From NCBI GenBank assembly GCA_044376115.1, contig JBILLK010000011.1:256001-320000 (forward strand): a DNA stretch of 64,000 bases, in the 5' to 3' direction. The notes below the pieces were generated by a model. It was not told the DNA's origin and made no database searches. It saw only the letters and a program-made list of their open reading frames with translations. Positions 1 through 64,000 of the stretch are shown piece by piece. The translations under genes were made by a program, and so were the position numbers. Numbering within the stretch: the stretch's first letter is position 1; every line of letters starts with the position of its first letter. This DNA comes from Polyangiaceae bacterium (lineage in GTDB: Bacteria; Myxococcota_A; Polyangia; Polyangiales; Polyangiaceae).

Positions 1-393
1 GGGGTCATGTTGGGGGGCTCGCTAGTCGGCCTTCCTTGGATGGCCCTCAACGGCTTTGCGATGGGATCGGCCCACCGCAAGCGCGAGGCTGGGATCGCGC
101 TCGCTACGCTGCTCGCCACGGTGGCGGCGTTGCTGCTGCTATTGGGGCTCAACGCTACGGGAGTCATCTCCGCCCGAACGTTCAACTACCTTGGCCTCTT
201 GGTCCACGCTTTGAGGCTCGCGGGCGCCTATATTGTATATCAGTCCCAGCAACGGAGCTTCGAGCTATACCTTTATTTTGGTGGAGTCGCCTCGAATCGC
301 GGCTGGCTGTTTGCGTTCCTGTTGATGGCGCTGCGTCTCGTGCTCGCATCAGCGTTGCGGCAGGGGCCGCTGTCGGTGTTGGCGAGGTATTGA
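1..393 (+). CDS. membrane protein, 5' end probably outside the window
   Basis: Frame is open from base 1, with several hydrophobic segments; its TGA overlaps the next ATG (TGATG at 391-395). Confidence 0.6.
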   Translation, partial: GVMLGGSLVGLPWMALNGFAMGSAHRKREAGIALATLLATVAALLLLLGLNATGVISARTFNYLGLLVHALRLAGAYIVYQSQQRSFELYLYFGGVASNRGWLFAFLLMALRLVLASALRQGPLSVLARY

Positions 394-1319
394 TGGAGGA
401 CGTCGAGCGACTGTTGCAGCGGGGGCGCGAGCACTTTGCGCGCGGCTCGCACGCCTTGGCCGTCGAAGCATTTCGGCAGGCGCTGACCGAGGACCCTGAC
501 AACTCCGAAGGCCATGCGCTACTCGCGCTGACCTTGCACGCCTTACGTCGCCTCGCTGCCGCCGAGGTCGAGGCGGGGCGGGCCCTGACGCTGGATCCGG
601 AGTCAGCCTTCGCTCACCTAGCGATGGCTAGGGTTCTGGTCGGGGCGCGTCGTTTCGACGCCGCGCGAGCCCACACCGAAACAGCCGTTTCGCTCGAGCA
701 TGAGAGCGCCTTCGTGCTGACGACCGCAGCGAGCGTTCGTTTCGCGATGGCGGAATATGAAGCGGCGCACGAATGGGCGGTGCGAGCGCGGGAGATCGAG
801 CCCGAGGACGCTGGGGTGTTGGCACTGCTCGGGAGCATCGCTTACGCCCGCGGTGACTACCCGAGTGCGGGTCAGTTCGCTTTATCCGCGTTGACCTTGG
901 AGCCCGACAACGTCGACGCGCTCGTGCTCCAGGGACTGCTCCTGCTTCGACGTGGCGCCGTGAACGAGGCGCGTGAGCATGCTCTCGCCGCTCTGCGCGA
1001 GGAACCGAATGATCGTGACGCGCTTTCGCTGCTGGTCGCCGTGAAGGCGCGGTCGAGTCTGACGCTCGGCTTATGGTGGCGAATCAATACCTTTCTTTGG
1101 CAGGGCAAGACCTCGCGGGCCATCGTGCTCTTGATCGGCATGTTCCTAACCACCAACGCCGCGCGGATGTTGCTCGATGACTACGGATTGCATAGGGCGT
1201 CAGAGCTAGTTGGCTATTTTTGGTTGGCGCTCTGTCTCTATTCATGGGTTGGCCCTGCGCGCTTCCAGGCCGCCCTCGAAAAGGAACTGGCTCCGGTCCA
1301 CTTGGACCCGCGCTTCTAG
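393..1319 (+). CDS. TPR-repeat protein with two C-terminal TM helices
   Basis: ATG at 393 (MEDVERLLQRG); repeated TPR-like units ending ALTEDPDN, ALTLDPES, AREIEPED, ALTLEPDN, ALREEPND. Confidence 0.85.
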   Translation: MEDVERLLQRGREHFARGSHALAVEAFRQALTEDPDNSEGHALLALTLHALRRLAAAEVEAGRALTLDPESAFAHLAMARVLVGARRFDAARAHTETAVSLEHESAFVLTTAASVRFAMAEYEAAHEWAVRAREIEPEDAGVLALLGSIAYARGDYPSAGQFALSALTLEPDNVDALVLQGLLLLRRGAVNEAREHALAALREEPNDRDALSLLVAVKARSSLTLGLWWRINTFLWQGKTSRAIVLLIGMFLTTNAARMLLDDYGLHRASELVGYFWLALCLYSWVGPARFQAALEKELAPVHLDPRF

Positions 1320-1323
1320 GCAT

Positions 1324-2154
1324 ATGGCACGCCACACTCGTTGGGAGCACCCCACGCTCGGCCCGTTGACCGATGACAGACTGACTGTCGACTATCGAGT
1401 ATGGCAGCGCAAGCATGGGCATCGCTTCTCGTCTGACGACGTCGTCACGGCCTTCATGGCTCATCAAGCGCTGCCAGCCCCGTCCACCCATATCGACCTC
1501 GGGACCGGGCTCGGATCGGTGCTCCTGCTATTGGCCTGGAAGAACCAAGAGGTTCGCTCGGTGGGGATTGAGGCGCAGCTCACGAGCTTCACCCTGCTGC
1601 TCGAGAACGTGGCCCGCAATCACCTGGCCCATCGTGTTCGAACGGTCTTCGGAGACTTGCGCGAGCCGGAGGTTCTAGCGCAGGCAACGGAGGGCTTTGG
1701 CACCTTCGAGTTGGTTACCGGCACCCCGCCTTACTTCCCGCCAGGCAAGGCCTCCGATGCTCGGGACCGGCAGCGGACCCTCGCGCGGATAGAAGAGCGT
1801 GGTGGTGTTGAAGCGTATATCGACTCCGCTTGCAAAGTTCTTTCGCCGAGCGGCACGTTTGTACTCTGCGGCGACAGTCGCGCGGAGTCGCGGGTACGAG
1901 CGCACTTGGCAGCGACGCCGCTGTCCCTCGTCTCGCAGTGTGACGTCATCCCGCGCTTCGGCCGGCCGGCGCTCTTTTCAGTCTGGACGATTCGCTGGCG
2001 CGACGCGGTTCCGCCGACTGAGGCAGACCCGTTGCAACGGTCAGCTCAGGTCGCCCCGCTAAACACCTTCACCCTTCGCGACGTTGACGGTTCACCGACC
2101 CCGGACGCGGCTCGCCTTCGCGTCTTTTCGGGCTTTGATAAGCCGGACCTCTAA
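1324..2154 (+). CDS. SAM-dependent methyltransferase, tRNA1(Val) A37 N6-methylase-like
   Basis: GHRFSSDD, DLGTGLGSV (motif I), GIEAQ and GTPPYF (NPPY-like motif IV). Confidence 0.75.
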   Translation: MARHTRWEHPTLGPLTDDRLTVDYRVWQRKHGHRFSSDDVVTAFMAHQALPAPSTHIDLGTGLGSVLLLLAWKNQEVRSVGIEAQLTSFTLLLENVARNHLAHRVRTVFGDLREPEVLAQATEGFGTFELVTGTPPYFPPGKASDARDRQRTLARIEERGGVEAYIDSACKVLSPSGTFVLCGDSRAESRVRAHLAATPLSLVSQCDVIPRFGRPALFSVWTIRWRDAVPPTEADPLQRSAQVAPLNTFTLRDVDGSPTPDAARLRVFSGFDKPDL

Positions 2155-2156
2155 CG

Positions 2157-2237
2157 TCGGCGCGAGTCATTCCGCCGCGCTCTCGCGGAGAAACGGCCTC
2201 AGGCCCCTTCCTCATAGGAAGTTCGGCGCGAGTCATT
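2157..2237 (+). repeat. 15-bp direct repeat TCGGCGCGAGTCATT (2157-2171 and 2223-2237) upstream of the NCS1 gene
   Basis: Two identical copies 66 bp apart within a ~120-bp intergenic region. Confidence 0.7.
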
Positions 2238-2274
2238 TCGTGTCGTCTGTTGGTTATCGCTAAGATGGCCCGCG

Positions 2275-3792
2275 ATGGCGACCGTCACCTCATCAGGCGT
2301 AAGCGAAGCAAATGGCATTGTCTCGCTGACGAGCGAGCTTCAATCCGACTACATCAATCACGACCTAGCGCCGACCAAGCTCGCTGAGCGCAAGTGGGGG
2401 GTGTTCAGCATCGCCGCTCTGTGGATCTCGATGTCTGCTTGTGTTCCGACGTACACCCTTGCTTCTTCGCTGATTCAGGGAGGTATGAATTGGTGGCAGG
2501 CCGTGCTGACGATCTTCGCCGGCAACACCGTCGTGCTCGTGCCCATGATTCTCAACGCTCACGCCGGCACACGCTACGGGATCCCGTTTCCTGTCTATTG
2601 CCGAGCTGCGTTCGGAATGCTTGGCGCCAATATCCCCGCAATCTTGAGGGCATTGGTGGCCTGCGGTTGGTTCGGCATTCAGGCGTGGATTGGAGGGGCT
2701 GCCATCTATTCTATTCTAGCGGTGTTTATTCCGTCCTTCGCTCAGCAGGCACCCCTTCCGGTCCTGGGCATTAGCGTTAGCCAGTTCGGCTGTTTTATGC
2801 TGTTTTGGGCGCTCAATGTGTTGGTCATCTACAAGGGGATCGACTCGATTCGGCTGCTGCTCAACGTAAAAGCGCCGCTCTTGATCGCGATGGGGCTGTT
2901 ACTACTCTTTTGGGCGACGAGTAGAGCAGGGGGCTTCGGCCCGATGCTATCGACGCCGTCTCAGTTTGCTCCGGGAGGCAGTAAGGAAGGCCAGTTCTTC
3001 GACTTCTTCTTCCCGGCGTTGACTGGAGCGGTTGGCTTCTGGGCAACGCTCTCGCTAAACATCCCCGACTTTACTCGCTATGCAAAGTCGCAGAGAGACC
3101 AGGTCCTCGGGCAGACCTTGGGCTTGCCGACGACGATGGGGCTCTACTCATTTATCGGTGTCGCGGTCACCTCGGCTACCGTGGTTATTTACGGTGAGGC
3201 GGTATGGGACCCGGTGGTACTGGTCGCCAAGTTCGATCACCCAGCCCTATTGGTGGTCGGTCTTGGCTCGCTCGCGCTGGCGACCCTAGCGACGAACATT
3301 GCTGCCAATGTCGTAAGCCCAGCCAATGACTTTGCGAACATCGCGCCCAAGTCAATCTCGTTCAAAATGGGCGGTTACATCACGGCCTTTATCGGCATCA
3401 TCATCATGCCGTGGAAGCTCGTGGCTGATCCGAGCGGCTATATCTTTACGTGGCTCATTGGGTATTCAGCGCTGCTCGGTTCCATCGGTGGAGTGCTGAT
3501 CGGAGATTACTTCATTGTTCGCAAGCGTTCGCTCGACTTGCCCGGCCTCTATGCAGGGGAGGGTGGGCCCTATTGGTACAAAAGCGGCTTCAATCCGGCC
3601 GCGGCGATCGCGCTGATGCTGGGCATTCTGCCCAACCTCCCGGGGTTTCTGACGGTGGTCAAGTGGGCCAGCTTCGGCGAGTTTTGGACCAACCTGTACA
3701 ACTACGCCTGGTTCGTCGGTTTCTTTATCTCCATGGGCTCGTACGTGCTCCTCAGCGCACTCGGCCGGACCAAGCCGGCCGCACGAACCTAG
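2275..3792 (+). CDS. NCS1 family nucleobase:cation symporter (allantoin/uracil/cytosine permease-like)
   Basis: NHDLAP, GTRYGIPFPV, ACGWFGIQAWIGG, WATLSLNIPDFTRYA, TNIAANVVSPAND, YNYAWFVG; about 12 TM segments. Confidence 0.92.
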   Translation: MATVTSSGVSEANGIVSLTSELQSDYINHDLAPTKLAERKWGVFSIAALWISMSACVPTYTLASSLIQGGMNWWQAVLTIFAGNTVVLVPMILNAHAGTRYGIPFPVYCRAAFGMLGANIPAILRALVACGWFGIQAWIGGAAIYSILAVFIPSFAQQAPLPVLGISVSQFGCFMLFWALNVLVIYKGIDSIRLLLNVKAPLLIAMGLLLLFWATSRAGGFGPMLSTPSQFAPGGSKEGQFFDFFFPALTGAVGFWATLSLNIPDFTRYAKSQRDQVLGQTLGLPTTMGLYSFIGVAVTSATVVIYGEAVWDPVVLVAKFDHPALLVVGLGSLALATLATNIAANVVSPANDFANIAPKSISFKMGGYITAFIGIIIMPWKLVADPSGYIFTWLIGYSALLGSIGGVLIGDYFIVRKRSLDLPGLYAGEGGPYWYKSGFNPAAAIALMLGILPNLPGFLTVVKWASFGEFWTNLYNYAWFVGFFISMGSYVLLSALGRTKPAART

Positions 3793-3796
3793 GGGA

Positions 3797-5338
3797 TCAC
3801 TCGGAGGTGGCCGGCCTTATGCTTACAAGCTTGGCGTCGGCCTCACGGAACCGCTCTGCAACGGCACGCACAAACGCGCCCATCCAGGGGTTGCGGTCGA
3901 GCTCGCGGTCCAGTGCGTCACGGGTGACGATCTTTACGCTGCAGGGCTCGAGGGCAACGACCGTCGCTGAGCGCGGCTTCGCAGTAAACACAGCCGTCTC
4001 CCCGAAGACGTCTCCCGGCTCCAGCACGCGCAGCGGCACCTTTTGGCCGTCGATGGTCTTGAACACCTCGCAGCGGCCGCTCGCGAGTACGTAGGCAACG
4101 GAGCCGGGCTCGCCTTCAGCGATGATGGTCTCTCCGGCAGCATAGGTCCTCGTCCGGAACCAGCCGCCTCCCCGCAAGAAGGCCTCAATGTCTTGTCCGA
4201 GTTCTTCTGCGTTGGCGTAGCGGTCCTCGGGATCTGGCGAAAGCGCTTTCATGGTGATGCGCGCGAGCTCGGGCGGTGCGTCTTCCAGCGCGCTCTCATC
4301 GATTTCGCAGCGCCTTGCCTTCTCGAGCGAGGCAATGCTGGTCGCGGCGTGGTGCGGCCCCTTGCCGGTCAGGATCGCGTACAGCATCGCGCCTAGACCG
4401 AAGATGTCTGTTCGTGGGCTGAGCGCCGATACGTGCCCATGCGCTTGCTCCGGGGCCATGAACGATGGCGTTCCAGCGATCTCGTGTTTGGGCGGCTCCA
4501 CACTGTCAGAGGGCCGACCGCCGTTGAGCACGAGCGCTAGTCCCCAATCCATCACGTACACCTGACCGTGACTACCAATTAGAATGTTGTCCGGCTTGAG
4601 GTCGCGGTGAATCACCCTGCGGCTATGTGCAAAGGCTATCGCCTCGCAGACGCGGGTGAACGCGCCTAGCAGTTTCTCGAGCGGGCGACCGTACAAGCCA
4701 AACTTGTGATGCGTCGCGATCAGGAAGGCCAGCGACTCGCCGCGCACGAGCTTCATAGTGAAGTAAGACTTCGAGCCGTCGGCCTCCACGCCGAAGTCGT
4801 GTACCGGCACGACTCCCGGGTGGTCGAGTTGCCCGGTGATCTGGGCTTCCTCGAGAAAGCGCAACGTACCGACGGTCCCCGAACGCTCGGACTCGAGGAC
4901 TTTCATCGCCGCTTCCCGACCAAGAACGCGGTCGAAGACGCGGGTCACTACGCCCATGCCGCCGGCTCCGAGAAAGTCGATTTCATCGTAGCGACCTGGC
5001 TGGGACATCTTCGCGATCTCCGCGAGCCTCGGGTTTTGAGCTTCGCGTCGCGGCGTTGTTGCTTTGGTCTCCTCGCCTTGCGCGGCTTGCGCCCGTGGGC
5101 TTGCGTTGCGGGTCTCACTCTTGTCGGGTGAGCGCTCTGCCTCGCCTTCGACCTGCGGTGCCCGCGTCGAAAGGAAGATCGACAGGGCGGAGCTGAGTCC
5201 TGGAGATGCAAGCGTCGCGGCTGTTCCCAGGGCTCGAACGAAGTCTTCCGGAATCGTGCATTGAACCGACGGAGTGGCCTCGCCTTCCTCCGCGGCCTTA
5301 CGCTCGCGTGGTTTCGAGCGCTCTGATTCTGCTGTCAC
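3797..5338 (-). CDS. Ser/Thr protein kinase with C-terminal cyclic-nucleotide-binding domain
   Basis: GAGGMGVV, AAMK, HRDLKPDN, DWG, GTPSFMAPEQ; C-terminal GETIIAEGEPG...GDVFGE...PRSATVVA. Confidence 0.9.
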   Translation of the reverse strand: MTAESERSKPRERKAAEEGEATPSVQCTIPEDFVRALGTAATLASPGLSSALSIFLSTRAPQVEGEAERSPDKSETRNASPRAQAAQGEETKATTPRREAQNPRLAEIAKMSQPGRYDEIDFLGAGGMGVVTRVFDRVLGREAAMKVLESERSGTVGTLRFLEEAQITGQLDHPGVVPVHDFGVEADGSKSYFTMKLVRGESLAFLIATHHKFGLYGRPLEKLLGAFTRVCEAIAFAHSRRVIHRDLKPDNILIGSHGQVYVMDWGLALVLNGGRPSDSVEPPKHEIAGTPSFMAPEQAHGHVSALSPRTDIFGLGAMLYAILTGKGPHHAATSIASLEKARRCEIDESALEDAPPELARITMKALSPDPEDRYANAEELGQDIEAFLRGGGWFRTRTYAAGETIIAEGEPGSVAYVLASGRCEVFKTIDGQKVPLRVLEPGDVFGETAVFTAKPRSATVVALEPCSVKIVTRDALDRELDRNPWMGAFVRAVAERFREADAKLVSIRPATSE

Positions 5339-5423
5339 CTTTGCTCGCTCCTCCGCCCGAAGCTACCACGCCGCGTCCCGCGTTGAGAGCGTACGTTTTT
5401 GCGCACCTTTGCTCTAGGTGCCC

Positions 5424-6281
5424 CTACTTGGCTGCTCGCGGCCGGCGGCGACGCACCACGCGAGGTGCGTCGGCTAGCAGCATCAGCCGCAGGGCCCGCG
5501 CCGCAGCGGACAACCGCTCGGCCCCGCGCGATATCAGGTGCAGTGGTCGCGCCAGTGGGGTGCGCCGGTCCGGCAGCTCGACGAGCCTACCGAGGCTCAG
5601 GTCCGTCGCTACGGCGGTGCGGCTTATCAGTGCAACCCCGAGTCCTGCGCGCACGCTGCCCTTCACGGTCGAAATACTCGCTAGCTCCATCGCGACAGGA
5701 AGCTCAGGGAAGTAACGATCGACCAGCTCCCTCACCGCGCTGCCTTGGGTGAAGGTGATGAGCGGTAGCGACGCGGTCTCGACGGCTGGGGGGCCAACCA
5801 GAATGACCGTCTCATCGCGGAACAACTCCCCTCGCTTGGGCGAGGTCGCTACCACCAGATCGAGCTCGCCCGCGTCAAAGGCGGTAACCGCCAATTGTTC
5901 GGGCATCTCACGCAGTCGGACGGTGACCCCTGGGTGCTCGCGACGGAAGGCAGACAACACGGGCGGTAGCAGGTAACTGCAAGCGGTTGACCCGCCACCG
6001 ACCCGCACCTCGCCGGCCTCCAGCCGCTCGAGGGCGAGCACCGCACGTTCGCCCTCGTCGAGCGCGACGACAGCCGCGCGAGCGTGAGGCAAGAGCGCGC
6101 TGCCAGCTGCGGTGAGCCTCGCGCCGTACCGCCCGCGATCAAAGAGCCGGCAGTCCAAGGAATCCTCGAGTCTGCGAATCGAAGCTGTCAAGGCCGGTTG
6201 CGTTACGCGCGCTTTGCGAGCTGCAAGCGTGAAGGTTCCGGCTTCGGCGATCAGCAGAAAGTGGCGAATCGGCTCAAGCAT
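5424..6281 (-). CDS. LysR family transcriptional regulator
   Basis: N-terminal HTH FTLAARKARVTQPALTASIRRLE...LFDR...LTAAG; substrate-binding domain ending VRAGLGVALIS. Confidence 0.93.
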   Translation of the reverse strand: MLEPIRHFLLIAEAGTFTLAARKARVTQPALTASIRRLEDSLDCRLFDRGRYGARLTAAGSALLPHARAAVVALDEGERAVLALERLEAGEVRVGGGSTACSYLLPPVLSAFRREHPGVTVRLREMPEQLAVTAFDAGELDLVVATSPKRGELFRDETVILVGPPAVETASLPLITFTQGSAVRELVDRYFPELPVAMELASISTVKGSVRAGLGVALISRTAVATDLSLGRLVELPDRRTPLARPLHLISRGAERLSAAARALRLMLLADAPRVVRRRRPRAAK

Positions 6282-6294
6282 AACCAAATATTAT
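6280..6294. promoter_or_regulatory. putative LysR binding box ATAA-N7-TTAT
   Basis: ATAACCAAATATTAT is a T-N11-A dyad overlapping the lysR start codon, in the divergent lysR/tauE-like region. Confidence 0.6.
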
Positions 6295-6352
6295 CGAAAG
6301 AAGCCAAAAGCATCATTGGAAGTTGTTCTTCGTGGGCTCCAGAACCCTGACT

Positions 6353-7063
6353 ATGAGTTTGCTACTGGCCTTGGGAATCGTCGCGGGGATCCTTACGACC
6401 GTCGCGGGTATGGGCGGGGGCCTGCTGCTGGTTTCGGTGGTGGGACTGCTTCGCGGGCCCCATGAGGCGTTGGCGCTCACCTCACCAGCGTTGATGCTCT
6501 CCAACTTGCACCGGACCTGGATGTTCCGGGCCTCAGTCGATAGGCGAGTGGCGATGCTGGTGGCTGCCGGAACGGTCCCGGGTGCTCTGCTCGGGGGCTT
6601 ACTGTTGTCACGGCTACCCGAGCTTTGGGTTACAGGCTTGATGCTTGCGACGACGGTGGTTGCGCTGTTGCGGGCGCGGGGATTGGTGAAGCTGCGGGTG
6701 GGGCGAGGTGCTCTGTTCGCGGCGGGAAGCGCGATCGGTGCACTTGCTGCAACCTCGGGCGGGGCTGGTTTTCTGATTGCCCCGCTGTTGATGTCGAGCG
6801 GCCTGCGTGGTCAGGTCTACGTCGCGACCATCTCCTGTTGCGCCGTTGCCCTGCACCTGGGTCGAATCCTGGGCTATGGCCTATCCGGACTGCTTCGCCC
6901 GGAGCTTCTGCAACCTACAGCGGTATTGCTCGCAGGGCTCCTCATCGGCAACGTCATAGCGAGTCGGTTGCGTTCACGCATTCCGGGCACGTTGGAGCCA
7001 AAGTTGGAGTTGGCCGCGCTGTTGATTACGACGTTGTTCTCCCTCGTGGGCGTGGCGCGCTGA
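6353..7063 (+). CDS. TauE/SafE family (sulfite exporter-like) membrane protein
   Basis: AGMGGGLL, GTVPGALLGG, TSGGAGFLIAPLL; highly hydrophobic; divergent from lysR. Confidence 0.8.
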   Translation: MSLLLALGIVAGILTTVAGMGGGLLLVSVVGLLRGPHEALALTSPALMLSNLHRTWMFRASVDRRVAMLVAAGTVPGALLGGLLLSRLPELWVTGLMLATTVVALLRARGLVKLRVGRGALFAAGSAIGALAATSGGAGFLIAPLLMSSGLRGQVYVATISCCAVALHLGRILGYGLSGLLRPELLQPTAVLLAGLLIGNVIASRLRSRIPGTLEPKLELAALLITTLFSLVGVAR

Positions 7064-7087
7064 ACCGTGGTGTTGTGGGCGCGCCAG

Positions 7088-8881
7088 CTAGATAGTCAAC
7101 TCGCTGGAGTTGGGGATGCTGGAGGCCCGTAGGGGCGGGAGGATCGACGGCTGCTTGGCAAAGTCGCGCGGGAAGAGAAACCGCATGGTTGTCCCCACGC
7201 CTAGGCTCGTCTCAATCTCGATGCGGCCACCTAGCTCGCCACAGGCGGATTTGAGTGCGCTCATACCAACGCCGCGGCCGGAGGTCTCGTTGGCTTGGTC
7301 GCGGGTTGAGACGCCATCGGTAAAGAGGGCTTCGATCAGATCCTCTTTGCTCGTACACGGCAGCCCTGCCTTGTTGGCTTTTGAACGAATCGTCTCCCAG
7401 TCGATCCCAGCGCCATCATCACGCAGCTCGACAATGATGTACTCAGCCGTGCGCGAGGCAATGAACTCGAGCTTGGCTGTTGCAGCCTTCCCCAACTCTG
7501 CTCGCTGATTCGCCGACTCAATGCCGTGATCGACGGCATTGCGCACCGCATGAACGAAGGCCGCCCAGAACGGTGCAAAGTGTCCTTTGCGTACGCGGAT
7601 GCCGTCCGCTTTGACGGTGGTGGCGATGGGAGCCTTTTCGAGCCGCTCACCCAATGCGACGGCCTGCTGAGCGAAGTTGACGAGTTGTCCTTGGACAGGG
7701 GAGAGCGCGAGGTTTTGCAGCTTCTCAAGCACATCGTGGCGGGAGCCATTGGCCGCCATCATCTTGTAGACCTCGGCGTACTCGGTCTTGGTCCAGGTCA
7801 CACCACCACTATCACTGCCGAGCAGGCCGCGGATGCTCTGCTCGAGCTGTTGCCAGCGGCTCTGCAGTAGCGCCTTCTCGCCTGGCTCAAGCATCGTTCC
7901 ACTGCTTAGGACGCGGTCCTCGAACGTGTGACAGAGGGCTGCGACGCTGGTCAACCCAAACAGTGAGGAGGCGCCCTTCAAGGTGTGAAGTTCCCGCGCG
8001 AGGTAGGCCATGGATGTGGCGCGGCCCGTCACCAACGACTCGACGATACGCGTGGCTTCCTCGAAGAAGGAGCGGAAGGACTCGCGATCTTGCGAGAGTC
8101 GTGAAAGCGCAGCCGATAGCTCTCGTTGCTCTGCGTCTAGCCGCTCCCGTTCCAGTTCGGCTGTCAGATCCCGCATGACGACCAGAACGTTGGAGAGAAC
8201 CCCATTCTGCAGCAGCGGTTGATAGGTAACTCCGAGCGGGATGCCACTTACGTCGAGCCGCTTTGGCAGTTGGTCAATCGCGAGCTCGAGCGGCAGCACG
8301 TCATCCAACATCAGCTCCCAACAAACCTGAAGCTCCGCGGCATAACGAGGACACTTATCCGCAAGGAAGTCCCATAGCTTCGTGTCGGGCGCTGGCGCTC
8401 CAAGCCAGCGCGTGAGCGCAGCTGAACATTGAGTCGCCATGACCCCCGAGGCCTCGACCGTCACGAGCCCGTCGGAGACATTGTCCAGTAAGAAGCGTTG
8501 GGCGCGTTGCGCAGCCTCGAGATTGGAGATGTCACCAAATGCCGCCATGATGCGGCCAGGCCTTAGCTTCAAGAGGGTCAGCGTGAGCACCAAGGGCTCG
8601 CCGGACTCGCGTTGAATCGGGATGCGGTAGCCCTCACAGATCGGCCCGCGCTCCTCCTCGAAGCCGCTGATTAATCCTCGAATGCCGCTGTCAACGGTGT
8701 CGAGAATGTCCAATAGATTGGTGAGCTCCGGCGTGGGGGCAAACTCCATCAGCAGGTTGGCGCCCATCGAGTTCATCATGTCGATCGCCCCAGACTCGTC
8801 GATGCGGGCTAGTGCGAACGGACTGAGGTAAACAAACTCGAGCAGCTCTTCGTGCTGCTGATTCAGATCGATTTCCTGCAT
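7088..8881 (-). CDS. CheA-like histidine kinase, PAS-PAS-Hpt-HATPase, no CheW domain
   Basis: Hpt ELHTLKGASSLFG; CheA-type N box HAVRNAVDHGIE; DDGAGID; GVSTRDQANETSGRGVGM; GGRIEIETSLGVGTT; the protein ends shortly afterwards. Confidence 0.88.
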   Translation of the reverse strand: MQEIDLNQQHEELLEFVYLSPFALARIDESGAIDMMNSMGANLLMEFAPTPELTNLLDILDTVDSGIRGLISGFEEERGPICEGYRIPIQRESGEPLVLTLTLLKLRPGRIMAAFGDISNLEAAQRAQRFLLDNVSDGLVTVEASGVMATQCSAALTRWLGAPAPDTKLWDFLADKCPRYAAELQVCWELMLDDVLPLELAIDQLPKRLDVSGIPLGVTYQPLLQNGVLSNVLVVMRDLTAELERERLDAEQRELSAALSRLSQDRESFRSFFEEATRIVESLVTGRATSMAYLARELHTLKGASSLFGLTSVAALCHTFEDRVLSSGTMLEPGEKALLQSRWQQLEQSIRGLLGSDSGGVTWTKTEYAEVYKMMAANGSRHDVLEKLQNLALSPVQGQLVNFAQQAVALGERLEKAPIATTVKADGIRVRKGHFAPFWAAFVHAVRNAVDHGIESANQRAELGKAATAKLEFIASRTAEYIIVELRDDGAGIDWETIRSKANKAGLPCTSKEDLIEALFTDGVSTRDQANETSGRGVGMSALKSACGELGGRIEIETSLGVGTTMRFLFPRDFAKQPSILPPLRASSIPNSSELTI

Positions 8882-8906
8882 GGAAGTGCCCTTTCAAGTG
8901 TCTAGT

Positions 8907-9644
8907 TCATTCGCCGAACAGACCGCTCGCACAATGGTGCTGAAGCTTTCTTCGCGATACGTCCGAGCGTCGTAGCTCGATATGTTGCTTTAGCTGTGCG
9001 TGGAAACCGCGCTCTTGCGTGTTCCAATGGGGTCCCACGAGAAGGTGAGGGAGGCACCCTTTTGCCGCAACGTCAGCCGCTGAAACGTCAGGCCCGTAGA
9101 TATGTATTTCCAAGCCGTGGCGCAGCCCGCCCAATAGCTCGATAGCAAATAGCCGCCAATCCGCGCCCCAATTCCCGGTGGTGCCGAGTCGCTCGTGCGT
9201 AGGGTCCATGACCGCGGGGAGCTCTTCCCATATTGCGCCGAGATCTTCGTTTGAAAGTGAGCTTCCATCGCTAAACCTGATGCGGCCTTCGTCTCCGCTG
9301 GCCGCCCTCTCTTGGGGTAGGAGGTCGAGTTGCTCGTCGAAGAAGGCGCTTACGCCCTCTGCGGCGGCAGATGAAGCGTCCACCGCCGGGGTGAAGCAGG
9401 CGCCGACTCGGAGACACCCTACGAACGTCTGCACCCACCCGATCTTCGAGTGGCCCGAGTAGCCAACCCGATGCCCCTCCACGAGACCAGCCTCGCGGAG
9501 CAGCTCGGCTACGCGCTTCCCTCCCATCCAAAGGGAGGGTGAGGCGCAAATCCTCTCCGGCGCTCCTGCGCTGTGCTCGATGACCATCGGCAAGGCGCCG
9601 GCGAGCCATCGAGCGCGAAAGTCGCGTAGGAGAGGTTCACTCAC
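8907..9644 (-). CDS. degenerate AMP-binding (acyl-CoA ligase-like) N-terminal domain protein
   Basis: LREAGLVEGHRV...FVGCLRVGACFTP resembles the ANL N-terminus; no TSGTTGxPKG loop; only 245 aa; GTG start overlaps the upstream TGA. Confidence 0.55.
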   Translation of the reverse strand: MSEPLLRDFRARWLAGALPMVIEHSAGAPERICASPSLWMGGKRVAELLREAGLVEGHRVGYSGHSKIGWVQTFVGCLRVGACFTPAVDASSAAAEGVSAFFDEQLDLLPQERAASGDEGRIRFSDGSSLSNEDLGAIWEELPAVMDPTHERLGTTGNWGADWRLFAIELLGGLRHGLEIHIYGPDVSAADVAAKGCLPHLLVGPHWNTQERGFHAQLKQHIELRRSDVSRRKLQHHCASGLFGE

Positions 9645-11077
9645 TCGGCGCTCGGGGCTTCTTGAATGCGTGAACGCAGGACCTGAAAAGCTCGCTCATC
9701 GAGCAGCCCTGCAGCGCCGCGCGGAGTCAGGACGGCAAAGGCGAACGTCGGCTCGTAGCTGGCGTCCACCATGGCGGCCGGGAGCGCGACTCCTTGCGCC
9801 CGAGTAGGCGCGCCGCTGCCGATGACCTCAACGCTGCGACCCGACGCGAAGGTGACTCGATAGGTCGCCGGCGGCGCCGCCGGGTCGTTACGGAGGTCCA
9901 ACGTAGCCTCCGCTTTCTCGCTCGAGGCGTCGAGCAAGGCGCGACTCGGGAAGCAGACCAACGAGCCCCGGCCTTCAACCACGACGAAGCCCTCTCCGCT
10001 CGCAAGCCCAGCGCGAGGGATCGTAATGATGACCTCGGTTGAGCGACCTTCGGTGTCTGCGACCGACGCGGTGGCGCCCATCACCTCGAGCTCGGCGAGG
10101 AACGTGCTCCAGGTGCTACGTGCGTCCTCATTGGCTTCGAGCGTGCGACTCAGGTCGCCGCGCCCCTCGAACGAAAGCCGCAGCTCCGTTGAGCGTTCAC
10201 CCGAATTCACCGATACGCTGAACTCGGCATGGGCCGGCTTGCCCTGCGCCTGTCGGGCTTCGGGCTTCTCCTGCGCGAAGGCTAGAAGTACGGCTCCGGC
10301 GCCTCGCGTTACATCGGCGAGCTTGCGGGCGAGCCGAAGGTCCACCTTGAGCTCGGGCGACGCCGCTTTGGCCACGGTGATGCGAGCGCCGGTGTCGCGC
10401 GCCATCGCCTCCACACAGTCTGCAAGAATCGGCCAGACGGTGTCGAAGTCAACCGCGAGCACACGGTCGGCCTCTTGTGCGAGATCCGCCAGCATCTTCT
10501 CATAGCGCTTGGTCAGCACATCCAGCCGAGTGGCAGGTAGCGATTGTGCTGTACGTAGCTCGGTTAGGCTGGCCGCTGCGTCAGAGGCCTCCGAGAAGAT
10601 CCGCGCGACGCTCGCGATCTGCCCTTCGCAGTGCTTTAGGAAGCGCTGTGTCCCGTTGACGTCGGGCCCGCCAATCGCGACGGGCTCAACACAAATCGCG
10701 TCGAGCTTTTCCACCTCGGAGGGCATCATGAAGCCTTCCACAGCCGTTAGGATGTCCGCGCAGACCGAGCCTTTGATGAATACCGAGGGCTCCGCTTCGC
10801 CGTCACGGATACACTGATAGTTCATGGTTTGGTTGTAGCGGACCCATTCGGTCTTTAGCTCCAGCCAGAGGAAGCCAATCGAACGGTAAAGCTCCGGCTC
10901 GTCTTCCGGTGCACCGAGCGCGTCGGCCAACTCCGCGATCGAAGCCGCCTTGGACCGCGCATAGTCCATCACCTTGTCCCGGATGGCCTGCTCCACCTTC
11001 ATGTCGTCCAAAAGGCTGGCGACCTGCGGGAGCAACCGCTCCCCCGTCATCTGCTTGAATTTTTCTGATAGCAACAT
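9641..11077 (-). CDS. pseudo-CheA: unrecognised helical N-domain, degenerate HATPase and CheW-like C-terminus
   Basis: GGAGG RBS before ATG 11077; EKPEARQAQGKPAHAEFSV, SFEGRG, MGATASVADTEGRSTEVIITIP and GFVVVEGRGSLVCFP follow the CheA P4-P5 layout without the catalytic N/D residues. Confidence 0.6.
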   Translation of the reverse strand: MLLSEKFKQMTGERLLPQVASLLDDMKVEQAIRDKVMDYARSKAASIAELADALGAPEDEPELYRSIGFLWLELKTEWVRYNQTMNYQCIRDGEAEPSVFIKGSVCADILTAVEGFMMPSEVEKLDAICVEPVAIGGPDVNGTQRFLKHCEGQIASVARIFSEASDAAASLTELRTAQSLPATRLDVLTKRYEKMLADLAQEADRVLAVDFDTVWPILADCVEAMARDTGARITVAKAASPELKVDLRLARKLADVTRGAGAVLLAFAQEKPEARQAQGKPAHAEFSVSVNSGERSTELRLSFEGRGDLSRTLEANEDARSTWSTFLAELEVMGATASVADTEGRSTEVIITIPRAGLASGEGFVVVEGRGSLVCFPSRALLDASSEKAEATLDLRNDPAAPPATYRVTFASGRSVEVIGSGAPTRAQGVALPAAMVDASYEPTFAFAVLTPRGAAGLLDERAFQVLRSRIQEAPSAE

Positions 11078-11132
11078 AGAGTCCTCCGATACCGTCAATG
11101 GTTTCTCAAGATGTCGTTCGAGACGGTCTGAA

Positions 11133-11501
11133 CTACTTCTTGGTGACGAAGACCCAGTTGGTTCGCGAGGGCTTATGGCGATAAAGCCGAATGCCCACGT
11201 TTGTCGGGCGCATCTTATAGGTGAATGTGTAATTGAACTCGACGTCGAGGTCCCCCTTGGCGACGCCATCCTTGAAGCGGCCAAAGAAGAGCCGGTTGTT
11301 GGTGCAGACGGCAATCTGCGTGAAGAAGTTCTTGCCCTCGGTCGTCGCGGGCGAGAAGCCTGCCATCTCAGCTTCCCAGCGATTGTACATCTGGATTATG
11401 CCTGCGTCGTCCACCTTGACGACGCCATAGTTCACAGCGTTTGCCTGATCGCGGGAGATCATATCGAGATTGCTCAAGAGACTGGATTCGACAAATGACA
11501 T
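11133..11501 (-). CDS. pyp: photoactive yellow protein homologue (122 aa)
   Basis: Ungapped match to Halorhodospira halophila PYP: MYNRWE (Y42, E46), GKNFFTQIAVCT (C69), FGRFKDGV, YTFTYKMRPT (F96, Y98, M100), WVFV (W119). Confidence 0.93.
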   Translation of the reverse strand: MSFVESSLLSNLDMISRDQANAVNYGVVKVDDAGIIQMYNRWEAEMAGFSPATTEGKNFFTQIAVCTNNRLFFGRFKDGVAKGDLDVEFNYTFTYKMRPTNVGIRLYRHKPSRTNWVFVTKK

Positions 11502-11520
11502 GGGATGAGCCTTTCGGGTC

Positions 11521-13173
11521 TCAGCCGAAGATTCTTCGGATGGTCGACGGTTTAGATTGTTGTTCACGTAGTGAGTTGAATTTAGATATAAGTTCAAGCG
11601 GGTCGTGTGAGCCGAGCGCTCTCTCGAGCCGCTCGCGATCCGCCTTCATTGAACGAACTTGGCTCTCCAGGGAGCTGCGATCGTCCTTCTGTTCTTGGCG
11701 CTCTTGGTAAAGGGACTCCACCTGGGCAAGGAGGTTCTCCCGCATCATGCGCTCGCGCTGAATCACGGCGACGGCGGACTCCGAGCCAACTTCATCGAGG
11801 AGCTCCTGCCGCTCTGCATAGAGGGCCTCGACCTGAGCGAGGAGGTTCTGGGCCATGGTCTTGGCGTCGGAGTCGTCATTGCCGGCCGCTTCTCTATCGG
11901 CATAGAGGGCCTCGACCTGAGCGAGGAGGTTCTGGGCCATGGTCTTGGCGTCGGAGTCGTCATTGCCGGCCGCCTCTCTATCGGCATAGAGGGCCTCGAC
12001 CTGAGCGAGGAGGTTCTGGGCCATGGTCTTGGCGTCGGAGTCTTCGCAAGCGGCGGCTTCTCTATCTGCGATAAGCGATTCGACTAGCACGAGGAGGTTC
12101 TGGGCCATGGTCTTGGCCTCGGAGTCGTCGTCGTTGGCTTCTCTATCTGCGATGAGAGACTCGACCTGAATCAGGAGATTCTGGGCCATGGTCTTGGCCT
12201 CGGAGTCTTCGTTGGCAGCGGCTTCTCTATCCGCAATAAGCGATTCGACCAGCACGAGGAGGTTCTGGGCCATGGTCTTGGCCTCGGAGTCTTCGTTGGC
12301 AGCGGCTTCTCTATCCGCGATGAGAGACTCGACCTGAATCAGGAGATTCTGGGCCATGGTCTTGGCCTCGGAGTCGTCGTCGTTGGCTTCTCTATCTGCG
12401 ATGAGAGACTCGACCTGAATCAGGAGATTCTGGGCCATGGTCTTGGCCTCGGAGTCTTCGTTGGCAGCGGCCTCTCTATCTGCGATAAGCGATTCGACCA
12501 GCACGAGGAGGTTTTGGGCCATGGTCTTAGCCTCGGAATCGTCGTCGCCGGCTGTCTCTCTATCCGCGATCAGGGACTCGACCTGTGCGAGCAGGTTGTC
12601 GATGGTCTGCTGCTGACTTGATTGTGCGCGCTCGGATCGTTCGCGCTCTTGATGGAGACCAGCGATTTGGATGCTGAGCCTCTCGACCGTCTCGAGCGAT
12701 CGATGCAGGCTGATCATCAGCTCGTCATTGGCCGGTAAGCTTCGTTCAGCCGGCGCACTCGCTGCTACGTGCTTGGTGGCTTGGCTCTCGCGTTCGGCGT
12801 AAAGGGTCTCGAGCTGCGCGGATAGGTTCTCTACCGTTGCCGTGAGCTTCTCCACCTCACGTTCGACTGGTGAGAGCTCGAGCCGTGCGCTGAGTTGGGC
12901 AGCCGGCGATTCAGCCTGCGGCGGAATGACCGAGTCTTGCTGAACCTCGACGGCGTCTCCTGGCGTCACCAGCTGGTCAACGAACTGGCTCCACATTTGA
13001 ACTGGGGATGGTGGGCGCAGTTTTTGGCGTCGCGGGCTGACCTCCGTAGGTCCGCCCACGCGGCGCACGACTTCCAAGGCAATCAGCAGGTCACGTACGC
13101 TAACTTCCTCGCCTTGGATTCGTACTAACGTATCCTCCGCCTGTTGATCGTTGTGTGCGAGCCTATGGGTCAT
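11521..13173 (-). CDS. acidic coiled-coil protein with tandem 27-28 aa repeats, directly upstream of pyp
   Basis: GAGGAG RBS; nine copies of AKTMAQNLL; 19-bp gap to pyp. Confidence 0.85.
   Translation of the reverse strand: MTHRLAHNDQQAEDTLVRIQGEEVSVRDLLIALEVVRRVGGPTEVSPRRQKLRPPSPVQMWSQFVDQLVTPGDAVEVQQDSVIPPQAESPAAQLSARLELSPVEREVEKLTATVENLSAQLETLYAERESQATKHVAASAPAERSLPANDELMISLHRSLETVERLSIQIAGLHQERERSERAQSSQQQTIDNLLAQVESLIADRETAGDDDSEAKTMAQNLLVLVESLIADREAAANEDSEAKTMAQNLLIQVESLIADREANDDDSEAKTMAQNLLIQVESLIADREAAANEDSEAKTMAQNLLVLVESLIADREAAANEDSEAKTMAQNLLIQVESLIADREANDDDSEAKTMAQNLLVLVESLIADREAAACEDSDAKTMAQNLLAQVEALYADREAAGNDDSDAKTMAQNLLAQVEALYADREAAGNDDSDAKTMAQNLLAQVEALYAERQELLDEVGSESAVAVIQRERMMRENLLAQVESLYQERQEQKDDRSSLESQVRSMKADRERLERALGSHDPLELISKFNSLREQQSKPSTIRRIFG
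11808..12597 (-). repeat. in-frame tandem repeat, 84/81-bp unit, about 9.5 copies
   Basis: GGCCATGGTCTT recurs on the + strand with spacings 84,84,84,81,84,84,81,84; the unit encodes NLL(A/I/V)(Q/L)VE(S/A)L(I/Y)ADRE-acidic linker-S(E/D)AKTMAQ. Confidence 0.95.
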
Positions 13174-13262
13174 TCCGGGTCTCCTCGGGATGCCCGGGAG
13201 AACGGACCAACAGCGCGGCGATATAAGGTTTGTTTGTTTTAGAAGACCACTACCGTGTGCCG

Positions 13263-14279
13263 TTACGTCGGCGAAAAACTCCAGTACGTAGAACTACTGA
13301 TCGGTGTTCCTGCGGACTCATTGGGTGATAGTCGGCCGATGCGCAGCCAAGGATTTGGCAGTTTGAGTTGTAAGGCCGTCGCTGCGATTGTTATGTAAGA
13401 GGATAGTTGCTTGTGCGCTGACCTGGACCAAGACTCGCCGCGCAGGTTCGCCAGGAGGAGCTCCATGCAGGTGTTACCGCAGCGTTCCCCAATCCCCATC
13501 GCCGTCGCGTGAATACGATCGACGCCGCACTCAGCCGCGGTGAGGGCATTGGCGAGTGCAAGCCCACGATCATTGTGGCCATGGAAATCGAGGGAAGTAT
13601 CCGTAAAGCCCCGGTCAGAAAGGAGCTGCTTTACATAGCGGACCAGGGTGCGCACGCCGTTCTGATCGGCGTGACCAACGGTGTCTGCGATGCAAAGTCT
13701 GCTGGCTCCTGCATCGAGCGCAGTAAGGAGCAGGGGGGTCAGGACAGCTGGTGCGCTGCGAGTCGTGTCTTCCGTCACGAAGGTGACCTCGAGACCCGCA
13801 CGCGACGCTATGTTTACGGCCGAGCGGGTTCGCTCTATCAGCTCGTTTAGCCTCCAACCCTCTGCGTAGGCGCGTATCGAACTCGAGCCGATGAACGTGT
13901 GCGCTTCTACCTTCGCTCCCGTTTGGTCGCAGACCTGCAGGATAGTCCGTATATCTGCTGATAACGTTCTTCCCGCGAGCACCGGTATGAGCGGGAGCCG
14001 CTGACGTTCAATCTCCGTCACAAGCCGAATAGCGTCGTCTTTCGCCCGCGTGGATGCTGCGGGAATACCGAGATTGACGGCATTGATGCCTAGTTTTGGC
14101 ATCGCGTGAAGCAGCTCTAGTTTTTCTCGCAGACTGGGGTGCCTTGCTGAGGGGCACTGAAGCCCGTCACGTAACGTTTCATCGAGTACATGCGTCGCCT
14201 GAAAAGCGGAAAGTAACGAGTCATTCCGCCGAATGCGGATGCATTGATTCCAGTCGTAGGGTGCTCTCGGATCGTTCAT
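13263..14279 (-). CDS. DRE-TIM metallolyase, 2-isopropylmalate/homocitrate synthase-like, C-terminally short
   Basis: DETLRDGLQ, EDTTR, IADTVG, HGHNDRGLALAN, GIGERCGN; 338 aa. Confidence 0.85.
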   Translation of the reverse strand: MNDPRAPYDWNQCIRIRRNDSLLSAFQATHVLDETLRDGLQCPSARHPSLREKLELLHAMPKLGINAVNLGIPAASTRAKDDAIRLVTEIERQRLPLIPVLAGRTLSADIRTILQVCDQTGAKVEAHTFIGSSSIRAYAEGWRLNELIERTRSAVNIASRAGLEVTFVTEDTTRSAPAVLTPLLLTALDAGASRLCIADTVGHADQNGVRTLVRYVKQLLSDRGFTDTSLDFHGHNDRGLALANALTAAECGVDRIHATAMGIGERCGNTCMELLLANLRGESWSRSAHKQLSSYITIAATALQLKLPNPWLRIGRLSPNESAGTPISSSTYWSFSPT

Positions 14280-14430
14280 GCGTCACTGAGGCTCAGCATC
14301 AAGTGTGCCGCGGCCGCGGGCTAATGCGCTATGCACTGCGCGCTTAAGCGATTGTTTGGTTGCGCGCTTTGCAACGGTGCGGTCGGCCGCGTCGTCTTGC
14401 TGGACGACCCAAACCCGACGAGGAGTGGCT

Positions 14431-15948
14431 ATGTCGAACGAGTCCAAAGAATCGCCTGCAGTGGACCCCAGCCTGCTCGTCGAGGTGGGCAACACGAAGA
14501 TCCCAATGAGCGAGCTGATCATGGCGCTCGACCTGTTGAAGGGTGTCAGCGGGAGGAGCCCCGTACCTCGCCCGCATCGGCCCTCAGCCAAGGACGCCGT
14601 TCGTATGTGGAATCAGTTCGTCCAAGACCTCGTTGAACCGCAGTCGGGTGAGCAGGCTTGCGATACCGACGCGAAGGCTGCGCAGATTGAGCTAGCGGCC
14701 TCCGTCGTGCGCGCTGACCAAGTCACGCAGGAGCTTACCGAGCTAAAGGAGAAGTTCGCGACGCTCTCCCAGCTTCACACGGACGAGCGTGCCAACAGTG
14801 AAGCCCTGGCGACAGCGCTCGGCGTTGCTCGGGCTGCAGCCGAGACTCAGCGTGTCGAGCTAAGCACGCTTCAAGAGCAGCTGGATAGCTCAGCCTCTTT
14901 GGCGGCCGAGAAGGATGCTGCGATCGTTGAGCTCGCTGAAGCCGAGAAAGCGTACGAGAACGTTGGACAAGAGTTAGGCAGAGTGATCGCAGAGCGCGAT
15001 GGGCTCGCACACTCGCTGGCCGAGGTGGCTGCACGAGCCGAACAGCAGCGCGCCGACGCCGAACAATTGCGAGCCTCGTTGCAAGCGAGCCAAACGCAGG
15101 TTGAAGCGTTAGCGACGGCGGCTGCTCAAGCTGAGGCGGTTCACGCGGAGGCTTGCGCAGGCCTTGTCGCGGCGCATGCGGCAGCACTCGCTGCTAGCGA
15201 CGAGGCGCACTCGATTGCTCTCGCGAGTCAGTTGGAGGCGCATGCCGCAGAGGTTGCGAGCCTCAAAGCCGAGAATGCCGAAGTCTCAGCGGGTGGGGTT
15301 CAGTTGGCGCGGACGCTGGCGGCGGCCCTGGTTGAGCAACAGGCGGCAACGAACCGTGCCGAGCAGCTGCAGAGCCAGCTCGCGTTGCAGGCGTCGACGC
15401 AGCATGAGTGTACGACTGCGTTGCACGCTCTCGAATCCCGCCACGCCGAGTTGCAGGGCGTGCACGAAGCGATGCAAGCGAGGGTGCTCGAACTCGAGGC
15501 TCAGCTCGCGGAGGGTGAGCCTCAGGTCGCTGAGGCGCACGTCGCTGAGCCATGCGTGAACTGTGCCTCGCTCGAGGGGCAAGTCGACTCGCTGCAGATT
15601 GCGGTTCAACGGGCGGCTGACATCCATGCCAGTCTTGTTCAGCACGCAGCCAAGTTGCACGCCGACAAGCGCCAGTTGGCTGATGCCATCGGTGGGGAAG
15701 ACCCGCTTGAGACGCTGCGAGTGGAGCGTGCCAACGCCGCAAATGTGGTGGCCTACGCCGCAAGCTTGCATGCAGAGCTCTGCTACGAGAGTTCGCTACC
15801 AACTCAGTCTCCCCCGCCCGTGAGCCCAAGCGCGGAGCAACCCGTGGAGGAGCTGGCTCCGTCCTATGCCGAAGCTTCTTCGAGCGAGCGGATGCCGCTG
15901 GCCTCCACGCGGCCGAATCCACGCAGCGAAGCCCCCGCTCTCAACTAG
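14431..15948 (+). CDS. Ala-rich coiled-coil protein, paralogue of 11521-13173
   Basis: GAGGAG RBS before ATG 14431; N-terminal SELIMALDLL...VRMWNQFVQDLVEP matches RDLLIALEVV...VQMWSQFVDQLVTP. Confidence 0.8.
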   Translation: MSNESKESPAVDPSLLVEVGNTKIPMSELIMALDLLKGVSGRSPVPRPHRPSAKDAVRMWNQFVQDLVEPQSGEQACDTDAKAAQIELAASVVRADQVTQELTELKEKFATLSQLHTDERANSEALATALGVARAAAETQRVELSTLQEQLDSSASLAAEKDAAIVELAEAEKAYENVGQELGRVIAERDGLAHSLAEVAARAEQQRADAEQLRASLQASQTQVEALATAAAQAEAVHAEACAGLVAAHAAALAASDEAHSIALASQLEAHAAEVASLKAENAEVSAGGVQLARTLAAALVEQQAATNRAEQLQSQLALQASTQHECTTALHALESRHAELQGVHEAMQARVLELEAQLAEGEPQVAEAHVAEPCVNCASLEGQVDSLQIAVQRAADIHASLVQHAAKLHADKRQLADAIGGEDPLETLRVERANAANVVAYAASLHAELCYESSLPTQSPPPVSPSAEQPVEELAPSYAEASSSERMPLASTRPNPRSEAPALN

Positions 15949-16059
15949 GCGCCGCAGCCCTCTGCAATTCTTCGTGGCCGCTCTCGCAGGGACGCGGTAG
16001 GTGCCTTTGGCCGGCTCTTGCCGGAGCGAGCATCTAGCGTAGTGAGCGAGGGTTTTGCC

Positions 16060-18024
16060 ATGCTTGTTGGAGTGATCGGCTCAGGGGCCATCGGGCCGGA
16101 TCTTGCGTACGGCTTCATGACGGCGCTTGCACGGGAGCCTGGGTCCAAGGTGTACCTTGTCGACATCAAGGAGGAGGCCTTGCAAGCCGGGATGAAGCGC
16201 ATCCGCGGCTACGTTGAGAAGGGGGTGGCGCGTGGCAAAATTGCCCCCGCCGCCGCGAAGTCGATTCTTGCTGGGCTCGTGCCCACACAGCAGCTCAGCG
16301 ACCTCGCGCAATGCGACTACGTGCTCGAGGCCGCCAGTGAGGACCTGGCGATCAAGCGTCGCATCCTCGAGGGGCTCGAGGCGATCGTGCGCAACGACTG
16401 CTTGATTGGCTTTGCGACCTCCGGCCTTCCGCGCGCGCAGATCGCCGCTAGCGCCAAACACCCCGAGCGCTGCTTCGTCAATCACCCTTTCTATCCGGCG
16501 TGGCGTGCCCTGCCGATTGAGGTGGTTTTGTCGGAGAGCGCAGAACTCAGCGAGCGCATGGTCTCCACCATCAAGAAGTTGGGCCGTGTCCCGGTCATCA
16601 CTGCCGACGTGGAGTGTTTTGCGGCCGATGACGTCTTCTGCAACTACATCGCGGAGGCCGCTCGCATCGTGGAGGAAGGCGTAGCGACCCCTGCTGCAGT
16701 CGACGCGATCGTCAACGCGGCCATTGGCGGCGGTGGCCCGTTCAACGTCATGGACCTGACGAAGGGCAACCTGCTCGTTCACAAGTGTCAATTGCTCATG
16801 CAGAAGGCCAAGACAGGCACAGCGTGGTTTGCTCCGCCCAAGATCCTAGAGACGCAGGGAGACGCTCCTTGGCACGATCGCAAGAACCCCGGCAATGCCA
16901 GTTATGATTCCGCGCTCGCTGACAAAGTGATGAACCGCATTTTGGCGGTCTTGCTCGCGCGTACCTACTTCCTCATCGAGAACGACGTGTGCGCCAAGAC
17001 CGAGACCAACTGGCTCATGCGTATGGCGCTCGGGTTCAACAAAGGAACGATGGAGATCGCGGAGGACCTCGGCCCGGCCAAGGTTCGGGAGATCTGCTTG
17101 CGCTACGCCGAAGAACATCCCGGTTTCGTGGTGCCCAAATTGATTCGCGATGGGGCGCTACCGGCCTTCCGTAAGAACGTTACCGTCGAGCGTGAAGCTG
17201 ACGTCGCTGTCGTGCGCGTGTTCCGCCCTGAGGTAAAGAACGCCCTCTCCAAGGCGACCTTGCTCGAGCTGGATAGTGCGATAGCGGAGCTAGAAGCTGA
17301 CGGCTCGGTCAAAGGGGTGGTGCTAACGAGCTATGACGGTTCCTTTGCGGGGGCCGACATCCTCGAGCTGGCTGCGCTGCCGGATGCCGCTGCGTGCGAG
17401 GCTACGTGCCTCGCTTCGCATCCAATCTTCGAGCGCATCGCTGCTTGCAAGAAGCCCATCATCTCGGCTGTGGACGGCCCTTTGCTCGGGGGAGGTGCAG
17501 AGCTGGCGATGGCCTGCCACGCGCGGATCGTGGGGGAGTCGCTTGCGTTCGGTCAGCCCGAAGTAAACCTGGGCATCATCCCAGGATATGGCGGTACGCA
17601 ACGGTTGCCGCGATTGGTTGGCGTGGCCCGCGGGGCCGAGCTCGTGCGCACGGCGCGGAGCGTGAACGCGAAGGAGGCTTGCGAGTGGGGGTTTGCCTAC
17701 GGCGCGCCAATGGCCGATCCGGTGGCAGCCGCAAAAGCCTTGATCACCGAGGTCCTTGCCGGCAAGAGCTTGCCAAACCTCGATGAAGGTCCGGTCGCAG
17801 GGCTCGAAGCCTTGGGCCCGCTCGACATTGGGCACAGGTCTTTGGCGATCGACGCAATTGTCGTCGATGTGTTGCGCCGCGGTCTGGCGTTGCCGCTCAA
17901 GGAAGGCCTCGCCATCGAGGCCAAGGGCTTCGCCCGCTGCAAACAGACGGTGGATATGGACGTTGGCATGAAGAACTTCATGCAGAACGGTCCGCGCGTG
18001 CCAGCCGCCTTCCTCCACGAATAG
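16060..18024 (+). CDS. 3-hydroxyacyl-CoA dehydrogenase / enoyl-CoA hydratase fusion
   Basis: N-terminal GVIGSGAIG, VLEAASEDL, NHPFYP; C-terminal crotonase KNALS, FAGADI, LGGGAELAMACH, GQPEVNLGIIPGYGGTQRLPRLVG. Confidence 0.9.
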   Translation: MLVGVIGSGAIGPDLAYGFMTALAREPGSKVYLVDIKEEALQAGMKRIRGYVEKGVARGKIAPAAAKSILAGLVPTQQLSDLAQCDYVLEAASEDLAIKRRILEGLEAIVRNDCLIGFATSGLPRAQIAASAKHPERCFVNHPFYPAWRALPIEVVLSESAELSERMVSTIKKLGRVPVITADVECFAADDVFCNYIAEAARIVEEGVATPAAVDAIVNAAIGGGGPFNVMDLTKGNLLVHKCQLLMQKAKTGTAWFAPPKILETQGDAPWHDRKNPGNASYDSALADKVMNRILAVLLARTYFLIENDVCAKTETNWLMRMALGFNKGTMEIAEDLGPAKVREICLRYAEEHPGFVVPKLIRDGALPAFRKNVTVEREADVAVVRVFRPEVKNALSKATLLELDSAIAELEADGSVKGVVLTSYDGSFAGADILELAALPDAAACEATCLASHPIFERIAACKKPIISAVDGPLLGGGAELAMACHARIVGESLAFGQPEVNLGIIPGYGGTQRLPRLVGVARGAELVRTARSVNAKEACEWGFAYGAPMADPVAAAKALITEVLAGKSLPNLDEGPVAGLEALGPLDIGHRSLAIDAIVVDVLRRGLALPLKEGLAIEAKGFARCKQTVDMDVGMKNFMQNGPRVPAAFLHE

Positions 18025-18057
18025 TCGCCTCCCCACATATCGAAGGATCAACGAGCC

Positions 18058-19332
18058 ATGTCGAACATCTCCAACATCGTCATTCTCGAGGGTGGGCGCC
18101 GGACTCCGCGCGCCGATATTTTAATTGATAATCGAGAGGCGGGCCTGTTCTCCCGGTTCTCTACGACTCAGCTGGGCGGCCTCGCCATTGCCGCGACGCT
18201 CGACAATACCAAGCTCGACCGCGGCCTCGTTGGGCATGTCGTGATGGGAATGGCGCAACACAGCCATCGCGACAGCATCTACGGCGCGAAGGGAATGGCC
18301 TATCGCGGTGGGCTGGGCAATGACGTCCCGGCCCTCACGGTCGCCCGAATCTGCGGTAGCGGCGCAGAGGCCGTCGCCGTTGGGGCCGAGATGATCCTGG
18401 CGGGCGTACGGCACGACACCGATAGACCCTTTGTGGTCGTCGGTGGCGCCGAGTCGATGCAGTATCCCTTCTGCCTTTACGGTCAGCGCGGGAAGAAGGT
18501 CGGCGAAGCCGTGCAGAAGTACGGCCCCATCGACGCGAAGTCGCTGCCGGCTGGCACGCACCTGCAGGATATGTTGCTGATGAGCCTCTACGATCCGTCG
18601 GCCAAGATGGCGATGGCCAATACCGCGGAGGAGCTTGGCCGTCGCTACAAGATTACCCGGGAGGAGGCGGATGCCTTTGGTCACCGCTCCCACGTGCTCG
18701 CGAAGAAGTCGCGAGACGCCGGCGTGTTTCTGGAAGAGACAGTTCCCGTCGTCGTGGAGACGACAGGGGATACGCTCACCGTCAAACACGATACCCACAT
18801 CATGGACGATATATCGCTAGCGAAGATGGCGCGCCTTCCGGCCGCCTTCGAGGCGGGCGGCATCATTACGGCCGGCAACGCCAGCGCCGTCGTCGACGGT
18901 GCAGGCGCGATGGTGATCGGGCTGGAGAAAGACGCCGCCAAACACGGAGCGAAACCGCTCGCTCGCATCGCGGGCATGGGAGTCGCTGCCTGCGACCCCT
19001 CGATCATGGGCTGGGGCCCCGTGCCGTCAACCAAGCGAGCCTTGGCGAGTGCCGGCATTCCCGGCAGTAAGATCGATCACGTCGAGCTCAATGAGGCCTT
19101 CGCGCCGCAGGCTCTAGCTGTGATTCGAGACTTTGGCGAGTTGGGTATTGCGCCCGAGAAGGTCAATCCGCTCGGCGGCGCGGTAGCGCTCGGTCACCCG
19201 CTTGGGGCGACTGGCGCGATTCTCACGCTCACGTGTGCTTACGCCCTGCGTCGCGAGAAGAAGCAATACGGCCTCGTGACGATGTGCATTGGTGGCGGCC
19301 AAGGAATCTCGCTCATCATCGAGTCCCTCTAG
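18058..19332 (+). CDS. thiolase (acetyl-CoA C-acyltransferase)
   Basis: RICGSG, GGAESM, TAGNAS, NEAFAPQ, GHPLGATG, CIGGGQG. Confidence 0.93.
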   Translation: MSNISNIVILEGGRRTPRADILIDNREAGLFSRFSTTQLGGLAIAATLDNTKLDRGLVGHVVMGMAQHSHRDSIYGAKGMAYRGGLGNDVPALTVARICGSGAEAVAVGAEMILAGVRHDTDRPFVVVGGAESMQYPFCLYGQRGKKVGEAVQKYGPIDAKSLPAGTHLQDMLLMSLYDPSAKMAMANTAEELGRRYKITREEADAFGHRSHVLAKKSRDAGVFLEETVPVVVETTGDTLTVKHDTHIMDDISLAKMARLPAAFEAGGIITAGNASAVVDGAGAMVIGLEKDAAKHGAKPLARIAGMGVAACDPSIMGWGPVPSTKRALASAGIPGSKIDHVELNEAFAPQALAVIRDFGELGIAPEKVNPLGGAVALGHPLGATGAILTLTCAYALRREKKQYGLVTMCIGGGQGISLIIESL

Positions 19333-19369
19333 CCAAGGCTCTTGTCAGCTTCGGACGCCCGGACTCCTC

Positions 19370-20458
19370 TCAGGAGTTCGGGCGCAGTGCTTTGGCAACG
19401 GTGCGCATGATCCAGCTGATGGCGCCTATGCCGAGTACCGCGAACACGAGGAACACAACGAGCCCTGAGAGCGTGCCTACTTGCAGATGGCGCGCGAGCA
19501 AAGCGGTTCGGTCGAGCGTTCCAAGGCGGGCCTCCTCGCGCATGAGCAGCGCGCCCAGCCAGAACAGTAAGGCGCCAAGTGACAATCCAGTGAGCGTCTT
19601 GGCACTGAAGGTTGGCCGACGGAGCAAGCTGAGCCAAAGCGCCAACTGCAGGACGCTACCGATGAGCAGGATGCTCATCGCAACGCGCAAGCTCGAGGCG
19701 TGGCTCGCCGCAGCTGCGCTTGGTAGGACTCCGCTCAACACGGGCCAGGCCGCCCCACTGGCGAGCAGCGTACCTGCAATAGCTACTAACGAGAGCGGCC
19801 GAAGGGCCTTCTGAGCGCTATCCCTGGATACCCCAGAAGCGCCTGCATGAAGCTGCCAGGACAAGAGCAGCGCAGCAGTCGGGAAGGCTGCGGTCACCCA
19901 GAAGCCAAGCCGAGGAAAGATGGCGGGCGTTTTGAAGACCATCGCTTCGGATTGGTATTGGCTGGCCCATACTTCACGGTGCAGCGAGAGAAGGTGGTTT
20001 TCCACCCAAGAGAAGCCGACGAAGAAGATGAGTGCCATGACAGCCAAGGCTACGAGCCCCTCGAGCAGCGTCCTGCCGACGATACGTTCGGCCTTGAGTA
20101 GATAAAGCAGATAGAACGCAATGATGAGTACGGGCAGAATGGCCATGAAGCGGTGAAACGAGAGCAGGTTCGCTGTGTAGAACTCTTCCTGGTAGAGAAT
20201 CTGCACGAACAAAAGGGGTGCTATCCCAGCCGTAATGGCAGCGGAGAGGGCGAACGGCATCCAGTCCTTTAGGACAGTAAAAATGGCCGCCCAAGCCGTG
20301 GTCCGAGGTTGACTGCTCAGGAGCGCTCGCAGCCCGCGCACGCCAAGCATGATGGCGCCGGCAAGCACGTAGGACATGAAACCAACGTGCATGAGGAGGG
20401 TCACGAGATACAGCGTTATGTACGCTGCGCTGACCGGGGGAAGGTCGAACGGAAACAT
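19370..20458 (-). CDS. polytopic membrane protein, CydA-like second subunit of a bd-type oxidoreductase
   Basis: TLLMHVGFMSYVLAG, ITAGIAPLLFVQILY; multiple TM helices; 2 bp downstream of the cydA-like gene. Confidence 0.6.
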   Translation of the reverse strand: MFPFDLPPVSAAYITLYLVTLLMHVGFMSYVLAGAIMLGVRGLRALLSSQPRTTAWAAIFTVLKDWMPFALSAAITAGIAPLLFVQILYQEEFYTANLLSFHRFMAILPVLIIAFYLLYLLKAERIVGRTLLEGLVALAVMALIFFVGFSWVENHLLSLHREVWASQYQSEAMVFKTPAIFPRLGFWVTAAFPTAALLLSWQLHAGASGVSRDSAQKALRPLSLVAIAGTLLASGAAWPVLSGVLPSAAAASHASSLRVAMSILLIGSVLQLALWLSLLRRPTFSAKTLTGLSLGALLFWLGALLMREEARLGTLDRTALLARHLQVGTLSGLVVFLVFAVLGIGAISWIMRTVAKALRPNS

Positions 20459-20460
20459 GC

Positions 20461-21900
20461 TTACTCTCCCCCGTTGGTCGCGAGTTTGGCCGGGCGAGGC
20501 GAGGTAGCAGGAGCAGGCCCAGCTTCCTCGAGCCACGCTCGGATTTTCTGGTAGTCGCGCGGATCTCGGCTCTCGGGCCAGCTGCTGGGCTGCTTTGCTG
20601 TGTACCAACGCACATATTGAACGAGCGCCTCGAGCTCCTCGGCCGTACCTGCGAAGGGGGGCATGAAGCCTTTGGTCCACTGCAATTGCGCGACATTCAT
20701 GCGCATTTGATCGTCGGTCCAAGCGCCCATCAGGTGCTGCAAGGAGTTCACGCCCCCCATCGTGTGGCAGATGGAACACTGCGCACGAAAGGTGAGGGCC
20801 CCGGTGCGAACTTGATCGTTGGGCAGGCTTGCAGCCTCGCGAAGGGGGAAGGGGTCATTCGTGGTGCACCCCTCGACGCGTAGCCGTGCCACCTCCGACG
20901 GCGAGATCGCATTGCTAAATAGTACTTCACGGATTGTGTACGGTTTGCGTGCGCCCTCGCGGACAAACTCCCCACCAGCCGATGCGCCGAAGGCGAGTGC
21001 GACGAGCAAGGTTGAGGTCGCGCCGTTGATGAATAGCTTCTGCCGCCAAAGGCCAATGACAATGTATCCGCCGATCAAGGCGCTGCCCGCTACGGCGAGG
21101 TTCAGGAACATCGTCATGGCGATGCTCCCCCCCATGACCCATTCGCGGCTGTCTTGGGGCATGGCGGCCAGAAACCAGACGCCAAAGAGGGGCATGAGCA
21201 CGATCGGCAGCATGAATCGCGCTGTGTGATTGATGAGCCGGCTGCGGGCTGGCTGGTCCAGCGCGGGCAACGTATTGATGAGGACCGCCGCAACGAGGCC
21301 AGCGATCACCATGCAGGCAACGGTGCGGTAGAAGAGGCTGGGCCAGAAGGTAGCGTTGAAGAAACCCTGCCAAAGGCTGCCGGTGGCTACCCATTCCCCT
21401 GGTGTGAGCTGCCACGAGAGGATTCCGTTGATCCAAAAAAGGGAGCCCCAGCCAGCGCAGCTATACAGCAATAGCAGCGTCAGCCGCGCTTTGTCCGAGA
21501 GCAACTTGCCATACCTGTAGAAGGCATAGCCAGCGACAACCTCAACCCAAAAGAAGATCCATTCGGTAGCCCAGACCCAGTGGAACACATCCACCATCTT
21601 GCCGATGGTCACCGGGGATAGCTGGATGCTGGTGAACCACATCGCGACGCCGGTGAGCGCCCCGGTCACGAAGGAGACGAGGACCAGATACTTGAAGTAC
21701 GAGTCGAGGACGATCCTGGCGGCAGGCTCCTTCCCGCGCATGGCCAGCCACTGGAGATAGGCCATTAACATGCCCCCGCCGATCGCGAATTGAGCGAGGA
21801 ACACGTGGAAGATTCCAAGCCCGCCGATCACCATGCCCTTCATTGCCGGCCCGAAGTCGTTGACGGGAAAGGAGACGAGGCTCGTCAGAACGAGGGGCAT
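20461..21900 (-). CDS. cytochrome bd subunit I-like protein fused to a C-terminal cytochrome c
   Basis: FHVFLAQFAIGG, GALTGVAMWF, WATEWIFFWVE, SWQLTP, GEFVREGARKPY; heme c motif CSICH with distal MPPF. Confidence 0.8.
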   Translation of the reverse strand: MPLVLTSLVSFPVNDFGPAMKGMVIGGLGIFHVFLAQFAIGGGMLMAYLQWLAMRGKEPAARIVLDSYFKYLVLVSFVTGALTGVAMWFTSIQLSPVTIGKMVDVFHWVWATEWIFFWVEVVAGYAFYRYGKLLSDKARLTLLLLYSCAGWGSLFWINGILSWQLTPGEWVATGSLWQGFFNATFWPSLFYRTVACMVIAGLVAAVLINTLPALDQPARSRLINHTARFMLPIVLMPLFGVWFLAAMPQDSREWVMGGSIAMTMFLNLAVAGSALIGGYIVIGLWRQKLFINGATSTLLVALAFGASAGGEFVREGARKPYTIREVLFSNAISPSEVARLRVEGCTTNDPFPLREAASLPNDQVRTGALTFRAQCSICHTMGGVNSLQHLMGAWTDDQMRMNVAQLQWTKGFMPPFAGTAEELEALVQYVRWYTAKQPSSWPESRDPRDYQKIRAWLEEAGPAPATSPRPAKLATNGGE

Positions 21901-21961
21901 GGTGGATCCTATGTGGGGTCGGCTTGGATGGGGGACAACCGCGCTGCCGCTTCGTGAAGAC

Positions 21962-22480
21962 TCAAGGAATGGCGGTGATGTCGATCTCGCTCGTGGCGAT
22001 CACTTCAGGCTCGACGCCGCCCTCGAAGTAGAAGTCACACTCCTCCGCGGCGGTACAGCGAAGTAGTTGGGCCTTTACCGTGGTGGAAACCTCTTCGGCT
22101 GCGTTGAATTGCACGTAGTCGTCGAGGATCTCAATCCATTGTCCCTCTGCGCACGTCGTCAACGGGGATGGACCTATGGAACCGATTCCGCCGGAGCTAA
22201 GGCTCAGGAGCACCATGTCTCCCTCGACGGCGCCAAAAATTCGTAGCGATACGTACACGTGTTGGCCGCCTTGCGGCCCGTAGTCCATCTGTAACGGTGC
22301 GCCAGACTTGAGCGGCGTAAACGCCTCACCCTCAGCCGTGCCAAACTGAATTTCGGGAGCGGAGGCCGGCGCCTGGGAAACGCAGCCCGCCTCTGGGTAG
22401 AACTCTTGGTCACTAGGCCCACAGGTCCCAAAACAACCGGGCAATAGCGCCAGCGCAATGGAAAGCAGTCGTCGTTGCAT
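21962..22480 (-). CDS. putative lipoprotein
   Basis: Signal peptide MQRRLLSIALALLPGC; YGPQGGQHVYVSLR motif; several Cys. Confidence 0.65.
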   Translation of the reverse strand: MQRRLLSIALALLPGCFGTCGPSDQEFYPEAGCVSQAPASAPEIQFGTAEGEAFTPLKSGAPLQMDYGPQGGQHVYVSLRIFGAVEGDMVLLSLSSGGIGSIGPSPLTTCAEGQWIEILDDYVQFNAAEEVSTTVKAQLLRCTAAEECDFYFEGGVEPEVIATSEIDITAIP

Positions 22481-22653
22481 TGATATCTCCAAGCAAGAGA
22501 AGTGTGCCGGAGTGTAAACCAAGGTGGGCGAGGGCCGCGCGCAAATCTGCGCCAGGCCTGTGCTCCTCCGCCCGAGGGCAACTCAGTCTCTTTCCCTTCG
22601 ACTTGGGACAATCCGTTCAGCTTTGGGTGCGAAGCGGCTAAGGAGCTTCGACC

Positions 22654-23655
22654 ATGCGTACCTTCAACACACCGCTGCTGAGCCTTCTGTTCCTCCTCGC
22701 CTGCGGTAGCGAGGCCGGTCCTGCTGCTTCGGCTTCCAGTTCGGGCGCGTCGTCCGCCCCGGCCAAAGCTCCCTCGGCTTCCACCGCCGCAGCCTCAGCA
22801 AAGCCCTCTGCTGCTCCAACACCGAGCGCTGCGCCTGCGCCAAGCTTCACCGAGACCCCAGAGCCGGAGCTCAGCGAGTGGGCCAAGAGCAGCGTGGTGA
22901 AGGCTCCGGGATCGACAAAGAACGCCTGCGACACGCGCATGGTTCGAGAGTGGCTGCGCGTGCAGTGCGTCGATCGAAGTCCCGAGCGCGGGACGCCGGT
23001 GTCGATCGAGGTGACACAAGGGCGAGCGCCAAAGGAGCGCTACAAGGGCGAGAATCTCTCGGTGGTCAATGACATTACGACGCTGATCGTCCCCGTGCGG
23101 CCAGGCACCGACTTCGCTGCCACGTTCAATTGGGCGAAAGGCAGCGATGTGTTGTCGGTCAAGTGGCCCGCAGGCCAGCCCGAGTCAGCGCGGGAGATCA
23201 AGTTTGGCAGAGCTGAGAGCGACGGAGCCGCGCCGGTCGAGGGCACAGAGCCGCCGCCTAACAAGGCGACCGACGTTGCTCCTGAGCCGCCACTCGAGGA
23301 TTTGCCCAACCTTGCCCCTGCGCCCAGTGAAGAAGAATGGTCCAAGATCGCTGAAGCCCGCGTCAAGGGCTCCACCGCCGCTGGCTGTGAGACCAAACTT
23401 AGTGGGGATTGGTTCTACGCGAAGTGTGAGGCAAAAGGTAAACCAGTAAAGGAACTCATTGCGGTAAAGGGGCACCGCAAAACGCAGACCTCACTAACGG
23501 TTAAAGACGACGTGGCGACGCTGCTTACGCCTTACGTGGAGGGCACCGAAACGCATATACGCTTGGTGCGAGAGGGCGAGACCCGGGTGTTGGTTCTACG
23601 CTGGAGTAAGGGGCCGAAGCCCGAGACGGCTGGTTCCTTCGAACTGCCGAAGTGA
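22654..23655 (+). CDS. lipoprotein with two copies of a two-cysteine domain
   Basis: Lipobox LLAC, Ala/Ser/Pro linker; EWAKSSVVKAPGSTKNACDTRMVREWLRVQC and EWSKIAEARVKGSTAAGCETKLSGDWFYAKC. Confidence 0.75.
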   Translation: MRTFNTPLLSLLFLLACGSEAGPAASASSSGASSAPAKAPSASTAAASAKPSAAPTPSAAPAPSFTETPEPELSEWAKSSVVKAPGSTKNACDTRMVREWLRVQCVDRSPERGTPVSIEVTQGRAPKERYKGENLSVVNDITTLIVPVRPGTDFAATFNWAKGSDVLSVKWPAGQPESAREIKFGRAESDGAAPVEGTEPPPNKATDVAPEPPLEDLPNLAPAPSEEEWSKIAEARVKGSTAAGCETKLSGDWFYAKCEAKGKPVKELIAVKGHRKTQTSLTVKDDVATLLTPYVEGTETHIRLVREGETRVLVLRWSKGPKPETAGSFELPK

Positions 23656-23670
23656 TCTCGCCGAGAGCCG

Positions 23671-25134
23671 TTAGTCCTCCGAGCTGAATACCACTTTTCC
23701 GACCTTGGCTTCCTCCTCGGCGGCCGCCTCCCGTTCGGCTTCAACAGCGCGACGTTCAAGCTCGAGGTCGGCAAAGCGGTAGCGGACGCCCTTGTCCAGC
23801 TGCGCGATATCTACATCCCCACCCAGCGCCAGAAGCTCCTTGCTAAGCTGCTTCGGATCCGGCTCAAAGCCGGCGGCCACGGCAAAACGACGGCGGAGCT
23901 GGGTTTCATCAATGCCGTTGGGTTGCTTGACTCCCTCGAGTACCGCCTCGAGGACAGCGAGCCTTCCGCGCTCTTCGGCGGCCTTTCGCTTGGCTCGGCG
24001 TTGCAGGGCGAGGCGCCCGAGTGGCAGCAGAAAGAGCGCTATCGAGAACAAGAACGGCACCAGTCCCAGCGCGATAGGCAAGCCTGGCGGTGGCAGGTCG
24101 CTCGGTGCAACTCGGGTAAGAATAGCGAACAGCCGCTCGAGGGTTAGCCCCTGAAGCATCACCCACCCCGAAGCAACGAGATTGAAGGCGTTGATACCGC
24201 CAATCAGCAAATCAGAGGATAGCTCGTTACCGGTTAGGTGCGGCGCAGCGACGGGGCGCTTCCACACCGGCAGCTTTGGTGCGCTCCTATCATTGAGTGC
24301 GGTCTTGCGCAGATCGGCAAAGCGGTAGGCAATCCCGCCTTCTTCGGAGACCTCCACCGTTCCTTGGTAGTCCGTCATGAGCTTTGCCATGAGCGGATCG
24401 ACTTGATTGCGCGGTAGCCCGGTGGCCCGCATGACCTCAGCAAGGCCAATTCTACCTTTCCCGGCTCGTATCTCGGCCAGCACCGCCCGCTGATTGGCGA
24501 GTGGATCGGCGGGGGCTTTGGGCGGACCGAAAAAGAAGCGGTCAACGCGCTCGTAGAACGGCGATTGCTCGCTCTTGCTGAAACTTCGGCGCGTAGGCTG
24601 AGAAAACTCAACGTCGCTGCGGAACGGTGAGAAGGGGTGATACGTCCAGAACAGCGCCTCAGCCAATAGGCGAAAAACTACGCCGAAGAAGCTGAAGCTG
24701 CTGCGACCATCGCGGTCGTCCGACGAGCGACTGAAGGCAAGTGCAATGAACAACGCTACGAACACGAGCGCGTAGCCCGAGAGCACGATGGCGACCCAGG
24801 CTCGTACGATGAAGCGTAGTGCGCCTAGGGCTGTGCTCTTGATTCGCTCCCAGGCAAGGGTCAGCCGATCTTTGGTCTCCCAGGGCTTGCGAAAGCGAGT
24901 GGGAAATCGAAACAGGATCTCCCCTTCCTCTGTGACGCGCAGGTGGCCGCGGTACTCGCTCGTGAGGGCGTGAAGCGCCGCTTCGGCTTGCGCCAGCGTA
25001 ACTCCGCTCAGGGTCGCTGCATCTGCGATGGTGACGACGATATCCCCGGGCCGCGAGTCAAGGGCGTTGCGAACCGCGTCGACCGACGCTGCGGGTTTCA
25101 TTCCCTCGTGGTGTAGCGCCATCGTGCCCGCCAT
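23671..25134 (-). CDS. conserved membrane protein with repeated winged-helix-like units
   Basis: YRGHLRVTEEGEILFRF, YQGTVEVSEEGGIAYRF and LGGDVDI...GVRYRF separated by TM segments. Confidence 0.7.
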   Translation of the reverse strand: MAGTMALHHEGMKPAASVDAVRNALDSRPGDIVVTIADAATLSGVTLAQAEAALHALTSEYRGHLRVTEEGEILFRFPTRFRKPWETKDRLTLAWERIKSTALGALRFIVRAWVAIVLSGYALVFVALFIALAFSRSSDDRDGRSSFSFFGVVFRLLAEALFWTYHPFSPFRSDVEFSQPTRRSFSKSEQSPFYERVDRFFFGPPKAPADPLANQRAVLAEIRAGKGRIGLAEVMRATGLPRNQVDPLMAKLMTDYQGTVEVSEEGGIAYRFADLRKTALNDRSAPKLPVWKRPVAAPHLTGNELSSDLLIGGINAFNLVASGWVMLQGLTLERLFAILTRVAPSDLPPPGLPIALGLVPFLFSIALFLLPLGRLALQRRAKRKAAEERGRLAVLEAVLEGVKQPNGIDETQLRRRFAVAAGFEPDPKQLSKELLALGGDVDIAQLDKGVRYRFADLELERRAVEAEREAAAEEEAKVGKVVFSSED

Positions 25135-25222
25135 GCATCCGCCATCGGACGTCGCAGCGCCAGCAAACGTCGAGCTCGAGGCAGCCGTCGTTCAGGACGG
25201 CGGTCCGTGTTAGAAACGTTGC

Positions 25223-27079
25223 ATGATTCGCAGCAACGTCTTTGTCTTCGGGGTGCTGATCTCGATTGTGGGTGCGTGCGGAGACGACAGCGCAACTGGC
25301 GGCGCTGGCGCGTCCGGAGGCGGGGGCGCTGGCGGAGCGGCCCCGGTCTGTAGCGTGGACCTCTCCGCGTTGCCCGAGGATACGGCGGAACCACCGCCGA
25401 TCTACACTCCGCGCTGGGCGTTTCACCCCTGGATCTCGAAGGACATCTCGACGGGGGAAGACTCAAGGACCTTCATCCAAGGGTTTCTCGACCGCGACAT
25501 CCCTGTTGGCGTGCTCGTCCTCGATAGCCCTTGGGAGACTCACTACAATACCTATGAGCCAAACCCAGTCCGTTATCCGGAGTTTAGCCAGATGGTGGCC
25601 GACTTCCGCGAGTTGGGCGTGAGAACGGTGGTCTGGACGACCCAGATGATCAATACCAGTGGCTTTGACTTGGAGCCCGGAGGTGACGGCTATGAAGGCC
25701 CTTCTCCGGACTACGCGCCCGCGTCTCAATGTGGTTATTTCGTCAATGAAGATCGCGTCTCGCCGTGGTGGAAGGGCCAAGGCCAGGGCATCGATTTCTT
25801 CAATCCCGAGGCCACCGTGTTTTGGCATCGCATGCTCGACCGTGTGCTCGACCTCGGTGTTTCAGGCTTCAAGCTCGACTTCGGCGAGAACTATATCGAT
25901 CAGTTGCCGATGACTACGGCCGCTGGCGAGAAGTCTCTGCAGGAGTACTCAGAGGCATATTACGAAGACTTTTATGCCTACGGCGCCGCAAAGCTCGGCA
26001 CCGAAGAATATGTCACGATGGTGCGGCCCTATGACGAGAGCTATCAATTCGAAGGGCGTTTCTTCGCGCGGCCGGAGCACGCGCCTGTTGCCTGGGTCGG
26101 CGACAATCGTCGCGACTACATAGGTATGCAGGATGCCCTCGATCACATGTTTCGCTCTGCCGACGCAGGATATGTGGTTATCGGTAGTGATATTGGCGGT
26201 TATCTCGACCGCAACGACCTCGACCTGACCGAGTCCATTCCGCTCGACCCGGACGTCTTCATGCGCTGGACCGCGCTAGGCGCAATGAATCCCTTTATGC
26301 AACTACACGGCCGGGCGAACTTGGAGCCGTGGACCTTCCCAGAGAAGGCGGAGGAGGTGACCGCCACCTATCGGTTTTGGGCGACGTTGCACGAGCAGAT
26401 GGTGCCCTTCTTCGATTCGGTCGCCACCCAAGCGTATGACGGTGGGCCGGTGCGGATGATGGCGCCGATCACCGACGAAGCCGGCTGGCCCGACGATTAT
26501 CGCTTCATGTTGGGCGGTGCGCTCTTGGTGGTCCCGGTGGTCGACGGCAGTGGCGCGCGGGACATTGAGTTCCCAGCGGACGCCCGCTACTTCGACCTCT
26601 TCGATCCGGCTGGTTTGGCGATTGAGCCGGGCGCGACGCTGTCGTCTGTGGACGTGTCCGACCCGACCCGGATACCGGTCTATCTACGTGAGGGCGCCAT
26701 TATCCCATTGGAGGTTTCGGGGGACATTACGCCGTTCGGAACGTCTGCTTCAGCTGGAGCTTTGACGGTGCTCGTAGCGCCTTCCGAGGACGGTTCAACC
26801 TTCGCGGTGGTCGCCGAGGACGAGTCGATCGAAGCGACGATCACAGCGCAACGAGCGGCGAACTCGACCACGGTCGATCTTGGGGCACATACCCGCAGGC
26901 TGATTCTGCGAGTGCGGGTAGAGGAGGCGCCCACCGGGGTGGATGTCGATGGCACGTTGCTCGAGCCCGCGCTCGACCAGGCGGCTTTCGACGCCGCCGA
27001 GGAGAGCTACCGTGTCGACGGCGGCTACGTGTGGATCAAGGTGCCGGCGGGGGCAGGCGAAGCGGTGCTGATCCAATAG
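25223..27079 (+). CDS. glycoside hydrolase family 31 lipoprotein
   Basis: Lipobox VGAC; DIPVGVLVLDSPW, nucleophile motif GFKLDFGE, acid/base WVGDN, GSDIGGY, MQLHG. Confidence 0.85.
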   Translation: MIRSNVFVFGVLISIVGACGDDSATGGAGASGGGGAGGAAPVCSVDLSALPEDTAEPPPIYTPRWAFHPWISKDISTGEDSRTFIQGFLDRDIPVGVLVLDSPWETHYNTYEPNPVRYPEFSQMVADFRELGVRTVVWTTQMINTSGFDLEPGGDGYEGPSPDYAPASQCGYFVNEDRVSPWWKGQGQGIDFFNPEATVFWHRMLDRVLDLGVSGFKLDFGENYIDQLPMTTAAGEKSLQEYSEAYYEDFYAYGAAKLGTEEYVTMVRPYDESYQFEGRFFARPEHAPVAWVGDNRRDYIGMQDALDHMFRSADAGYVVIGSDIGGYLDRNDLDLTESIPLDPDVFMRWTALGAMNPFMQLHGRANLEPWTFPEKAEEVTATYRFWATLHEQMVPFFDSVATQAYDGGPVRMMAPITDEAGWPDDYRFMLGGALLVVPVVDGSGARDIEFPADARYFDLFDPAGLAIEPGATLSSVDVSDPTRIPVYLREGAIIPLEVSGDITPFGTSASAGALTVLVAPSEDGSTFAVVAEDESIEATITAQRAANSTTVDLGAHTRRLILRVRVEEAPTGVDVDGTLLEPALDQAAFDAAEESYRVDGGYVWIKVPAGAGEAVLIQ

Positions 27080-27093
27080 AGGCCGGGCCGGCC

Positions 27094-27804
27094 CTACTTG
27101 ACCAATCGCAAGAAGGGCGGCCGCTTCGGCGGTTGAGGCGGCGGATCATCGGGGGGGGTGTCGCTTGGCGGGGACGCGGGCGGCGCCTCTCCGCTCGTCT
27201 CCACCGCGGGCGGAGGCGGTGCTGCCGACGAGATCTTGGAGGTGGGCGCTTCAGGCGCTTTTGCAGCGCTCTCTCCGACGAACGCCTCTGAACGCGTTGA
27301 GCCGCAGAGGGGGCACGAATCCACGTCCTCGGGCCAGCGGATCTCGCACACTTTGCAGGTCCCTTCGCCGGTTGGGGCCGGAAGGGCCTCCGGGCTGGCC
27401 TCCTCCGATGAATCAGCTGGTCCCACGGCTCGGAGGTGAGAGCGTTTGGCTGCGGGCGGTGGGGCCGGCGGTTCTGGCCCAGGGCCTGGACCCCAAGAGA
27501 AACCCCGGCGATCGACGTCGCTCACGATCGCGTAGACAGCGGTCCACGGGATGCGGCACCAAAATGGCCGCCGCGAGAAGCTGAGAGTGCCACAAATCGC
27601 GTCTGGCTCGACCTCGAGGTCTTTGATTGGCACCCGCATGTTGAGGCCAAACTGGAGCACGAGCTCACGCTGGGTCTTGAACTGTGCAGGGACCATCACG
27701 TCGGGATGACGCGGGTCGAGGTGAATGAAGATGCCCGAACTCTCGAGGAGCTTGAGCGCTACTTGGTGCTTTGGCGGCAGGGACACGAAGGCCGCACTGT
27801 ACAC
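27094..27804 (-). CDS. SspB-like (ClpXP adaptor/stringent starvation protein B) protein with zinc ribbon
   Basis: FIHLDPRHPDVMVP, LVLQFGLNM, GTLSFSRRPFWCRIPWTAVYA; CKVC...CPLC; C-terminal RPPFLRLVK. Confidence 0.75.
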   Translation of the reverse strand: MYSAAFVSLPPKHQVALKLLESSGIFIHLDPRHPDVMVPAQFKTQRELVLQFGLNMRVPIKDLEVEPDAICGTLSFSRRPFWCRIPWTAVYAIVSDVDRRGFSWGPGPGPEPPAPPPAAKRSHLRAVGPADSSEEASPEALPAPTGEGTCKVCEIRWPEDVDSCPLCGSTRSEAFVGESAAKAPEAPTSKISSAAPPPPAVETSGEAPPASPPSDTPPDDPPPQPPKRPPFLRLVK

Positions 27805-27846
27805 GAGAGCGGCGAAGGAGGGGCGCTTGCGTTGCGCCGAAGGCGG

Positions 27847-28569
27847 TCACGAGGGCTTGGCCGCAAGCAAGCCGCTGGAACGCAATTCGGCGCTGGTAAC
27901 GGGCTGATAGTGAGCTTGGGTAACCTTTAGCTCGTTGCGAACCTCGCTGAGCGGACGCGCCAACCATGCTTCCCACTCGACCGCCGGAAGCCAGTCTGCG
28001 CGTTGGCCAGCGCGATAACCAGCGAGGATGTCCGCCCGCCCGGCCGAGTCAAACTTTGCAAGGCCAAGCAAAACGACCGCGAGAATCCCGGGGTTTTTGG
28101 TTTGTGCGAAGGTGAAGGCGAGGAGCGCGCCCTCGCCCACCAGGTCCGGCCCATAGCCCGTTACCACGTGCCAGAGGTCGTGCGCATCACGCAGCCGATC
28201 TCCCAAGTAGCGCATGTCTTCGGGCAGATTCTCCGGTCTGCGGCCGCCAAGTTCACTGGCCTCTGCGATCCCCTCGGCGGAGATTCCCTGGCTTTCAACG
28301 AACTCGAGGTAGTGGCGCCCGAGGCTACCTTCGGGCAGCGCGCGAAGCGCCTCCCGGTCGCAAAGCTGTTTGGCTAGCTGGGGTTTCACCGCCAAAAGGT
28401 GTGCCCCGCTCCGGGAGCTTTTGGTTTGGGACAGCAAGTACTCCGGCGCACGCCCCGGCAGACTGTCAATGATGGTGAAAACGTTGGGCAGGTCGTCCGG
28501 ATCGGCCAAGAGCTGGCGAAGGGCGCGCAGGGCAACGAAGGGGCGATTCTTGCGAGTGGCGAGTTCCAC
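27847..28569 (-). CDS. Coq4 family protein
   Basis: GGAGG RBS before GTG 28569; LRALPEGSLGRHY and metal motif HDLWHVVTGYGPDLVGE. Confidence 0.85.
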   Translation of the reverse strand: MELATRKNRPFVALRALRQLLADPDDLPNVFTIIDSLPGRAPEYLLSQTKSSRSGAHLLAVKPQLAKQLCDREALRALPEGSLGRHYLEFVESQGISAEGIAEASELGGRRPENLPEDMRYLGDRLRDAHDLWHVVTGYGPDLVGEGALLAFTFAQTKNPGILAVVLLGLAKFDSAGRADILAGYRAGQRADWLPAVEWEAWLARPLSEVRNELKVTQAHYQPVTSAELRSSGLLAAKPS

Positions 28570-28598
28570 AGGACCTCCAGAGTTGTTTGTGAACAGAA

Positions 28599-28620
28599 CT
28601 GTAGATAGCGCTATCGACAG
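28599..28620. promoter_or_regulatory. putative TetR operator (22-bp imperfect palindrome)
   Basis: CTGTAGATAGC-GCTATCGACAG, one mismatch, between the divergent coq4-like and tetR genes. Confidence 0.65.
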
Positions 28621-28674
28621 GGTTATCAATAGGCGGCTCGCGGAAAGTCGGCCCAACTGTGCGAAGCTCCGAGG

Positions 28675-29337
28675 GTGACCAAGACGGGTGCGCCCAAACT
28701 CCGTCGCCGCTTATCGGCGCAAGACGCTCGCGAGGCGATCCTGTCTGCGACGGAGAAGCGACTGCGTGAGCACGGGCCCGACGCTTTGCGCCTTCAAGCC
28801 ATCGCCAGCGATGTTGGGCTTTCCCACCCCACGGTGCTCCATCACATCGGAAGTCGTGAGGACTTGGTGCGCGAGGTGGTGCATCGCGCTATCGGCAAAC
28901 TCGAGAGCGACCTCTTGGCCTGCTTTACGGAGCAGCTCGCGGCCACCGACATTGTCTCGACACTGCATCATGTCGACGAGGTGCTGCGAGCGCAGGGGCA
29001 AGCACGGTTGGTCGCGTGGTTGGCGCTGACCGAGCCGCGAGGGGAAGCAAGTGACACCCGCTTGGGGGAACTGACAGCTGCGCTTCACAGTGCCCGCGCT
29101 GCAGATGGAACTGCCTACGAGGACACGGCCTTCGCCGTAGTATTGGCGGCCACTTCGCTGTTTGGCGCCGCGCTGCTTGGGCCCAGCTTGTTGTCGATGA
29201 CCGGGCTCGGTAACGACGAGAAGGTGCAACGACGCTTTCGTGAATGGCTGGCCGGGCTGCTCTTGGCGCACGCAGGCTTGCCGTCGCCTGAGCCGGAACT
29301 CTCGGGCGACGCCGCGGATTCGCGTGTGAAGAGCTGA
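28675..29337 (+). CDS. TetR/AcrR family transcriptional regulator
   Basis: REAILSATEKRLREHGPDALRLQAIASDVGLSHPTVLHHIGSREDL. Confidence 0.9.
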   Translation: MTKTGAPKLRRRLSAQDAREAILSATEKRLREHGPDALRLQAIASDVGLSHPTVLHHIGSREDLVREVVHRAIGKLESDLLACFTEQLAATDIVSTLHHVDEVLRAQGQARLVAWLALTEPRGEASDTRLGELTAALHSARAADGTAYEDTAFAVVLAATSLFGAALLGPSLLSMTGLGNDEKVQRRFREWLAGLLLAHAGLPSPEPELSGDAADSRVKS

Positions 29338-29352
29338 GCGGGCGAGGTCGCG

Positions 29353-31794
29353 CTATTCAGGGTCTGATGGGTGCGCTGCGAGCACCGCTTGGCGGAGCTC
29401 CATCGGGTCTAGAGGCTTCGCGAGGAAATCGTCGACTCCGGCGCTGAAAGCAGCGGCTCGTTCAGCGTTGGTCGTGTTCGCGGTCAGCGCCACGATGCGC
29501 GGCTGACGCCCGCCGAGAGCTCGGATGCGACGCGTGGCTTCCATGCCGTCGAGCTCAGGCATCTGGATGTCCATCAGCACGAGGTCGTAGTCCCTCGCGC
29601 ACACGGCCTCGATGCCCTCAAAGCCGTTCGCGGCGACGTCGCACGTGGCTCCTATCCGGGCCAAAAGTAGCTTGGCGACCTTCTGATTCACGACGTCGTC
29701 TTCGACCAGCAGAATTCGCACGGACGGGACGGGGGAGATGGACGGCTCCAGTTCGGTGCGAGTGGATGTGACCTCCGCGAGGGCGCGAGCCAGCCGCGTG
29801 AGTTCGGCGGGCCGCTGCACGAAGCGGACTCTCGGGCCCTCGGCGCGTACTCCGGCGGGCGCGCAGACGACGAGAGGCACGTTCGATCTAGCGCGCACCC
29901 TTCGCACGAGCTGGCGCGCCTCCTCCGAACTTCCGCTTAGGCCGATCACCAATACGTTGATCTCAGCGTCGGACGCGGCGCCAGCGAGCACCGCTTCTTC
30001 GGACGCGAACTCGACGGGCACTCCGCCGAGCCGCGCGAGCCTTTGAACCAAGGCGCGCGCATGGATGGCGGAGGGCTCGTGGACACCCACGCGTCGCCCG
30101 ACCGCGCCGAGAGGAAGCGCCATGGTCGACCGTGCGCCCGTCGCCGCTGCTGGCAGACATAAAAGGAACGTCGAGCCGGTCCCCACGCTGCGCTCCAGAG
30201 ACAGAGTTCCGTTCATCATCTCTGTGAGTCGACGGCTGATGGTAAGGCCAAGCCCGGTGCCGCCGAATCTCCTCGTGGTGGAGCTTTCAGCCTGCGCAAA
30301 GGGCTGAAAGATTGTGCTTTGGAGATTGGGCGGTACTCCGATGCCGGTGTCCTCCACAGCGATGGAGAGGACGTTAGCGGACTCGTCATGGCTGACGTGG
30401 ACGACTACGTGGCCGCGTTCGGTGAACTTGACCGCATTGCCGACAAGGTTCAGCACGATCTGGCGCACGCGGGCTGGATCCCCGAGGACGGCGTCAGGCA
30501 CGTCGGCGTCACACCAGCCCGCGAGGTCCAGGTTTTTGCGCGCGGCTGGGAGTGCCACCAAGTCCAGGCACTCGTCGATGACGCGAAGTGGCGAGAACGG
30601 GATGTGCTCGAGCGACAGCTTGCCTGACTCGATCTTCGAGTAGTCCAGCACGTTGTTCGCAACCGCAAGGAGGTTCTCGCCGCTCGAACGGATCGTGTCG
30701 ACGTAGTCACGTTGCTCGGGGGAGAGCGGCGTATCCAACACCAACGAACACATGCCAAGGACCGCGTTCATCGGTGTCCGCAGTTCGTGGCTGATGTGGG
30801 CTAGGAATGCCTCGCTCGCACGGGTTGCCTCCTCGGCCGTTCGCTTGGCGCCCGTCAGTGCGACGTTTAGCCGACGGAGGTCTGCGATCGACTGCGAGTG
30901 GTTCTCGAGGAGCTGAATCAGGTCGGTCGCCGGGTCATGCAGCGCGAAGTCTTCGAGGGTGAGCCCATGTTGCTCGAGCGCCATCAGGGAGGTGACCCAG
31001 GGAGACCCAAGGAACATCAGCCCGCGGCCTAGCGGCGTTGGCTTCAGCGAGCCGCGAAGGAGCGGCCCCCCGCTCGTTCCTTCGAGTATGAACAGGACGT
31101 TCTTCGACGCGGATAACGACTCGAAGGTCGCCGGCAGGCTCGGCCGCCGAATCAGGAACACTTCGTCGAACGCGACCCCGGTCAGATCCCGCCCGAGGAG
31201 CTTCTGAAGCGAGTGGCCCCACGTCGTGAAGCGCAGCTCTGCGTCGAGTACGAAGGAGAACGGGAACGCTTCTGCGAGCTGCTTCGGTCCCAGTCCGAAG
31301 GCTGCATCGCGCTGATGTTGGAGCTCGGCCTCTGCGAGCCGAGCGAGGTCGCGTAGCGCGTCGAGCTGAGAGGAAGATGGGTCGCGGGGCACGCTGTCGA
31401 CTACGCACAGCGTGCCGACGCGAGCCCCCTTCGAGGACCGCACCGGGAACCCTGCGTAGAAGCGGATGTGGGGAGGCCCAAGGACGAGCGGGTTCGCTTT
31501 GAAGCGCTCATCCTTGGTGGCGTCTCGTACGACCAGGAAGCCTTCGTCGAGGATGGTGTGGCTGCAGAACGAGACGTCGCGCGAAGTTTCGGAGATCTCT
31601 GCGCCTACCGTCGACTTGAACCACTGGCGGCAGTCGTCGACCAACGTCAGAAATGCCATCGGTGTTCCGAAGACCTGGGCCGCCAAGCGGGTGAGGCAGT
31701 CGAACCGCTCGTCTCGCGGGGTGTCGAGCATCCGTAGCGCGCGGAGCTCGGCGAGCCGGACCGCCTCATCCTCGGGTCGACCAGGCGGGATCAT
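29353..31794 (-). CDS. hybrid histidine kinase GAF-HNOBA-HisKA-HATPase-REC(degenerate)-REC
   Basis: GAF SFCSHTI...RFYAGFP; HNOBA AFPFSFVLD...FLGSPWV...GLTLEDFALHD; SHELRTPMN; NLVGNAVKFT; GGTGLGL; LMDIQMP. Confidence 0.92.
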   Translation of the reverse strand: MIPPGRPEDEAVRLAELRALRMLDTPRDERFDCLTRLAAQVFGTPMAFLTLVDDCRQWFKSTVGAEISETSRDVSFCSHTILDEGFLVVRDATKDERFKANPLVLGPPHIRFYAGFPVRSSKGARVGTLCVVDSVPRDPSSSQLDALRDLARLAEAELQHQRDAAFGLGPKQLAEAFPFSFVLDAELRFTTWGHSLQKLLGRDLTGVAFDEVFLIRRPSLPATFESLSASKNVLFILEGTSGGPLLRGSLKPTPLGRGLMFLGSPWVTSLMALEQHGLTLEDFALHDPATDLIQLLENHSQSIADLRRLNVALTGAKRTAEEATRASEAFLAHISHELRTPMNAVLGMCSLVLDTPLSPEQRDYVDTIRSSGENLLAVANNVLDYSKIESGKLSLEHIPFSPLRVIDECLDLVALPAARKNLDLAGWCDADVPDAVLGDPARVRQIVLNLVGNAVKFTERGHVVVHVSHDESANVLSIAVEDTGIGVPPNLQSTIFQPFAQAESSTTRRFGGTGLGLTISRRLTEMMNGTLSLERSVGTGSTFLLCLPAAATGARSTMALPLGAVGRRVGVHEPSAIHARALVQRLARLGGVPVEFASEEAVLAGAASDAEINVLVIGLSGSSEEARQLVRRVRARSNVPLVVCAPAGVRAEGPRVRFVQRPAELTRLARALAEVTSTRTELEPSISPVPSVRILLVEDDVVNQKVAKLLLARIGATCDVAANGFEGIEAVCARDYDLVLMDIQMPELDGMEATRRIRALGGRQPRIVALTANTTNAERAAAFSAGVDDFLAKPLDPMELRQAVLAAHPSDPE

Positions 31795-31801
31795 GGACCC
31801 T

Positions 31802-32356
31802 TCACGATGCGGCGGGTTGCATGCGCATCAGGAACACGTCGTGGTCGCGGCTGTCTTCCCCACGCCGCGCGACATGCTCGACCGATGCAGGGGTCTGGAA
31901 GTGCTTGGAGAGCCCACGCAATAGACCGACCACAAAGGGTTGAAGCCCCTCCCGGTGGCTCCGGTACTCGACGCGGAGTGCGCCATCCTCGACCTCGGAG
32001 CACGAGAAGGTAGGCGGCACCAGATGGTCGAAAGTCAAGGCGACCCGCGCGTGGAAGTTGGGGAGGTTGAGTAAGAACTCACGCAACCCCGCTGCGCGCA
32101 GCAAGACGGGGTAGCGGGTGCGGGCGGTGGTTAGGATCCAGTGCTCTCCGAACTCGATGAGTAAGCTCTCGGCCTCGACTCCGGTTACTTCGCACGCGCT
32201 CGCAACGAGTTGATAGGTGATCGCGTCATCGTAGCCCTCGTCCCCCATGAAGACCTCATCGGTGACGCCCGCGCGTTCAGCGATCAAGCGCCACTTTTGT
32301 TCGCCGAATCGCTCCGTTAGCAGCTCCTGCAGAGCGCCATTCACCAAGCCGTACAT
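31802..32356 (-). CDS. H-NOX (heme-NO/O2 binding) protein
   Basis: MYGLVN start, YDDAITYQLV, FGEHW, proximal His in LPNFHARV, PPTFSC, YxSxR motif (YRSHR). Confidence 0.93.
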   Translation of the reverse strand: MYGLVNGALQELLTERFGEQKWRLIAERAGVTDEVFMGDEGYDDAITYQLVASACEVTGVEAESLLIEFGEHWILTTARTRYPVLLRAAGLREFLLNLPNFHARVALTFDHLVPPTFSCSEVEDGALRVEYRSHREGLQPFVVGLLRGLSKHFQTPASVEHVARRGEDSRDHDVFLMRMQPAAS

Positions 32357-32387
32357 CGGTGCAGTGTCTCACGTCGTTTCGGCGCGG

Positions 32388-33758
32388 TCACGCGTGTGAG
32401 CTATGCAGAGTCATTTCGTGAGGCACCGAGCGCGCGGCCGCCTGGAGCTCCGCGTCGATCGTGGCGATGTAGCGGTCGAGCGAGGCTCGCTCGCGCAAGG
32501 TGCGGTGAGCACCCTCGACCAGGCGTTGCGCGAGCGACGGATCGCGCATGAGGCGCGTAGCTGCGTGCGCCATGCTCCGTGCATCGGACACGTGGAGGCT
32601 GTTGTCTTCGTGGGCGAGGAGCTCGCGCGCTCCGCCGGTGGGCATCGCGATCACCGGGACCCCGCACGACATCGCCTCGAGGTAGGTGAGCCCGGCAGGC
32701 TCGTTCCACCTCGACGGGAACAGGAATACGTCGCTCGCACGGTACAGCGCTCCAAGCTCTTGCCTCGGGACGAAGCCGAGCCATTGCACCTGCTCCGATA
32801 CTTCGAGTTGCTGCGCAAGGAGTCGGAGTCTCGCAAGCTCCGAAGGCTCCCCGCTGCCCGCCACGCTGAGGGTTGCGCGCACGCCTGAGCGCGCGAGCTC
32901 CGCGAGCGTCTCGATGGCGATGTCGCAGCCCTTCGTCGGGTGGACCCGGCCGGCGAAGAGGAGCCGCGGCGAATCGCCGACGGGGCGAAACGGGCGCGCT
33001 GCAAAGGTGAGCAGGCACACACCCTGCCACGCCACCGTCCCTTCTGGTTCCGGCGCTCCTCCGAGGCGTAGCGCTTCGCGCGTGGCCCCGCTGACGTAGA
33101 CGGCTCGCTCGATGTCGACGCCTCGCCACGTTCGCGCCGAAAGCCCCGCACGCTCGGCCGCCGACCATAGCCACCGGCGGGCCCGGCTCGAGCCCTCACC
33201 CGGTCGGTGGGCGAGCAGCCAGTCGTCGTTGAAGCAGAACACGGTGGGCAGCTGCTCATCGAACGGCACCTCTTCCCAGATCGTCCTTCGCACCGCGGAC
33301 GCCGCCATCGAGAAGAAGTGCCCGCGTCGAAGCTTCACCGGCTCTTGCGCGCCGAACGCGCGCCGGTAGTCGAGCTGCACCGTCGAGGTTGCGCGCGGCC
33401 GGGCGATCTGTCGACCGAAGGTCGCCGCCACCGAAGAATCTGCAACCAGCGGTGTGATGAGGGCGGCGAGGGCGTCCTCGCTGAGCGCGATGGCGTCCGC
33501 GTTCACGAACGCGACGATGTCGGAGGACGTCTCGCTCATCGCGCGGTTGAGCACCGCACCCGGCCGGTAGCTCGCCGGATCGACGTCGAGCAGGCGAACC
33601 CCGCGGTCCAGTGCGACCTCGCGCGAGCCGTCGCTCGATCCGCAGTCGAAGAAGTGAACGCGAGGGCGGACCCCGACCTGGCGAGCGAGCGCGTCGAGCG
33701 CTCGAGGAACATGGGGCATTTCGTTGCGACAGCGGACGACGACATCGATGATGGTCAT
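32388..33758 (-). CDS. chimeric glycosyltransferase: GT2 N-terminal part fused to a GT4 C-terminal part
   Basis: GT-A motifs DCGSSDGS, FVNADA, FSMAASAVRR, PFDEQL, then GT-B motifs FAGRVHPTKG, FPSRWNEPAGLTYLEAMSCGVPVI. Confidence 0.75.
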   Translation of the reverse strand: MTIIDVVVRCRNEMPHVPRALDALARQVGVRPRVHFFDCGSSDGSREVALDRGVRLLDVDPASYRPGAVLNRAMSETSSDIVAFVNADAIALSEDALAALITPLVADSSVAATFGRQIARPRATSTVQLDYRRAFGAQEPVKLRRGHFFSMAASAVRRTIWEEVPFDEQLPTVFCFNDDWLLAHRPGEGSSRARRWLWSAAERAGLSARTWRGVDIERAVYVSGATREALRLGGAPEPEGTVAWQGVCLLTFAARPFRPVGDSPRLLFAGRVHPTKGCDIAIETLAELARSGVRATLSVAGSGEPSELARLRLLAQQLEVSEQVQWLGFVPRQELGALYRASDVFLFPSRWNEPAGLTYLEAMSCGVPVIAMPTGGARELLAHEDNSLHVSDARSMAHAATRLMRDPSLAQRLVEGAHRTLRERASLDRYIATIDAELQAAARSVPHEMTLHSSHA

Positions 33759-35011
33759 AGGTTTACTCCTCGGCCTGGTTGCGTGCGGCGGTGCTCCTGG
33801 AGCACCGTTTGATAAGTTGCAGAGATGGACTTTGAGACGACCCCCCAGTCGAAGCGGGACTGGACGAGGGCGCGGCCGCGGTGCGCTGCGTGCCGCCGGC
33901 GTTCGGGGTCTTTGAGCGCAGCCTCGATCGCGGCGGCCCAAGCTCGAGGGTCGAGCGATCCGACCATCCACGAGTCGTCGCCGAAAGCTCGCCCGAGGCG
34001 CGCGAGGCCCGAATGTGCGGCCAAGAGCGCCGGCTTGCCCGAGGCCCAAGCCTCGAGCGCGATCAGCCCGAACGCCTCGTGTTTGGACGGCATCACCACC
34101 AACGTCGCGAGCGCGAGCAGATCGGGGAGGTCACGCAGCGGGTCGACGTTGCCAAGCACGTGCACGCGATCGGCGAGCCCCAACGAGCGCGCCTCCTCTG
34201 CGATCTTTGCGCCGTAGCCGCGGTCGGTCTCGGCCCCAGCGAGCACCAGGCGTGCGTTGGCGACGCTCGATATCGCGCGGACGGCGGCGAGCTGATTTTT
34301 CTGGTCCGAGAGTCGCCCAACCAGCAGGACGATCGGGTCGTTGCTCGAAAGCTCGGGCCATCGGGCGCGCGCACGCTCCTCCGAAGCCGACGCAAAGCGT
34401 GCGAGCTCGACGCCTTGGTCGAGCAGGAGCGCGCGCTCGCCTACGCGGGTCTGCAGCGCGCGAAGCTCCTCCTCGTTGAAGCAGAGAACGCGCGCTGCGT
34501 CGTCGATCACGCGGCGCGAGCCGAGCAGCCATCCGAGCGGCTGGCCGAGATCGACGAGACCCGAGAGGCGCTGCTCGGTGTCGCGTCGCAATAGCTCGGG
34601 ATGCGCGAGCAGCGGGCCGTGGACCGAGACGACGTAAGGCCGCCCGGTGAGTCGCATCGCAGCGCGAACAGACCCTCCCACGCGACCCTGCGTATGGACG
34701 TGGGCGAGGTCGAGCGTGCGGTCGCACACGAGCCTCAGCGGCTCGTCGATCGTGCCGAGGTTCCCCGCGTTTGAAACGAGCGACGCTCGTCGATCCGCAC
34801 GACCGATGAACGGGCAGAAGGCTCGATAGCGGCGAAGCACGACCGACGCGGGGAGGGCGAAGTCGTCGCCCGTGGGGCCCTTCGGAGCGTGGACCTCCAC
34901 CGACACGCCTTCCGCTGCCTGCCGCGTAGCGAGCGCCGCGACGTGCGTCTCCGTCCCGCCCCACGAGGCAGGATCGTATTTGCGAAGGACGTGGGCGACT
35001 CGGAGCTTCAT
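33755..35011 (-). CDS. glycosyltransferase family 4
   Basis: WGGTETHV, VGRLSDQKNQ, PSKHEAFGLIALEAWASGKP, FDW. Confidence 0.9.
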   Translation of the reverse strand: MKLRVAHVLRKYDPASWGGTETHVAALATRQAAEGVSVEVHAPKGPTGDDFALPASVVLRRYRAFCPFIGRADRRASLVSNAGNLGTIDEPLRLVCDRTLDLAHVHTQGRVGGSVRAAMRLTGRPYVVSVHGPLLAHPELLRRDTEQRLSGLVDLGQPLGWLLGSRRVIDDAARVLCFNEEELRALQTRVGERALLLDQGVELARFASASEERARARWPELSSNDPIVLLVGRLSDQKNQLAAVRAISSVANARLVLAGAETDRGYGAKIAEEARSLGLADRVHVLGNVDPLRDLPDLLALATLVVMPSKHEAFGLIALEAWASGKPALLAAHSGLARLGRAFGDDSWMVGSLDPRAWAAAIEAALKDPERRRHAAHRGRALVQSRFDWGVVSKSISATYQTVLQEHRRTQPGRGVNL

Positions 35012-35042
35012 CTTGGGATTGGCCTTTGCAACCGCTCGGCCA

Positions 35043-36296
35043 ATGACCAAGCGACCGGCTATCCCTCCTGCTCTCTGGCTGTGGCTCCTCGTGCTCGCGC
35101 TGCTCCCGCTGCGGCTCTGGTTCGCGTGGAACCATGGAGATGCCCCGACCTTCTACGACGAAGGCGACTACCACCAGATCGCTGCGAACCTCGCCGCTGG
35201 TGAAGGATTCTCGGGAAGCTACGGGCCGACCGCGTTCCGTCCGCCTGGGCAGCCGCTCTTTCTCGCGGCTGTCTACTCGCTGTTTGGAACGTCGCTGCGC
35301 AGTGCCTACATCGCGCAGGCGCTGCTCGCCTCGCTGCTACCGATCGTGACCATGTGGTTCGCTCGTTCCGAATTGAAACACTCGGGATGGGCGGGGCTCG
35401 CCGGTGCTCTCTCGGCGCTTCACCCTGGTATCGCCTATGCGAGCACGACCCTCTACCCGGTGCTCCTTACCTCTGTGTGCTTGGTTGTTGGTGTCACGTA
35501 CGTTCGCCGCGCTGCGCTGCGAGAGAGTCGTTGGTCCGCCCCTGCAGCCGGACTTGCGCTGGGGATGGCCGGTCTGACCACGCCTTATCTCGCTCCACTC
35601 GTCGGCCTCGGCGGCGTGCTGCTCGCGCTGCGGGGCCGGCTTCGACGAGGCCTGATCGTGGCAGTCGTCGGCCTGCTTCCGGTCGGGCTCTGGGTGGCTC
35701 GCAACGCCGACGTCCTGGGTGCGCCGGTGCTGGGGACGCACGGCGGCTATAACCTGGCGCTCGGGGCGAACGACCGAGCATCGATCTTCTCGGGCAACGC
35801 CATCGAACCGGACCTCCCGCGCGCCGACGCCCCGGATAACGAGGTCGTACGGGACCGCGCCTATCGCGAGGTCGCGCTGGCTTGGATCGCGAGAAACCCT
35901 GAGCGCTGGCTTTCGTTGGCGGTGGGCCGCGGGCTCGCCACGCTCGACTCGACGGGGCGGCCAGCGACGGGCCAGGCTCCACGCGGCGCCGCCGTGTGGC
36001 TGATCGGGCTCGCGGTGAGCGCCGGCGTCATCGCGGGTCTCGCTGGGCTCGTGCTCGCCCGCCGACGCATCGCCGCTCAGCTCCTCGCGGCCGCATTCAT
36101 CCTCGTCGTGATCAGCGCCGCAGCGACGATCAGCAAACCGCGATTTCGCTTCCCCTGTGATCCGCTGCTGGTCGTGTATGGGCTCGCCCTGGTGCGCGCC
36201 ACGACAGCGCGAATCCGTCGGCGTCGGCGACGATCAGACCCACAAAACGACTTCGGCGGCTCACCCTTCCGAGAGAACCGCCGAGAGCCATTCTGA
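35043..36296 (+). CDS. GT-C (ArnT/PMT-like) integral membrane glycosyltransferase
   Basis: YDEGDYHQIAANLAAGEGF, TAFRPPGQPLFLA, WVARN, PRFRFP; many TM helices. Confidence 0.75.
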   Translation: MTKRPAIPPALWLWLLVLALLPLRLWFAWNHGDAPTFYDEGDYHQIAANLAAGEGFSGSYGPTAFRPPGQPLFLAAVYSLFGTSLRSAYIAQALLASLLPIVTMWFARSELKHSGWAGLAGALSALHPGIAYASTTLYPVLLTSVCLVVGVTYVRRAALRESRWSAPAAGLALGMAGLTTPYLAPLVGLGGVLLALRGRLRRGLIVAVVGLLPVGLWVARNADVLGAPVLGTHGGYNLALGANDRASIFSGNAIEPDLPRADAPDNEVVRDRAYREVALAWIARNPERWLSLAVGRGLATLDSTGRPATGQAPRGAAVWLIGLAVSAGVIAGLAGLVLARRRIAAQLLAAAFILVVISAAATISKPRFRFPCDPLLVVYGLALVRATTARIRRRRRRSDPQNDFGGSPFRENRREPF

Positions 36297-36304
36297 TGCC
36301 GTTG

Positions 36305-36385
36305 TGCGAAGACCGGGACTTGAACCCGGACGGTGTTACCCGCTAGCACCTCAAGCTAGTGCGTCTGCCATTCCGCCACCTTCGC
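36305..36385 (-). tRNA. tRNA-Leu(GAG), CCA not encoded
   Basis: Minus strand GCGAAGGTGGCGGAATGGCAGACGCACTAGCTTGAGGTGCTAGCGGGTAACACCGTCCGGGTTCAAGTCCCGGTCTTCGCA: acceptor stem, D loop, GAG anticodon, long variable arm, TTC loop. Confidence 0.95.
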
Positions 36386-36471
36386 GAAGCGGGCGGACAC
36401 TACCAGCGTCATTCTTCAAGTCAACACAATTTTCTGAGCGCACAGGGGAGTTGGCTGGAAAACGACTCGCG

Positions 36472-37872
36472 TTAGGGGGCGTCGGGGTGACAGGTCACCA
36501 CCTCGTCGGTCGACGAAACGTAGGACCCAGTGGAGGCCTCGAAGTCGATGCGGACCGCGCGTTGCCCCTTCTCGAAACAGTCGAAGGACGCTTCGAGGAA
36601 GCGCCCGCTCGGGTCGGTGCGCAGACGAACTCGCTCTCCGGTTTGTGGCACGACGGCAGTGCGAGCCAACGGGTGGAGGCTGTCTGCCTCGGCCCGAACG
36701 ACGCTCACGATCGCCATGGGGCAAACTCCGCAAAGGCCCGCGCCAAAGGGATTCTGCGTCTCCTCGTACGCGAAGAACAGGTCCACGGCGTCACCGCGCA
36801 CGAAGGCGGCGTTCACGGCTGGACCAGGCGGTACTTCCTCAATCGGGAGGAGGTTTAGTTCTCCGCTGGGCAGGCGCCAGGCGAAGCCCAGCGTCGGTCC
36901 AACGTTGTCATGGGAGCGTGGAAGCTCGACGAGCTCCTTCGCTCCCACGGTTGCGAGCGTGCGCGCTGGCCCAAGCTTCAGCTCGCCCACGAACGGGCTG
37001 AGCTCAGTGGGCGTGTATTGGTAGCCAACCCGTTGATTGAACGCGACCTTGACCGTCACGGCCGAAGTCGAGGGTTGGTAGAAGCGAAGCTGCGGACCTG
37101 CTTCGTTGAGCACCGCGTTGAGCCACTCAGGGTGGGGGCCGAACCCAAGCGGCTCTTCGAGCGGCACTCGGAGTGCGTGCTCCGCGGGCGAGTCCTCGTC
37201 TACACGAAGGCTCAGCCGCAGCGCGCGTAGTGGAGCTTCTGCCGTCATTGGCAGTGCCTGCAAGGGAAGCTCGACCTCGAGGTCGCCGTTGTCTCCGCGT
37301 AGGGGGCGGATCGCGACGGCCTCGTCGTCGATGGTCAGGGTATTTCCTTCGAGTCGTAGCACTCGGCTGAAGCCGCGACGCAGTTCGTCGTGTCGGGCAA
37401 CCGATTGGTTGAACCAGCGAACGCAGGCCTCGTCAGGCTCATTGATTGGACATTCATCCGCTGACGCGAGCGTCTCCTCGCCAAATTGGTGAGCAAACCC
37501 GATCGGCGGAAACCAAGGTGGATGCGACTCGAGTAGCAGCGCGAGCCTCTCAGTACTGCCACGGGCAGCGAGCACCACGCGGTGCGCCTCCACAGCGAGC
37601 CAAACGTCGGTCGTTTCACCGTTGCGGCTGCTAAAGCTGAGCGTTGGGGTGGTGGGCCAGTCCGAGAGCCGGCCATCCACGGACGGCGAGGACTTGGTGA
37701 TGACCACGCCTGCCTGAAGCGAGGATTTGTTAGACCTGGGAGCGAGCAGCTCGAACTCAGTCGTCGCGCTCGGCTCTTGCGCAGGTTGGGAGGTGGCTAG
37801 GCGGGCTTCGGGCACGCCGCCGCAGGCGAGCAATAGCAGCAGCGGACTGTAACGAGCACACGCCGTCTTCAT
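36472..37872 (-). CDS. putative lipoprotein of unknown function
   Basis: Lipobox LLLLAC; VDGRLSDW motif reminiscent of CBM9/DOMON-like starts; several Cys pairs. Confidence 0.7.
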   Translation of the reverse strand: MKTACARYSPLLLLLACGGVPEARLATSQPAQEPSATTEFELLAPRSNKSSLQAGVVITKSSPSVDGRLSDWPTTPTLSFSSRNGETTDVWLAVEAHRVVLAARGSTERLALLLESHPPWFPPIGFAHQFGEETLASADECPINEPDEACVRWFNQSVARHDELRRGFSRVLRLEGNTLTIDDEAVAIRPLRGDNGDLEVELPLQALPMTAEAPLRALRLSLRVDEDSPAEHALRVPLEEPLGFGPHPEWLNAVLNEAGPQLRFYQPSTSAVTVKVAFNQRVGYQYTPTELSPFVGELKLGPARTLATVGAKELVELPRSHDNVGPTLGFAWRLPSGELNLLPIEEVPPGPAVNAAFVRGDAVDLFFAYEETQNPFGAGLCGVCPMAIVSVVRAEADSLHPLARTAVVPQTGERVRLRTDPSGRFLEASFDCFEKGQRAVRIDFEASTGSYVSSTDEVVTCHPDAP

Positions 37873-37899
37873 CGTCGCAGGGCAAACGCCTGCGCGCGT

Positions 37900-38571
37900 T
37901 CATTGCATTCCCACGGGGCTAGCGGCCACCGTGACGCGGGTGGGTGCGAGCTTCTTACAGGCTGGCTCGTGCCCCCCGAGGCAGGCCTTCACGTACAGCT
38001 CAATCTCCGCGACCGAGGGAGGAGCGCCGGTTCGGGTTGCTTCGGCGAGATCGTAGCAGGCGCTGGTTTGGCCGCGGTTGCAGGCCTTCGTGAGCAGCGC
38101 AGCCGTGGTCTCCGGATCTCGATCCTGGGTGCTGGAAGAGAGCGAGCCAGCGAAGGCGCAGGCGCTCGCCTCGCCCTCTTCGCAGGCGATCAGCAGCCGA
38201 TTCTGTGCTTGCGCAATATCGACGACGTCGGTCGCCGTCTGCAGCTCCAGGCGGGATAGGTTTGCGCACGCACGCTGATTCTGAGCGCTGCAGGCTTTCG
38301 CGTACAAGGCCCGCGCTTGGGGCGCATCGCTTGGAACACCCGCCCCAAGCTCGAGCATCAGCCCGTGCACGCTGCATGCTGCGGCATCACCAAGTTTGCA
38401 GGCCTCCGCAAAGACGGCCGCGGCTTCACGTGCCTCAGGGTTCTTCGGATTGCGGCGGAGGGATTCCTCTACGCACGACTGTGCATCGTAGGGCCCGCGC
38501 CCGAACAAGTTCGAGGAACAGCCCGAGGCGAACAAAGCCACCAGTACGGCGACCTTAACAGGGGAGGACAT
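37900..38571 (-). CDS. Sel1-like (Cys-rich HcpA-type) repeat lipoprotein
   Basis: AAGGAG RBS; lipobox ASGC; repeats EACKLGDAAAC, KACSAQNQRAC, IACEEGEASAC, KACNRGQTSAC, KACLGGHEPAC. Confidence 0.8.
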   Translation of the reverse strand: MSSPVKVAVLVALFASGCSSNLFGRGPYDAQSCVEESLRRNPKNPEAREAAAVFAEACKLGDAAACSVHGLMLELGAGVPSDAPQARALYAKACSAQNQRACANLSRLELQTATDVVDIAQAQNRLLIACEEGEASACAFAGSLSSSTQDRDPETTAALLTKACNRGQTSACYDLAEATRTGAPPSVAEIELYVKACLGGHEPACKKLAPTRVTVAASPVGMQ

Positions 38572-38623
38572 ACGCGCTCCTTTCCGGTTGGCTCCGGATG
38601 AGGCCTCTCGCGAGGCGGTTGTC

Positions 38624-38720
38624 TTTCGGCGGCCCTTCAAACCGTGGCGTCCCGAGGGAGCCCGTAGGTCAATGGCTTTGCGCCCGCACCTTTCGTATGC
38701 GGTTGCCGTTATCGTGAGAA
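38624..38720 (-). ncRNA. c-di-GMP-I (GEMM-I) riboswitch
   Basis: Minus strand CGATAACGGCAACCGCATACGAAAGGTGCGGGCGCAAAGCCATTGACCTACGG...CCACGGTTTGAAGGGCCGCCG: GGCAA-P2 with GAAA tetraloop, GCAAAGCC junction, receptor-like CCTACG/CACGG, closing GCCG. Confidence 0.82.
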
Positions 38721-38887
38721 CCCGCGGACAGCTAAGGGACGCTGTCAGCCGAGGCCGCTCTGCGATCTGGCCTCGGGTGGAGGCGTTTGCACAGAGCCGC
38801 AACATTGAGTACGGCGCATCGTTTCGAAGCTAAAGGCGCCAGTGCCAATTTTTTTGCGCAGCCTCCTGGGCCGCACCGTGGAGGCCG

Positions 38888-39535
38888 TCAATCGTCTCGG
38901 GCGGACCCACCGCTGAACTGGTCCGACTTCTCCCCGAACAGAATGTTGAAGGTGGTGAGCGAGCCATAGCAGCCGGTGATGTAGGCCTGCAGCTGCACCT
39001 TGTCTTCGTCGGAGAGGCCGGAGTGGGCGTTGAGCTTTGCCTCGAGCAAACGCAGCTTGTCCCGCACCATCACGATCTTGTGGAAGAAGGTCTCGAGCGG
39101 CACGCGCTTGTCTGCGGTGCCCTCTTTGCCCGGCCTGAGCACGAGCTCACCTCCTTGCCATCGCGCCCCGAGCGGAGGCGAAGTGACTCCCAGTTCATCC
39201 GCTAGGACCTCGCGTAGCACCCGTCGAAACTCGTCAGCGTCCATATCGATGTCGATCTCCTTGGGAAGTTCACGGGAGCGGGGCAGCGGGGCGCTGGGCT
39301 CCGTCGGGCGCAAGGAAGCATAGGAACTCGAGCGTCCCCGCGGCTCTCCAGCGGCCCGTTTCTTCGGTGGGGCGGCGAGGGCCCCTTTTACGCGGTGCCT
39401 TGCGCAGGTCATCCCCGCGCGCACAGGCCCTCGGAATACCTCGAGAGCACACTCGCCCACCTTTCCGAGCCCCGGGTGTTCACTCACGCGCACGAAGGCT
39501 GCACAAGTTTCACACTTCGGCTCGGAGGTGTTCAC
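38888..39535 (-). CDS. conserved hypothetical protein with Cys-rich N-terminus
   Basis: CETC...C...C N-terminus; C-terminal ETFFHKIVMVRDKLRLLEAKLNAH...YITGCYGSLTTFNILF; overlaps the response regulator stop. Confidence 0.7.
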   Translation of the reverse strand: MNTSEPKCETCAAFVRVSEHPGLGKVGECALEVFRGPVRAGMTCARHRVKGALAAPPKKRAAGEPRGRSSSYASLRPTEPSAPLPRSRELPKEIDIDMDADEFRRVLREVLADELGVTSPPLGARWQGGELVLRPGKEGTADKRVPLETFFHKIVMVRDKLRLLEAKLNAHSGLSDEDKVQLQAYITGCYGSLTTFNILFGEKSDQFSGGSARDD

Positions 39536-40209
39536 TCCACTTGCTCCACCAGGATGTAGCCGCGAAGTCGCACCGACTGCAGCCGCTGGGCCTCGGCGCC
39601 CAGCTTCTTCCGCAGCCGCTTGATCACGCTCTCCAAGGCGTTGTCCGAAACCGACGCGAGCTCTCCCCAGCAGGCTGCAACAAGCTCGGCGCGGGATACG
39701 ATCTTGCCCATGCCGGCGCCCAGAATGGTTAGGACTCGCAGCTCACTCGGGGCAAGATCAATGAGCTGCCCGTTGACGTGAACAGTTTTCGCACCCTCGT
39801 CGATCAAAATGCCGCCAGCGTCCACGCGACGCGGCGCTGCGGGATAACAGGCCCGGCGATGCAGGGCCTCGGCTCGAGCCAGCAGGACATCAACGGGCGC
39901 GTCTGACTTTGCAATGAAGTCGTCTGCGCCAGCATCGAGCGCGCGAACGACGTCCTCCGTTCCAGCCCGACCGGTGAGCATCAGCACCGGGATCGTGCGA
40001 CCCGCCCGTCGAAGCTGCGTGACCAACGCAACGCCATCCATGTCTGGTAAACCCCAATCGAGCACCAGTAGCGAATAGGAGCGACTCTCGAGCGCGCGTA
40101 CGGTGTCTTGTCCGTTCGCGCAGGTGTCGACGCGATGCCCGCGCCGCTCAAAGACTCGCTTCACACCAACTGCTAGTTGCTCCTCGTCTTCTGCGATGAG
40201 GACGTCCAT
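39532..40209 (-). CDS. OmpR/PhoB family response regulator
   Basis: IAEDE, LDWGLPDMDG, LDAGADDF, IKRLRKKL, VRLRGY. Confidence 0.92.
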   Translation of the reverse strand: MDVLIAEDEEQLAVGVKRVFERRGHRVDTCANGQDTVRALESRSYSLLVLDWGLPDMDGVALVTQLRRAGRTIPVLMLTGRAGTEDVVRALDAGADDFIAKSDAPVDVLLARAEALHRRACYPAAPRRVDAGGILIDEGAKTVHVNGQLIDLAPSELRVLTILGAGMGKIVSRAELVAACWGELASVSDNALESVIKRLRKKLGAEAQRLQSVRLRGYILVEQVE

Positions 40210-40251
40210 GGTTGGAAGAAGTACTAAAAAAAGTCCAAAGGTGTGAGTGTG

Positions 40252-40263
40252 TTTCTTAAGAAA
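40252..40263. promoter_or_regulatory. perfect 12-bp palindrome TTTCTTAAGAAA in an AT-rich divergent promoter region
   Basis: Lies between the divergent response regulator and hybrid kinase-like genes. Confidence 0.35.
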
Positions 40264-40416
40264 GTTCGATAGGCCCGTTTTTAATCGAGGAAGCCCGCCT
40301 GAGTGAGCGCTGGCCCACCCTCGAAAGGGCTACCTCGGTCTCGGTGGATTTCTTTCGCTCGCCCTCCGCTGTGCGTTGACCTCCGGATCGCGCGGGATGA
40401 CCATTCCTGATCAATC

Positions 40417-42096
40417 ATGGGGCCCTTTTTACAAAATTCGGTTTTCGTGGGATCCGATGCCGAACGTTTCGCTCTGCTCCAAGCGGCGCTCGCGGCCTCG
40501 GTGCCTGAAATGGCGCTTGCATTTGCCGCTGTTGGCCCGGAGCCAATCGAGGGTGCAGCGGCCGAGTTGGCGCCGGCCGTACGTTTCATCGACGTGCGTG
40601 AGCTTCCAGTGCCCGCGAGCCCGCGGATGCTTACCATCCTGCTCGCCGACGGGCTGTCGACGGAGCAGCTGCTCAAGCTCGATTTGGCAGACGCGGACGC
40701 AATATTGACGTCGCTCGCGCCAACAGCCGTCGCGGGCGCACTCGTGAGCGCGCAACACAACCAAAGGCAGCGGTTGGCGATGGACGCATTGCGCCACGGG
40801 CTCTCGCACGAGGTCCGCGTTCGTGATGGCGGAGGCGCTACGCTGTTTAGCACTAGTCCGCGCGCGCATTCGGCCGAGCTGTGGCGCACGGCGGATGCTC
40901 TGCGGGACCAAGCGCCGGCGCAGCGTTTTGACCTCGCAGACGAGCGCGGAAACTCTTGCTGGTACGAGAAGAGCGACGTCAAGGTTGGTGAATGGGAGGT
41001 GTCCACGGTCGCCGACGCAAGTCGGCTGCAGTCGCTTGAGAGCGCGTTGCTCGGAGCTGCCCGCGCAGAGACCGTGGTGGAACTGTCTCGCGGCGTGATT
41101 CACGACCTCAACAACGTGTTCTGCGTCGTTCAGAGCTTCGCCGAGCTGCTAATCGAGGCAACCCCGAAGAGCGATCCGCGCCATGAGGACCTGCAAGAGA
41201 TCGCTAGGGCCGGGCTCCGCGCCGCTGTGCTCACTGAGCGGTTGGTCGGCTTCTCGCGCTCTGGGTTGAACCGGCCCGAACCCTTCAACGTTGCTGACCA
41301 TCAGCGCCGAATCGAGCCGTTGGTTCGGCGTCTACTCGGCGAGCGGTATGAGCTCGTGAGTGTGGTGGACGCTGATGACTTGACCGCCGTCTTCGACCCG
41401 TTCCTGTTCGACCAGTTGATGCTCGAGCTCGCGAGCAAGCTGAGAGACGCTGCAAACGGCGGCTTGATGACGGTGGAAGCTCGCGCCACCGAGGACCACG
41501 TCCTTTTGACGTTCAGTGTGGTCCCCTCACAGTTTGGGAAGCTGGACACGAGCGCTGAGCGCCTTTCGGTGCTTCCGCGAGGCGCACGCGTAGAGACGCT
41601 GCGGGCTCTGCCGGGCTTCGTAGCCGCAAGGGGAGGCACGTTGCGGCTCTTGGACGAGCACAGCTTCCTATTGGAGCTGCCGCGTGCGTTGGGCAAGCTC
41701 TCCGGCGTTTCGCCGCCGCGCGCCCGCGCTGGCCGCGGGGAAAGCGTGCTCATCGTCGAGGACGAACAGCCTGTAAGGATGGCGATGGCGAGAGCTCTTC
41801 GCGCGCTCGGCTACAACGTGATGGAAGCGCGCTTGGGCGGGGACGCTCGCGATCTCGTTCGCGGCAACAACGTGGACCTGGTGATTACCGACGTAGTGTT
41901 GCCGGATGGCGACGGCCTCGAGCTCCTGTCGGAGCTATGTCGAACGGCAGCTCGCGCTCGCGGTCTCGTCGTGACGGGCTACGCCGATCGTGAACTCGCT
42001 CGGCTCAACCCGGAGGTGCCGCTACTGCGGAAGCCGTTCTCGACCTTGGACCTCGCTCGTAAGGTCCGCGGCGCACTCGACTCGCGCGATTCCTAG
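40417..42096 (+). CDS. hybrid sensor-kinase-like protein with degenerate HATPase and intact REC
   Basis: HisKA GVIHDLNN; N box altered to DQLMLELASKLRDA; no DxGxG or GxGL; REC IVEDE...ITDVVLP...RKPF. Confidence 0.8.
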   Translation: MGPFLQNSVFVGSDAERFALLQAALAASVPEMALAFAAVGPEPIEGAAAELAPAVRFIDVRELPVPASPRMLTILLADGLSTEQLLKLDLADADAILTSLAPTAVAGALVSAQHNQRQRLAMDALRHGLSHEVRVRDGGGATLFSTSPRAHSAELWRTADALRDQAPAQRFDLADERGNSCWYEKSDVKVGEWEVSTVADASRLQSLESALLGAARAETVVELSRGVIHDLNNVFCVVQSFAELLIEATPKSDPRHEDLQEIARAGLRAAVLTERLVGFSRSGLNRPEPFNVADHQRRIEPLVRRLLGERYELVSVVDADDLTAVFDPFLFDQLMLELASKLRDAANGGLMTVEARATEDHVLLTFSVVPSQFGKLDTSAERLSVLPRGARVETLRALPGFVAARGGTLRLLDEHSFLLELPRALGKLSGVSPPRARAGRGESVLIVEDEQPVRMAMARALRALGYNVMEARLGGDARDLVRGNNVDLVITDVVLPDGDGLELLSELCRTAARARGLVVTGYADRELARLNPEVPLLRKPFSTLDLARKVRGALDSRDS

Positions 42097-42102
42097 AATG
42101 AG

Positions 42103-43419
42103 CTAGCTGTTTTCGGTGCCAACGACCCGCACGTAGGTCGCGATCGATTGGCGTACGGCCGGCACAGGGTCGTTGAAGGCGACGCCGAGCGCAGCGCGGC
42201 CCTGGCCGTCTTTGAGCCAGCGGACCGTGCCCGGAACGGTTGCCACCACGCCGGTGGTAGGCAGCGCAAAGCGCGCTTGGATTTGCTCGACTCCGCTTGA
42301 GTTGGCACCAGCCGTGCCACGGTAGTTGATCGGCAACACAATCAAGATGCCGCCTTCACTGATGTCCTCGCTGCGTCCGTCGATCGTGGTGCCGTCGGCG
42401 CGCACGACTCGGCAGGGCGTGATGTACGGCGCGCGGGGGTGTTTGCGGCGGGACGCGCCGTTGGGCTCGTCGGCGGCCACCTTGGCCTCCCCTTGCGGAG
42501 ACCGTTTGAGGAGCATGACGTTGCTAGGTTCGATCCCAGCGAGCAGCGCTGCGAGAAAGGCCTCCATGCTCTCGAAGCGGTTGGCCGGGAGCGGGGCCAT
42601 GGCCTTGATCACGGCCTCGCCCGCGGCTGCGGGAAAGTTGGGGGCGACCTCTTGCAAGCGGGGGAGTCGTGCGGCGCCTGCGAGGCGGTCGGTGAGCGAT
42701 GGCAGGGTCCCGGAGATGCACTCGAGCAACGTGGTTGCGAGCGAGTATTGGTCGCTGCGAGGGTTGGCCATCTCAGGCGCAGACAATTGCTCGGGTGCGA
42801 CGTAGTCCAGCGTTCCAAGCATCTCACCGCCGCGGGTGATTCGCCCGGAGGCCGGTGCGACTGCGTCAGGCCGCACACTTCCGGCGATGCCGAAGTCGAT
42901 CAGCTTGATCGACTCGCTACCGTCGGGAAGGCGCGCAATAAAGATGTTGCTCGGCTTGACGTCACGGTGAACGACGCCGCGCGCGTGAGCGTGCGCGAGG
43001 GCGGCGCCGATCGACGTCGCAACGCGCAGCACTTCCGCGGCGCTGAGCGACTTGCGAGCCGCGAGAATGCCGTCGAGCGTACGGCCCTCGAGCATCTCCA
43101 TCGCCAGGTACGAGCCCAGCTCACGCGCGATGCCTGCGTCTACGATGTCGACCACCGAAGGATGTCTGCAGGCTCCGAGTGCGCGCGCTTCTTGCTCGAT
43201 ACGCTGGTTGGCGATGCGTTGCTCCGAAGCGTTGTGGGGGACGAATTTGAGAGCGATCGAGCGATCGGTGAACAGGTGCTTGGCCTCAAAGACCACACCC
43301 ATCCCCCCTCGTGCGATTTCGCGCAGTAGTCGAAACCGGTCGGCGATCACGTCGCCCGGCTGAGGGTCCATCGGGCGATGGGACGAGAGCAAGGCGGCGA
43401 TCATGTCCTGGGCAACCAT
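42103..43419 (-). CDS. Ser/Thr protein kinase with C-terminal PilZ domain
   Basis: RGGMGVV, IALK, HRDVKPSN, DFG, GTLDYVAPEQ; PilZ RRKHPR and DISEGG; start codon uncertain. Confidence 0.9.
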   Translation of the reverse strand: MVAQDMIAALLSSHRPMDPQPGDVIADRFRLLREIARGGMGVVFEAKHLFTDRSIALKFVPHNASEQRIANQRIEQEARALGACRHPSVVDIVDAGIARELGSYLAMEMLEGRTLDGILAARKSLSAAEVLRVATSIGAALAHAHARGVVHRDVKPSNIFIARLPDGSESIKLIDFGIAGSVRPDAVAPASGRITRGGEMLGTLDYVAPEQLSAPEMANPRSDQYSLATTLLECISGTLPSLTDRLAGAARLPRLQEVAPNFPAAAGEAVIKAMAPLPANRFESMEAFLAALLAGIEPSNVMLLKRSPQGEAKVAADEPNGASRRKHPRAPYITPCRVVRADGTTIDGRSEDISEGGILIVLPINYRGTAGANSSGVEQIQARFALPTTGVVATVPGTVRWLKDGQGRAALGVAFNDPVPAVRQSIATYVRVVGTENS

Positions 43420-43559
43420 GGGTTCAGTCGAACATCCGGATCTCCGGCGGGTGAACTTAACCATGGGACCCAACTTCCTTGGCGCAGCTATTCGCCTGGC
43501 AATCGGTGGTAACGAGTTCTCGTTCGGACGGACGTCAAGGCGGTGGTAGAGTGCGCCCA

Positions 43560-46337
43560 ATGGCTTCCGACCCCCCGCCGCGCCGCGCCGGTAGGACCGG
43601 CACATTACGCGGTGTCGGTCTTAGCGGTGTTAAGTCCACTAGCGCGCTGAAGCCGCCCCCGCAGTCCACCCGACACAAGGAGCCAACTCCAGCCCCTAGC
43701 CCGGTTCCGCGTCGTTTGGCGCTGGAATCGACGATCGACGAGGCGACCACCACGGTCCAGGCGCGCGCGCTGAACGTGGAGGGAGACCGGACCACCTCGG
43801 AGCGAGCGCGTGCCGATGCACGGGCGTGGTCCGACTCGATCGCGGACGGGGAGGGAGACCGCCCGAGCCTCGAGGGGGGCCGGCACCGCGAGGTGCTGCC
43901 GGGCATGATCCTCGCCGGCAAGTTCGCGCTCGTGCGGATGATCGCCGAAGGCCCAACCACGCAGGTCTTCGAGGCCGAAGATTCGTTGGTTGGGAGGCGG
44001 GTCGCGCTCAAGGTGCTCTTGCCAGAGCCAGCGCAGCACGCCGACATCGTTCGGCGATTCCGCCAAGAGGCCAGCGCAACCGCGATGGTGGCGCACCCTC
44101 ACGTCGTTACCGTGCATGAGGTGGGGCGCCGCAGCGACGGCGCCTTGTACATCGTGCAGGAGCTGCTCACCGGGAAGAACCTATTCGAAGTACGTCAGCT
44201 GCGCGGTCGCTTGAGCCTGGTGGAGGCCGTTTCGGTGCTTGCGCCGATCGCAGGGGCGCTCGCCTTCGCTCACTCGCAGGGCGTCGTTCATCGCGACGTC
44301 AAGCCGAGCAACATCGTGCTTTCGGCCATGGCCTACGGCGCCGTCGTGCCCAAGCTGATCGACTTCGGCGTGGCCCGCGTCGAGACCCCACGAGGGCGCG
44401 GACGGACGATGGCGGGAACGCTGCTCGGTACCGCCCACTACATGTCTCCGGAGCAGGCGATGGCCGCCTCGTTCGTCGATGGGCGCGCCGATGTGTGGGC
44501 GCTCTCGGTCGTGCTTTACGAGCTGCTCTCGGGGGTGCGTCCGTTCGATGGTCCAAACGATCACGCTGTTTTGGCGCGCGTCCTTTCCGATACGCCGGCC
44601 CGCATCGAGACGCTGGTTCCGACCGTGAGTCGCGATCTTGCCGATCTGCTGCACAAGGGGCTCGAACGGGACGTGCGCGAGCGTCCAGGGATCGAGCAGC
44701 TGCAAGCGGCCTTGCAACGGCTGGCCAACCCCAATTCGCTCGCTGTGTTGCTCACGGACCCAGCAGGGCCGGTTCGAATCGAAGAGATCGCGCAGACTTC
44801 GGCGGGGTTGCTTCCAGGAGACGTCGCTGCGCTCTCTGCGGCGCCGCCCGACGTGGAGGAACTCGCGATCGACGTGCCCATCGTGGTCGAAGCGGACGAC
44901 GATTCTGAGCCGCTCGACGACGAGGACATCGAGGTCGTCAGCGAGAGCGATGAGCCCGAGCCGGTGGCCTCGGGCGTGGTGGATTGGCCGAGAAGCACCG
45001 CTCAGATCCAAATGGATTCGGGCTTTCTCCCATCGACTGGAGAGAAGCGCGATCGCTTCGCAGAGGCCGCCCAACGCGCGTTGCGCGTAAACGCGCTCGA
45101 AGAATCGGTGCTCCACGCCGAAATGAGCATCTCCGCTGGCCACTCCTCGGGTGAGCCCTTTGGCCAAATGCGTTTGGTGCAAGCGATTGCGCTGTATTGG
45201 CTCGGTTCCTACGAAGAATGTCTGGAGAAGGCGGACAGCTCGATCAGCGCGCTCGACGTGATGAGCACAGCGTGGCTCGGCGCGACTGGCTACAAAGTGA
45301 TGGCGCTGGGCAAGCTGGGCCTCTCGAATGAGCTCGCGGAGCTGAGGCGCTATCTCGGTGAGAATGACGAGCGGTTGGGGGCGGCGCACGTGATCGCGTT
45401 GTGTCGCTTGGCCGTGACCATGACCACCGCGGGGGACTTGATTGAGGCGCGGCAGCTCGTGCGCAGCCTTCGCGATCGCATGGATCGGCAAGCTGCGTCG
45501 GAGTCGGTGGTGTTTGCCTGGTTGGATCGGGCTTTCGCCGAACGCGCGGAGTTCGTAGGTGATCCAGCGCGTGAACTGTCGCGCCGCAAGTCCGCGCTCG
45601 AGCGCTTTACGTCGGCGGGCGACGTGCGCAACGCCTGCCAGGAGCGCGCTCAGCTCGGAGGGGTGTACCTGCGCACCGGCGTGTTCGACGAGGCCGAGAA
45701 GGCGCTCTCCGAGTCGCTACAAATGGCTGAGCCGATGCAGTTGCACGTGGTCGGCGTAATCCAGGCGTATCTCGGTTTGCTCGCGCTGCGGCGGCGTGAC
45801 ATCGAGGGGGCGGAGCGGCGCCTGGCCGAGGCCCTCGCTTGGGGCGTCGAGCGTGGAGATCGTCGCGTCGAGGCCATCGCGAGGACCCACCTGGCGACCG
45901 TATTGGAGCAAACGCGAGGTCACGAGCCAGCACTGGAGCAGATCGCAGCGGCGAAGGAGGCCGCCTTTCGGCTCCCGGCGCACCTCGCCCACGCCTACGG
46001 CGCCGAGGCGGCGATTCTGCTGCGGGTCGGCGAGAAAGACTCCGCCATCGAGTGTGCCACGCTCGCCGCGCGCACGCTCGATGAGCACGGCGGCGCAGGC
46101 GATGCCGAATCGCTCATTCGACTCACGCACGCGCTCGCGCTCTCGGCCACCGGCGATCTCGATGAAGGTCGCCAACGCATTCGCGACGCGCGCAGCCGCA
46201 TCGTTGGCCTCGCCGACCGCATCCCGGATCCTAGGCACAAGCGCTGTTTCCTCGAGCTCCCCGAGAATCGACGCATTCTTCGCTTGGCCCGTGAGTGGGT
46301 GGACGGCCAACGAAGCACACACGAGTCGGTGGGCTAG
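43560..46337 (+). CDS. Ser/Thr protein kinase with acidic linker and C-terminal TPR-like region
   Basis: VALK, HRDVKPSN, DFG, GTAHYMSPEQ, DVWAL; helical repeat C-terminus. Confidence 0.88.
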   Translation: MASDPPPRRAGRTGTLRGVGLSGVKSTSALKPPPQSTRHKEPTPAPSPVPRRLALESTIDEATTTVQARALNVEGDRTTSERARADARAWSDSIADGEGDRPSLEGGRHREVLPGMILAGKFALVRMIAEGPTTQVFEAEDSLVGRRVALKVLLPEPAQHADIVRRFRQEASATAMVAHPHVVTVHEVGRRSDGALYIVQELLTGKNLFEVRQLRGRLSLVEAVSVLAPIAGALAFAHSQGVVHRDVKPSNIVLSAMAYGAVVPKLIDFGVARVETPRGRGRTMAGTLLGTAHYMSPEQAMAASFVDGRADVWALSVVLYELLSGVRPFDGPNDHAVLARVLSDTPARIETLVPTVSRDLADLLHKGLERDVRERPGIEQLQAALQRLANPNSLAVLLTDPAGPVRIEEIAQTSAGLLPGDVAALSAAPPDVEELAIDVPIVVEADDDSEPLDDEDIEVVSESDEPEPVASGVVDWPRSTAQIQMDSGFLPSTGEKRDRFAEAAQRALRVNALEESVLHAEMSISAGHSSGEPFGQMRLVQAIALYWLGSYEECLEKADSSISALDVMSTAWLGATGYKVMALGKLGLSNELAELRRYLGENDERLGAAHVIALCRLAVTMTTAGDLIEARQLVRSLRDRMDRQAASESVVFAWLDRAFAERAEFVGDPARELSRRKSALERFTSAGDVRNACQERAQLGGVYLRTGVFDEAEKALSESLQMAEPMQLHVVGVIQAYLGLLALRRRDIEGAERRLAEALAWGVERGDRRVEAIARTHLATVLEQTRGHEPALEQIAAAKEAAFRLPAHLAHAYGAEAAILLRVGEKDSAIECATLAARTLDEHGGAGDAESLIRLTHALALSATGDLDEGRQRIRDARSRIVGLADRIPDPRHKRCFLELPENRRILRLAREWVDGQRSTHESVG

Positions 46338-46372
46338 CCCACGGCGCGCGAGCTGCGCGCCTGCTCGGCTTG

Positions 46373-47044
46373 TCAGCCGAAGGTCGGTTCGTCCTCCAAG
46401 AAGAACTTGGTTGGCCGCCCGTAGAAGGCCTCGAGCTCGGCGGGGGTGCCAAACCTCGTGGTGGCGCGCCGATCGGAGACCGGAACCGATAGCACCGCAG
46501 GGGCCGCGGGATCCTGCTGCTTTTGTTGCAGAAGGTGTTCGATCACGGCCTCCAGCGAGGCTTGCTCCCCCTGCACGAGCGGCTCGAGGAATCGCCTTCG
46601 AATCAGGACTGGCCGCCCGACGTGGCCCTCATAGATCGGCTGCACGACGGCTGGGTTTGACTGTGCGCCGCGCAGCAGCTCCCGGCGGATTGCGCTGGAA
46701 GAGGCGGGCATGCCCACCGGCTCGATCATTAGCCACTCGTCCGGGCCGGCCTCGAGCAGCTCGAGCGCGCGTTTGATCGAGCTGTCGCCTTGCTCTGCAG
46801 AGACGATCAGATCGAGGCCGCGTTGCGAGAAGCCTGAGAGCACGCGCGCTACCTTGCTCGGCACGACCAGCACGACGCGCGGCGTTCCGTCGTCGAGGTG
46901 GGCGCGTGCGTGTGCGATCGCCAGCGGTAACTCTCCTGGGCCTTCACCCCAGCGAATCGCGAGCAGCGCTTTGGGGCCGCCCATCTCTTCGCCTCGGTCG
47001 GTGGCGCAAATGATCGACGTGTAGGTAATTTCGGCGTCACTCAT
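46373..47044 (-). CDS. MocA/MobA-like nucleotidyltransferase family protein (divergent)
   Basis: MGGPKALL, PVGMP, PIYEGHVGRPVLI, TPAEL; overlaps the xdhC-like gene. Confidence 0.65.
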   Translation of the reverse strand: MSDAEITYTSIICATDRGEEMGGPKALLAIRWGEGPGELPLAIAHARAHLDDGTPRVVLVVPSKVARVLSGFSQRGLDLIVSAEQGDSSIKRALELLEAGPDEWLMIEPVGMPASSSAIRRELLRGAQSNPAVVQPIYEGHVGRPVLIRRRFLEPLVQGEQASLEAVIEHLLQQKQQDPAAPAVLSVPVSDRRATTRFGTPAELEAFYGRPTKFFLEDEPTFG

Positions 47045-47945
47045 GAACAAGGCTTTCGCTAGGAGCTTCGGTTCGAATAGAAGGCTTGGGTTCAGCGCTG
47101 CTTCGTGTGCGCTGCTTGGCTCGTTCAGCACGCCAAGCGACGAGCTCTGCTGCGATGGCTACGGCGATCTCCATCGGCGAGCGTGCGCCAACTGGTAGGC
47201 CAACGGGCATACGCACGCGGTCGATGTCCTTGGAGCTCACCCCTTTGGCGCTCAACCGTTCGCTCGTGCGGATCGCTTTGCGCTTGCTACCAACGCCGCC
47301 AACATAGGCAAAACCGTGGCCGAGCGCCCACTCGATCGCTCGCTGATCGAGCTGATGGTCGTGCGTTGCAACGAGCAGGGCTGCCCCGCGCGGTGGCCCG
47401 AGCAGCGCCAAAAGCTCTGGGTCGTCGTGGGCGTAGGACGCGATCGCAACGCCCGCTGCAGCGGCTTTGGCCAGTCGGTCTCCCTCATGGGCGCACTCGC
47501 GTTCGTCGCTGAGCACGACCTCAAAGTCGAGCTCGGCGAGCAGTGTTGCGGTGCGCAATCCAACGTGACCAGCTCCGATCAAAAGCACCTGCTGCTTTAG
47601 GTTGAAGGGCTCAATCAGCACGTCCGCGGAGCCGCCGCAGCACATGCCCAAGCTCGGTCCGAGCTGAAACGTGTGAACCCTGACTTCAGGATTACGTTCA
47701 TCGAGTTGGCGTTTGAGTTGTTGAATCACCGCGAACTCGACAGCGCCACCGCCGACCGTGCCGAGCACTTCGGTGGTCCCCGCGTCGCGCCAGAGCGCGA
47801 GTTTTTGTCCGGGCGTTGCGGGCGCCGAGCCTCGGCGTGCAACCACGGTCGCCACTGCGACGGCGAGCCTCGCGCTGAGCCGCTCGGCAACCTTGGCGGT
47901 TACCTGCTCAGGGGTCGCATCGTTCGGAAGGCGATCGAGAGACAC
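47037..47945 (-). CDS. xdhC: XdhC/CoxI family molybdoenzyme maturation factor
   Basis: GSAPATPGQK, GTVGGGAVE, LGMCCGG, GAGHVG, THDHQLD, YVGGVGSKRK, PVGLPVGARSPMEIAVAIAAEL. Confidence 0.9.
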   Translation of the reverse strand: MSLDRLPNDATPEQVTAKVAERLSARLAVAVATVVARRGSAPATPGQKLALWRDAGTTEVLGTVGGGAVEFAVIQQLKRQLDERNPEVRVHTFQLGPSLGMCCGGSADVLIEPFNLKQQVLLIGAGHVGLRTATLLAELDFEVVLSDERECAHEGDRLAKAAAAGVAIASYAHDDPELLALLGPPRGAALLVATHDHQLDQRAIEWALGHGFAYVGGVGSKRKAIRTSERLSAKGVSSKDIDRVRMPVGLPVGARSPMEIAVAIAAELVAWRAERAKQRTRSSAEPKPSIRTEAPSESLVHE

Positions 47946-48025
47946 GTGCGTAAACTACCACAGCCCCTCATCCAACGGCCAAGCGCGGCTCGACAGCTTC
48001 GTCGACGCCCGCTACGTGCTTCGCT

Positions 48026-49699
48026 ATGAGGCTTGGGGTGAAGTCTGATCCCCCGCCGGTGACCCCACGCGAAGTGCCAACGTTGCCAGCGGATGAGCGA
48101 CGTGACCTCGCCTTACGCTTGGCTTCTCCAGGATTTACGCCTTCGGCGAAGCAAGCTTTTGCGCTTGTTCGTTTGGCCAATGAGGCATCGCTCGAGAGCG
48201 ATACGGCGCTCTCCGAGTCAGCGCTTCGTGCGCTTCGTGCGATTCAAGGTCCGGTCGTGCGGCGGCTCGCCGAGGTTATGCCGCTGCTCGCTCCAGAGGT
48301 CAGGCTGGGCACGGTGGACGCACTGAGGCGGCGCGCGAGCCCCGCCGACGCAGCGGCCTTTGTGGAGCTTTTGGGTGGTCTGCTCAATGATCCCAGCGCC
48401 GCCGTGCGTCGCATGGCGGCGCGCTCCCTCGGTGAAGTCGGTGGCACAGCGAGTGAAGCGGTCTTGCGTGACGTGCTCGCGCAAACGCGGGGAAGCCACG
48501 AACGACGGCCGCTGGTGCGCGCTCTTTTGGAGCTCGGTGCAGAGCTCGATTCCGAGCTGCTCGCAGAGCTGCAGGAGGACCCTCAGGCCAAAAGACGCCA
48601 GCTCGCGGCGCTGCGCGACAGGCAGCGTGAAGAGCCTCTCGACTGGGACGCTGGAGCTCGCTTGGCCTCCGCCATCCCGACGCGCTGGCTGTGCAGACGC
48701 GGGTTCGAGTCGGTGCTCGCCGATGAATTGGCGACATCGGCCATGCAGGTCGCGCAGCTCGAGCCGTTGCACGGCGGCGTGCGCGGACGCGTTGCGGGCA
48801 GCTTGGCAACGATCGCCGACGTACGCTGCGCCAGTGAAGTCTGCTTCGAGCTTGGCGCGCTCGGCGACGAGCCCTTGCTCGTCGCGGCGCAAGAGCGGTT
48901 GCGGGGGCCGGTCGCGCGCGCGGTGTTTGCTGCGGTGGGTTCGACCCGACCGAGGTTCCGCTTCGAGCAGACGGACGAGCGTGGCCGCCCGGTGACGGTG
49001 CCGAAAGCCCTGTTGTGGGACTTTGCAGCCGCGTTCCCAGCAACGCCCGCCAGCGCTGAGCTAGCGCCCATCAACGACCCAAAACGGGCTGACTTTGTGC
49101 TGCGGCTCTTGGAGCACGCGGAGGAGCGTAGCTTGGTGTTGGTGCCTCGCATGCCGGAGACACGCTTTAGCTACCGCGCGGCCGATGTTCCCGCGGCCTC
49201 TCATCCTCCGATCGCAGCGGCACTCGCCCGCGTCGCGGGGGTCGAACCGCGTGACGTGGTGTGGGACCCGTTCGTCGGGAGTGGACTCGAACTGTGTGAA
49301 CGGGCGCTGCTAGGGCCGTTTGCGAAGCTATGGGGCACCGATCTCGACGAGGGCGCCTTGAGCAAAGCGGCGCTCAACCTGGGCAAGCTCGGCCGAACAC
49401 CGTTCGAACTTGTGCGGGCCGACGCGCGCAGCTTCGAGGTTCCCGGCTTGACCTGCGTGATCACCAACCCGCCGATGGGCCGTCGACTGCTCCGAGATCG
49501 CGACGTTGCGGCGCTGCTCGAGGCCGTGATCGCGAACGCAGCCGCGCAGTTGCGCCCGGGTGGTCGCATCGTGTTGCTCAGCCCAGCGCCAGGCCCGACG
49601 GCTCAGGCGATGCGTCGGGCTGGGCTCGAAGATCGCGTTGACCAGCGGGTCGATATGGGCGGGTTCGACGCTTGGCTGCAGCGCTTTGACCGGCCCTGA
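48026..49699 (+). CDS. HEAT-repeat / THUMP-type RNA methyltransferase fusion
   Basis: N-terminal LNDPSAAVRRMAARSLG; CRRGFESVLADEL; PAASHPPIAAAL, WDPFVGSG, ITNPPMGRR. Confidence 0.75.
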   Translation: MRLGVKSDPPPVTPREVPTLPADERRDLALRLASPGFTPSAKQAFALVRLANEASLESDTALSESALRALRAIQGPVVRRLAEVMPLLAPEVRLGTVDALRRRASPADAAAFVELLGGLLNDPSAAVRRMAARSLGEVGGTASEAVLRDVLAQTRGSHERRPLVRALLELGAELDSELLAELQEDPQAKRRQLAALRDRQREEPLDWDAGARLASAIPTRWLCRRGFESVLADELATSAMQVAQLEPLHGGVRGRVAGSLATIADVRCASEVCFELGALGDEPLLVAAQERLRGPVARAVFAAVGSTRPRFRFEQTDERGRPVTVPKALLWDFAAAFPATPASAELAPINDPKRADFVLRLLEHAEERSLVLVPRMPETRFSYRAADVPAASHPPIAAALARVAGVEPRDVVWDPFVGSGLELCERALLGPFAKLWGTDLDEGALSKAALNLGKLGRTPFELVRADARSFEVPGLTCVITNPPMGRRLLRDRDVAALLEAVIANAAAQLRPGGRIVLLSPAPGPTAQAMRRAGLEDRVDQRVDMGGFDAWLQRFDRP

Positions 49700-51730
49700 C
49701 TAGAAGCCGATCTGTGCCCGGAACTTGAGCGCGAGAAACGTCACGGCCGCTGCAAGCACGAGCACCAAAAGGCAGACGATCACCAACATTACCTTGGAGC
49801 CGCCGCCGGACTTCGCGGGTGGCTGCGCTGGGGCTGCGGCCTGAAGGCCCTGATTGGGCCCGGGCGCCAACAAGTCCTGCGAGGGTGGGAACATGTTGGC
49901 CGGTTGCAGCTGTGGTTGCGACTGTTGCAGCTGTTGCAGTTGGGGATCCTGCGTCGCAGGGGAGGGGAACACGGCGCTCGTCCCCTGCTGTTGCTGTTGC
50001 TGCTGCAAAAAGAGTGAACTCTGGTCGCCGAACGGAGCCTGAAGCCCACCGTGCGGGGTGGTGGAAAACGGACGGGATTGACCGTTGCCAGCGCCTTGCG
50101 GCGTGAATGGCCCCGATATTCCCAGGCTCATTCCGCCGTTGGGGGTAGGCGGCGAGGTCCCGTCAGGCGTGGGACCCAGCGCAGAAAGCGTTTCACTGAT
50201 CAACGCGGAGACCCCGCTTCCTCCGGCTTGCTGAAGTGGGGGGCCAGGAGGTGCCGGGCGCTGCGCGGCGGCCGGCGGCCGATCCGTTTGCGCCGTTGCT
50301 TGGAAGGGAGCACCTACTGGTGGAGGCGCCGGAGCCCATTGTCCGCGCGGCGGTGGAGGCGCGGGCGGCACGTACTGCGGCCCCGTCGGAACGGGCGCCT
50401 CTCGCATCACCGTTCGCTGCCCGTCGTCGTCGTCGTCCTCCTCCGGTTCAACATCAACAGCGGAGGCGCTGGTCAGACGACTTACCTCTGCAAGCAGGTC
50501 GGCGGACGGCACCTGGTGCATCACCGTGCGCACGTCGTCGTGATCGCGCGGAGGTGGGTTGGTGCTGAGCGTTGTCGGCGGCGGAGCAAACCCCGCGCGC
50601 GGCCCTTGCGGCGCCTGCGCAACCGCTTGCTGTGCTGCTGCGGCTACCTCGGCGCCAACGCCGAGCTGCGTCGACTTGAATGCACGAGGCACGCGAGGCC
50701 GAGAGACGGGCGGCTCGAGACCCTGCTGAGGCGAAGCTACGGTCGCGGACTCGTACGGAGAGGGCTGCGGCCGACTCGGTGGCACTTGCCGACCCGGTGC
50801 CGACGGTGGCATTGGCGGCATCGCAGCGGGCGGTCGGTGTGCCGCTATGCCTGCGAGTGCGTCGGAAAGCTGCGGAGCCGTAGCGATTCGGGTGGTCTGC
50901 CCAAAGTCCTCATCCTGATTCTGTTGCAGCGTTTGATCCGGACTTGGTGGTGCGGGCGGTGGCGGTGGCGACGAGCCCCCTGCTGCACGAGCCGCGAGCG
51001 CGATGATGTGGGCCGGGAGCTCCCGCATCACGGTGGCGTCTTGTTCTCCAAACGCTGACGAAGAGACCATCGGAGCCTTCGACGATTCCGTGGTGCGCGT
51101 CGAGTGGCCTGAAGACGTGTCTTGGTTCTCGTCGAAGATCATTCCCTCCATGGCCAGCATGGCGGTGGCCCCCTGATCGTCCTCACCGCCCTCTTCATCC
51201 TCGAGCGCCGGCAGGTGTCGGAAGCCAGGCTGCTGGGACCAATGCTCGAGCTGCATGCGAAAGGTTGCGACGTTGGCGGTCCTGCGACGCGGATCTGCAA
51301 TCAACGCGGCGGCGAGGATGGCGTGGAGCTGATTGTCGTCAACGCGGTAGTGGGCGAGCGGCACGAGCAGTTGCTGTTGGCGCTCACTGATCTCTTGCCG
51401 CGACTCACCGAACGGCGCAGCGCCCGTAAGGGCCTTGTACAGCGTAGCTGCGAGCCCCCAAGCGTCATCAACGGGAGAGAGCTGACCGTCGCGAAGTCGC
51501 TCGGGAGAGTGAAAGCCGATGGCCTCCGCGGTGCGCCGGACGTCCGCGACTTGGCCGCGGCTCATGGGGTGGCTTGTCTCGATCAGCACGCAAGCCGGGG
51601 AGACACAGCCGTGCGCCACACCATGCACGTGCAGCGACTCCAAATGCTTGGACAGGCGGATGATCCAGCCGACTGATTCGAGGGGCAAAAGCGCGCCCCG
51701 ACGATGAATCCAATTCTCGAGCGTTTCCAA
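49700..51730 (-). CDS. pseudokinase with long Pro/Gln-rich region and C-terminal membrane anchor
   Basis: Kinase C-lobe only: HGCVSP for HRDxKP, DVR for DFG, FHSPER, DAWGLAATLY; poly-Q; final TM helix. Confidence 0.7.
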   Translation of the reverse strand: METLENWIHRRGALLPLESVGWIIRLSKHLESLHVHGVAHGCVSPACVLIETSHPMSRGQVADVRRTAEAIGFHSPERLRDGQLSPVDDAWGLAATLYKALTGAAPFGESRQEISERQQQLLVPLAHYRVDDNQLHAILAAALIADPRRRTANVATFRMQLEHWSQQPGFRHLPALEDEEGGEDDQGATAMLAMEGMIFDENQDTSSGHSTRTTESSKAPMVSSSAFGEQDATVMRELPAHIIALAARAAGGSSPPPPPAPPSPDQTLQQNQDEDFGQTTRIATAPQLSDALAGIAAHRPPAAMPPMPPSAPGRQVPPSRPQPSPYESATVASPQQGLEPPVSRPRVPRAFKSTQLGVGAEVAAAAQQAVAQAPQGPRAGFAPPPTTLSTNPPPRDHDDVRTVMHQVPSADLLAEVSRLTSASAVDVEPEEDDDDDGQRTVMREAPVPTGPQYVPPAPPPPRGQWAPAPPPVGAPFQATAQTDRPPAAAQRPAPPGPPLQQAGGSGVSALISETLSALGPTPDGTSPPTPNGGMSLGISGPFTPQGAGNGQSRPFSTTPHGGLQAPFGDQSSLFLQQQQQQQGTSAVFPSPATQDPQLQQLQQSQPQLQPANMFPPSQDLLAPGPNQGLQAAAPAQPPAKSGGGSKVMLVIVCLLVLVLAAAVTFLALKFRAQIGF

Positions 51731-51806
51731 CCGACAGCCTTCAACCCTAGTGTAACGGAACGTGCCAGCTAAGTCCCAGTACCTGCAGGAGCATGAGCTA
51801 GTTCTC

Positions 51807-53189
51807 TCAGAGACGAGCGATTCTTAGTGTGTTCCTGACCGCTTCGATAGAGGGCTCGTTGTCCAGCTCCGCCAAAAGGCGGTCTGCCGGGGAGCGAAGA
51901 CTTTGGGTCAATTGGGTGAGTGCCTGTAGGTGGACGGCCTCGGATTGGCCTTGCTTGTCGTAGCGGCCGCGCCGTTCGAGTCCGCCGCGGGCAATTTCGA
52001 GAACGCGAAGTGCGACCTCGCCAGCGGGACGCCCTCGAAATGGCGCGGAAAGAGCCAGCATCGGGATCTCCTGACGGAGCGCCGTGAGTTCCTCGAAGCT
52101 GAAGCTCTCAACCAGGCTCTCGACTTCGTCGAGCGCCTTGCCGTCATAGAAAAGGCCGGCAAATAGGGCGGCTGGCGCCGCGACCAGGTCACCCGGCACC
52201 GAATCTCCGCCGCGAACCTCGAGCGTGCGCTTGAGCCGCACCTCGGGAAACAGCGAGTTTAGGTGGGTGACCCAGTCCAACTTCGTCGCGGTGAGTCCCG
52301 AGAAGCCATGCTTCATGAAGCTGCGGAAGCTCTGGCCGGTGTTCTCGTGCACAACCCCATCGCGCAGAACCAGGAACATGGGCGCATCCAACGCCCAATT
52401 CACGTAGTCGACGAAGGTGCTGCCCGGCGTAAGCACCGACGGCACCAACCCCTGACGCGATGAATCGACGTCCAGCCAGACGTGGGCTCGGTAGCTCTTC
52501 CCGCCAAAGCGCTTGCCTTCGTAGAACGGAGCGTTGGCGAACATGGCGGTGAAGAACGGGGCCGTGCGCAAGCCGACTCGCAGCGAGCGCATGGCGTGCT
52601 CCTCGGAGCTGTAGTCATAATTCGCCTGAACCGTCGCCGTGCGTCGCATCATGTCGAGCCCGTTGGCTCCCACCGCCGGCAGATACCTGCGCATGATCGC
52701 GTAGCGCGGCTTGGGCACCCAGGTGAGCTCGGCTTGGCTCGCTAGCGGGTGAAATCCGAGCCCAAACCATTGGATCTTCGAGCCGCCGTGGCGTGCGGCC
52801 AACGCGTCGGAGACGGCGTGCAGTTCTTTGAGGTGGGCGTCGAACTCCTCGCGGATCAGGTGGGCGTTATCGAGCGGTGCACCCGAGAGCTCCAACTGGG
52901 CACCAGGCTCGAGGGTGACCGACGCGCCGTTCTTTTCGAGCGCCAACAGGGGGTCGTCGTCCACCACCTTCCAACCGTGGGAAGCGACGAGCTCACGCAT
53001 GACCTCCACCACACCGTTGGGCCCATCGTAGGCGACAGGTGCGAAGCTCCCCTCGAGCAGGCCCACCTTTTCGGCCTCTGCACCGATGCGAAACTCGCTG
53101 GTCGGTTTGCAGGCCGAAACGAACGGCTCCACCAGATCGTCCATGTTTCGGACGGGGGCGAGCTCACTGGAAGTCGGTTGGTGTCCCAT
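51807..53189 (-). CDS. gshA: glutamate--cysteine ligase (GCS2/plant-type)
   Basis: RIGAEAEK, TLEPGAQLELSG, PKPRYAIM, MMRRTATVQANYD, FPEVRLKRTLEVRGGD. Confidence 0.9.
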   Translation of the reverse strand: MGHQPTSSELAPVRNMDDLVEPFVSACKPTSEFRIGAEAEKVGLLEGSFAPVAYDGPNGVVEVMRELVASHGWKVVDDDPLLALEKNGASVTLEPGAQLELSGAPLDNAHLIREEFDAHLKELHAVSDALAARHGGSKIQWFGLGFHPLASQAELTWVPKPRYAIMRRYLPAVGANGLDMMRRTATVQANYDYSSEEHAMRSLRVGLRTAPFFTAMFANAPFYEGKRFGGKSYRAHVWLDVDSSRQGLVPSVLTPGSTFVDYVNWALDAPMFLVLRDGVVHENTGQSFRSFMKHGFSGLTATKLDWVTHLNSLFPEVRLKRTLEVRGGDSVPGDLVAAPAALFAGLFYDGKALDEVESLVESFSFEELTALRQEIPMLALSAPFRGRPAGEVALRVLEIARGGLERRGRYDKQGQSEAVHLQALTQLTQSLRSPADRLLAELDNEPSIEAVRNTLRIARL

Positions 53190-53267
53190 GGGCGGCGTAC
53201 TATACCGCTCTCCATAAGCGGTACCCCGGGTTACCACCGAGACACACCATTCCAAAGCGAGATCGCG

Positions 53268-54116
53268 ATGACGTACCTTCTCCGAGACCCGCTTCCCGAA
53301 TTTAGGCGCACTCCGCTCGCGAATCGCAGCGACGCCGACCGGGTGATCGCCATGGTGGGTGAAAAGCTCCTGCTGGTAGGCCCGCGCAGCGCGCAACCAG
53401 CGTTGCCTCGGTGGGAAGACTTCGCGAGGGAACTGGGGCCCAAGGCTGAGTCACGCACCGTTGGCTCAATCGGCGGCTTGGGGTCGATGCAATTGGCCTT
53501 TTGGCCCGAGGACCAAGCGCTTCCCGCTGGCTGGGGCGCAGAACGAGCGCGCAACCTGCTCTTCCTGTTGCGCGAGCCCGAGCTGGAGCTCGCGCTCCTC
53601 GGCCAGCAATACGGTCATTTCTTGCGTACGCACCGCTTTTGCGGCTGCTGCGGTGGCCCCACGGCCCCGCACGAGAAGGAGTTCGCGCAACATTGTCCGG
53701 CCTGCAAGCGAGACCTCTACCCGCAGATCGCCCCGTGCATGATCACGCTGGTGCACGACGGTCCTCGCATCGTGCTCACGCGCGCACGGCACTTTCCCAA
53801 GGGCATGTACGGTCTCTCCGCGGGCTTCGTCGAGCCGGGGGAGTCGCTGGAGCATTGCGTACGGCGTGAAGTGCTCGAGGAGACCGCCCTGACGGTCAAG
53901 AACGTTCGCTACATCGCAAGTCAACCTTGGCCGATGCCCTCGCAGTTGATGGTTGGCTTCTTCGCCGAATATGAAGCTGGGGAGCTAACGCCCGATCTCG
54001 AGGAACTCGAAGAAGCCGCCTGGTTCGATCTAGGAGAGCTGCCGGGGCTGCCGCCGCCGATGAGCATCGCCAAGTTCTTGATCGATAGGTACATCGAGGA
54101 GTTTCAACGTGGCTGA
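53268..54116 (+). CDS. nudC: NAD(+) diphosphatase NudC
   Basis: Zinc site FCGCCG...CPAC, YPQIAP, Nudix box AGFVEPGESLEHCVRREVLEE, SQPWPMPSQLM. Confidence 0.92.
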   Translation: MTYLLRDPLPEFRRTPLANRSDADRVIAMVGEKLLLVGPRSAQPALPRWEDFARELGPKAESRTVGSIGGLGSMQLAFWPEDQALPAGWGAERARNLLFLLREPELELALLGQQYGHFLRTHRFCGCCGGPTAPHEKEFAQHCPACKRDLYPQIAPCMITLVHDGPRIVLTRARHFPKGMYGLSAGFVEPGESLEHCVRREVLEETALTVKNVRYIASQPWPMPSQLMVGFFAEYEAGELTPDLEELEEAAWFDLGELPGLPPPMSIAKFLIDRYIEEFQRG

Positions 54117-54975
54117 GCTGCATATCATCGACGCTACGTACGAGTTGTTTCGAGCGTGGTTTGGCGCTCCTCCGCGCAAAGCTCCGGACGGCATGGAGGT
54201 GGGCGCCACGCGCGGTGTATTGGCCTCGCTGCTGCTGATCTTGCGCAAGCCCGGCGACGTCTTCATCGGTTGTGCGACAGACCACATCGTTCACAGCTTT
54301 CGTAACGAGCTTTGGCCTGGCTACAAGGATGACGGCGGGCTCGCTCCCGAGCTGTTCGCCCAATTTCAACTGCTCGAGGATCTGCTGCGGGAGCTCGGGC
54401 TCGTGGTTTGGCCGATGGTCGAGTTCGAGGCCGACGACGCGATGGCTACGGCGGCCCATTTGTTCGAGCGCGACTTCGAGCGCATCAACCTTTGCACGGT
54501 CGACAAAGACCTTGCGCAATGTGTGAAGGGAACCAGCATCATTCTCGAGGACCGACGACGTCGGACCACGACCGATGAGGCCGGGGTGCTCGAGAAGTTC
54601 GGTGTGCTACCCAGCTCCATTCCCGACTACCTGGCGTTGGTCGGCGATACCGCGGACGGCTATCCCGGAATCACCGGCTTTGGGAAGAAGAGCGCCGCGG
54701 TCTTGCTGAGGGAGTTCGGCTCGCTGGAGGCGGTGCCACAAACCGTGGGCGCTTGGCCCAAAGAGCTGCGCGGCGCTGAGCGCCTGATCGAGGCCCTCAT
54801 CTCCAATTGGGAGCATGCCCTGCTCTTCAAGCGGCTCGCGACGCTCCGCCGCGACGTACCGATGGCTGAAACGAGCCAGGCGCTATTGTGGAAGGGAGCG
54901 CTGCCAAGCTTTCGTCAGACCGCGGAGAGGCTCGGCTTTCCCGACCTGTGCGAGCGAATCCCGCGCTGGCAGTGA
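54109..54975 (+). CDS. standalone 5'-3' exonuclease / flap endonuclease
   Basis: SFRNELWPGYK, EFEADD, DKDLAQ, H3TH motif DYLALVGDTADGYPGITGFGKKSA. Confidence 0.9.
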   Translation: MAELHIIDATYELFRAWFGAPPRKAPDGMEVGATRGVLASLLLILRKPGDVFIGCATDHIVHSFRNELWPGYKDDGGLAPELFAQFQLLEDLLRELGLVVWPMVEFEADDAMATAAHLFERDFERINLCTVDKDLAQCVKGTSIILEDRRRRTTTDEAGVLEKFGVLPSSIPDYLALVGDTADGYPGITGFGKKSAAVLLREFGSLEAVPQTVGAWPKELRGAERLIEALISNWEHALLFKRLATLRRDVPMAETSQALLWKGALPSFRQTAERLGFPDLCERIPRWQ

Positions 54976-54993
54976 CCCCGATGGGCCGCGCGC

Positions 54994-56838
54994 TCAGTGA
55001 TTCCAAGCCTCACGCACCATCTTCAAAAAGCTGCGCTGGTCAGCCACCCAATCGTCGACGTCGAAGCGCGCCTCTCCCGCGGAGTGAAGCGTCAGCTCAT
55101 CCGCGAGGATCTCGCGCTCTCCCTGGACCGTTTGCGGATGCAGCAGCTCGTCCACCACGCTCAGGCGGTTGAAGGCCGCGTTGCGCCGAAGCCGGCCTGC
55201 AAGCGTTGGTTGCCACGAAAGCACCTGCGGTTCGGCGGTCTCAACATCGAGTCGCTTCGAACCAAAGCGCGGGATGGTGATGCCGGAGATGCGCTGAATG
55301 GCGAGCGCCGCGTCATCGGCGTAGCCTTTGAGCAGCTCCACCGTGCCCGGCTCGACGTCTTCGAGCAGGCGCTTGTCGAGCACCTTGATGACCGCGAACA
55401 GGTCTTGCACGTGCGGCGCGTGACCGAAGAAGCCCACATCGCGATAGCGTTTGGTCAGCTCGGCCAGCTTCCAGACCAGTTCGTGGTCGGCCAAGTTGCC
55501 GATGATCGAAAGCCCGCGCAACACTCTCCGTGCCGTTGCTTCGTCTCGCATCGCGAGAGCTCGCGGCGCGAGTTCCAAGAGGATCAGCCGGCCTCGACTT
55601 TCTCCATGTAGCGCGAGCACCAATCCCTGCGTCGCGCGCACGATGGGCCTGGTTTCGGCGTCGCGGCCGTTGAGTGCTTCCAACATCATCGAAGACTTCG
55701 CGTTGCAGGTCGCCAGCGTCGCCAGTTCGGCCACCGTGGGATCAGGGTGGGTGAGCAGAGGCAGCATCGCGCCCGGTTGGAAGTAGCGTCGTCGGATCGC
55801 CGTCTGCAGCGCGACCACCATCAACTCTTTTCGGACATCCCCGCCCAGCAGCCCGCGGAGCCGATCATTGATCGCCGCCGAGGTCCCCAGCGAGAGCGCT
55901 TCAACGTAGGCTGGGAACACCTGCGGATCAGCCGTTTTTAGCCCCATCTCAACCCACAGCAAGGCCGTGTCCGACGGTAGACACGAAAGGACGAAGGCGA
56001 AGGTGAAGGCGCGTCCACGATCGGGAAACGACCACTCGGTGGCGTAGCCGTAAAGCGCCTCCGCGAGGTTCAACCGCGCTCGGCCTTCGACCACGGGGCG
56101 CGCGGTCGAGGTGAGCGCATCGAGGCACGCAAGCAGCCGCTTCTCGAACTCCTCGGCGGTGATCCAAGGCTCGTGCTCGAAGCAGCGACGGAGCATCGAA
56201 AACGGCCCGATGTCCTCCATTGCCTCCCGCGCCAAGGTCTCCAACATCATCCGTTCGCGCTGCGTTCCACCGCTGCTCTTGCCAGGATGCTCGCGGCGAA
56301 TGGCGGTCACGATCGATTGGTGGTCGTCGTTGGCTTCGTTCTCGGGATCATCGTCTGCCGGATCCGGCTCGCTCTCGGGGGCACCAAAAAACCGGGGCGC
56401 CGGCACCTGGATCCCGGGCTGGCAGGCTGGAGTGCCGTTGCTCGCGAGAAAGACGTCGAAGTCGGCGATCCGACGCAGGCTTTGCGGCGCTCGCCCGGCG
56501 GCGTCCGATTCGACGACCTGGTCGATCGCGCTCGACAGCAGCGCCACGAGAAATGCCTCCGCGTCCTGAAGCGACTCGCGCACCGTCGCGACGGTCACCT
56601 GCTCGACGCTCGCCTTCACCAGCTCGCGGGCCCTGCGAAGATGGGCCACCCAGTCTTCATCGGCGTCTTGTCCGCCGCGGAACTCCGAAAGTTCGGTGAG
56701 CGCCTGCCGAAGTGATTGGTCGACTGAAGACCCTTCGAACCCGCGCCCAGCGGTGGAAAGCCTCAACAGAATGTCTACCAACTCCTCCGCGAGGAGTTCG
56801 GCCCGTTCCTGGACATCCTTCATTCCCGAGGAACTCAT
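54994..56838 (-). CDS. T6SS-cassette-associated HEAT-like protein (TIGR02270-like)
   Basis: AEEFEKRLLACLDAL, helical repeats; last gene of the vgrG/DUF2169 operon, with a 4-bp overlap. Confidence 0.6.
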   Translation of the reverse strand: MSSSGMKDVQERAELLAEELVDILLRLSTAGRGFEGSSVDQSLRQALTELSEFRGGQDADEDWVAHLRRARELVKASVEQVTVATVRESLQDAEAFLVALLSSAIDQVVESDAAGRAPQSLRRIADFDVFLASNGTPACQPGIQVPAPRFFGAPESEPDPADDDPENEANDDHQSIVTAIRREHPGKSSGGTQRERMMLETLAREAMEDIGPFSMLRRCFEHEPWITAEEFEKRLLACLDALTSTARPVVEGRARLNLAEALYGYATEWSFPDRGRAFTFAFVLSCLPSDTALLWVEMGLKTADPQVFPAYVEALSLGTSAAINDRLRGLLGGDVRKELMVVALQTAIRRRYFQPGAMLPLLTHPDPTVAELATLATCNAKSSMMLEALNGRDAETRPIVRATQGLVLALHGESRGRLILLELAPRALAMRDEATARRVLRGLSIIGNLADHELVWKLAELTKRYRDVGFFGHAPHVQDLFAVIKVLDKRLLEDVEPGTVELLKGYADDAALAIQRISGITIPRFGSKRLDVETAEPQVLSWQPTLAGRLRRNAAFNRLSVVDELLHPQTVQGEREILADELTLHSAGEARFDVDDWVADQRSFLKMVREAWNH

Positions 56839-57839
56839 TCTTCATTCCTCGCTACGTGAAAGAGCCCTCGCTCCTTACCGTCAGAAGCCGTCACGATGGC
56901 CACGCTCGAACCAGCACCGAAACCCAAGGTGAGCCCAAGCGTCCCGATCACGAGCAACAGCGCTCCGCTGGCTGCGCCCACGTCACCAAAATCTCTCGGT
57001 ACGTTCTGAATGATGGTCTTCTCTGGATCGATCGTCGCAGGGTTGCGCATCGCGGCGTAGGTCCATTCCTTTACGCGATGTCGCTCACCGTTGAGGTCTG
57101 TGAGCACCCACGGGATCGGGTGCGGCAGTCTGGGATCACGGAGCAGCTTGGTGAAGCAGGCTGCGGTCGGCGGCCCCTCGAGTTCCTGCTCACCGGTCGC
57201 GACCAAGGTGATGGTCGCGAGTCGGCGTACCTCGGCTGGGACCTTGCGAAGCTTCGGTGACACACACACGAACGCTGCTGCTTCGCCTGGGATAAAGCCG
57301 TTGGCCGAGCGCTCCGAGAGCAACCGGAAGCCGGTATCGAGCGTCGCAATGCGCGCGGCATCGTAGTAGGAGTCGACGCCGCCGATGATGACGCGAATGT
57401 CGCCGTAGAGTTGGGCGCGCCCGAGTAGCGCAGCGAAACCGGCTCGTCCGAGTCGCACCACCGCCGACCGATCGTCGAGCGAGAGGTTCACAGCCTTCGC
57501 TAAATCGAAAAGAAGTCGGCTCGCGATGCGCTCGTCCTCTCCTTCGTAAAGCTCTGGCAACGACAACAGCAAGATCGTCTTCTCCGAGCGAAGCTGCGGA
57601 GGTGCGGACGAAAGCACCTCTTCGAGCGCGGGGATGGCCAGAGCCAACATCCGCTCGTAGCCCACGGTATCGTCGCTCAGGTTTGCGGAGCGTACGGCGC
57701 CTACCGAAACTCCGGTCTTGTCGCGAAACCGTGTCCCGCGAGGGTCTGCTTTGCCGGCGCGCCAGAACAGCGCAGTTTGGCGCGCGTCGAGGCCCAAAGG
57801 GGAGGAGGCTCCAACCGACCAGACCGAGAGTTCGCTCAT
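56835..57839 (-). CDS. ketosynthase-fold protein of T6SS DUF2169 cassettes (PRK06147-like)
   Basis: GASSPLG, GGVDSY, GFIPGEAAAF, DLNGERHRVKEW, FGDVGAASG. Confidence 0.82.
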   Translation of the reverse strand: MSELSVWSVGASSPLGLDARQTALFWRAGKADPRGTRFRDKTGVSVGAVRSANLSDDTVGYERMLALAIPALEEVLSSAPPQLRSEKTILLLSLPELYEGEDERIASRLLFDLAKAVNLSLDDRSAVVRLGRAGFAALLGRAQLYGDIRVIIGGVDSYYDAARIATLDTGFRLLSERSANGFIPGEAAAFVCVSPKLRKVPAEVRRLATITLVATGEQELEGPPTAACFTKLLRDPRLPHPIPWVLTDLNGERHRVKEWTYAAMRNPATIDPEKTIIQNVPRDFGDVGAASGALLLVIGTLGLTLGFGAGSSVAIVTASDGKERGLFHVARNEE

Positions 57840-59278
57840 CTGGACTCAGCCTTCGCGAGCTGCTTGGGCTTTGCGGCTTGCTGGAGTTCGGTCACGTGAT
57901 GCTCGAGTTCCTCCGCCGCGCGTGGGTCCGACTGGAGTCGCGTCATGGTGTTGCGTTCCCATCGAATCCACTCGCCGAGCGAGAGCTTCGCCTGCTTCAG
58001 TGCCTTGCTGGGATCCCCTTGGGACATGCGGTGTCGCATCTCAGCGAATTCACGCAGCGTGCGCTCTTGCTCCTGAGGGCGAGCGAACGACTGGCTCTCC
58101 TGGGCCATCGCTTGCGCGTAGCGGGTGGCCAACGGCGCCTCGATCGGGTTCTGGAGCGTCTCCTCCATCATGCGCTCGGTCCAGGCGCGACTCTCGAGCG
58201 CAAACTTGAACTCGTTCGTGTCGTACTTCTGAAAAATGTCGGCGCGAGGTCGGCGTGCTTCGTTGAGTTCGGTCTGAATCTTCGCGAACTCCTCGATGCT
58301 GATGCGCGTGTCGGGCGCGAACGGGCAATCGAGGGTCGAATACATGGCGTCTTCCAGCTCGTCTTCGTCGAGCTCGGGAGGCGCGATCCCGGCCACGGCG
58401 TCCTCGTAGCTCCACGCCCACTCGAAGTGCCCGTGGCCCATCTCACGATAGAGCTCAGGAAAGCCGTCTTCCCATTCGTCGTCGGTCGCCCATCCGATGA
58501 GCACCCGGTCGATCTCGCTCGGGTCGTCCCTGCGGAACCAGGAGCCACGCCAAGTAACCTCGAGCTCGCACTTCTCGACGTCGATGATCAACGTGTCGAG
58601 GTGGAGCGGCTGGATGCGACTCTTTTCATCGCCATCTTGTGGCTCGACCAGCACGCGGGGGGCTCGTTCCGGGATGCGCGCCTTGAAGTAAGGCTCCGGT
58701 TGATCATCCAGTTGGAGGAAGAACTCCATCCCCGGTGTCAGCGTGCCCAAGTTGCGAGCAAGCGCCGGGTGGCTGAACGAGTACAGCTCGAAGGGAAAAC
58801 CCTCGGGATGATCGAACTCGGTTTCAGCTGGGTTGAGCGCCTCATTGAGCCCGCAGTGTTCCTTCGTCCCGCCGATCACACGCACCGAACGCTCGTCGAT
58901 CGCGATTCTCCCACCGACGTCGCTGGTGATGGAGATCGGCGTCTCCTCTTCGCCCAGAACCAGTCGCGCGGTCGCTCGAATCGGTTCGCCGCGTTTGCTC
59001 ACCAAGTTGAACGACCCGGTCAGCGCTACATCGATCCAAGGTTTCGACGGTACAAAGTCGATCGGGCGAAGCAGCGTCTGGGATTGTTCCGGCGTACCGA
59101 TCATTACGTCCGGCCGCGTGAGACCGCTGGCGTCGTCGAACGGCACCCTGGTCTTGACGATGATGCCGTAGAGCCCGGTGTCTTCGTAGCGCCAGTGAAG
59201 CACGCCGGTTACTTGGGGCGCTCTGCTCAGCTTGGCCGATAGGTGAGCAGCCGACGTAGCGACCAAAATACGATCCAT
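57836..59278 (-). CDS. DUF2169 family T6SS adaptor with C-terminal helical repeats
   Basis: IIVKTR, DFVPSKPWIDVALTG, LHLDTLIIDVE...EVTWRG. Confidence 0.8.
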   Translation of the reverse strand: MDRILVATSAAHLSAKLSRAPQVTGVLHWRYEDTGLYGIIVKTRVPFDDASGLTRPDVMIGTPEQSQTLLRPIDFVPSKPWIDVALTGSFNLVSKRGEPIRATARLVLGEEETPISITSDVGGRIAIDERSVRVIGGTKEHCGLNEALNPAETEFDHPEGFPFELYSFSHPALARNLGTLTPGMEFFLQLDDQPEPYFKARIPERAPRVLVEPQDGDEKSRIQPLHLDTLIIDVEKCELEVTWRGSWFRRDDPSEIDRVLIGWATDDEWEDGFPELYREMGHGHFEWAWSYEDAVAGIAPPELDEDELEDAMYSTLDCPFAPDTRISIEEFAKIQTELNEARRPRADIFQKYDTNEFKFALESRAWTERMMEETLQNPIEAPLATRYAQAMAQESQSFARPQEQERTLREFAEMRHRMSQGDPSKALKQAKLSLGEWIRWERNTMTRLQSDPRAAEELEHHVTELQQAAKPKQLAKAESR

Positions 59279-59404
59279 CTATTTCTCCACCTACCACAGC
59301 TTGGCTAGCGCCTCTCCAGTCCCCGGAGAGGCGCACCGACCGACAGCACGGCCGCAGAATCAAGGTTCGGCGACGCCGTTCCGCCGGTAGGCTACACAAC
59401 CTGA

Positions 59405-61243
59405 CTAGCCGTCATTCTTCGCGAACAGTGAGCGCAGCGGACGGAACGTCTGATCTCCGTACTTGTACTTCCAGGAGTCCGGGAACCACGAGCCGCTTTC
59501 GTCACGTTCCCACCACAAGGCGCGGATTTGGAACATTGCCTTAACGCCAGGATCGATCGACCCCTTTTGCAGATCGAAGCCGATGTCATTCTCCGGCGGG
59601 TACTTCTTGAGATTGCCGAAGGTCGGCTTCCATTGCGCGCCACCCTCGACTGTCACAGAACCCAGCCTGCGAATGCTGACCGAGGCGTAGAGGAAGAACT
59701 CGAATGCCAAAGGAACAGTTAGGTCGGCGATGAGAACCTCTTCGTACTCGTTCCAGCCAAAGGAGAGCTTTATCCCTAACTGAACTTTGAAGCGCACGCC
59801 GACCTGAGCGTCGGCGACGTAGTCGACGATTTTTTGCGCCACCCAGCCGAGTCCGGGAATCGCATTGAGCAACGCACTCAGCGGTACGCCGAGCTTGATC
59901 TCAGCGCTCAACAGCTCGGTGCAGGAAAGGTCCAAGTAAACGGCCTTATTGCACTGGTACTTCTTCAGCCCGATGCTCGGGACGTCCCTGTCCAGCTCCT
60001 TCCACTGACAAACGAATTTCGCCGCGGGATCCTCGAGCAGCTTGATGTCGAGCCTAAATCGAGCGCCGATCGTGTTGAGCAGCCGTTGTCCGGCTTCAGC
60101 GAAGGACTTCAACTTCTCGAAGGCAGCCTTCACCGGCCCGAAGTCTTTGAGATCGAACTCGGCTTCCTTGTAGGGGAAGATCACGAGTTCGAAGCTTTGA
60201 GAGCCTGAACAGGCAATCGCTTGAATGTTGATTCGGCGTGGATCGTTGCGAAAGCGGAAGACCTTGAGCCAGTCGTAGATGCTCTTGATGTTCGTGGCGG
60301 CGGTGATGAGGGGTTTGCCCTTCTTCATCAGCTCGCCCCATTTGGCCTTCTGCTTAAGCTTCTCGTCGACCACCGCATCGCGGCCGCCGTTCTTCCAGGC
60401 TTCGCGTGCCTCAGCCTTCGCTGCTGCACGGTCACCCGTGAGCGGCGTGCGATTCTGGACATTGGAGTCGATCGTGTTCGGGTCGAGGCCGCGGCGCACG
60501 CGCGAGTCCTTGGCGATTCGATCCGCTGCTTCTCGGTCGGCCGCCTCCCTGGCCTCCTTGAGGTTCTTTGCTGCCTTGTCGGCCTGATAGGCCTCCTTTT
60601 CGGCCTTCTCTTTGTCCGTTAGTTTGACGTCTTTCGGTGGCTCGCGAGCGAAGTCAGGGTTCGGGTTGTACCAGTTGACCTCGAGCGTCTGCTTGTCCCC
60701 GAAGCGCTCCTCCTTTTTCTCGTTCATATCCCCGCCTTTTTTGCGGGAAATGACCCACTTGGTGTGGGGCTTGGCTTCGGGGCACTCCGGCGGGCCTTGC
60801 TTCTTTGCGTTGATGCGCTCGGCCTCGAGCTCGGTCACGTCGTCGTCGACGATCTCGAGAATCTTGCTGTCATCGAGCGTGCGCTTGCCGCTCTTGAGCA
60901 ACTTGATCTTGACCATCGAGCAGGCCTTCTTGGCCTCTGCGTCGACGTTGGGCTTCGCTGCTGCGCCGCCGCCTTCCACGAGCGCGCCGGTGCTCGGCGG
61001 TTGCTTGTGCACGGTGGAGTCAGTCGTGCGCGCCAGGCCGTCTCCCTGCGCGGTAACGGTTGGGGAGCCGTTGGTTACCGTCGCGTTGCCCGCCAAGGTC
61101 GTTCCTTGGGTCACTGCCTTCCCGCCGGAAACCTCGGTGCGCGACTTCGGATTGTCGGCTGCCGCCGTCGGTACGATCGGCGAGGTGTGAGCGGTGCCGT
61201 CAGATGCAGCTGACAAACCTTGGTTAGTAGTAACGCCTGCCAT
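59405..61243 (-). CDS. putative T6SS effector with N-terminal PAAR-like (DUF4150-like) domain
   Basis: N-terminus V-TTNQG...GSPTVTAQGDGLARTTD...STGALV; located between vgrG and the DUF2169 gene; C-terminal domain not recognised. Confidence 0.65.
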   Translation of the reverse strand: MAGVTTNQGLSAASDGTAHTSPIVPTAAADNPKSRTEVSGGKAVTQGTTLAGNATVTNGSPTVTAQGDGLARTTDSTVHKQPPSTGALVEGGGAAAKPNVDAEAKKACSMVKIKLLKSGKRTLDDSKILEIVDDDVTELEAERINAKKQGPPECPEAKPHTKWVISRKKGGDMNEKKEERFGDKQTLEVNWYNPNPDFAREPPKDVKLTDKEKAEKEAYQADKAAKNLKEAREAADREAADRIAKDSRVRRGLDPNTIDSNVQNRTPLTGDRAAAKAEAREAWKNGGRDAVVDEKLKQKAKWGELMKKGKPLITAATNIKSIYDWLKVFRFRNDPRRINIQAIACSGSQSFELVIFPYKEAEFDLKDFGPVKAAFEKLKSFAEAGQRLLNTIGARFRLDIKLLEDPAAKFVCQWKELDRDVPSIGLKKYQCNKAVYLDLSCTELLSAEIKLGVPLSALLNAIPGLGWVAQKIVDYVADAQVGVRFKVQLGIKLSFGWNEYEEVLIADLTVPLAFEFFLYASVSIRRLGSVTVEGGAQWKPTFGNLKKYPPENDIGFDLQKGSIDPGVKAMFQIRALWWERDESGSWFPDSWKYKYGDQTFRPLRSLFAKNDG

Positions 61244-61287
61244 CGGATTCTCCTCTCAAGGGGACTGAAAGTCTTAACTTCGGGCGT

Positions 61288-62097
61288 TCAGCGGAAGATC
61301 CGCCAACCACTGCCCTGGCGAACGAGATAGGGCTTCACCCTCCACGCCGTTCGCGGTTCGGTCTTGTGCTGAGCAAACAGAGCCGGGCCCCGTTCGTCGT
61401 CGGTCACGTACACGACACGCCCCTCACAACAGGAGCGGAAGCGTAGCTTCTTCGGGTCGAAGGGCTTTAGGTCCCACTCCATCCCGAAGAACTCGGCGGT
61501 CTCCTTCTCGAGCTCGCTGCGAGTCGCGTCGGGGCTGGGGCCTGTGTAGCGAACGAGGTCTGCGATCTTCGTCGACGTGATGTTGAGGAACGCATCAACG
61601 TCGCGTCGAACGAACGCCGAGTGGAGCTCGAACAGCGGTTGAAGCAGCTCCGGCGAGCCATCCTCGCGAATCGCCGCGCGGGGTGCGTTCGCCCAGATCG
61701 GATCGGGGATGTAACCCGGCGGTGTGAACTTCATCACGTCCGAGCGGATCGGAAATTTCCTCCGTTCGGGCGGAAGGGACTCCACGAAGTCGGGATAGCG
61801 AACGTTGAACACGTTCACCTCGTCCTCGACCTTCATCACGTGAAGGAAGAAGGCCAACTCGAACATGGGCAACGCCGGGATGTCCATGTTCATCGGAGCC
61901 TTCTCCACTTCAATCACTACCTCGTTCTCTCCTGGGATGAGAAACGGGCAGCCGTGGAAGGTCGGCGCGGAAAAGTCCATCGTCGACTTTTCATACATCG
62001 GTACGTCATTGACCAAAGCCGTGACGAACGTTCCAGCGTTCTGCAGTACTCGGGCGACGTAGGGAGCCGCTTCTTCAGTCATAACGCGATCGCTCAC
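61288..62097 (-). CDS. hypothetical protein, candidate immunity or accessory protein
   Basis: 4-bp overlap with the vgrG stop; VNDVPM...FLIPGENEVVIEV; no signal peptide. Confidence 0.55.
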   Translation of the reverse strand: MSDRVMTEEAAPYVARVLQNAGTFVTALVNDVPMYEKSTMDFSAPTFHGCPFLIPGENEVVIEVEKAPMNMDIPALPMFELAFFLHVMKVEDEVNVFNVRYPDFVESLPPERRKFPIRSDVMKFTPPGYIPDPIWANAPRAAIREDGSPELLQPLFELHSAFVRRDVDAFLNITSTKIADLVRYTGPSPDATRSELEKETAEFFGMEWDLKPFDPKKLRFRSCCEGRVVYVTDDERGPALFAQHKTEPRTAWRVKPYLVRQGSGWRIFR

Positions 62098-64000
62098 TTT
62101 TGCTTGGCGGAGGAGCTTGCGACGCAGGTTGCGCCGGTGGTGGAGGTCTTGATCGAGCCTTTGGTCTTCATCGTAACCGTGCCGTCGGAGATCACGATCT
62201 CGGTATCACCAACCTTGAGCGTGAGCTTCTCTTTGCCGGTGTAGGTGGCCTGCTTGGAGTCCTCGGTCAGCTTCATCCGACCAGCGAGCAACAGGTTCTT
62301 ATCGGCTTTGACTTCCCAGTCTTTGCCGACTCGAAGGAGCCGCTTCTTCTCCACGCGGGTGGCGTGCTCCTTGTCGCACTTCTCGAACAAGATGCCGCCG
62401 ATCACCTCGATGCGATTTTTGCCGCTCGTCTCGGTCTTCGACTTCTTGGCGATCTCGAAGTAGAGCCCGCCGACGATGCTGTAGGTGGTCTCGCCGGCTT
62501 GGTTCATGTTGGCTTTGACGCTGAACTCGGTTGCGTTTCCACCAATCGATTGGTTGAAGTTCTGGCCCGATTGGAACTGGTAACTCGAACCAGCGACGTA
62601 GGTGGCGTTGCCGCCTGTCTTCAGCGTGTGATCGGCGGTGACCGTCTCCTCCAACGCCTTGCCCGTGTTTAGCTTGAAGGTCCCACCGATCTCCTTGACC
62701 TGGTTGCCTTCGACCTCCGCGGAGGCGTACGCCTTGAGGGCGATCTTCTTGTCGCCGCCGACTTTGAAGATCTCGTCGTGCCCGACCGTGAGCGAGTCGG
62801 TGTTGTCGATCTGCTCCTTCTTGTTGTGCGCGATGCGGACGTTTTGGTCCTTGTGTGCGGCGAAGGAGATTTGTTCGTTGCCCACGAGATCCTCGAGCTG
62901 CAGGCAGTTCATGCCTGTCTCGGTGCGCGGCGAGGTGAGTGAACGGAGGCTCGTGCGCGTCTTCCACTTGGGCAGCGGGTTGTAGGCAGGATCGCCACCG
63001 TTGTAGACGCGGCCAAGCACGATCGGCCGGTCGGGATCGCCCTCGAGGAACTGCACCATCACCTCCCACTTCGTTCGCGCGACCCCGACCGAATTGGCCG
63101 TGTTGTCCTGAACGACCGGCACCCAGTGCGAGCAGTTGTCGTCTTTGGGTTGCAACCGATCCCAAGGGAAATGGACCTTGGTGTCGCCTGTTTCGTTGGT
63201 GTGAATGTCGGCGCCTGCAGGTCCGGTGGTGAAGCCCGTCAACGGGTTCGGCTCGGTCGGCACGTAGGTCAGCTGTTCGGGCCGGAAGGTGACCGACTCA
63301 CGTTGAGCTTCGAGTGAGACCTTGAAGCCGTTGTTCTCGCGGTGGAAGTCGTGCTTCAGGGCCGTCACGACGTAACCGCCATCGCGAACGCCCATTGGCG
63401 CTCCGCTCATCTCGAAACGTGCACCAACTTGGAGCTCCGCGCAGAAGGACTCACCGATCAAGCGTTGGTGCGCGCAGGCGAGCGCCTCAGCGCGTTTCTT
63501 GGCTTTGATCTGACCTTCACCGGGCTCGAGGTACTCGCCCGGATAGTCGTAGAACTCAGCGCCATTCTCAGTCGGGCCGTCCGCTTCGACGTCCATGTTG
63601 AGGCTCGGATGCGCCGGGTTGAAGTCGCGCAGCGAAACTTTGCCGGCCGTCATCAAGCCGCGCATACCAACCGCCGAGACGCTGTCCTCGTTTTGGTCCA
63701 GGCCGGAGCCGTAGCGGTAGGGCAGGGAGGCGACGCGCGGATCGTAACCGGCGGGGTGATCCCCGAGCACCACGGTGCTGTCGTCGGTGAGGAAGTAGTA
63801 GATGCCCTCGTCTTCGAGCAAGCGCGCTGCGAAGTCGTAGTCGGACTCGCGGAACTGCACGCAGTAGGGCCGCATCACGTAGGACTCACGCAAGCGATTG
63901 TCCACGTTGACGCCCATTTGATTGAGCACCTGCGTGACGATCTCGGGGGCGGTCTTGTCGCGGAAGACCCGAATGTCGACGCGCTTGCGCAGCATCGCAA
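62094..64000 (-). CDS. vgrG: type VI secretion spike protein VgrG (5' end outside the window)
   Basis: RPYCVQFRESDYDFAARLLEDEGIYYF, RDFNP, YDYPG, KVHFPWDR, EVMVQFLEGDPDRPIVLGRVYN, beta-helix C-terminus. Confidence 0.95.
   Translation of the reverse strand, partial: AMLRKRVDIRVFRDKTAPEIVTQVLNQMGVNVDNRLRESYVMRPYCVQFRESDYDFAARLLEDEGIYYFLTDDSTVVLGDHPAGYDPRVASLPYRYGSGLDQNEDSVSAVGMRGLMTAGKVSLRDFNPAHPSLNMDVEADGPTENGAEFYDYPGEYLEPGEGQIKAKKRAEALACAHQRLIGESFCAELQVGARFEMSGAPMGVRDGGYVVTALKHDFHRENNGFKVSLEAQRESVTFRPEQLTYVPTEPNPLTGFTTGPAGADIHTNETGDTKVHFPWDRLQPKDDNCSHWVPVVQDNTANSVGVARTKWEVMVQFLEGDPDRPIVLGRVYNGGDPAYNPLPKWKTRTSLRSLTSPRTETGMNCLQLEDLVGNEQISFAAHKDQNVRIAHNKKEQIDNTDSLTVGHDEIFKVGGDKKIALKAYASAEVEGNQVKEIGGTFKLNTGKALEETVTADHTLKTGGNATYVAGSSYQFQSGQNFNQSIGGNATEFSVKANMNQAGETTYSIVGGLYFEIAKKSKTETSGKNRIEVIGGILFEKCDKEHATRVEKKRLLRVGKDWEVKADKNLLLAGRMKLTEDSKQATYTGKEKLTLKVGDTEIVISDGTVTMKTKGSIKTSTTGATCVASSSAKQK

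Follow-up and report, generated by a model that had tools for sequence, protein, structure and literature searches.

A conserved gene module around a photoactive yellow protein in a Polyangiaceae bacterium, with candidate signalling partners

Photoactive yellow proteins (PYPs) carry a p-coumarate chromophore, and light changes their shape. Their signalling partner is named as the main gap of the field in the available text of two surveys (Xing 2022, PMC9664959; Dohmen 2025, PMC12826048), and the only direct PYP-binding data in the literature that we searched concern the PBP of Rhodobacter capsulatus (RCAP_rcc01067; bioRxiv 10.1101/2021.06.01.446672), an acidic neighbour-encoded protein (pI 3.9) that, according to the accessible part of that preprint, binds a basic PYP (pI 9.4). 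A similar pairing of charges appears in the locus described here, whose PYP is basic (pI 9.3) and whose three elements of interest—the domains that we designate X and Y, and the repeat protein with its motif R—have pI values of 4.2-4.5; PBP, however, is a predicted alpha/beta protein of 142 aa, whereas X is all-helical, the two being compared by description only.

Sphaerotilus natans and Gemmatimonas phototrophica have pyp loci that belong, as ours does, to PYP clade B, and the available parts of both surveys list the neighbours of clade-B genes as 'None', 'CheW' or 'hypothetical', with no family defined there. In the S. natans locus (L031) we found R, X and an X-CheW gene, the first two of which are shared with our locus, whereas a Y-kinase, present in ours, is lacking from the loci of those two species, which contain HDOD plus ligase or lyase genes. 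The clade-C PYPs of the same surveys are encoded with GGDEF/EAL proteins, and the partner there begins with the same Y PAS domain as our kinase, a domain not singled out in the portions of either survey at hand; in those operons, however, Y is borne by a cyclase, and in ours by a phosphorelay kinase next to a clade-B PYP. The bipartite CheA3/CheA4 of Cereibacter sphaeroides (PMC10782961, as partly available) likewise involves two CheA-related genes in one operon; but there the Hpt and the active kinase lie on separate proteins, whereas here both are on the Y-kinase and the second gene product is, by its sequence, catalytically dead, so that a bipartite-CheA identity was rejected for this locus. 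The literature searched, as far as its text was accessible, contained no description of R, of X (including X as a CheA-fused family) or of a link between PYP and class III kinases; these ORFs may be mentioned by Meyer et al. (2012), to whom both surveys refer.

The window, by which we mean the whole stretch of 64,000 nucleotides analysed, contains on its minus strand a cluster of six ORFs (Table 1) separated, according to the ORF analysis, by 89, 19, 55, -4 and 25 bp, which gaps agree with those of an earlier, sequence-only reading of this DNA. X, R and Y each occur once in the 10-Mb genome. A single contig of an RNA library (10545-11712) bridges the repeat-pyp-X junctions, which observation is a weak hint of co-transcription: the RNA evidence consists of one run of contigs with a word share of 0.15, in which uncovered stretches carry no meaning. 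A promoter and terminator scan of the locus gave signals no better than chance.

Table 1. Coordinates of the genes and domains of the locus, in positions of the window.
Feature	Position	Strand	Product or remark
LeuA-like gene	13263-14279	-	338 aa
Helical-repeat protein gene	11521-13173	-	550 aa
PYP gene	11133-11501	-	122 aa
Pseudo-CheA gene	9641-11077	-	478 aa
Ligase-like fragment gene	8907-9644	-	245 aa
Y-kinase gene	7088-8881	-	597 aa
Domain X	10676-11044	-	N-terminus of 478-aa protein
Domain Y	8507-8881	-	N-terminal PAS-fold domain of 597-aa kinase
Divergent coiled-coil gene	14431-15948	+	true start 14431

The PYP call of that reading was upheld, in that Tyr39, Glu43 and Cys66 align with Y42, E46 and C69 of the Hhal PYP, all the chromophore residues being kept, while position Pro68 (Hhal numbering) is Val (P68V). 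The protein scores 111.4 bits against TIGR02373, below the curated cut-off of 143.05, which score is no bar to PYP membership because the clade-B PYPs of Xing 2022 (PMC9664959, Data Set S3, in its accessible part) also fall below that value. In our tree it clusters with the PYP locus of S. natans, assigned to clade B in the same source, and on these sequence grounds we classify it as a clade-B type. Its residues N68, N69, T94, M97 and P99 do not vary between clades B and C. The genome encodes three further Cys-bearing PYP-like domains, which are possible alternative users of Y.

Class III histidine kinases, as Adebali et al. are said to have defined them in 2017, reportedly combine sensor domains, an Hpt and a CheA-like HATPase without a CheW domain, lack a dimerization domain, and belong to systems with CheX and a single-domain regulator in genomes containing pilT. 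The kinase of our cluster has the PAS(Y)-PAS-Hpt-HATPase layout already proposed for it, with the Hpt at residues 270-348, His299 as the candidate phospho-accepting residue, and the N, G1 and G2 boxes of the ATP domain all intact. No CheW (P5) domain was matched in it by Pfam, and only a short stretch of protein follows the ATPase domain, whence we rejected it as a CheA (core P1, P3, P4, P5 according to PMC10782961); nor did H-kinase_dim match, which model is called insensitive in the available text of the same article. The N-terminal sensor domains, the Hpt and the CheA-like HATPase, with no CheW domain, agree with the class III description above (cited in PMC6501615), and the protein is, judging from its sequence, an intact class-III-type histidine kinase of a widespread family. 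The split CheA-like pair of the sequence-only reading has therefore been abandoned, since this one protein has both its own His and an intact ATP domain. A paralogous kinase lies beside CheX, CheY and a weak MCP match (contig C36), and pilT is present in the genome; our kinase differs from class III systems in being an orphan, with neither CheX nor a regulator at its locus, and in being soluble and having a PYP-associated input domain.

That input domain, Y, also forms the N-terminus of diguanylate cyclases whose genes come immediately after those of clade-C PYPs; our Y is 31-37% identical to theirs. Among 13 matches to Y in plasmid records, all 11 that were inspected (11/11) show a Y-GGDEF gene immediately preceded by that of a clade-C PYP with Cys69; Y was present in 6/301 genomes of the order Burkholderiales, in all six beside such a PYP, and adjoins one in the Myxococcota genomes G028 and G1432 as well. 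Y is thus the best candidate for the PYP-docking site, and with moderate confidence we read the cluster as a module for blue-light input to a class-III-type kinase, in which PYP would act via Y, with the pseudo-CheA and the R protein as adaptor and scaffold. Within clade-B loci Y was found in only 2/48 (L021, of the same genus, and L022), so that the association of a Y-kinase with a clade-B PYP rests on two lineages; moreover, Y elsewhere follows the clade-C PYP immediately, whereas three genes intervene in the window. The gene orders of our locus and L022 are not alike, and kinase bodies of this type are widely found with no PYP, both of which would suit a patchwork in which PYP, X and R form one cassette and the kinase is merely an unrelated neighbour. 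Yet every inspected Y locus lies in a PYP cluster, and the Y-kinase occurs inside a PYP operon in two different families, so that we hold such a patchwork to be highly improbable. Further Y-kinase genes exist, P0163-P0173 among them. In favour of the link between Y and PYP, kinase bodies lacking Y abound in the order, and 0/28 of their loci had any of PYP, X, R and Y within 1.5 kb. Homology running from Y through the kinase body was limited, among the matches listed in the order-wide search, to G000 and G052, both in PYP operons; that search used full-length protein alignment dominated by the kinase body, whereby Y-only matches beyond those listed may be missed, and its kinase tally counts the unpublished genome G1435, on which no conclusion here depends.

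The pseudo-CheA is led by X, an unnamed all-helical domain of ~125 aa that occupies the Hpt position, followed by P3-like helices (~140-207), a degenerate ATP-binding domain (~208-356) and a degenerate CheW-like tail. The N-box Asn and the G1 Asp are lost and the lid/G2 is deleted; nevertheless HHalign relates the protein to this genome's own CheAs (97.3%, E 2.4e-11), and the ATP-domain region of a low-confidence structural model, folded without an alignment (pLDDT 47.5) and used for that region only, resembles the ATP domains of kinases (Z 11-12). A working CheA was rejected, the place of the Hpt being occupied by X and the N, G1 and G2 boxes being lost; by sequence and model the protein derives from a CheA and is catalytically dead, as the name pseudo-CheA in the earlier reading had implied. 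The X family comprises 388 clusters at 50% identity by exhaustive search, so that the empty result of a word-indexed search for homologues, run with the alignment of X, reflects low sensitivity. In 55 members no Pfam model, Hpt included, matched X above its gathering score; the best PDB sequence match had an E of 0.023, Foldseek returned nothing at E<=0.001, and the best VIA match was a designed bundle (Z 8.6) and generic. The fold searches in general yielded only generic bundles, with Atlas feature matches to CheA fragments scoring below 0.8, while a metagenome scan with the window's X recovered only two contigs, of 1.4-1.5 kb.

In a neighbourhood survey X occurred in 43/48 and R in 38/48 related PYP loci, counts obtained with profiles built from those same loci, many of which are kin. 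In the reverse direction, a PYP-like domain lay within 5 kb in 14/18 non-centre X-bearing genomes, or in 10/14 upon removal of the four that had trained the profile; in G528 no PYP was found with the query used, and G452 has one X copy without a PYP nearby. The undescribed, conserved PYP module postulated from the sequence was accordingly borne out, the repeat protein, the pseudo-CheA and the first domain of the kinase all co-occurring with PYP in other genomes. Elsewhere X is fused to CheA, to a CheW-bearing pseudo-CheA, to an MCP (P0071) and to R; it takes the Hpt place along a graded series of decaying CheAs, and in Bdellovibrionota it heads intact CheAs whose genes lie immediately upstream of R-PYP fusions. 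These placements, the invariance of W78 and near-invariance of D59, N82 and Y87, and the standing of X as the most constant neighbour of clade-B PYPs, even at three loci with no detected R, Y or ligase (L074, L075, L081), would fit a scheme in which X rather than Y receives PYP directly, the pseudo-CheA works on a partner kinase by way of its P3/P5-like parts (that partner being the Y-kinase or a canonical CheA array encoded at another site of the genome), and R tethers PYP to X. That scheme, however, gives no reason for a PYP-restricted PAS domain on this operon's kinase, and the X-R fusions are equally consistent with X binding R; we consider it unlikely, though compatible with PYP acting via Y, since both can hold.

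The repeat protein is acidic and helical, with 12 copies of the R motif in a pattern like SLExQLxxLYxE, and the tandem repetition that had been reported is visible in the DNA as an array at 11813-12597 (period 84 bp, 9.4 copies). R members matched no Pfam model above chance, and in other genomes R is sometimes fused to PYP or to X. We regard this protein as a candidate scaffold.

Returning to the reading with PYP acting via Y, a holo-PYP with p-coumarate on Cys66 would change its shape in light and, so switched, might bind Y at the N-terminus of the kinase, altering the autophosphorylation of His299. On account of the fusions seen elsewhere, the X-led pseudo-CheA may serve as a non-catalytic adaptor and the R protein as a multivalent scaffold, which together would gather PYP and kinase. 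The weakest steps are those that follow: a single-domain response regulator might accept the phosphate in trans, most plausibly the CheY encoded at 167454-167894 of C36 in the kinase-CheY-CheX-soluble-MCP operon, and the output would probably be a tuning of type IV pilus motility. The cluster itself contains no receiver domain or response regulator, the nearest being ~13 kb beyond it. Consistent with what had been stated for the window, none of the 12 CheW and 12 MCP matches genome-wide is on its contig (C7), and no CheR or CheB appeared among the 29 long ORFs in a general domain scan, as distinct from their own profiles. True MCP motifs were present in 5/48 PYP loci; the MCP profile drew AAA ATPases, and its locus counts were discarded.

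Chromophore supply is a point against a light-driven reading. The ligase-like product is an N-terminal piece, about half the length, of a PYP-linked p-coumarate-CoA-ligase-like family; it scores 20.9 bits against PF00501 (threshold 29.9) and is missing the ATP-binding P-loop, so that the degeneracy already ascribed to it stands and we predict from its sequence that it is inactive. Comparable short forms occur at L021, L022, L036, L037, L042 and L043. TIGR02372 had no match above cut-off in the genome (95.9% complete), nor was a TAL-type lyase found in it; the aromatic ammonia-lyase profile matched once genome-wide, not on the window's contig, and this sole lyase, on contig C26, has a motif that we take to be of the histidine-lyase type. 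The truncated ligase, the lack of these enzymes and the change of Pro68 to Val would suit a module that is real but not light-driven here, its PYP being apo or loaded only with environmental p-coumarate and serving as a conditional chemical sensor, or else decaying. Against this, the PYP is 99% identical to its same-genus orthologue, versus 62-95% for the neighbouring genes; the genome has at least 15 other AMP-binding matches; lyase-like and ligase-like genes occur in 26/48 and 33/48 of the related loci, respectively; and, according to the available text of Dohmen 2025 (PMC12826048), only ~5% of pyp operons contain TAL and 32% contain pCL. We therefore judge a module not driven by light to be rather improbable.

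More generally, and tentatively, we propose that single-domain clade-B and clade-C PYPs use a modular docking kit, in which Y would lead to cyclases or class III kinases, X to CheA or MCP, and R would cluster the parts; in decaying CheAs X would have taken over the place of the phosphotransfer domain, and the window would bring all three together in a receptor-free, light-gated kinase assembly. The locus offers three small soluble candidate PYP partners with cross-phylum support—Y (125 aa), X and R (~40-70 aa)—and in S. natans, which is cultured and non-pathogenic, an X/R clade-B operon (L031) coexists with a Y-cyclase clade-C pair (L111). Were PYP and one of these partners a natural light-switched pair, they would also provide an optogenetic tool.

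The LeuA-like and divergent genes, which the sequence-only reading had included in the system, were found at 0/48 PYP loci, the one same-genus locus ending before them. Of that reading as a whole the conserved PYP-associated module and the dead CheA derivative remain, whereas the split CheA pair and these two genes do not; its scaffold, PYP binding and light control stay conjectural. The LeuA-like gene has a GC3 of 0.61, and its product shares 43% identity with a longer paralogue encoded on C43 and 62% with its same-genus orthologue; the gene is a truncated, fast-evolving paralogue and probably a passenger outside the module. The divergent protein, supposed to be a paralogue of the repeat protein, does resemble it in two end segments of ~50-55 aa (34-36% identity, E 4e-8 and 1e-4), but contains no convincing R motif; its gene, present in 1/5 genomes tested and there encoding a protein of 67% identity, is a genus-local passenger.

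Re-reading of the open reading frames bore out six minus-strand genes with gaps of 89, 19, 55, -4, and 25 bp, among which the 122-aa product is indeed a PYP that aligns to solved PYPs at an E of about 1e-23, with Tyr42, Glu46, and Cys69 kept and Pro68 replaced by Val. This PYP does not reach the TIGR02373 cut-off, nor do the clade-B rows in the available portion of Xing et al. (2022; PMC9664959); and in a 43-row tree it groups with the S. natans locus, which locus that same portion assigns to clade B, apart from the clade-C sequences, whose own group has 99/95 support. Its closest relatives are labeled delta-proteobacterium and Myxococcaceae; and since only 3/61 relatives, the host itself counted, have a PYP at E<1e-60, the cassette is patchy in distribution. 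The 10-Mb host genome has three more PYP-like domains that keep the Cys69 position, one single-domain and two within ORFs of ~390 aa. One RNA-library contig covers repeat-pyp-X, which is not in itself proof of a single transcript.

A functional link among PYP, the helical domain X, and the helical motif R is, in our judgement, very probable, and much more secure than the docking mechanism considered below. X, which makes up the N-terminal ~125 residues of the 478-aa product, was modeled as five helices (pLDDT 93.8); its family, comprising 388 clusters among 1.84 billion representatives, matched nothing in Pfam or among PDB sequences, and fold searches brought no specific match. With a profile built from those same loci, X was found in 43 of the 48 loci around related PYPs, three of the five negatives being short or cut contigs; these PYPs come from Myxococcota, Gemmatimonadota, Bdellovibrionota, Planctomycetota, Betaproteobacteria, and Bacteroidota. 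Because the profile derived from the loci in which it was counted, we also ran the reverse test, from X to PYP: X occurred in 22/1,024 genomes (four draws), and a PYP-like domain lay within 5 kb of X in 14 of the 18 non-centre genomes (one of the 14 Cys-less), or in 10/14 once the four profile-training genomes were removed. Of the four without such a neighbor, two have X next to R genes where the contig ends and two have neither PYP nor R nearby; three have a PYP elsewhere, and the query used found none anywhere in the X-bearing genome G528. Among the 73 of 150 listed proteins scanned, X stood alone, N-terminally on CheW-bearing pseudo-CheAs, C-terminally on Hpt-HATPase CheAs, or on an MCP domain; and five clear fusions of X to R units were viewed. 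An HDOD-type gene near X recurs in clade-B operons (19/48 PYP loci), where it is possibly another output.

The 550-aa protein carries 12 copies of R, ten within a recent 81/84-bp array. R was present in 38/48 PYP loci, and X or R in 47/48; these co-occurrence counts, like the others here, include related genomes, which are not independent of one another. Bdellovibrionota have fusions of R to active PYP, whereas in Bacteroidota 8–13 copies are joined to a PYP that lacks the Cys; four more loci have an R-like PYP extension, as judged by eye. L054, the sole locus with neither X nor R detected, holds an R-PYP fusion whose N-terminus resembles a transposase fragment, and its sequence suggests an operon disrupted by insertion.

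The LeuA-like gene and the divergent coiled-coil gene, both listed with the cluster by the sequence-only reading, had no match in the 48 loci, the same-genus locus L021 being cut before both. Because of that absence, and of identities to the same-genus relative of 62% and 67%, respectively, versus 86–99% for the module genes (PYP 99%, pseudo-CheA 95%, kinase 86%; aligned repeat-protein ends 88–91%), we treat them as putative passengers. The supposed paralogy of the divergent gene to the repeat protein holds for end segments common to both and for nothing beyond.

The 478-aa product, proposed to be a pseudo-CheA, proved to be one: the part behind X, from P3 through P4 into the beginning of P5, aligns to host CheAs with a probability of 97.3%, and a model of low confidence resembles the ATP domains of kinases (Z 11-12, rmsd about 3 Å, 124–148 residues). 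It has lost the asparagine of the N box, the aspartate of G1, and the lid/G2 segment, and homologues grade from near-intact (P0097, P0129) down to this state; the protein is a pseudokinase with X in place of Hpt. The 597-aa protein cannot be kept as half of a split CheA: it has a His299 of its own and its N, G1, and G2 boxes are intact, all of which holds for 10/12 homologues too, and it therefore needs no partner for catalytic completeness.

The body of that kinase (about residues 120–580) is common across the order, joined to other N-termini; its first 125 residues form a PAS-fold domain, Y. Y matched 13 plasmid records, and in all 11 inspected a Cys69 clade-C PYP lies directly upstream of a Y-bearing cyclase gene; such a PYP is also directly upstream in 6/6 of the Y-bearing genomes (one the search centre) among 301 of the order Burkholderiales, and a clade-C PYP likewise precedes a Y-bearing gene in two other Myxococcota. 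Eleven further Y-kinases were matched, the adjacency counts resting on other loci than these. In L107, L108, L109/L114, and L153 (Burkholderiales), two tandem Y-bearing proteins follow a clade-C PYP. PYP, X, R, or Y lay within 1.5 kb, a narrow flank, of a Y-less kinase in 0/28 control loci. Chance adjacency of the kinase appears very improbable.

The likeliest reading, to which we lend roughly even credence, is a mechanism, each binding and light step of which we infer from co-occurrence and fusion, wherein PYP would dock on Y and gate the kinase, X-pseudo-CheA and R would organize the complex, and the output would pass in trans to a CheY-like regulator. The expected co-occurrence of the neighbors with PYP elsewhere held for X and R, failed for the two passengers (0/48), and for Y extended to the clade-C cyclases and only 2/48 clade-B loci, which last figure counts against the Y-kinase reading; X, so frequent in those loci, might itself be the direct PYP receiver, which we hold to be rather unlikely. 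A candidate output of the orphan kinase is a host run, outside the window, of CheX, single-domain CheY, a weak soluble MCP, and a membrane-sensor Hpt-HATPase paralogue of the kinase, which run is a complete class-III-type system; the neighbors of that paralogue match the gene make-up that Adebali reportedly described in 2017 for class III histidine kinase systems.

As for chromophore supply, the 245-aa gene was rightly read as a degenerate ligase: it corresponds to the N-terminal half of a ligase from the PYP-linked family, and its P-loop is missing. The genome has no TIGR02372 match above cut-off and one ammonia lyase gene, which by a motif rule looks like a histidine lyase. This shortfall weakens the light-sensing reading without removing it, because most pyp operons lack these ligase/lyase genes according to the available portion of Dohmen et al. 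(2025; PMC12826048); a chromophore-limited or chemical-sensing module, which the same shortfall would suit, seems improbable.

It is already known that PYP operons can include kinases, cyclases, and chemoreceptors. These very neighbors are listed, and left unnamed, in the available portions of Xing et al. (2022) and Dohmen et al. (2025). The locus adds X as a defined family tied by fusion to CheA and MCP, the R-X and R-PYP fusion network, and a Y borne on a kinase, which carriage suggests that Y can be swapped as an input domain for PYP.

The module is at its most compact in the Bdellovibrionota loci L056, L057, L060, L061, L063-L065, and L067, with a C-terminal-X CheA directly upstream of the R-PYP fusion gene and, in several of the eight, lyase and ligase genes next. 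In Bacteroidota (L058, L072, L076, L080) long repeat proteins bear a C-terminal Cys-less PYP domain and X is transcribed divergently; in L058, L072, and L080, one or two intact PYPs, each extended at the N-terminus by an acidic stretch, come after the fusion gene. L041, L044, and L047 have one run of PYP, R, X-pseudo-CheA, lyase, ligase, and soluble MCP, to which the latter two add an intact CheA.

Coordinates of features in the window, the host genome (G000), and other PYP loci
Feature	Location	Remark
FadJ-like 3-hydroxyacyl-CoA dehydrogenase/enoyl-CoA hydratase and thiolase	window 16018-19332	beta-oxidation pair adjoining the cluster
DUF2169 gene and VgrG-like gene (Phage_GPD + gp5 C-terminal)	window 57836-63995	cluster for a type VI secretion spike, where the window ends
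PYP-like domain	G000:C36:26023-26355	
PYP-like domain	G000:C39:114423-114728	
PYP-like domain	G000:C46:71424-71633	
Class-III-type run	G000:C36:163708-168370	
HDOD-type gene	L031:8880-9923	S. natans, clade B
R-PYP fusion	L054:7614-8363
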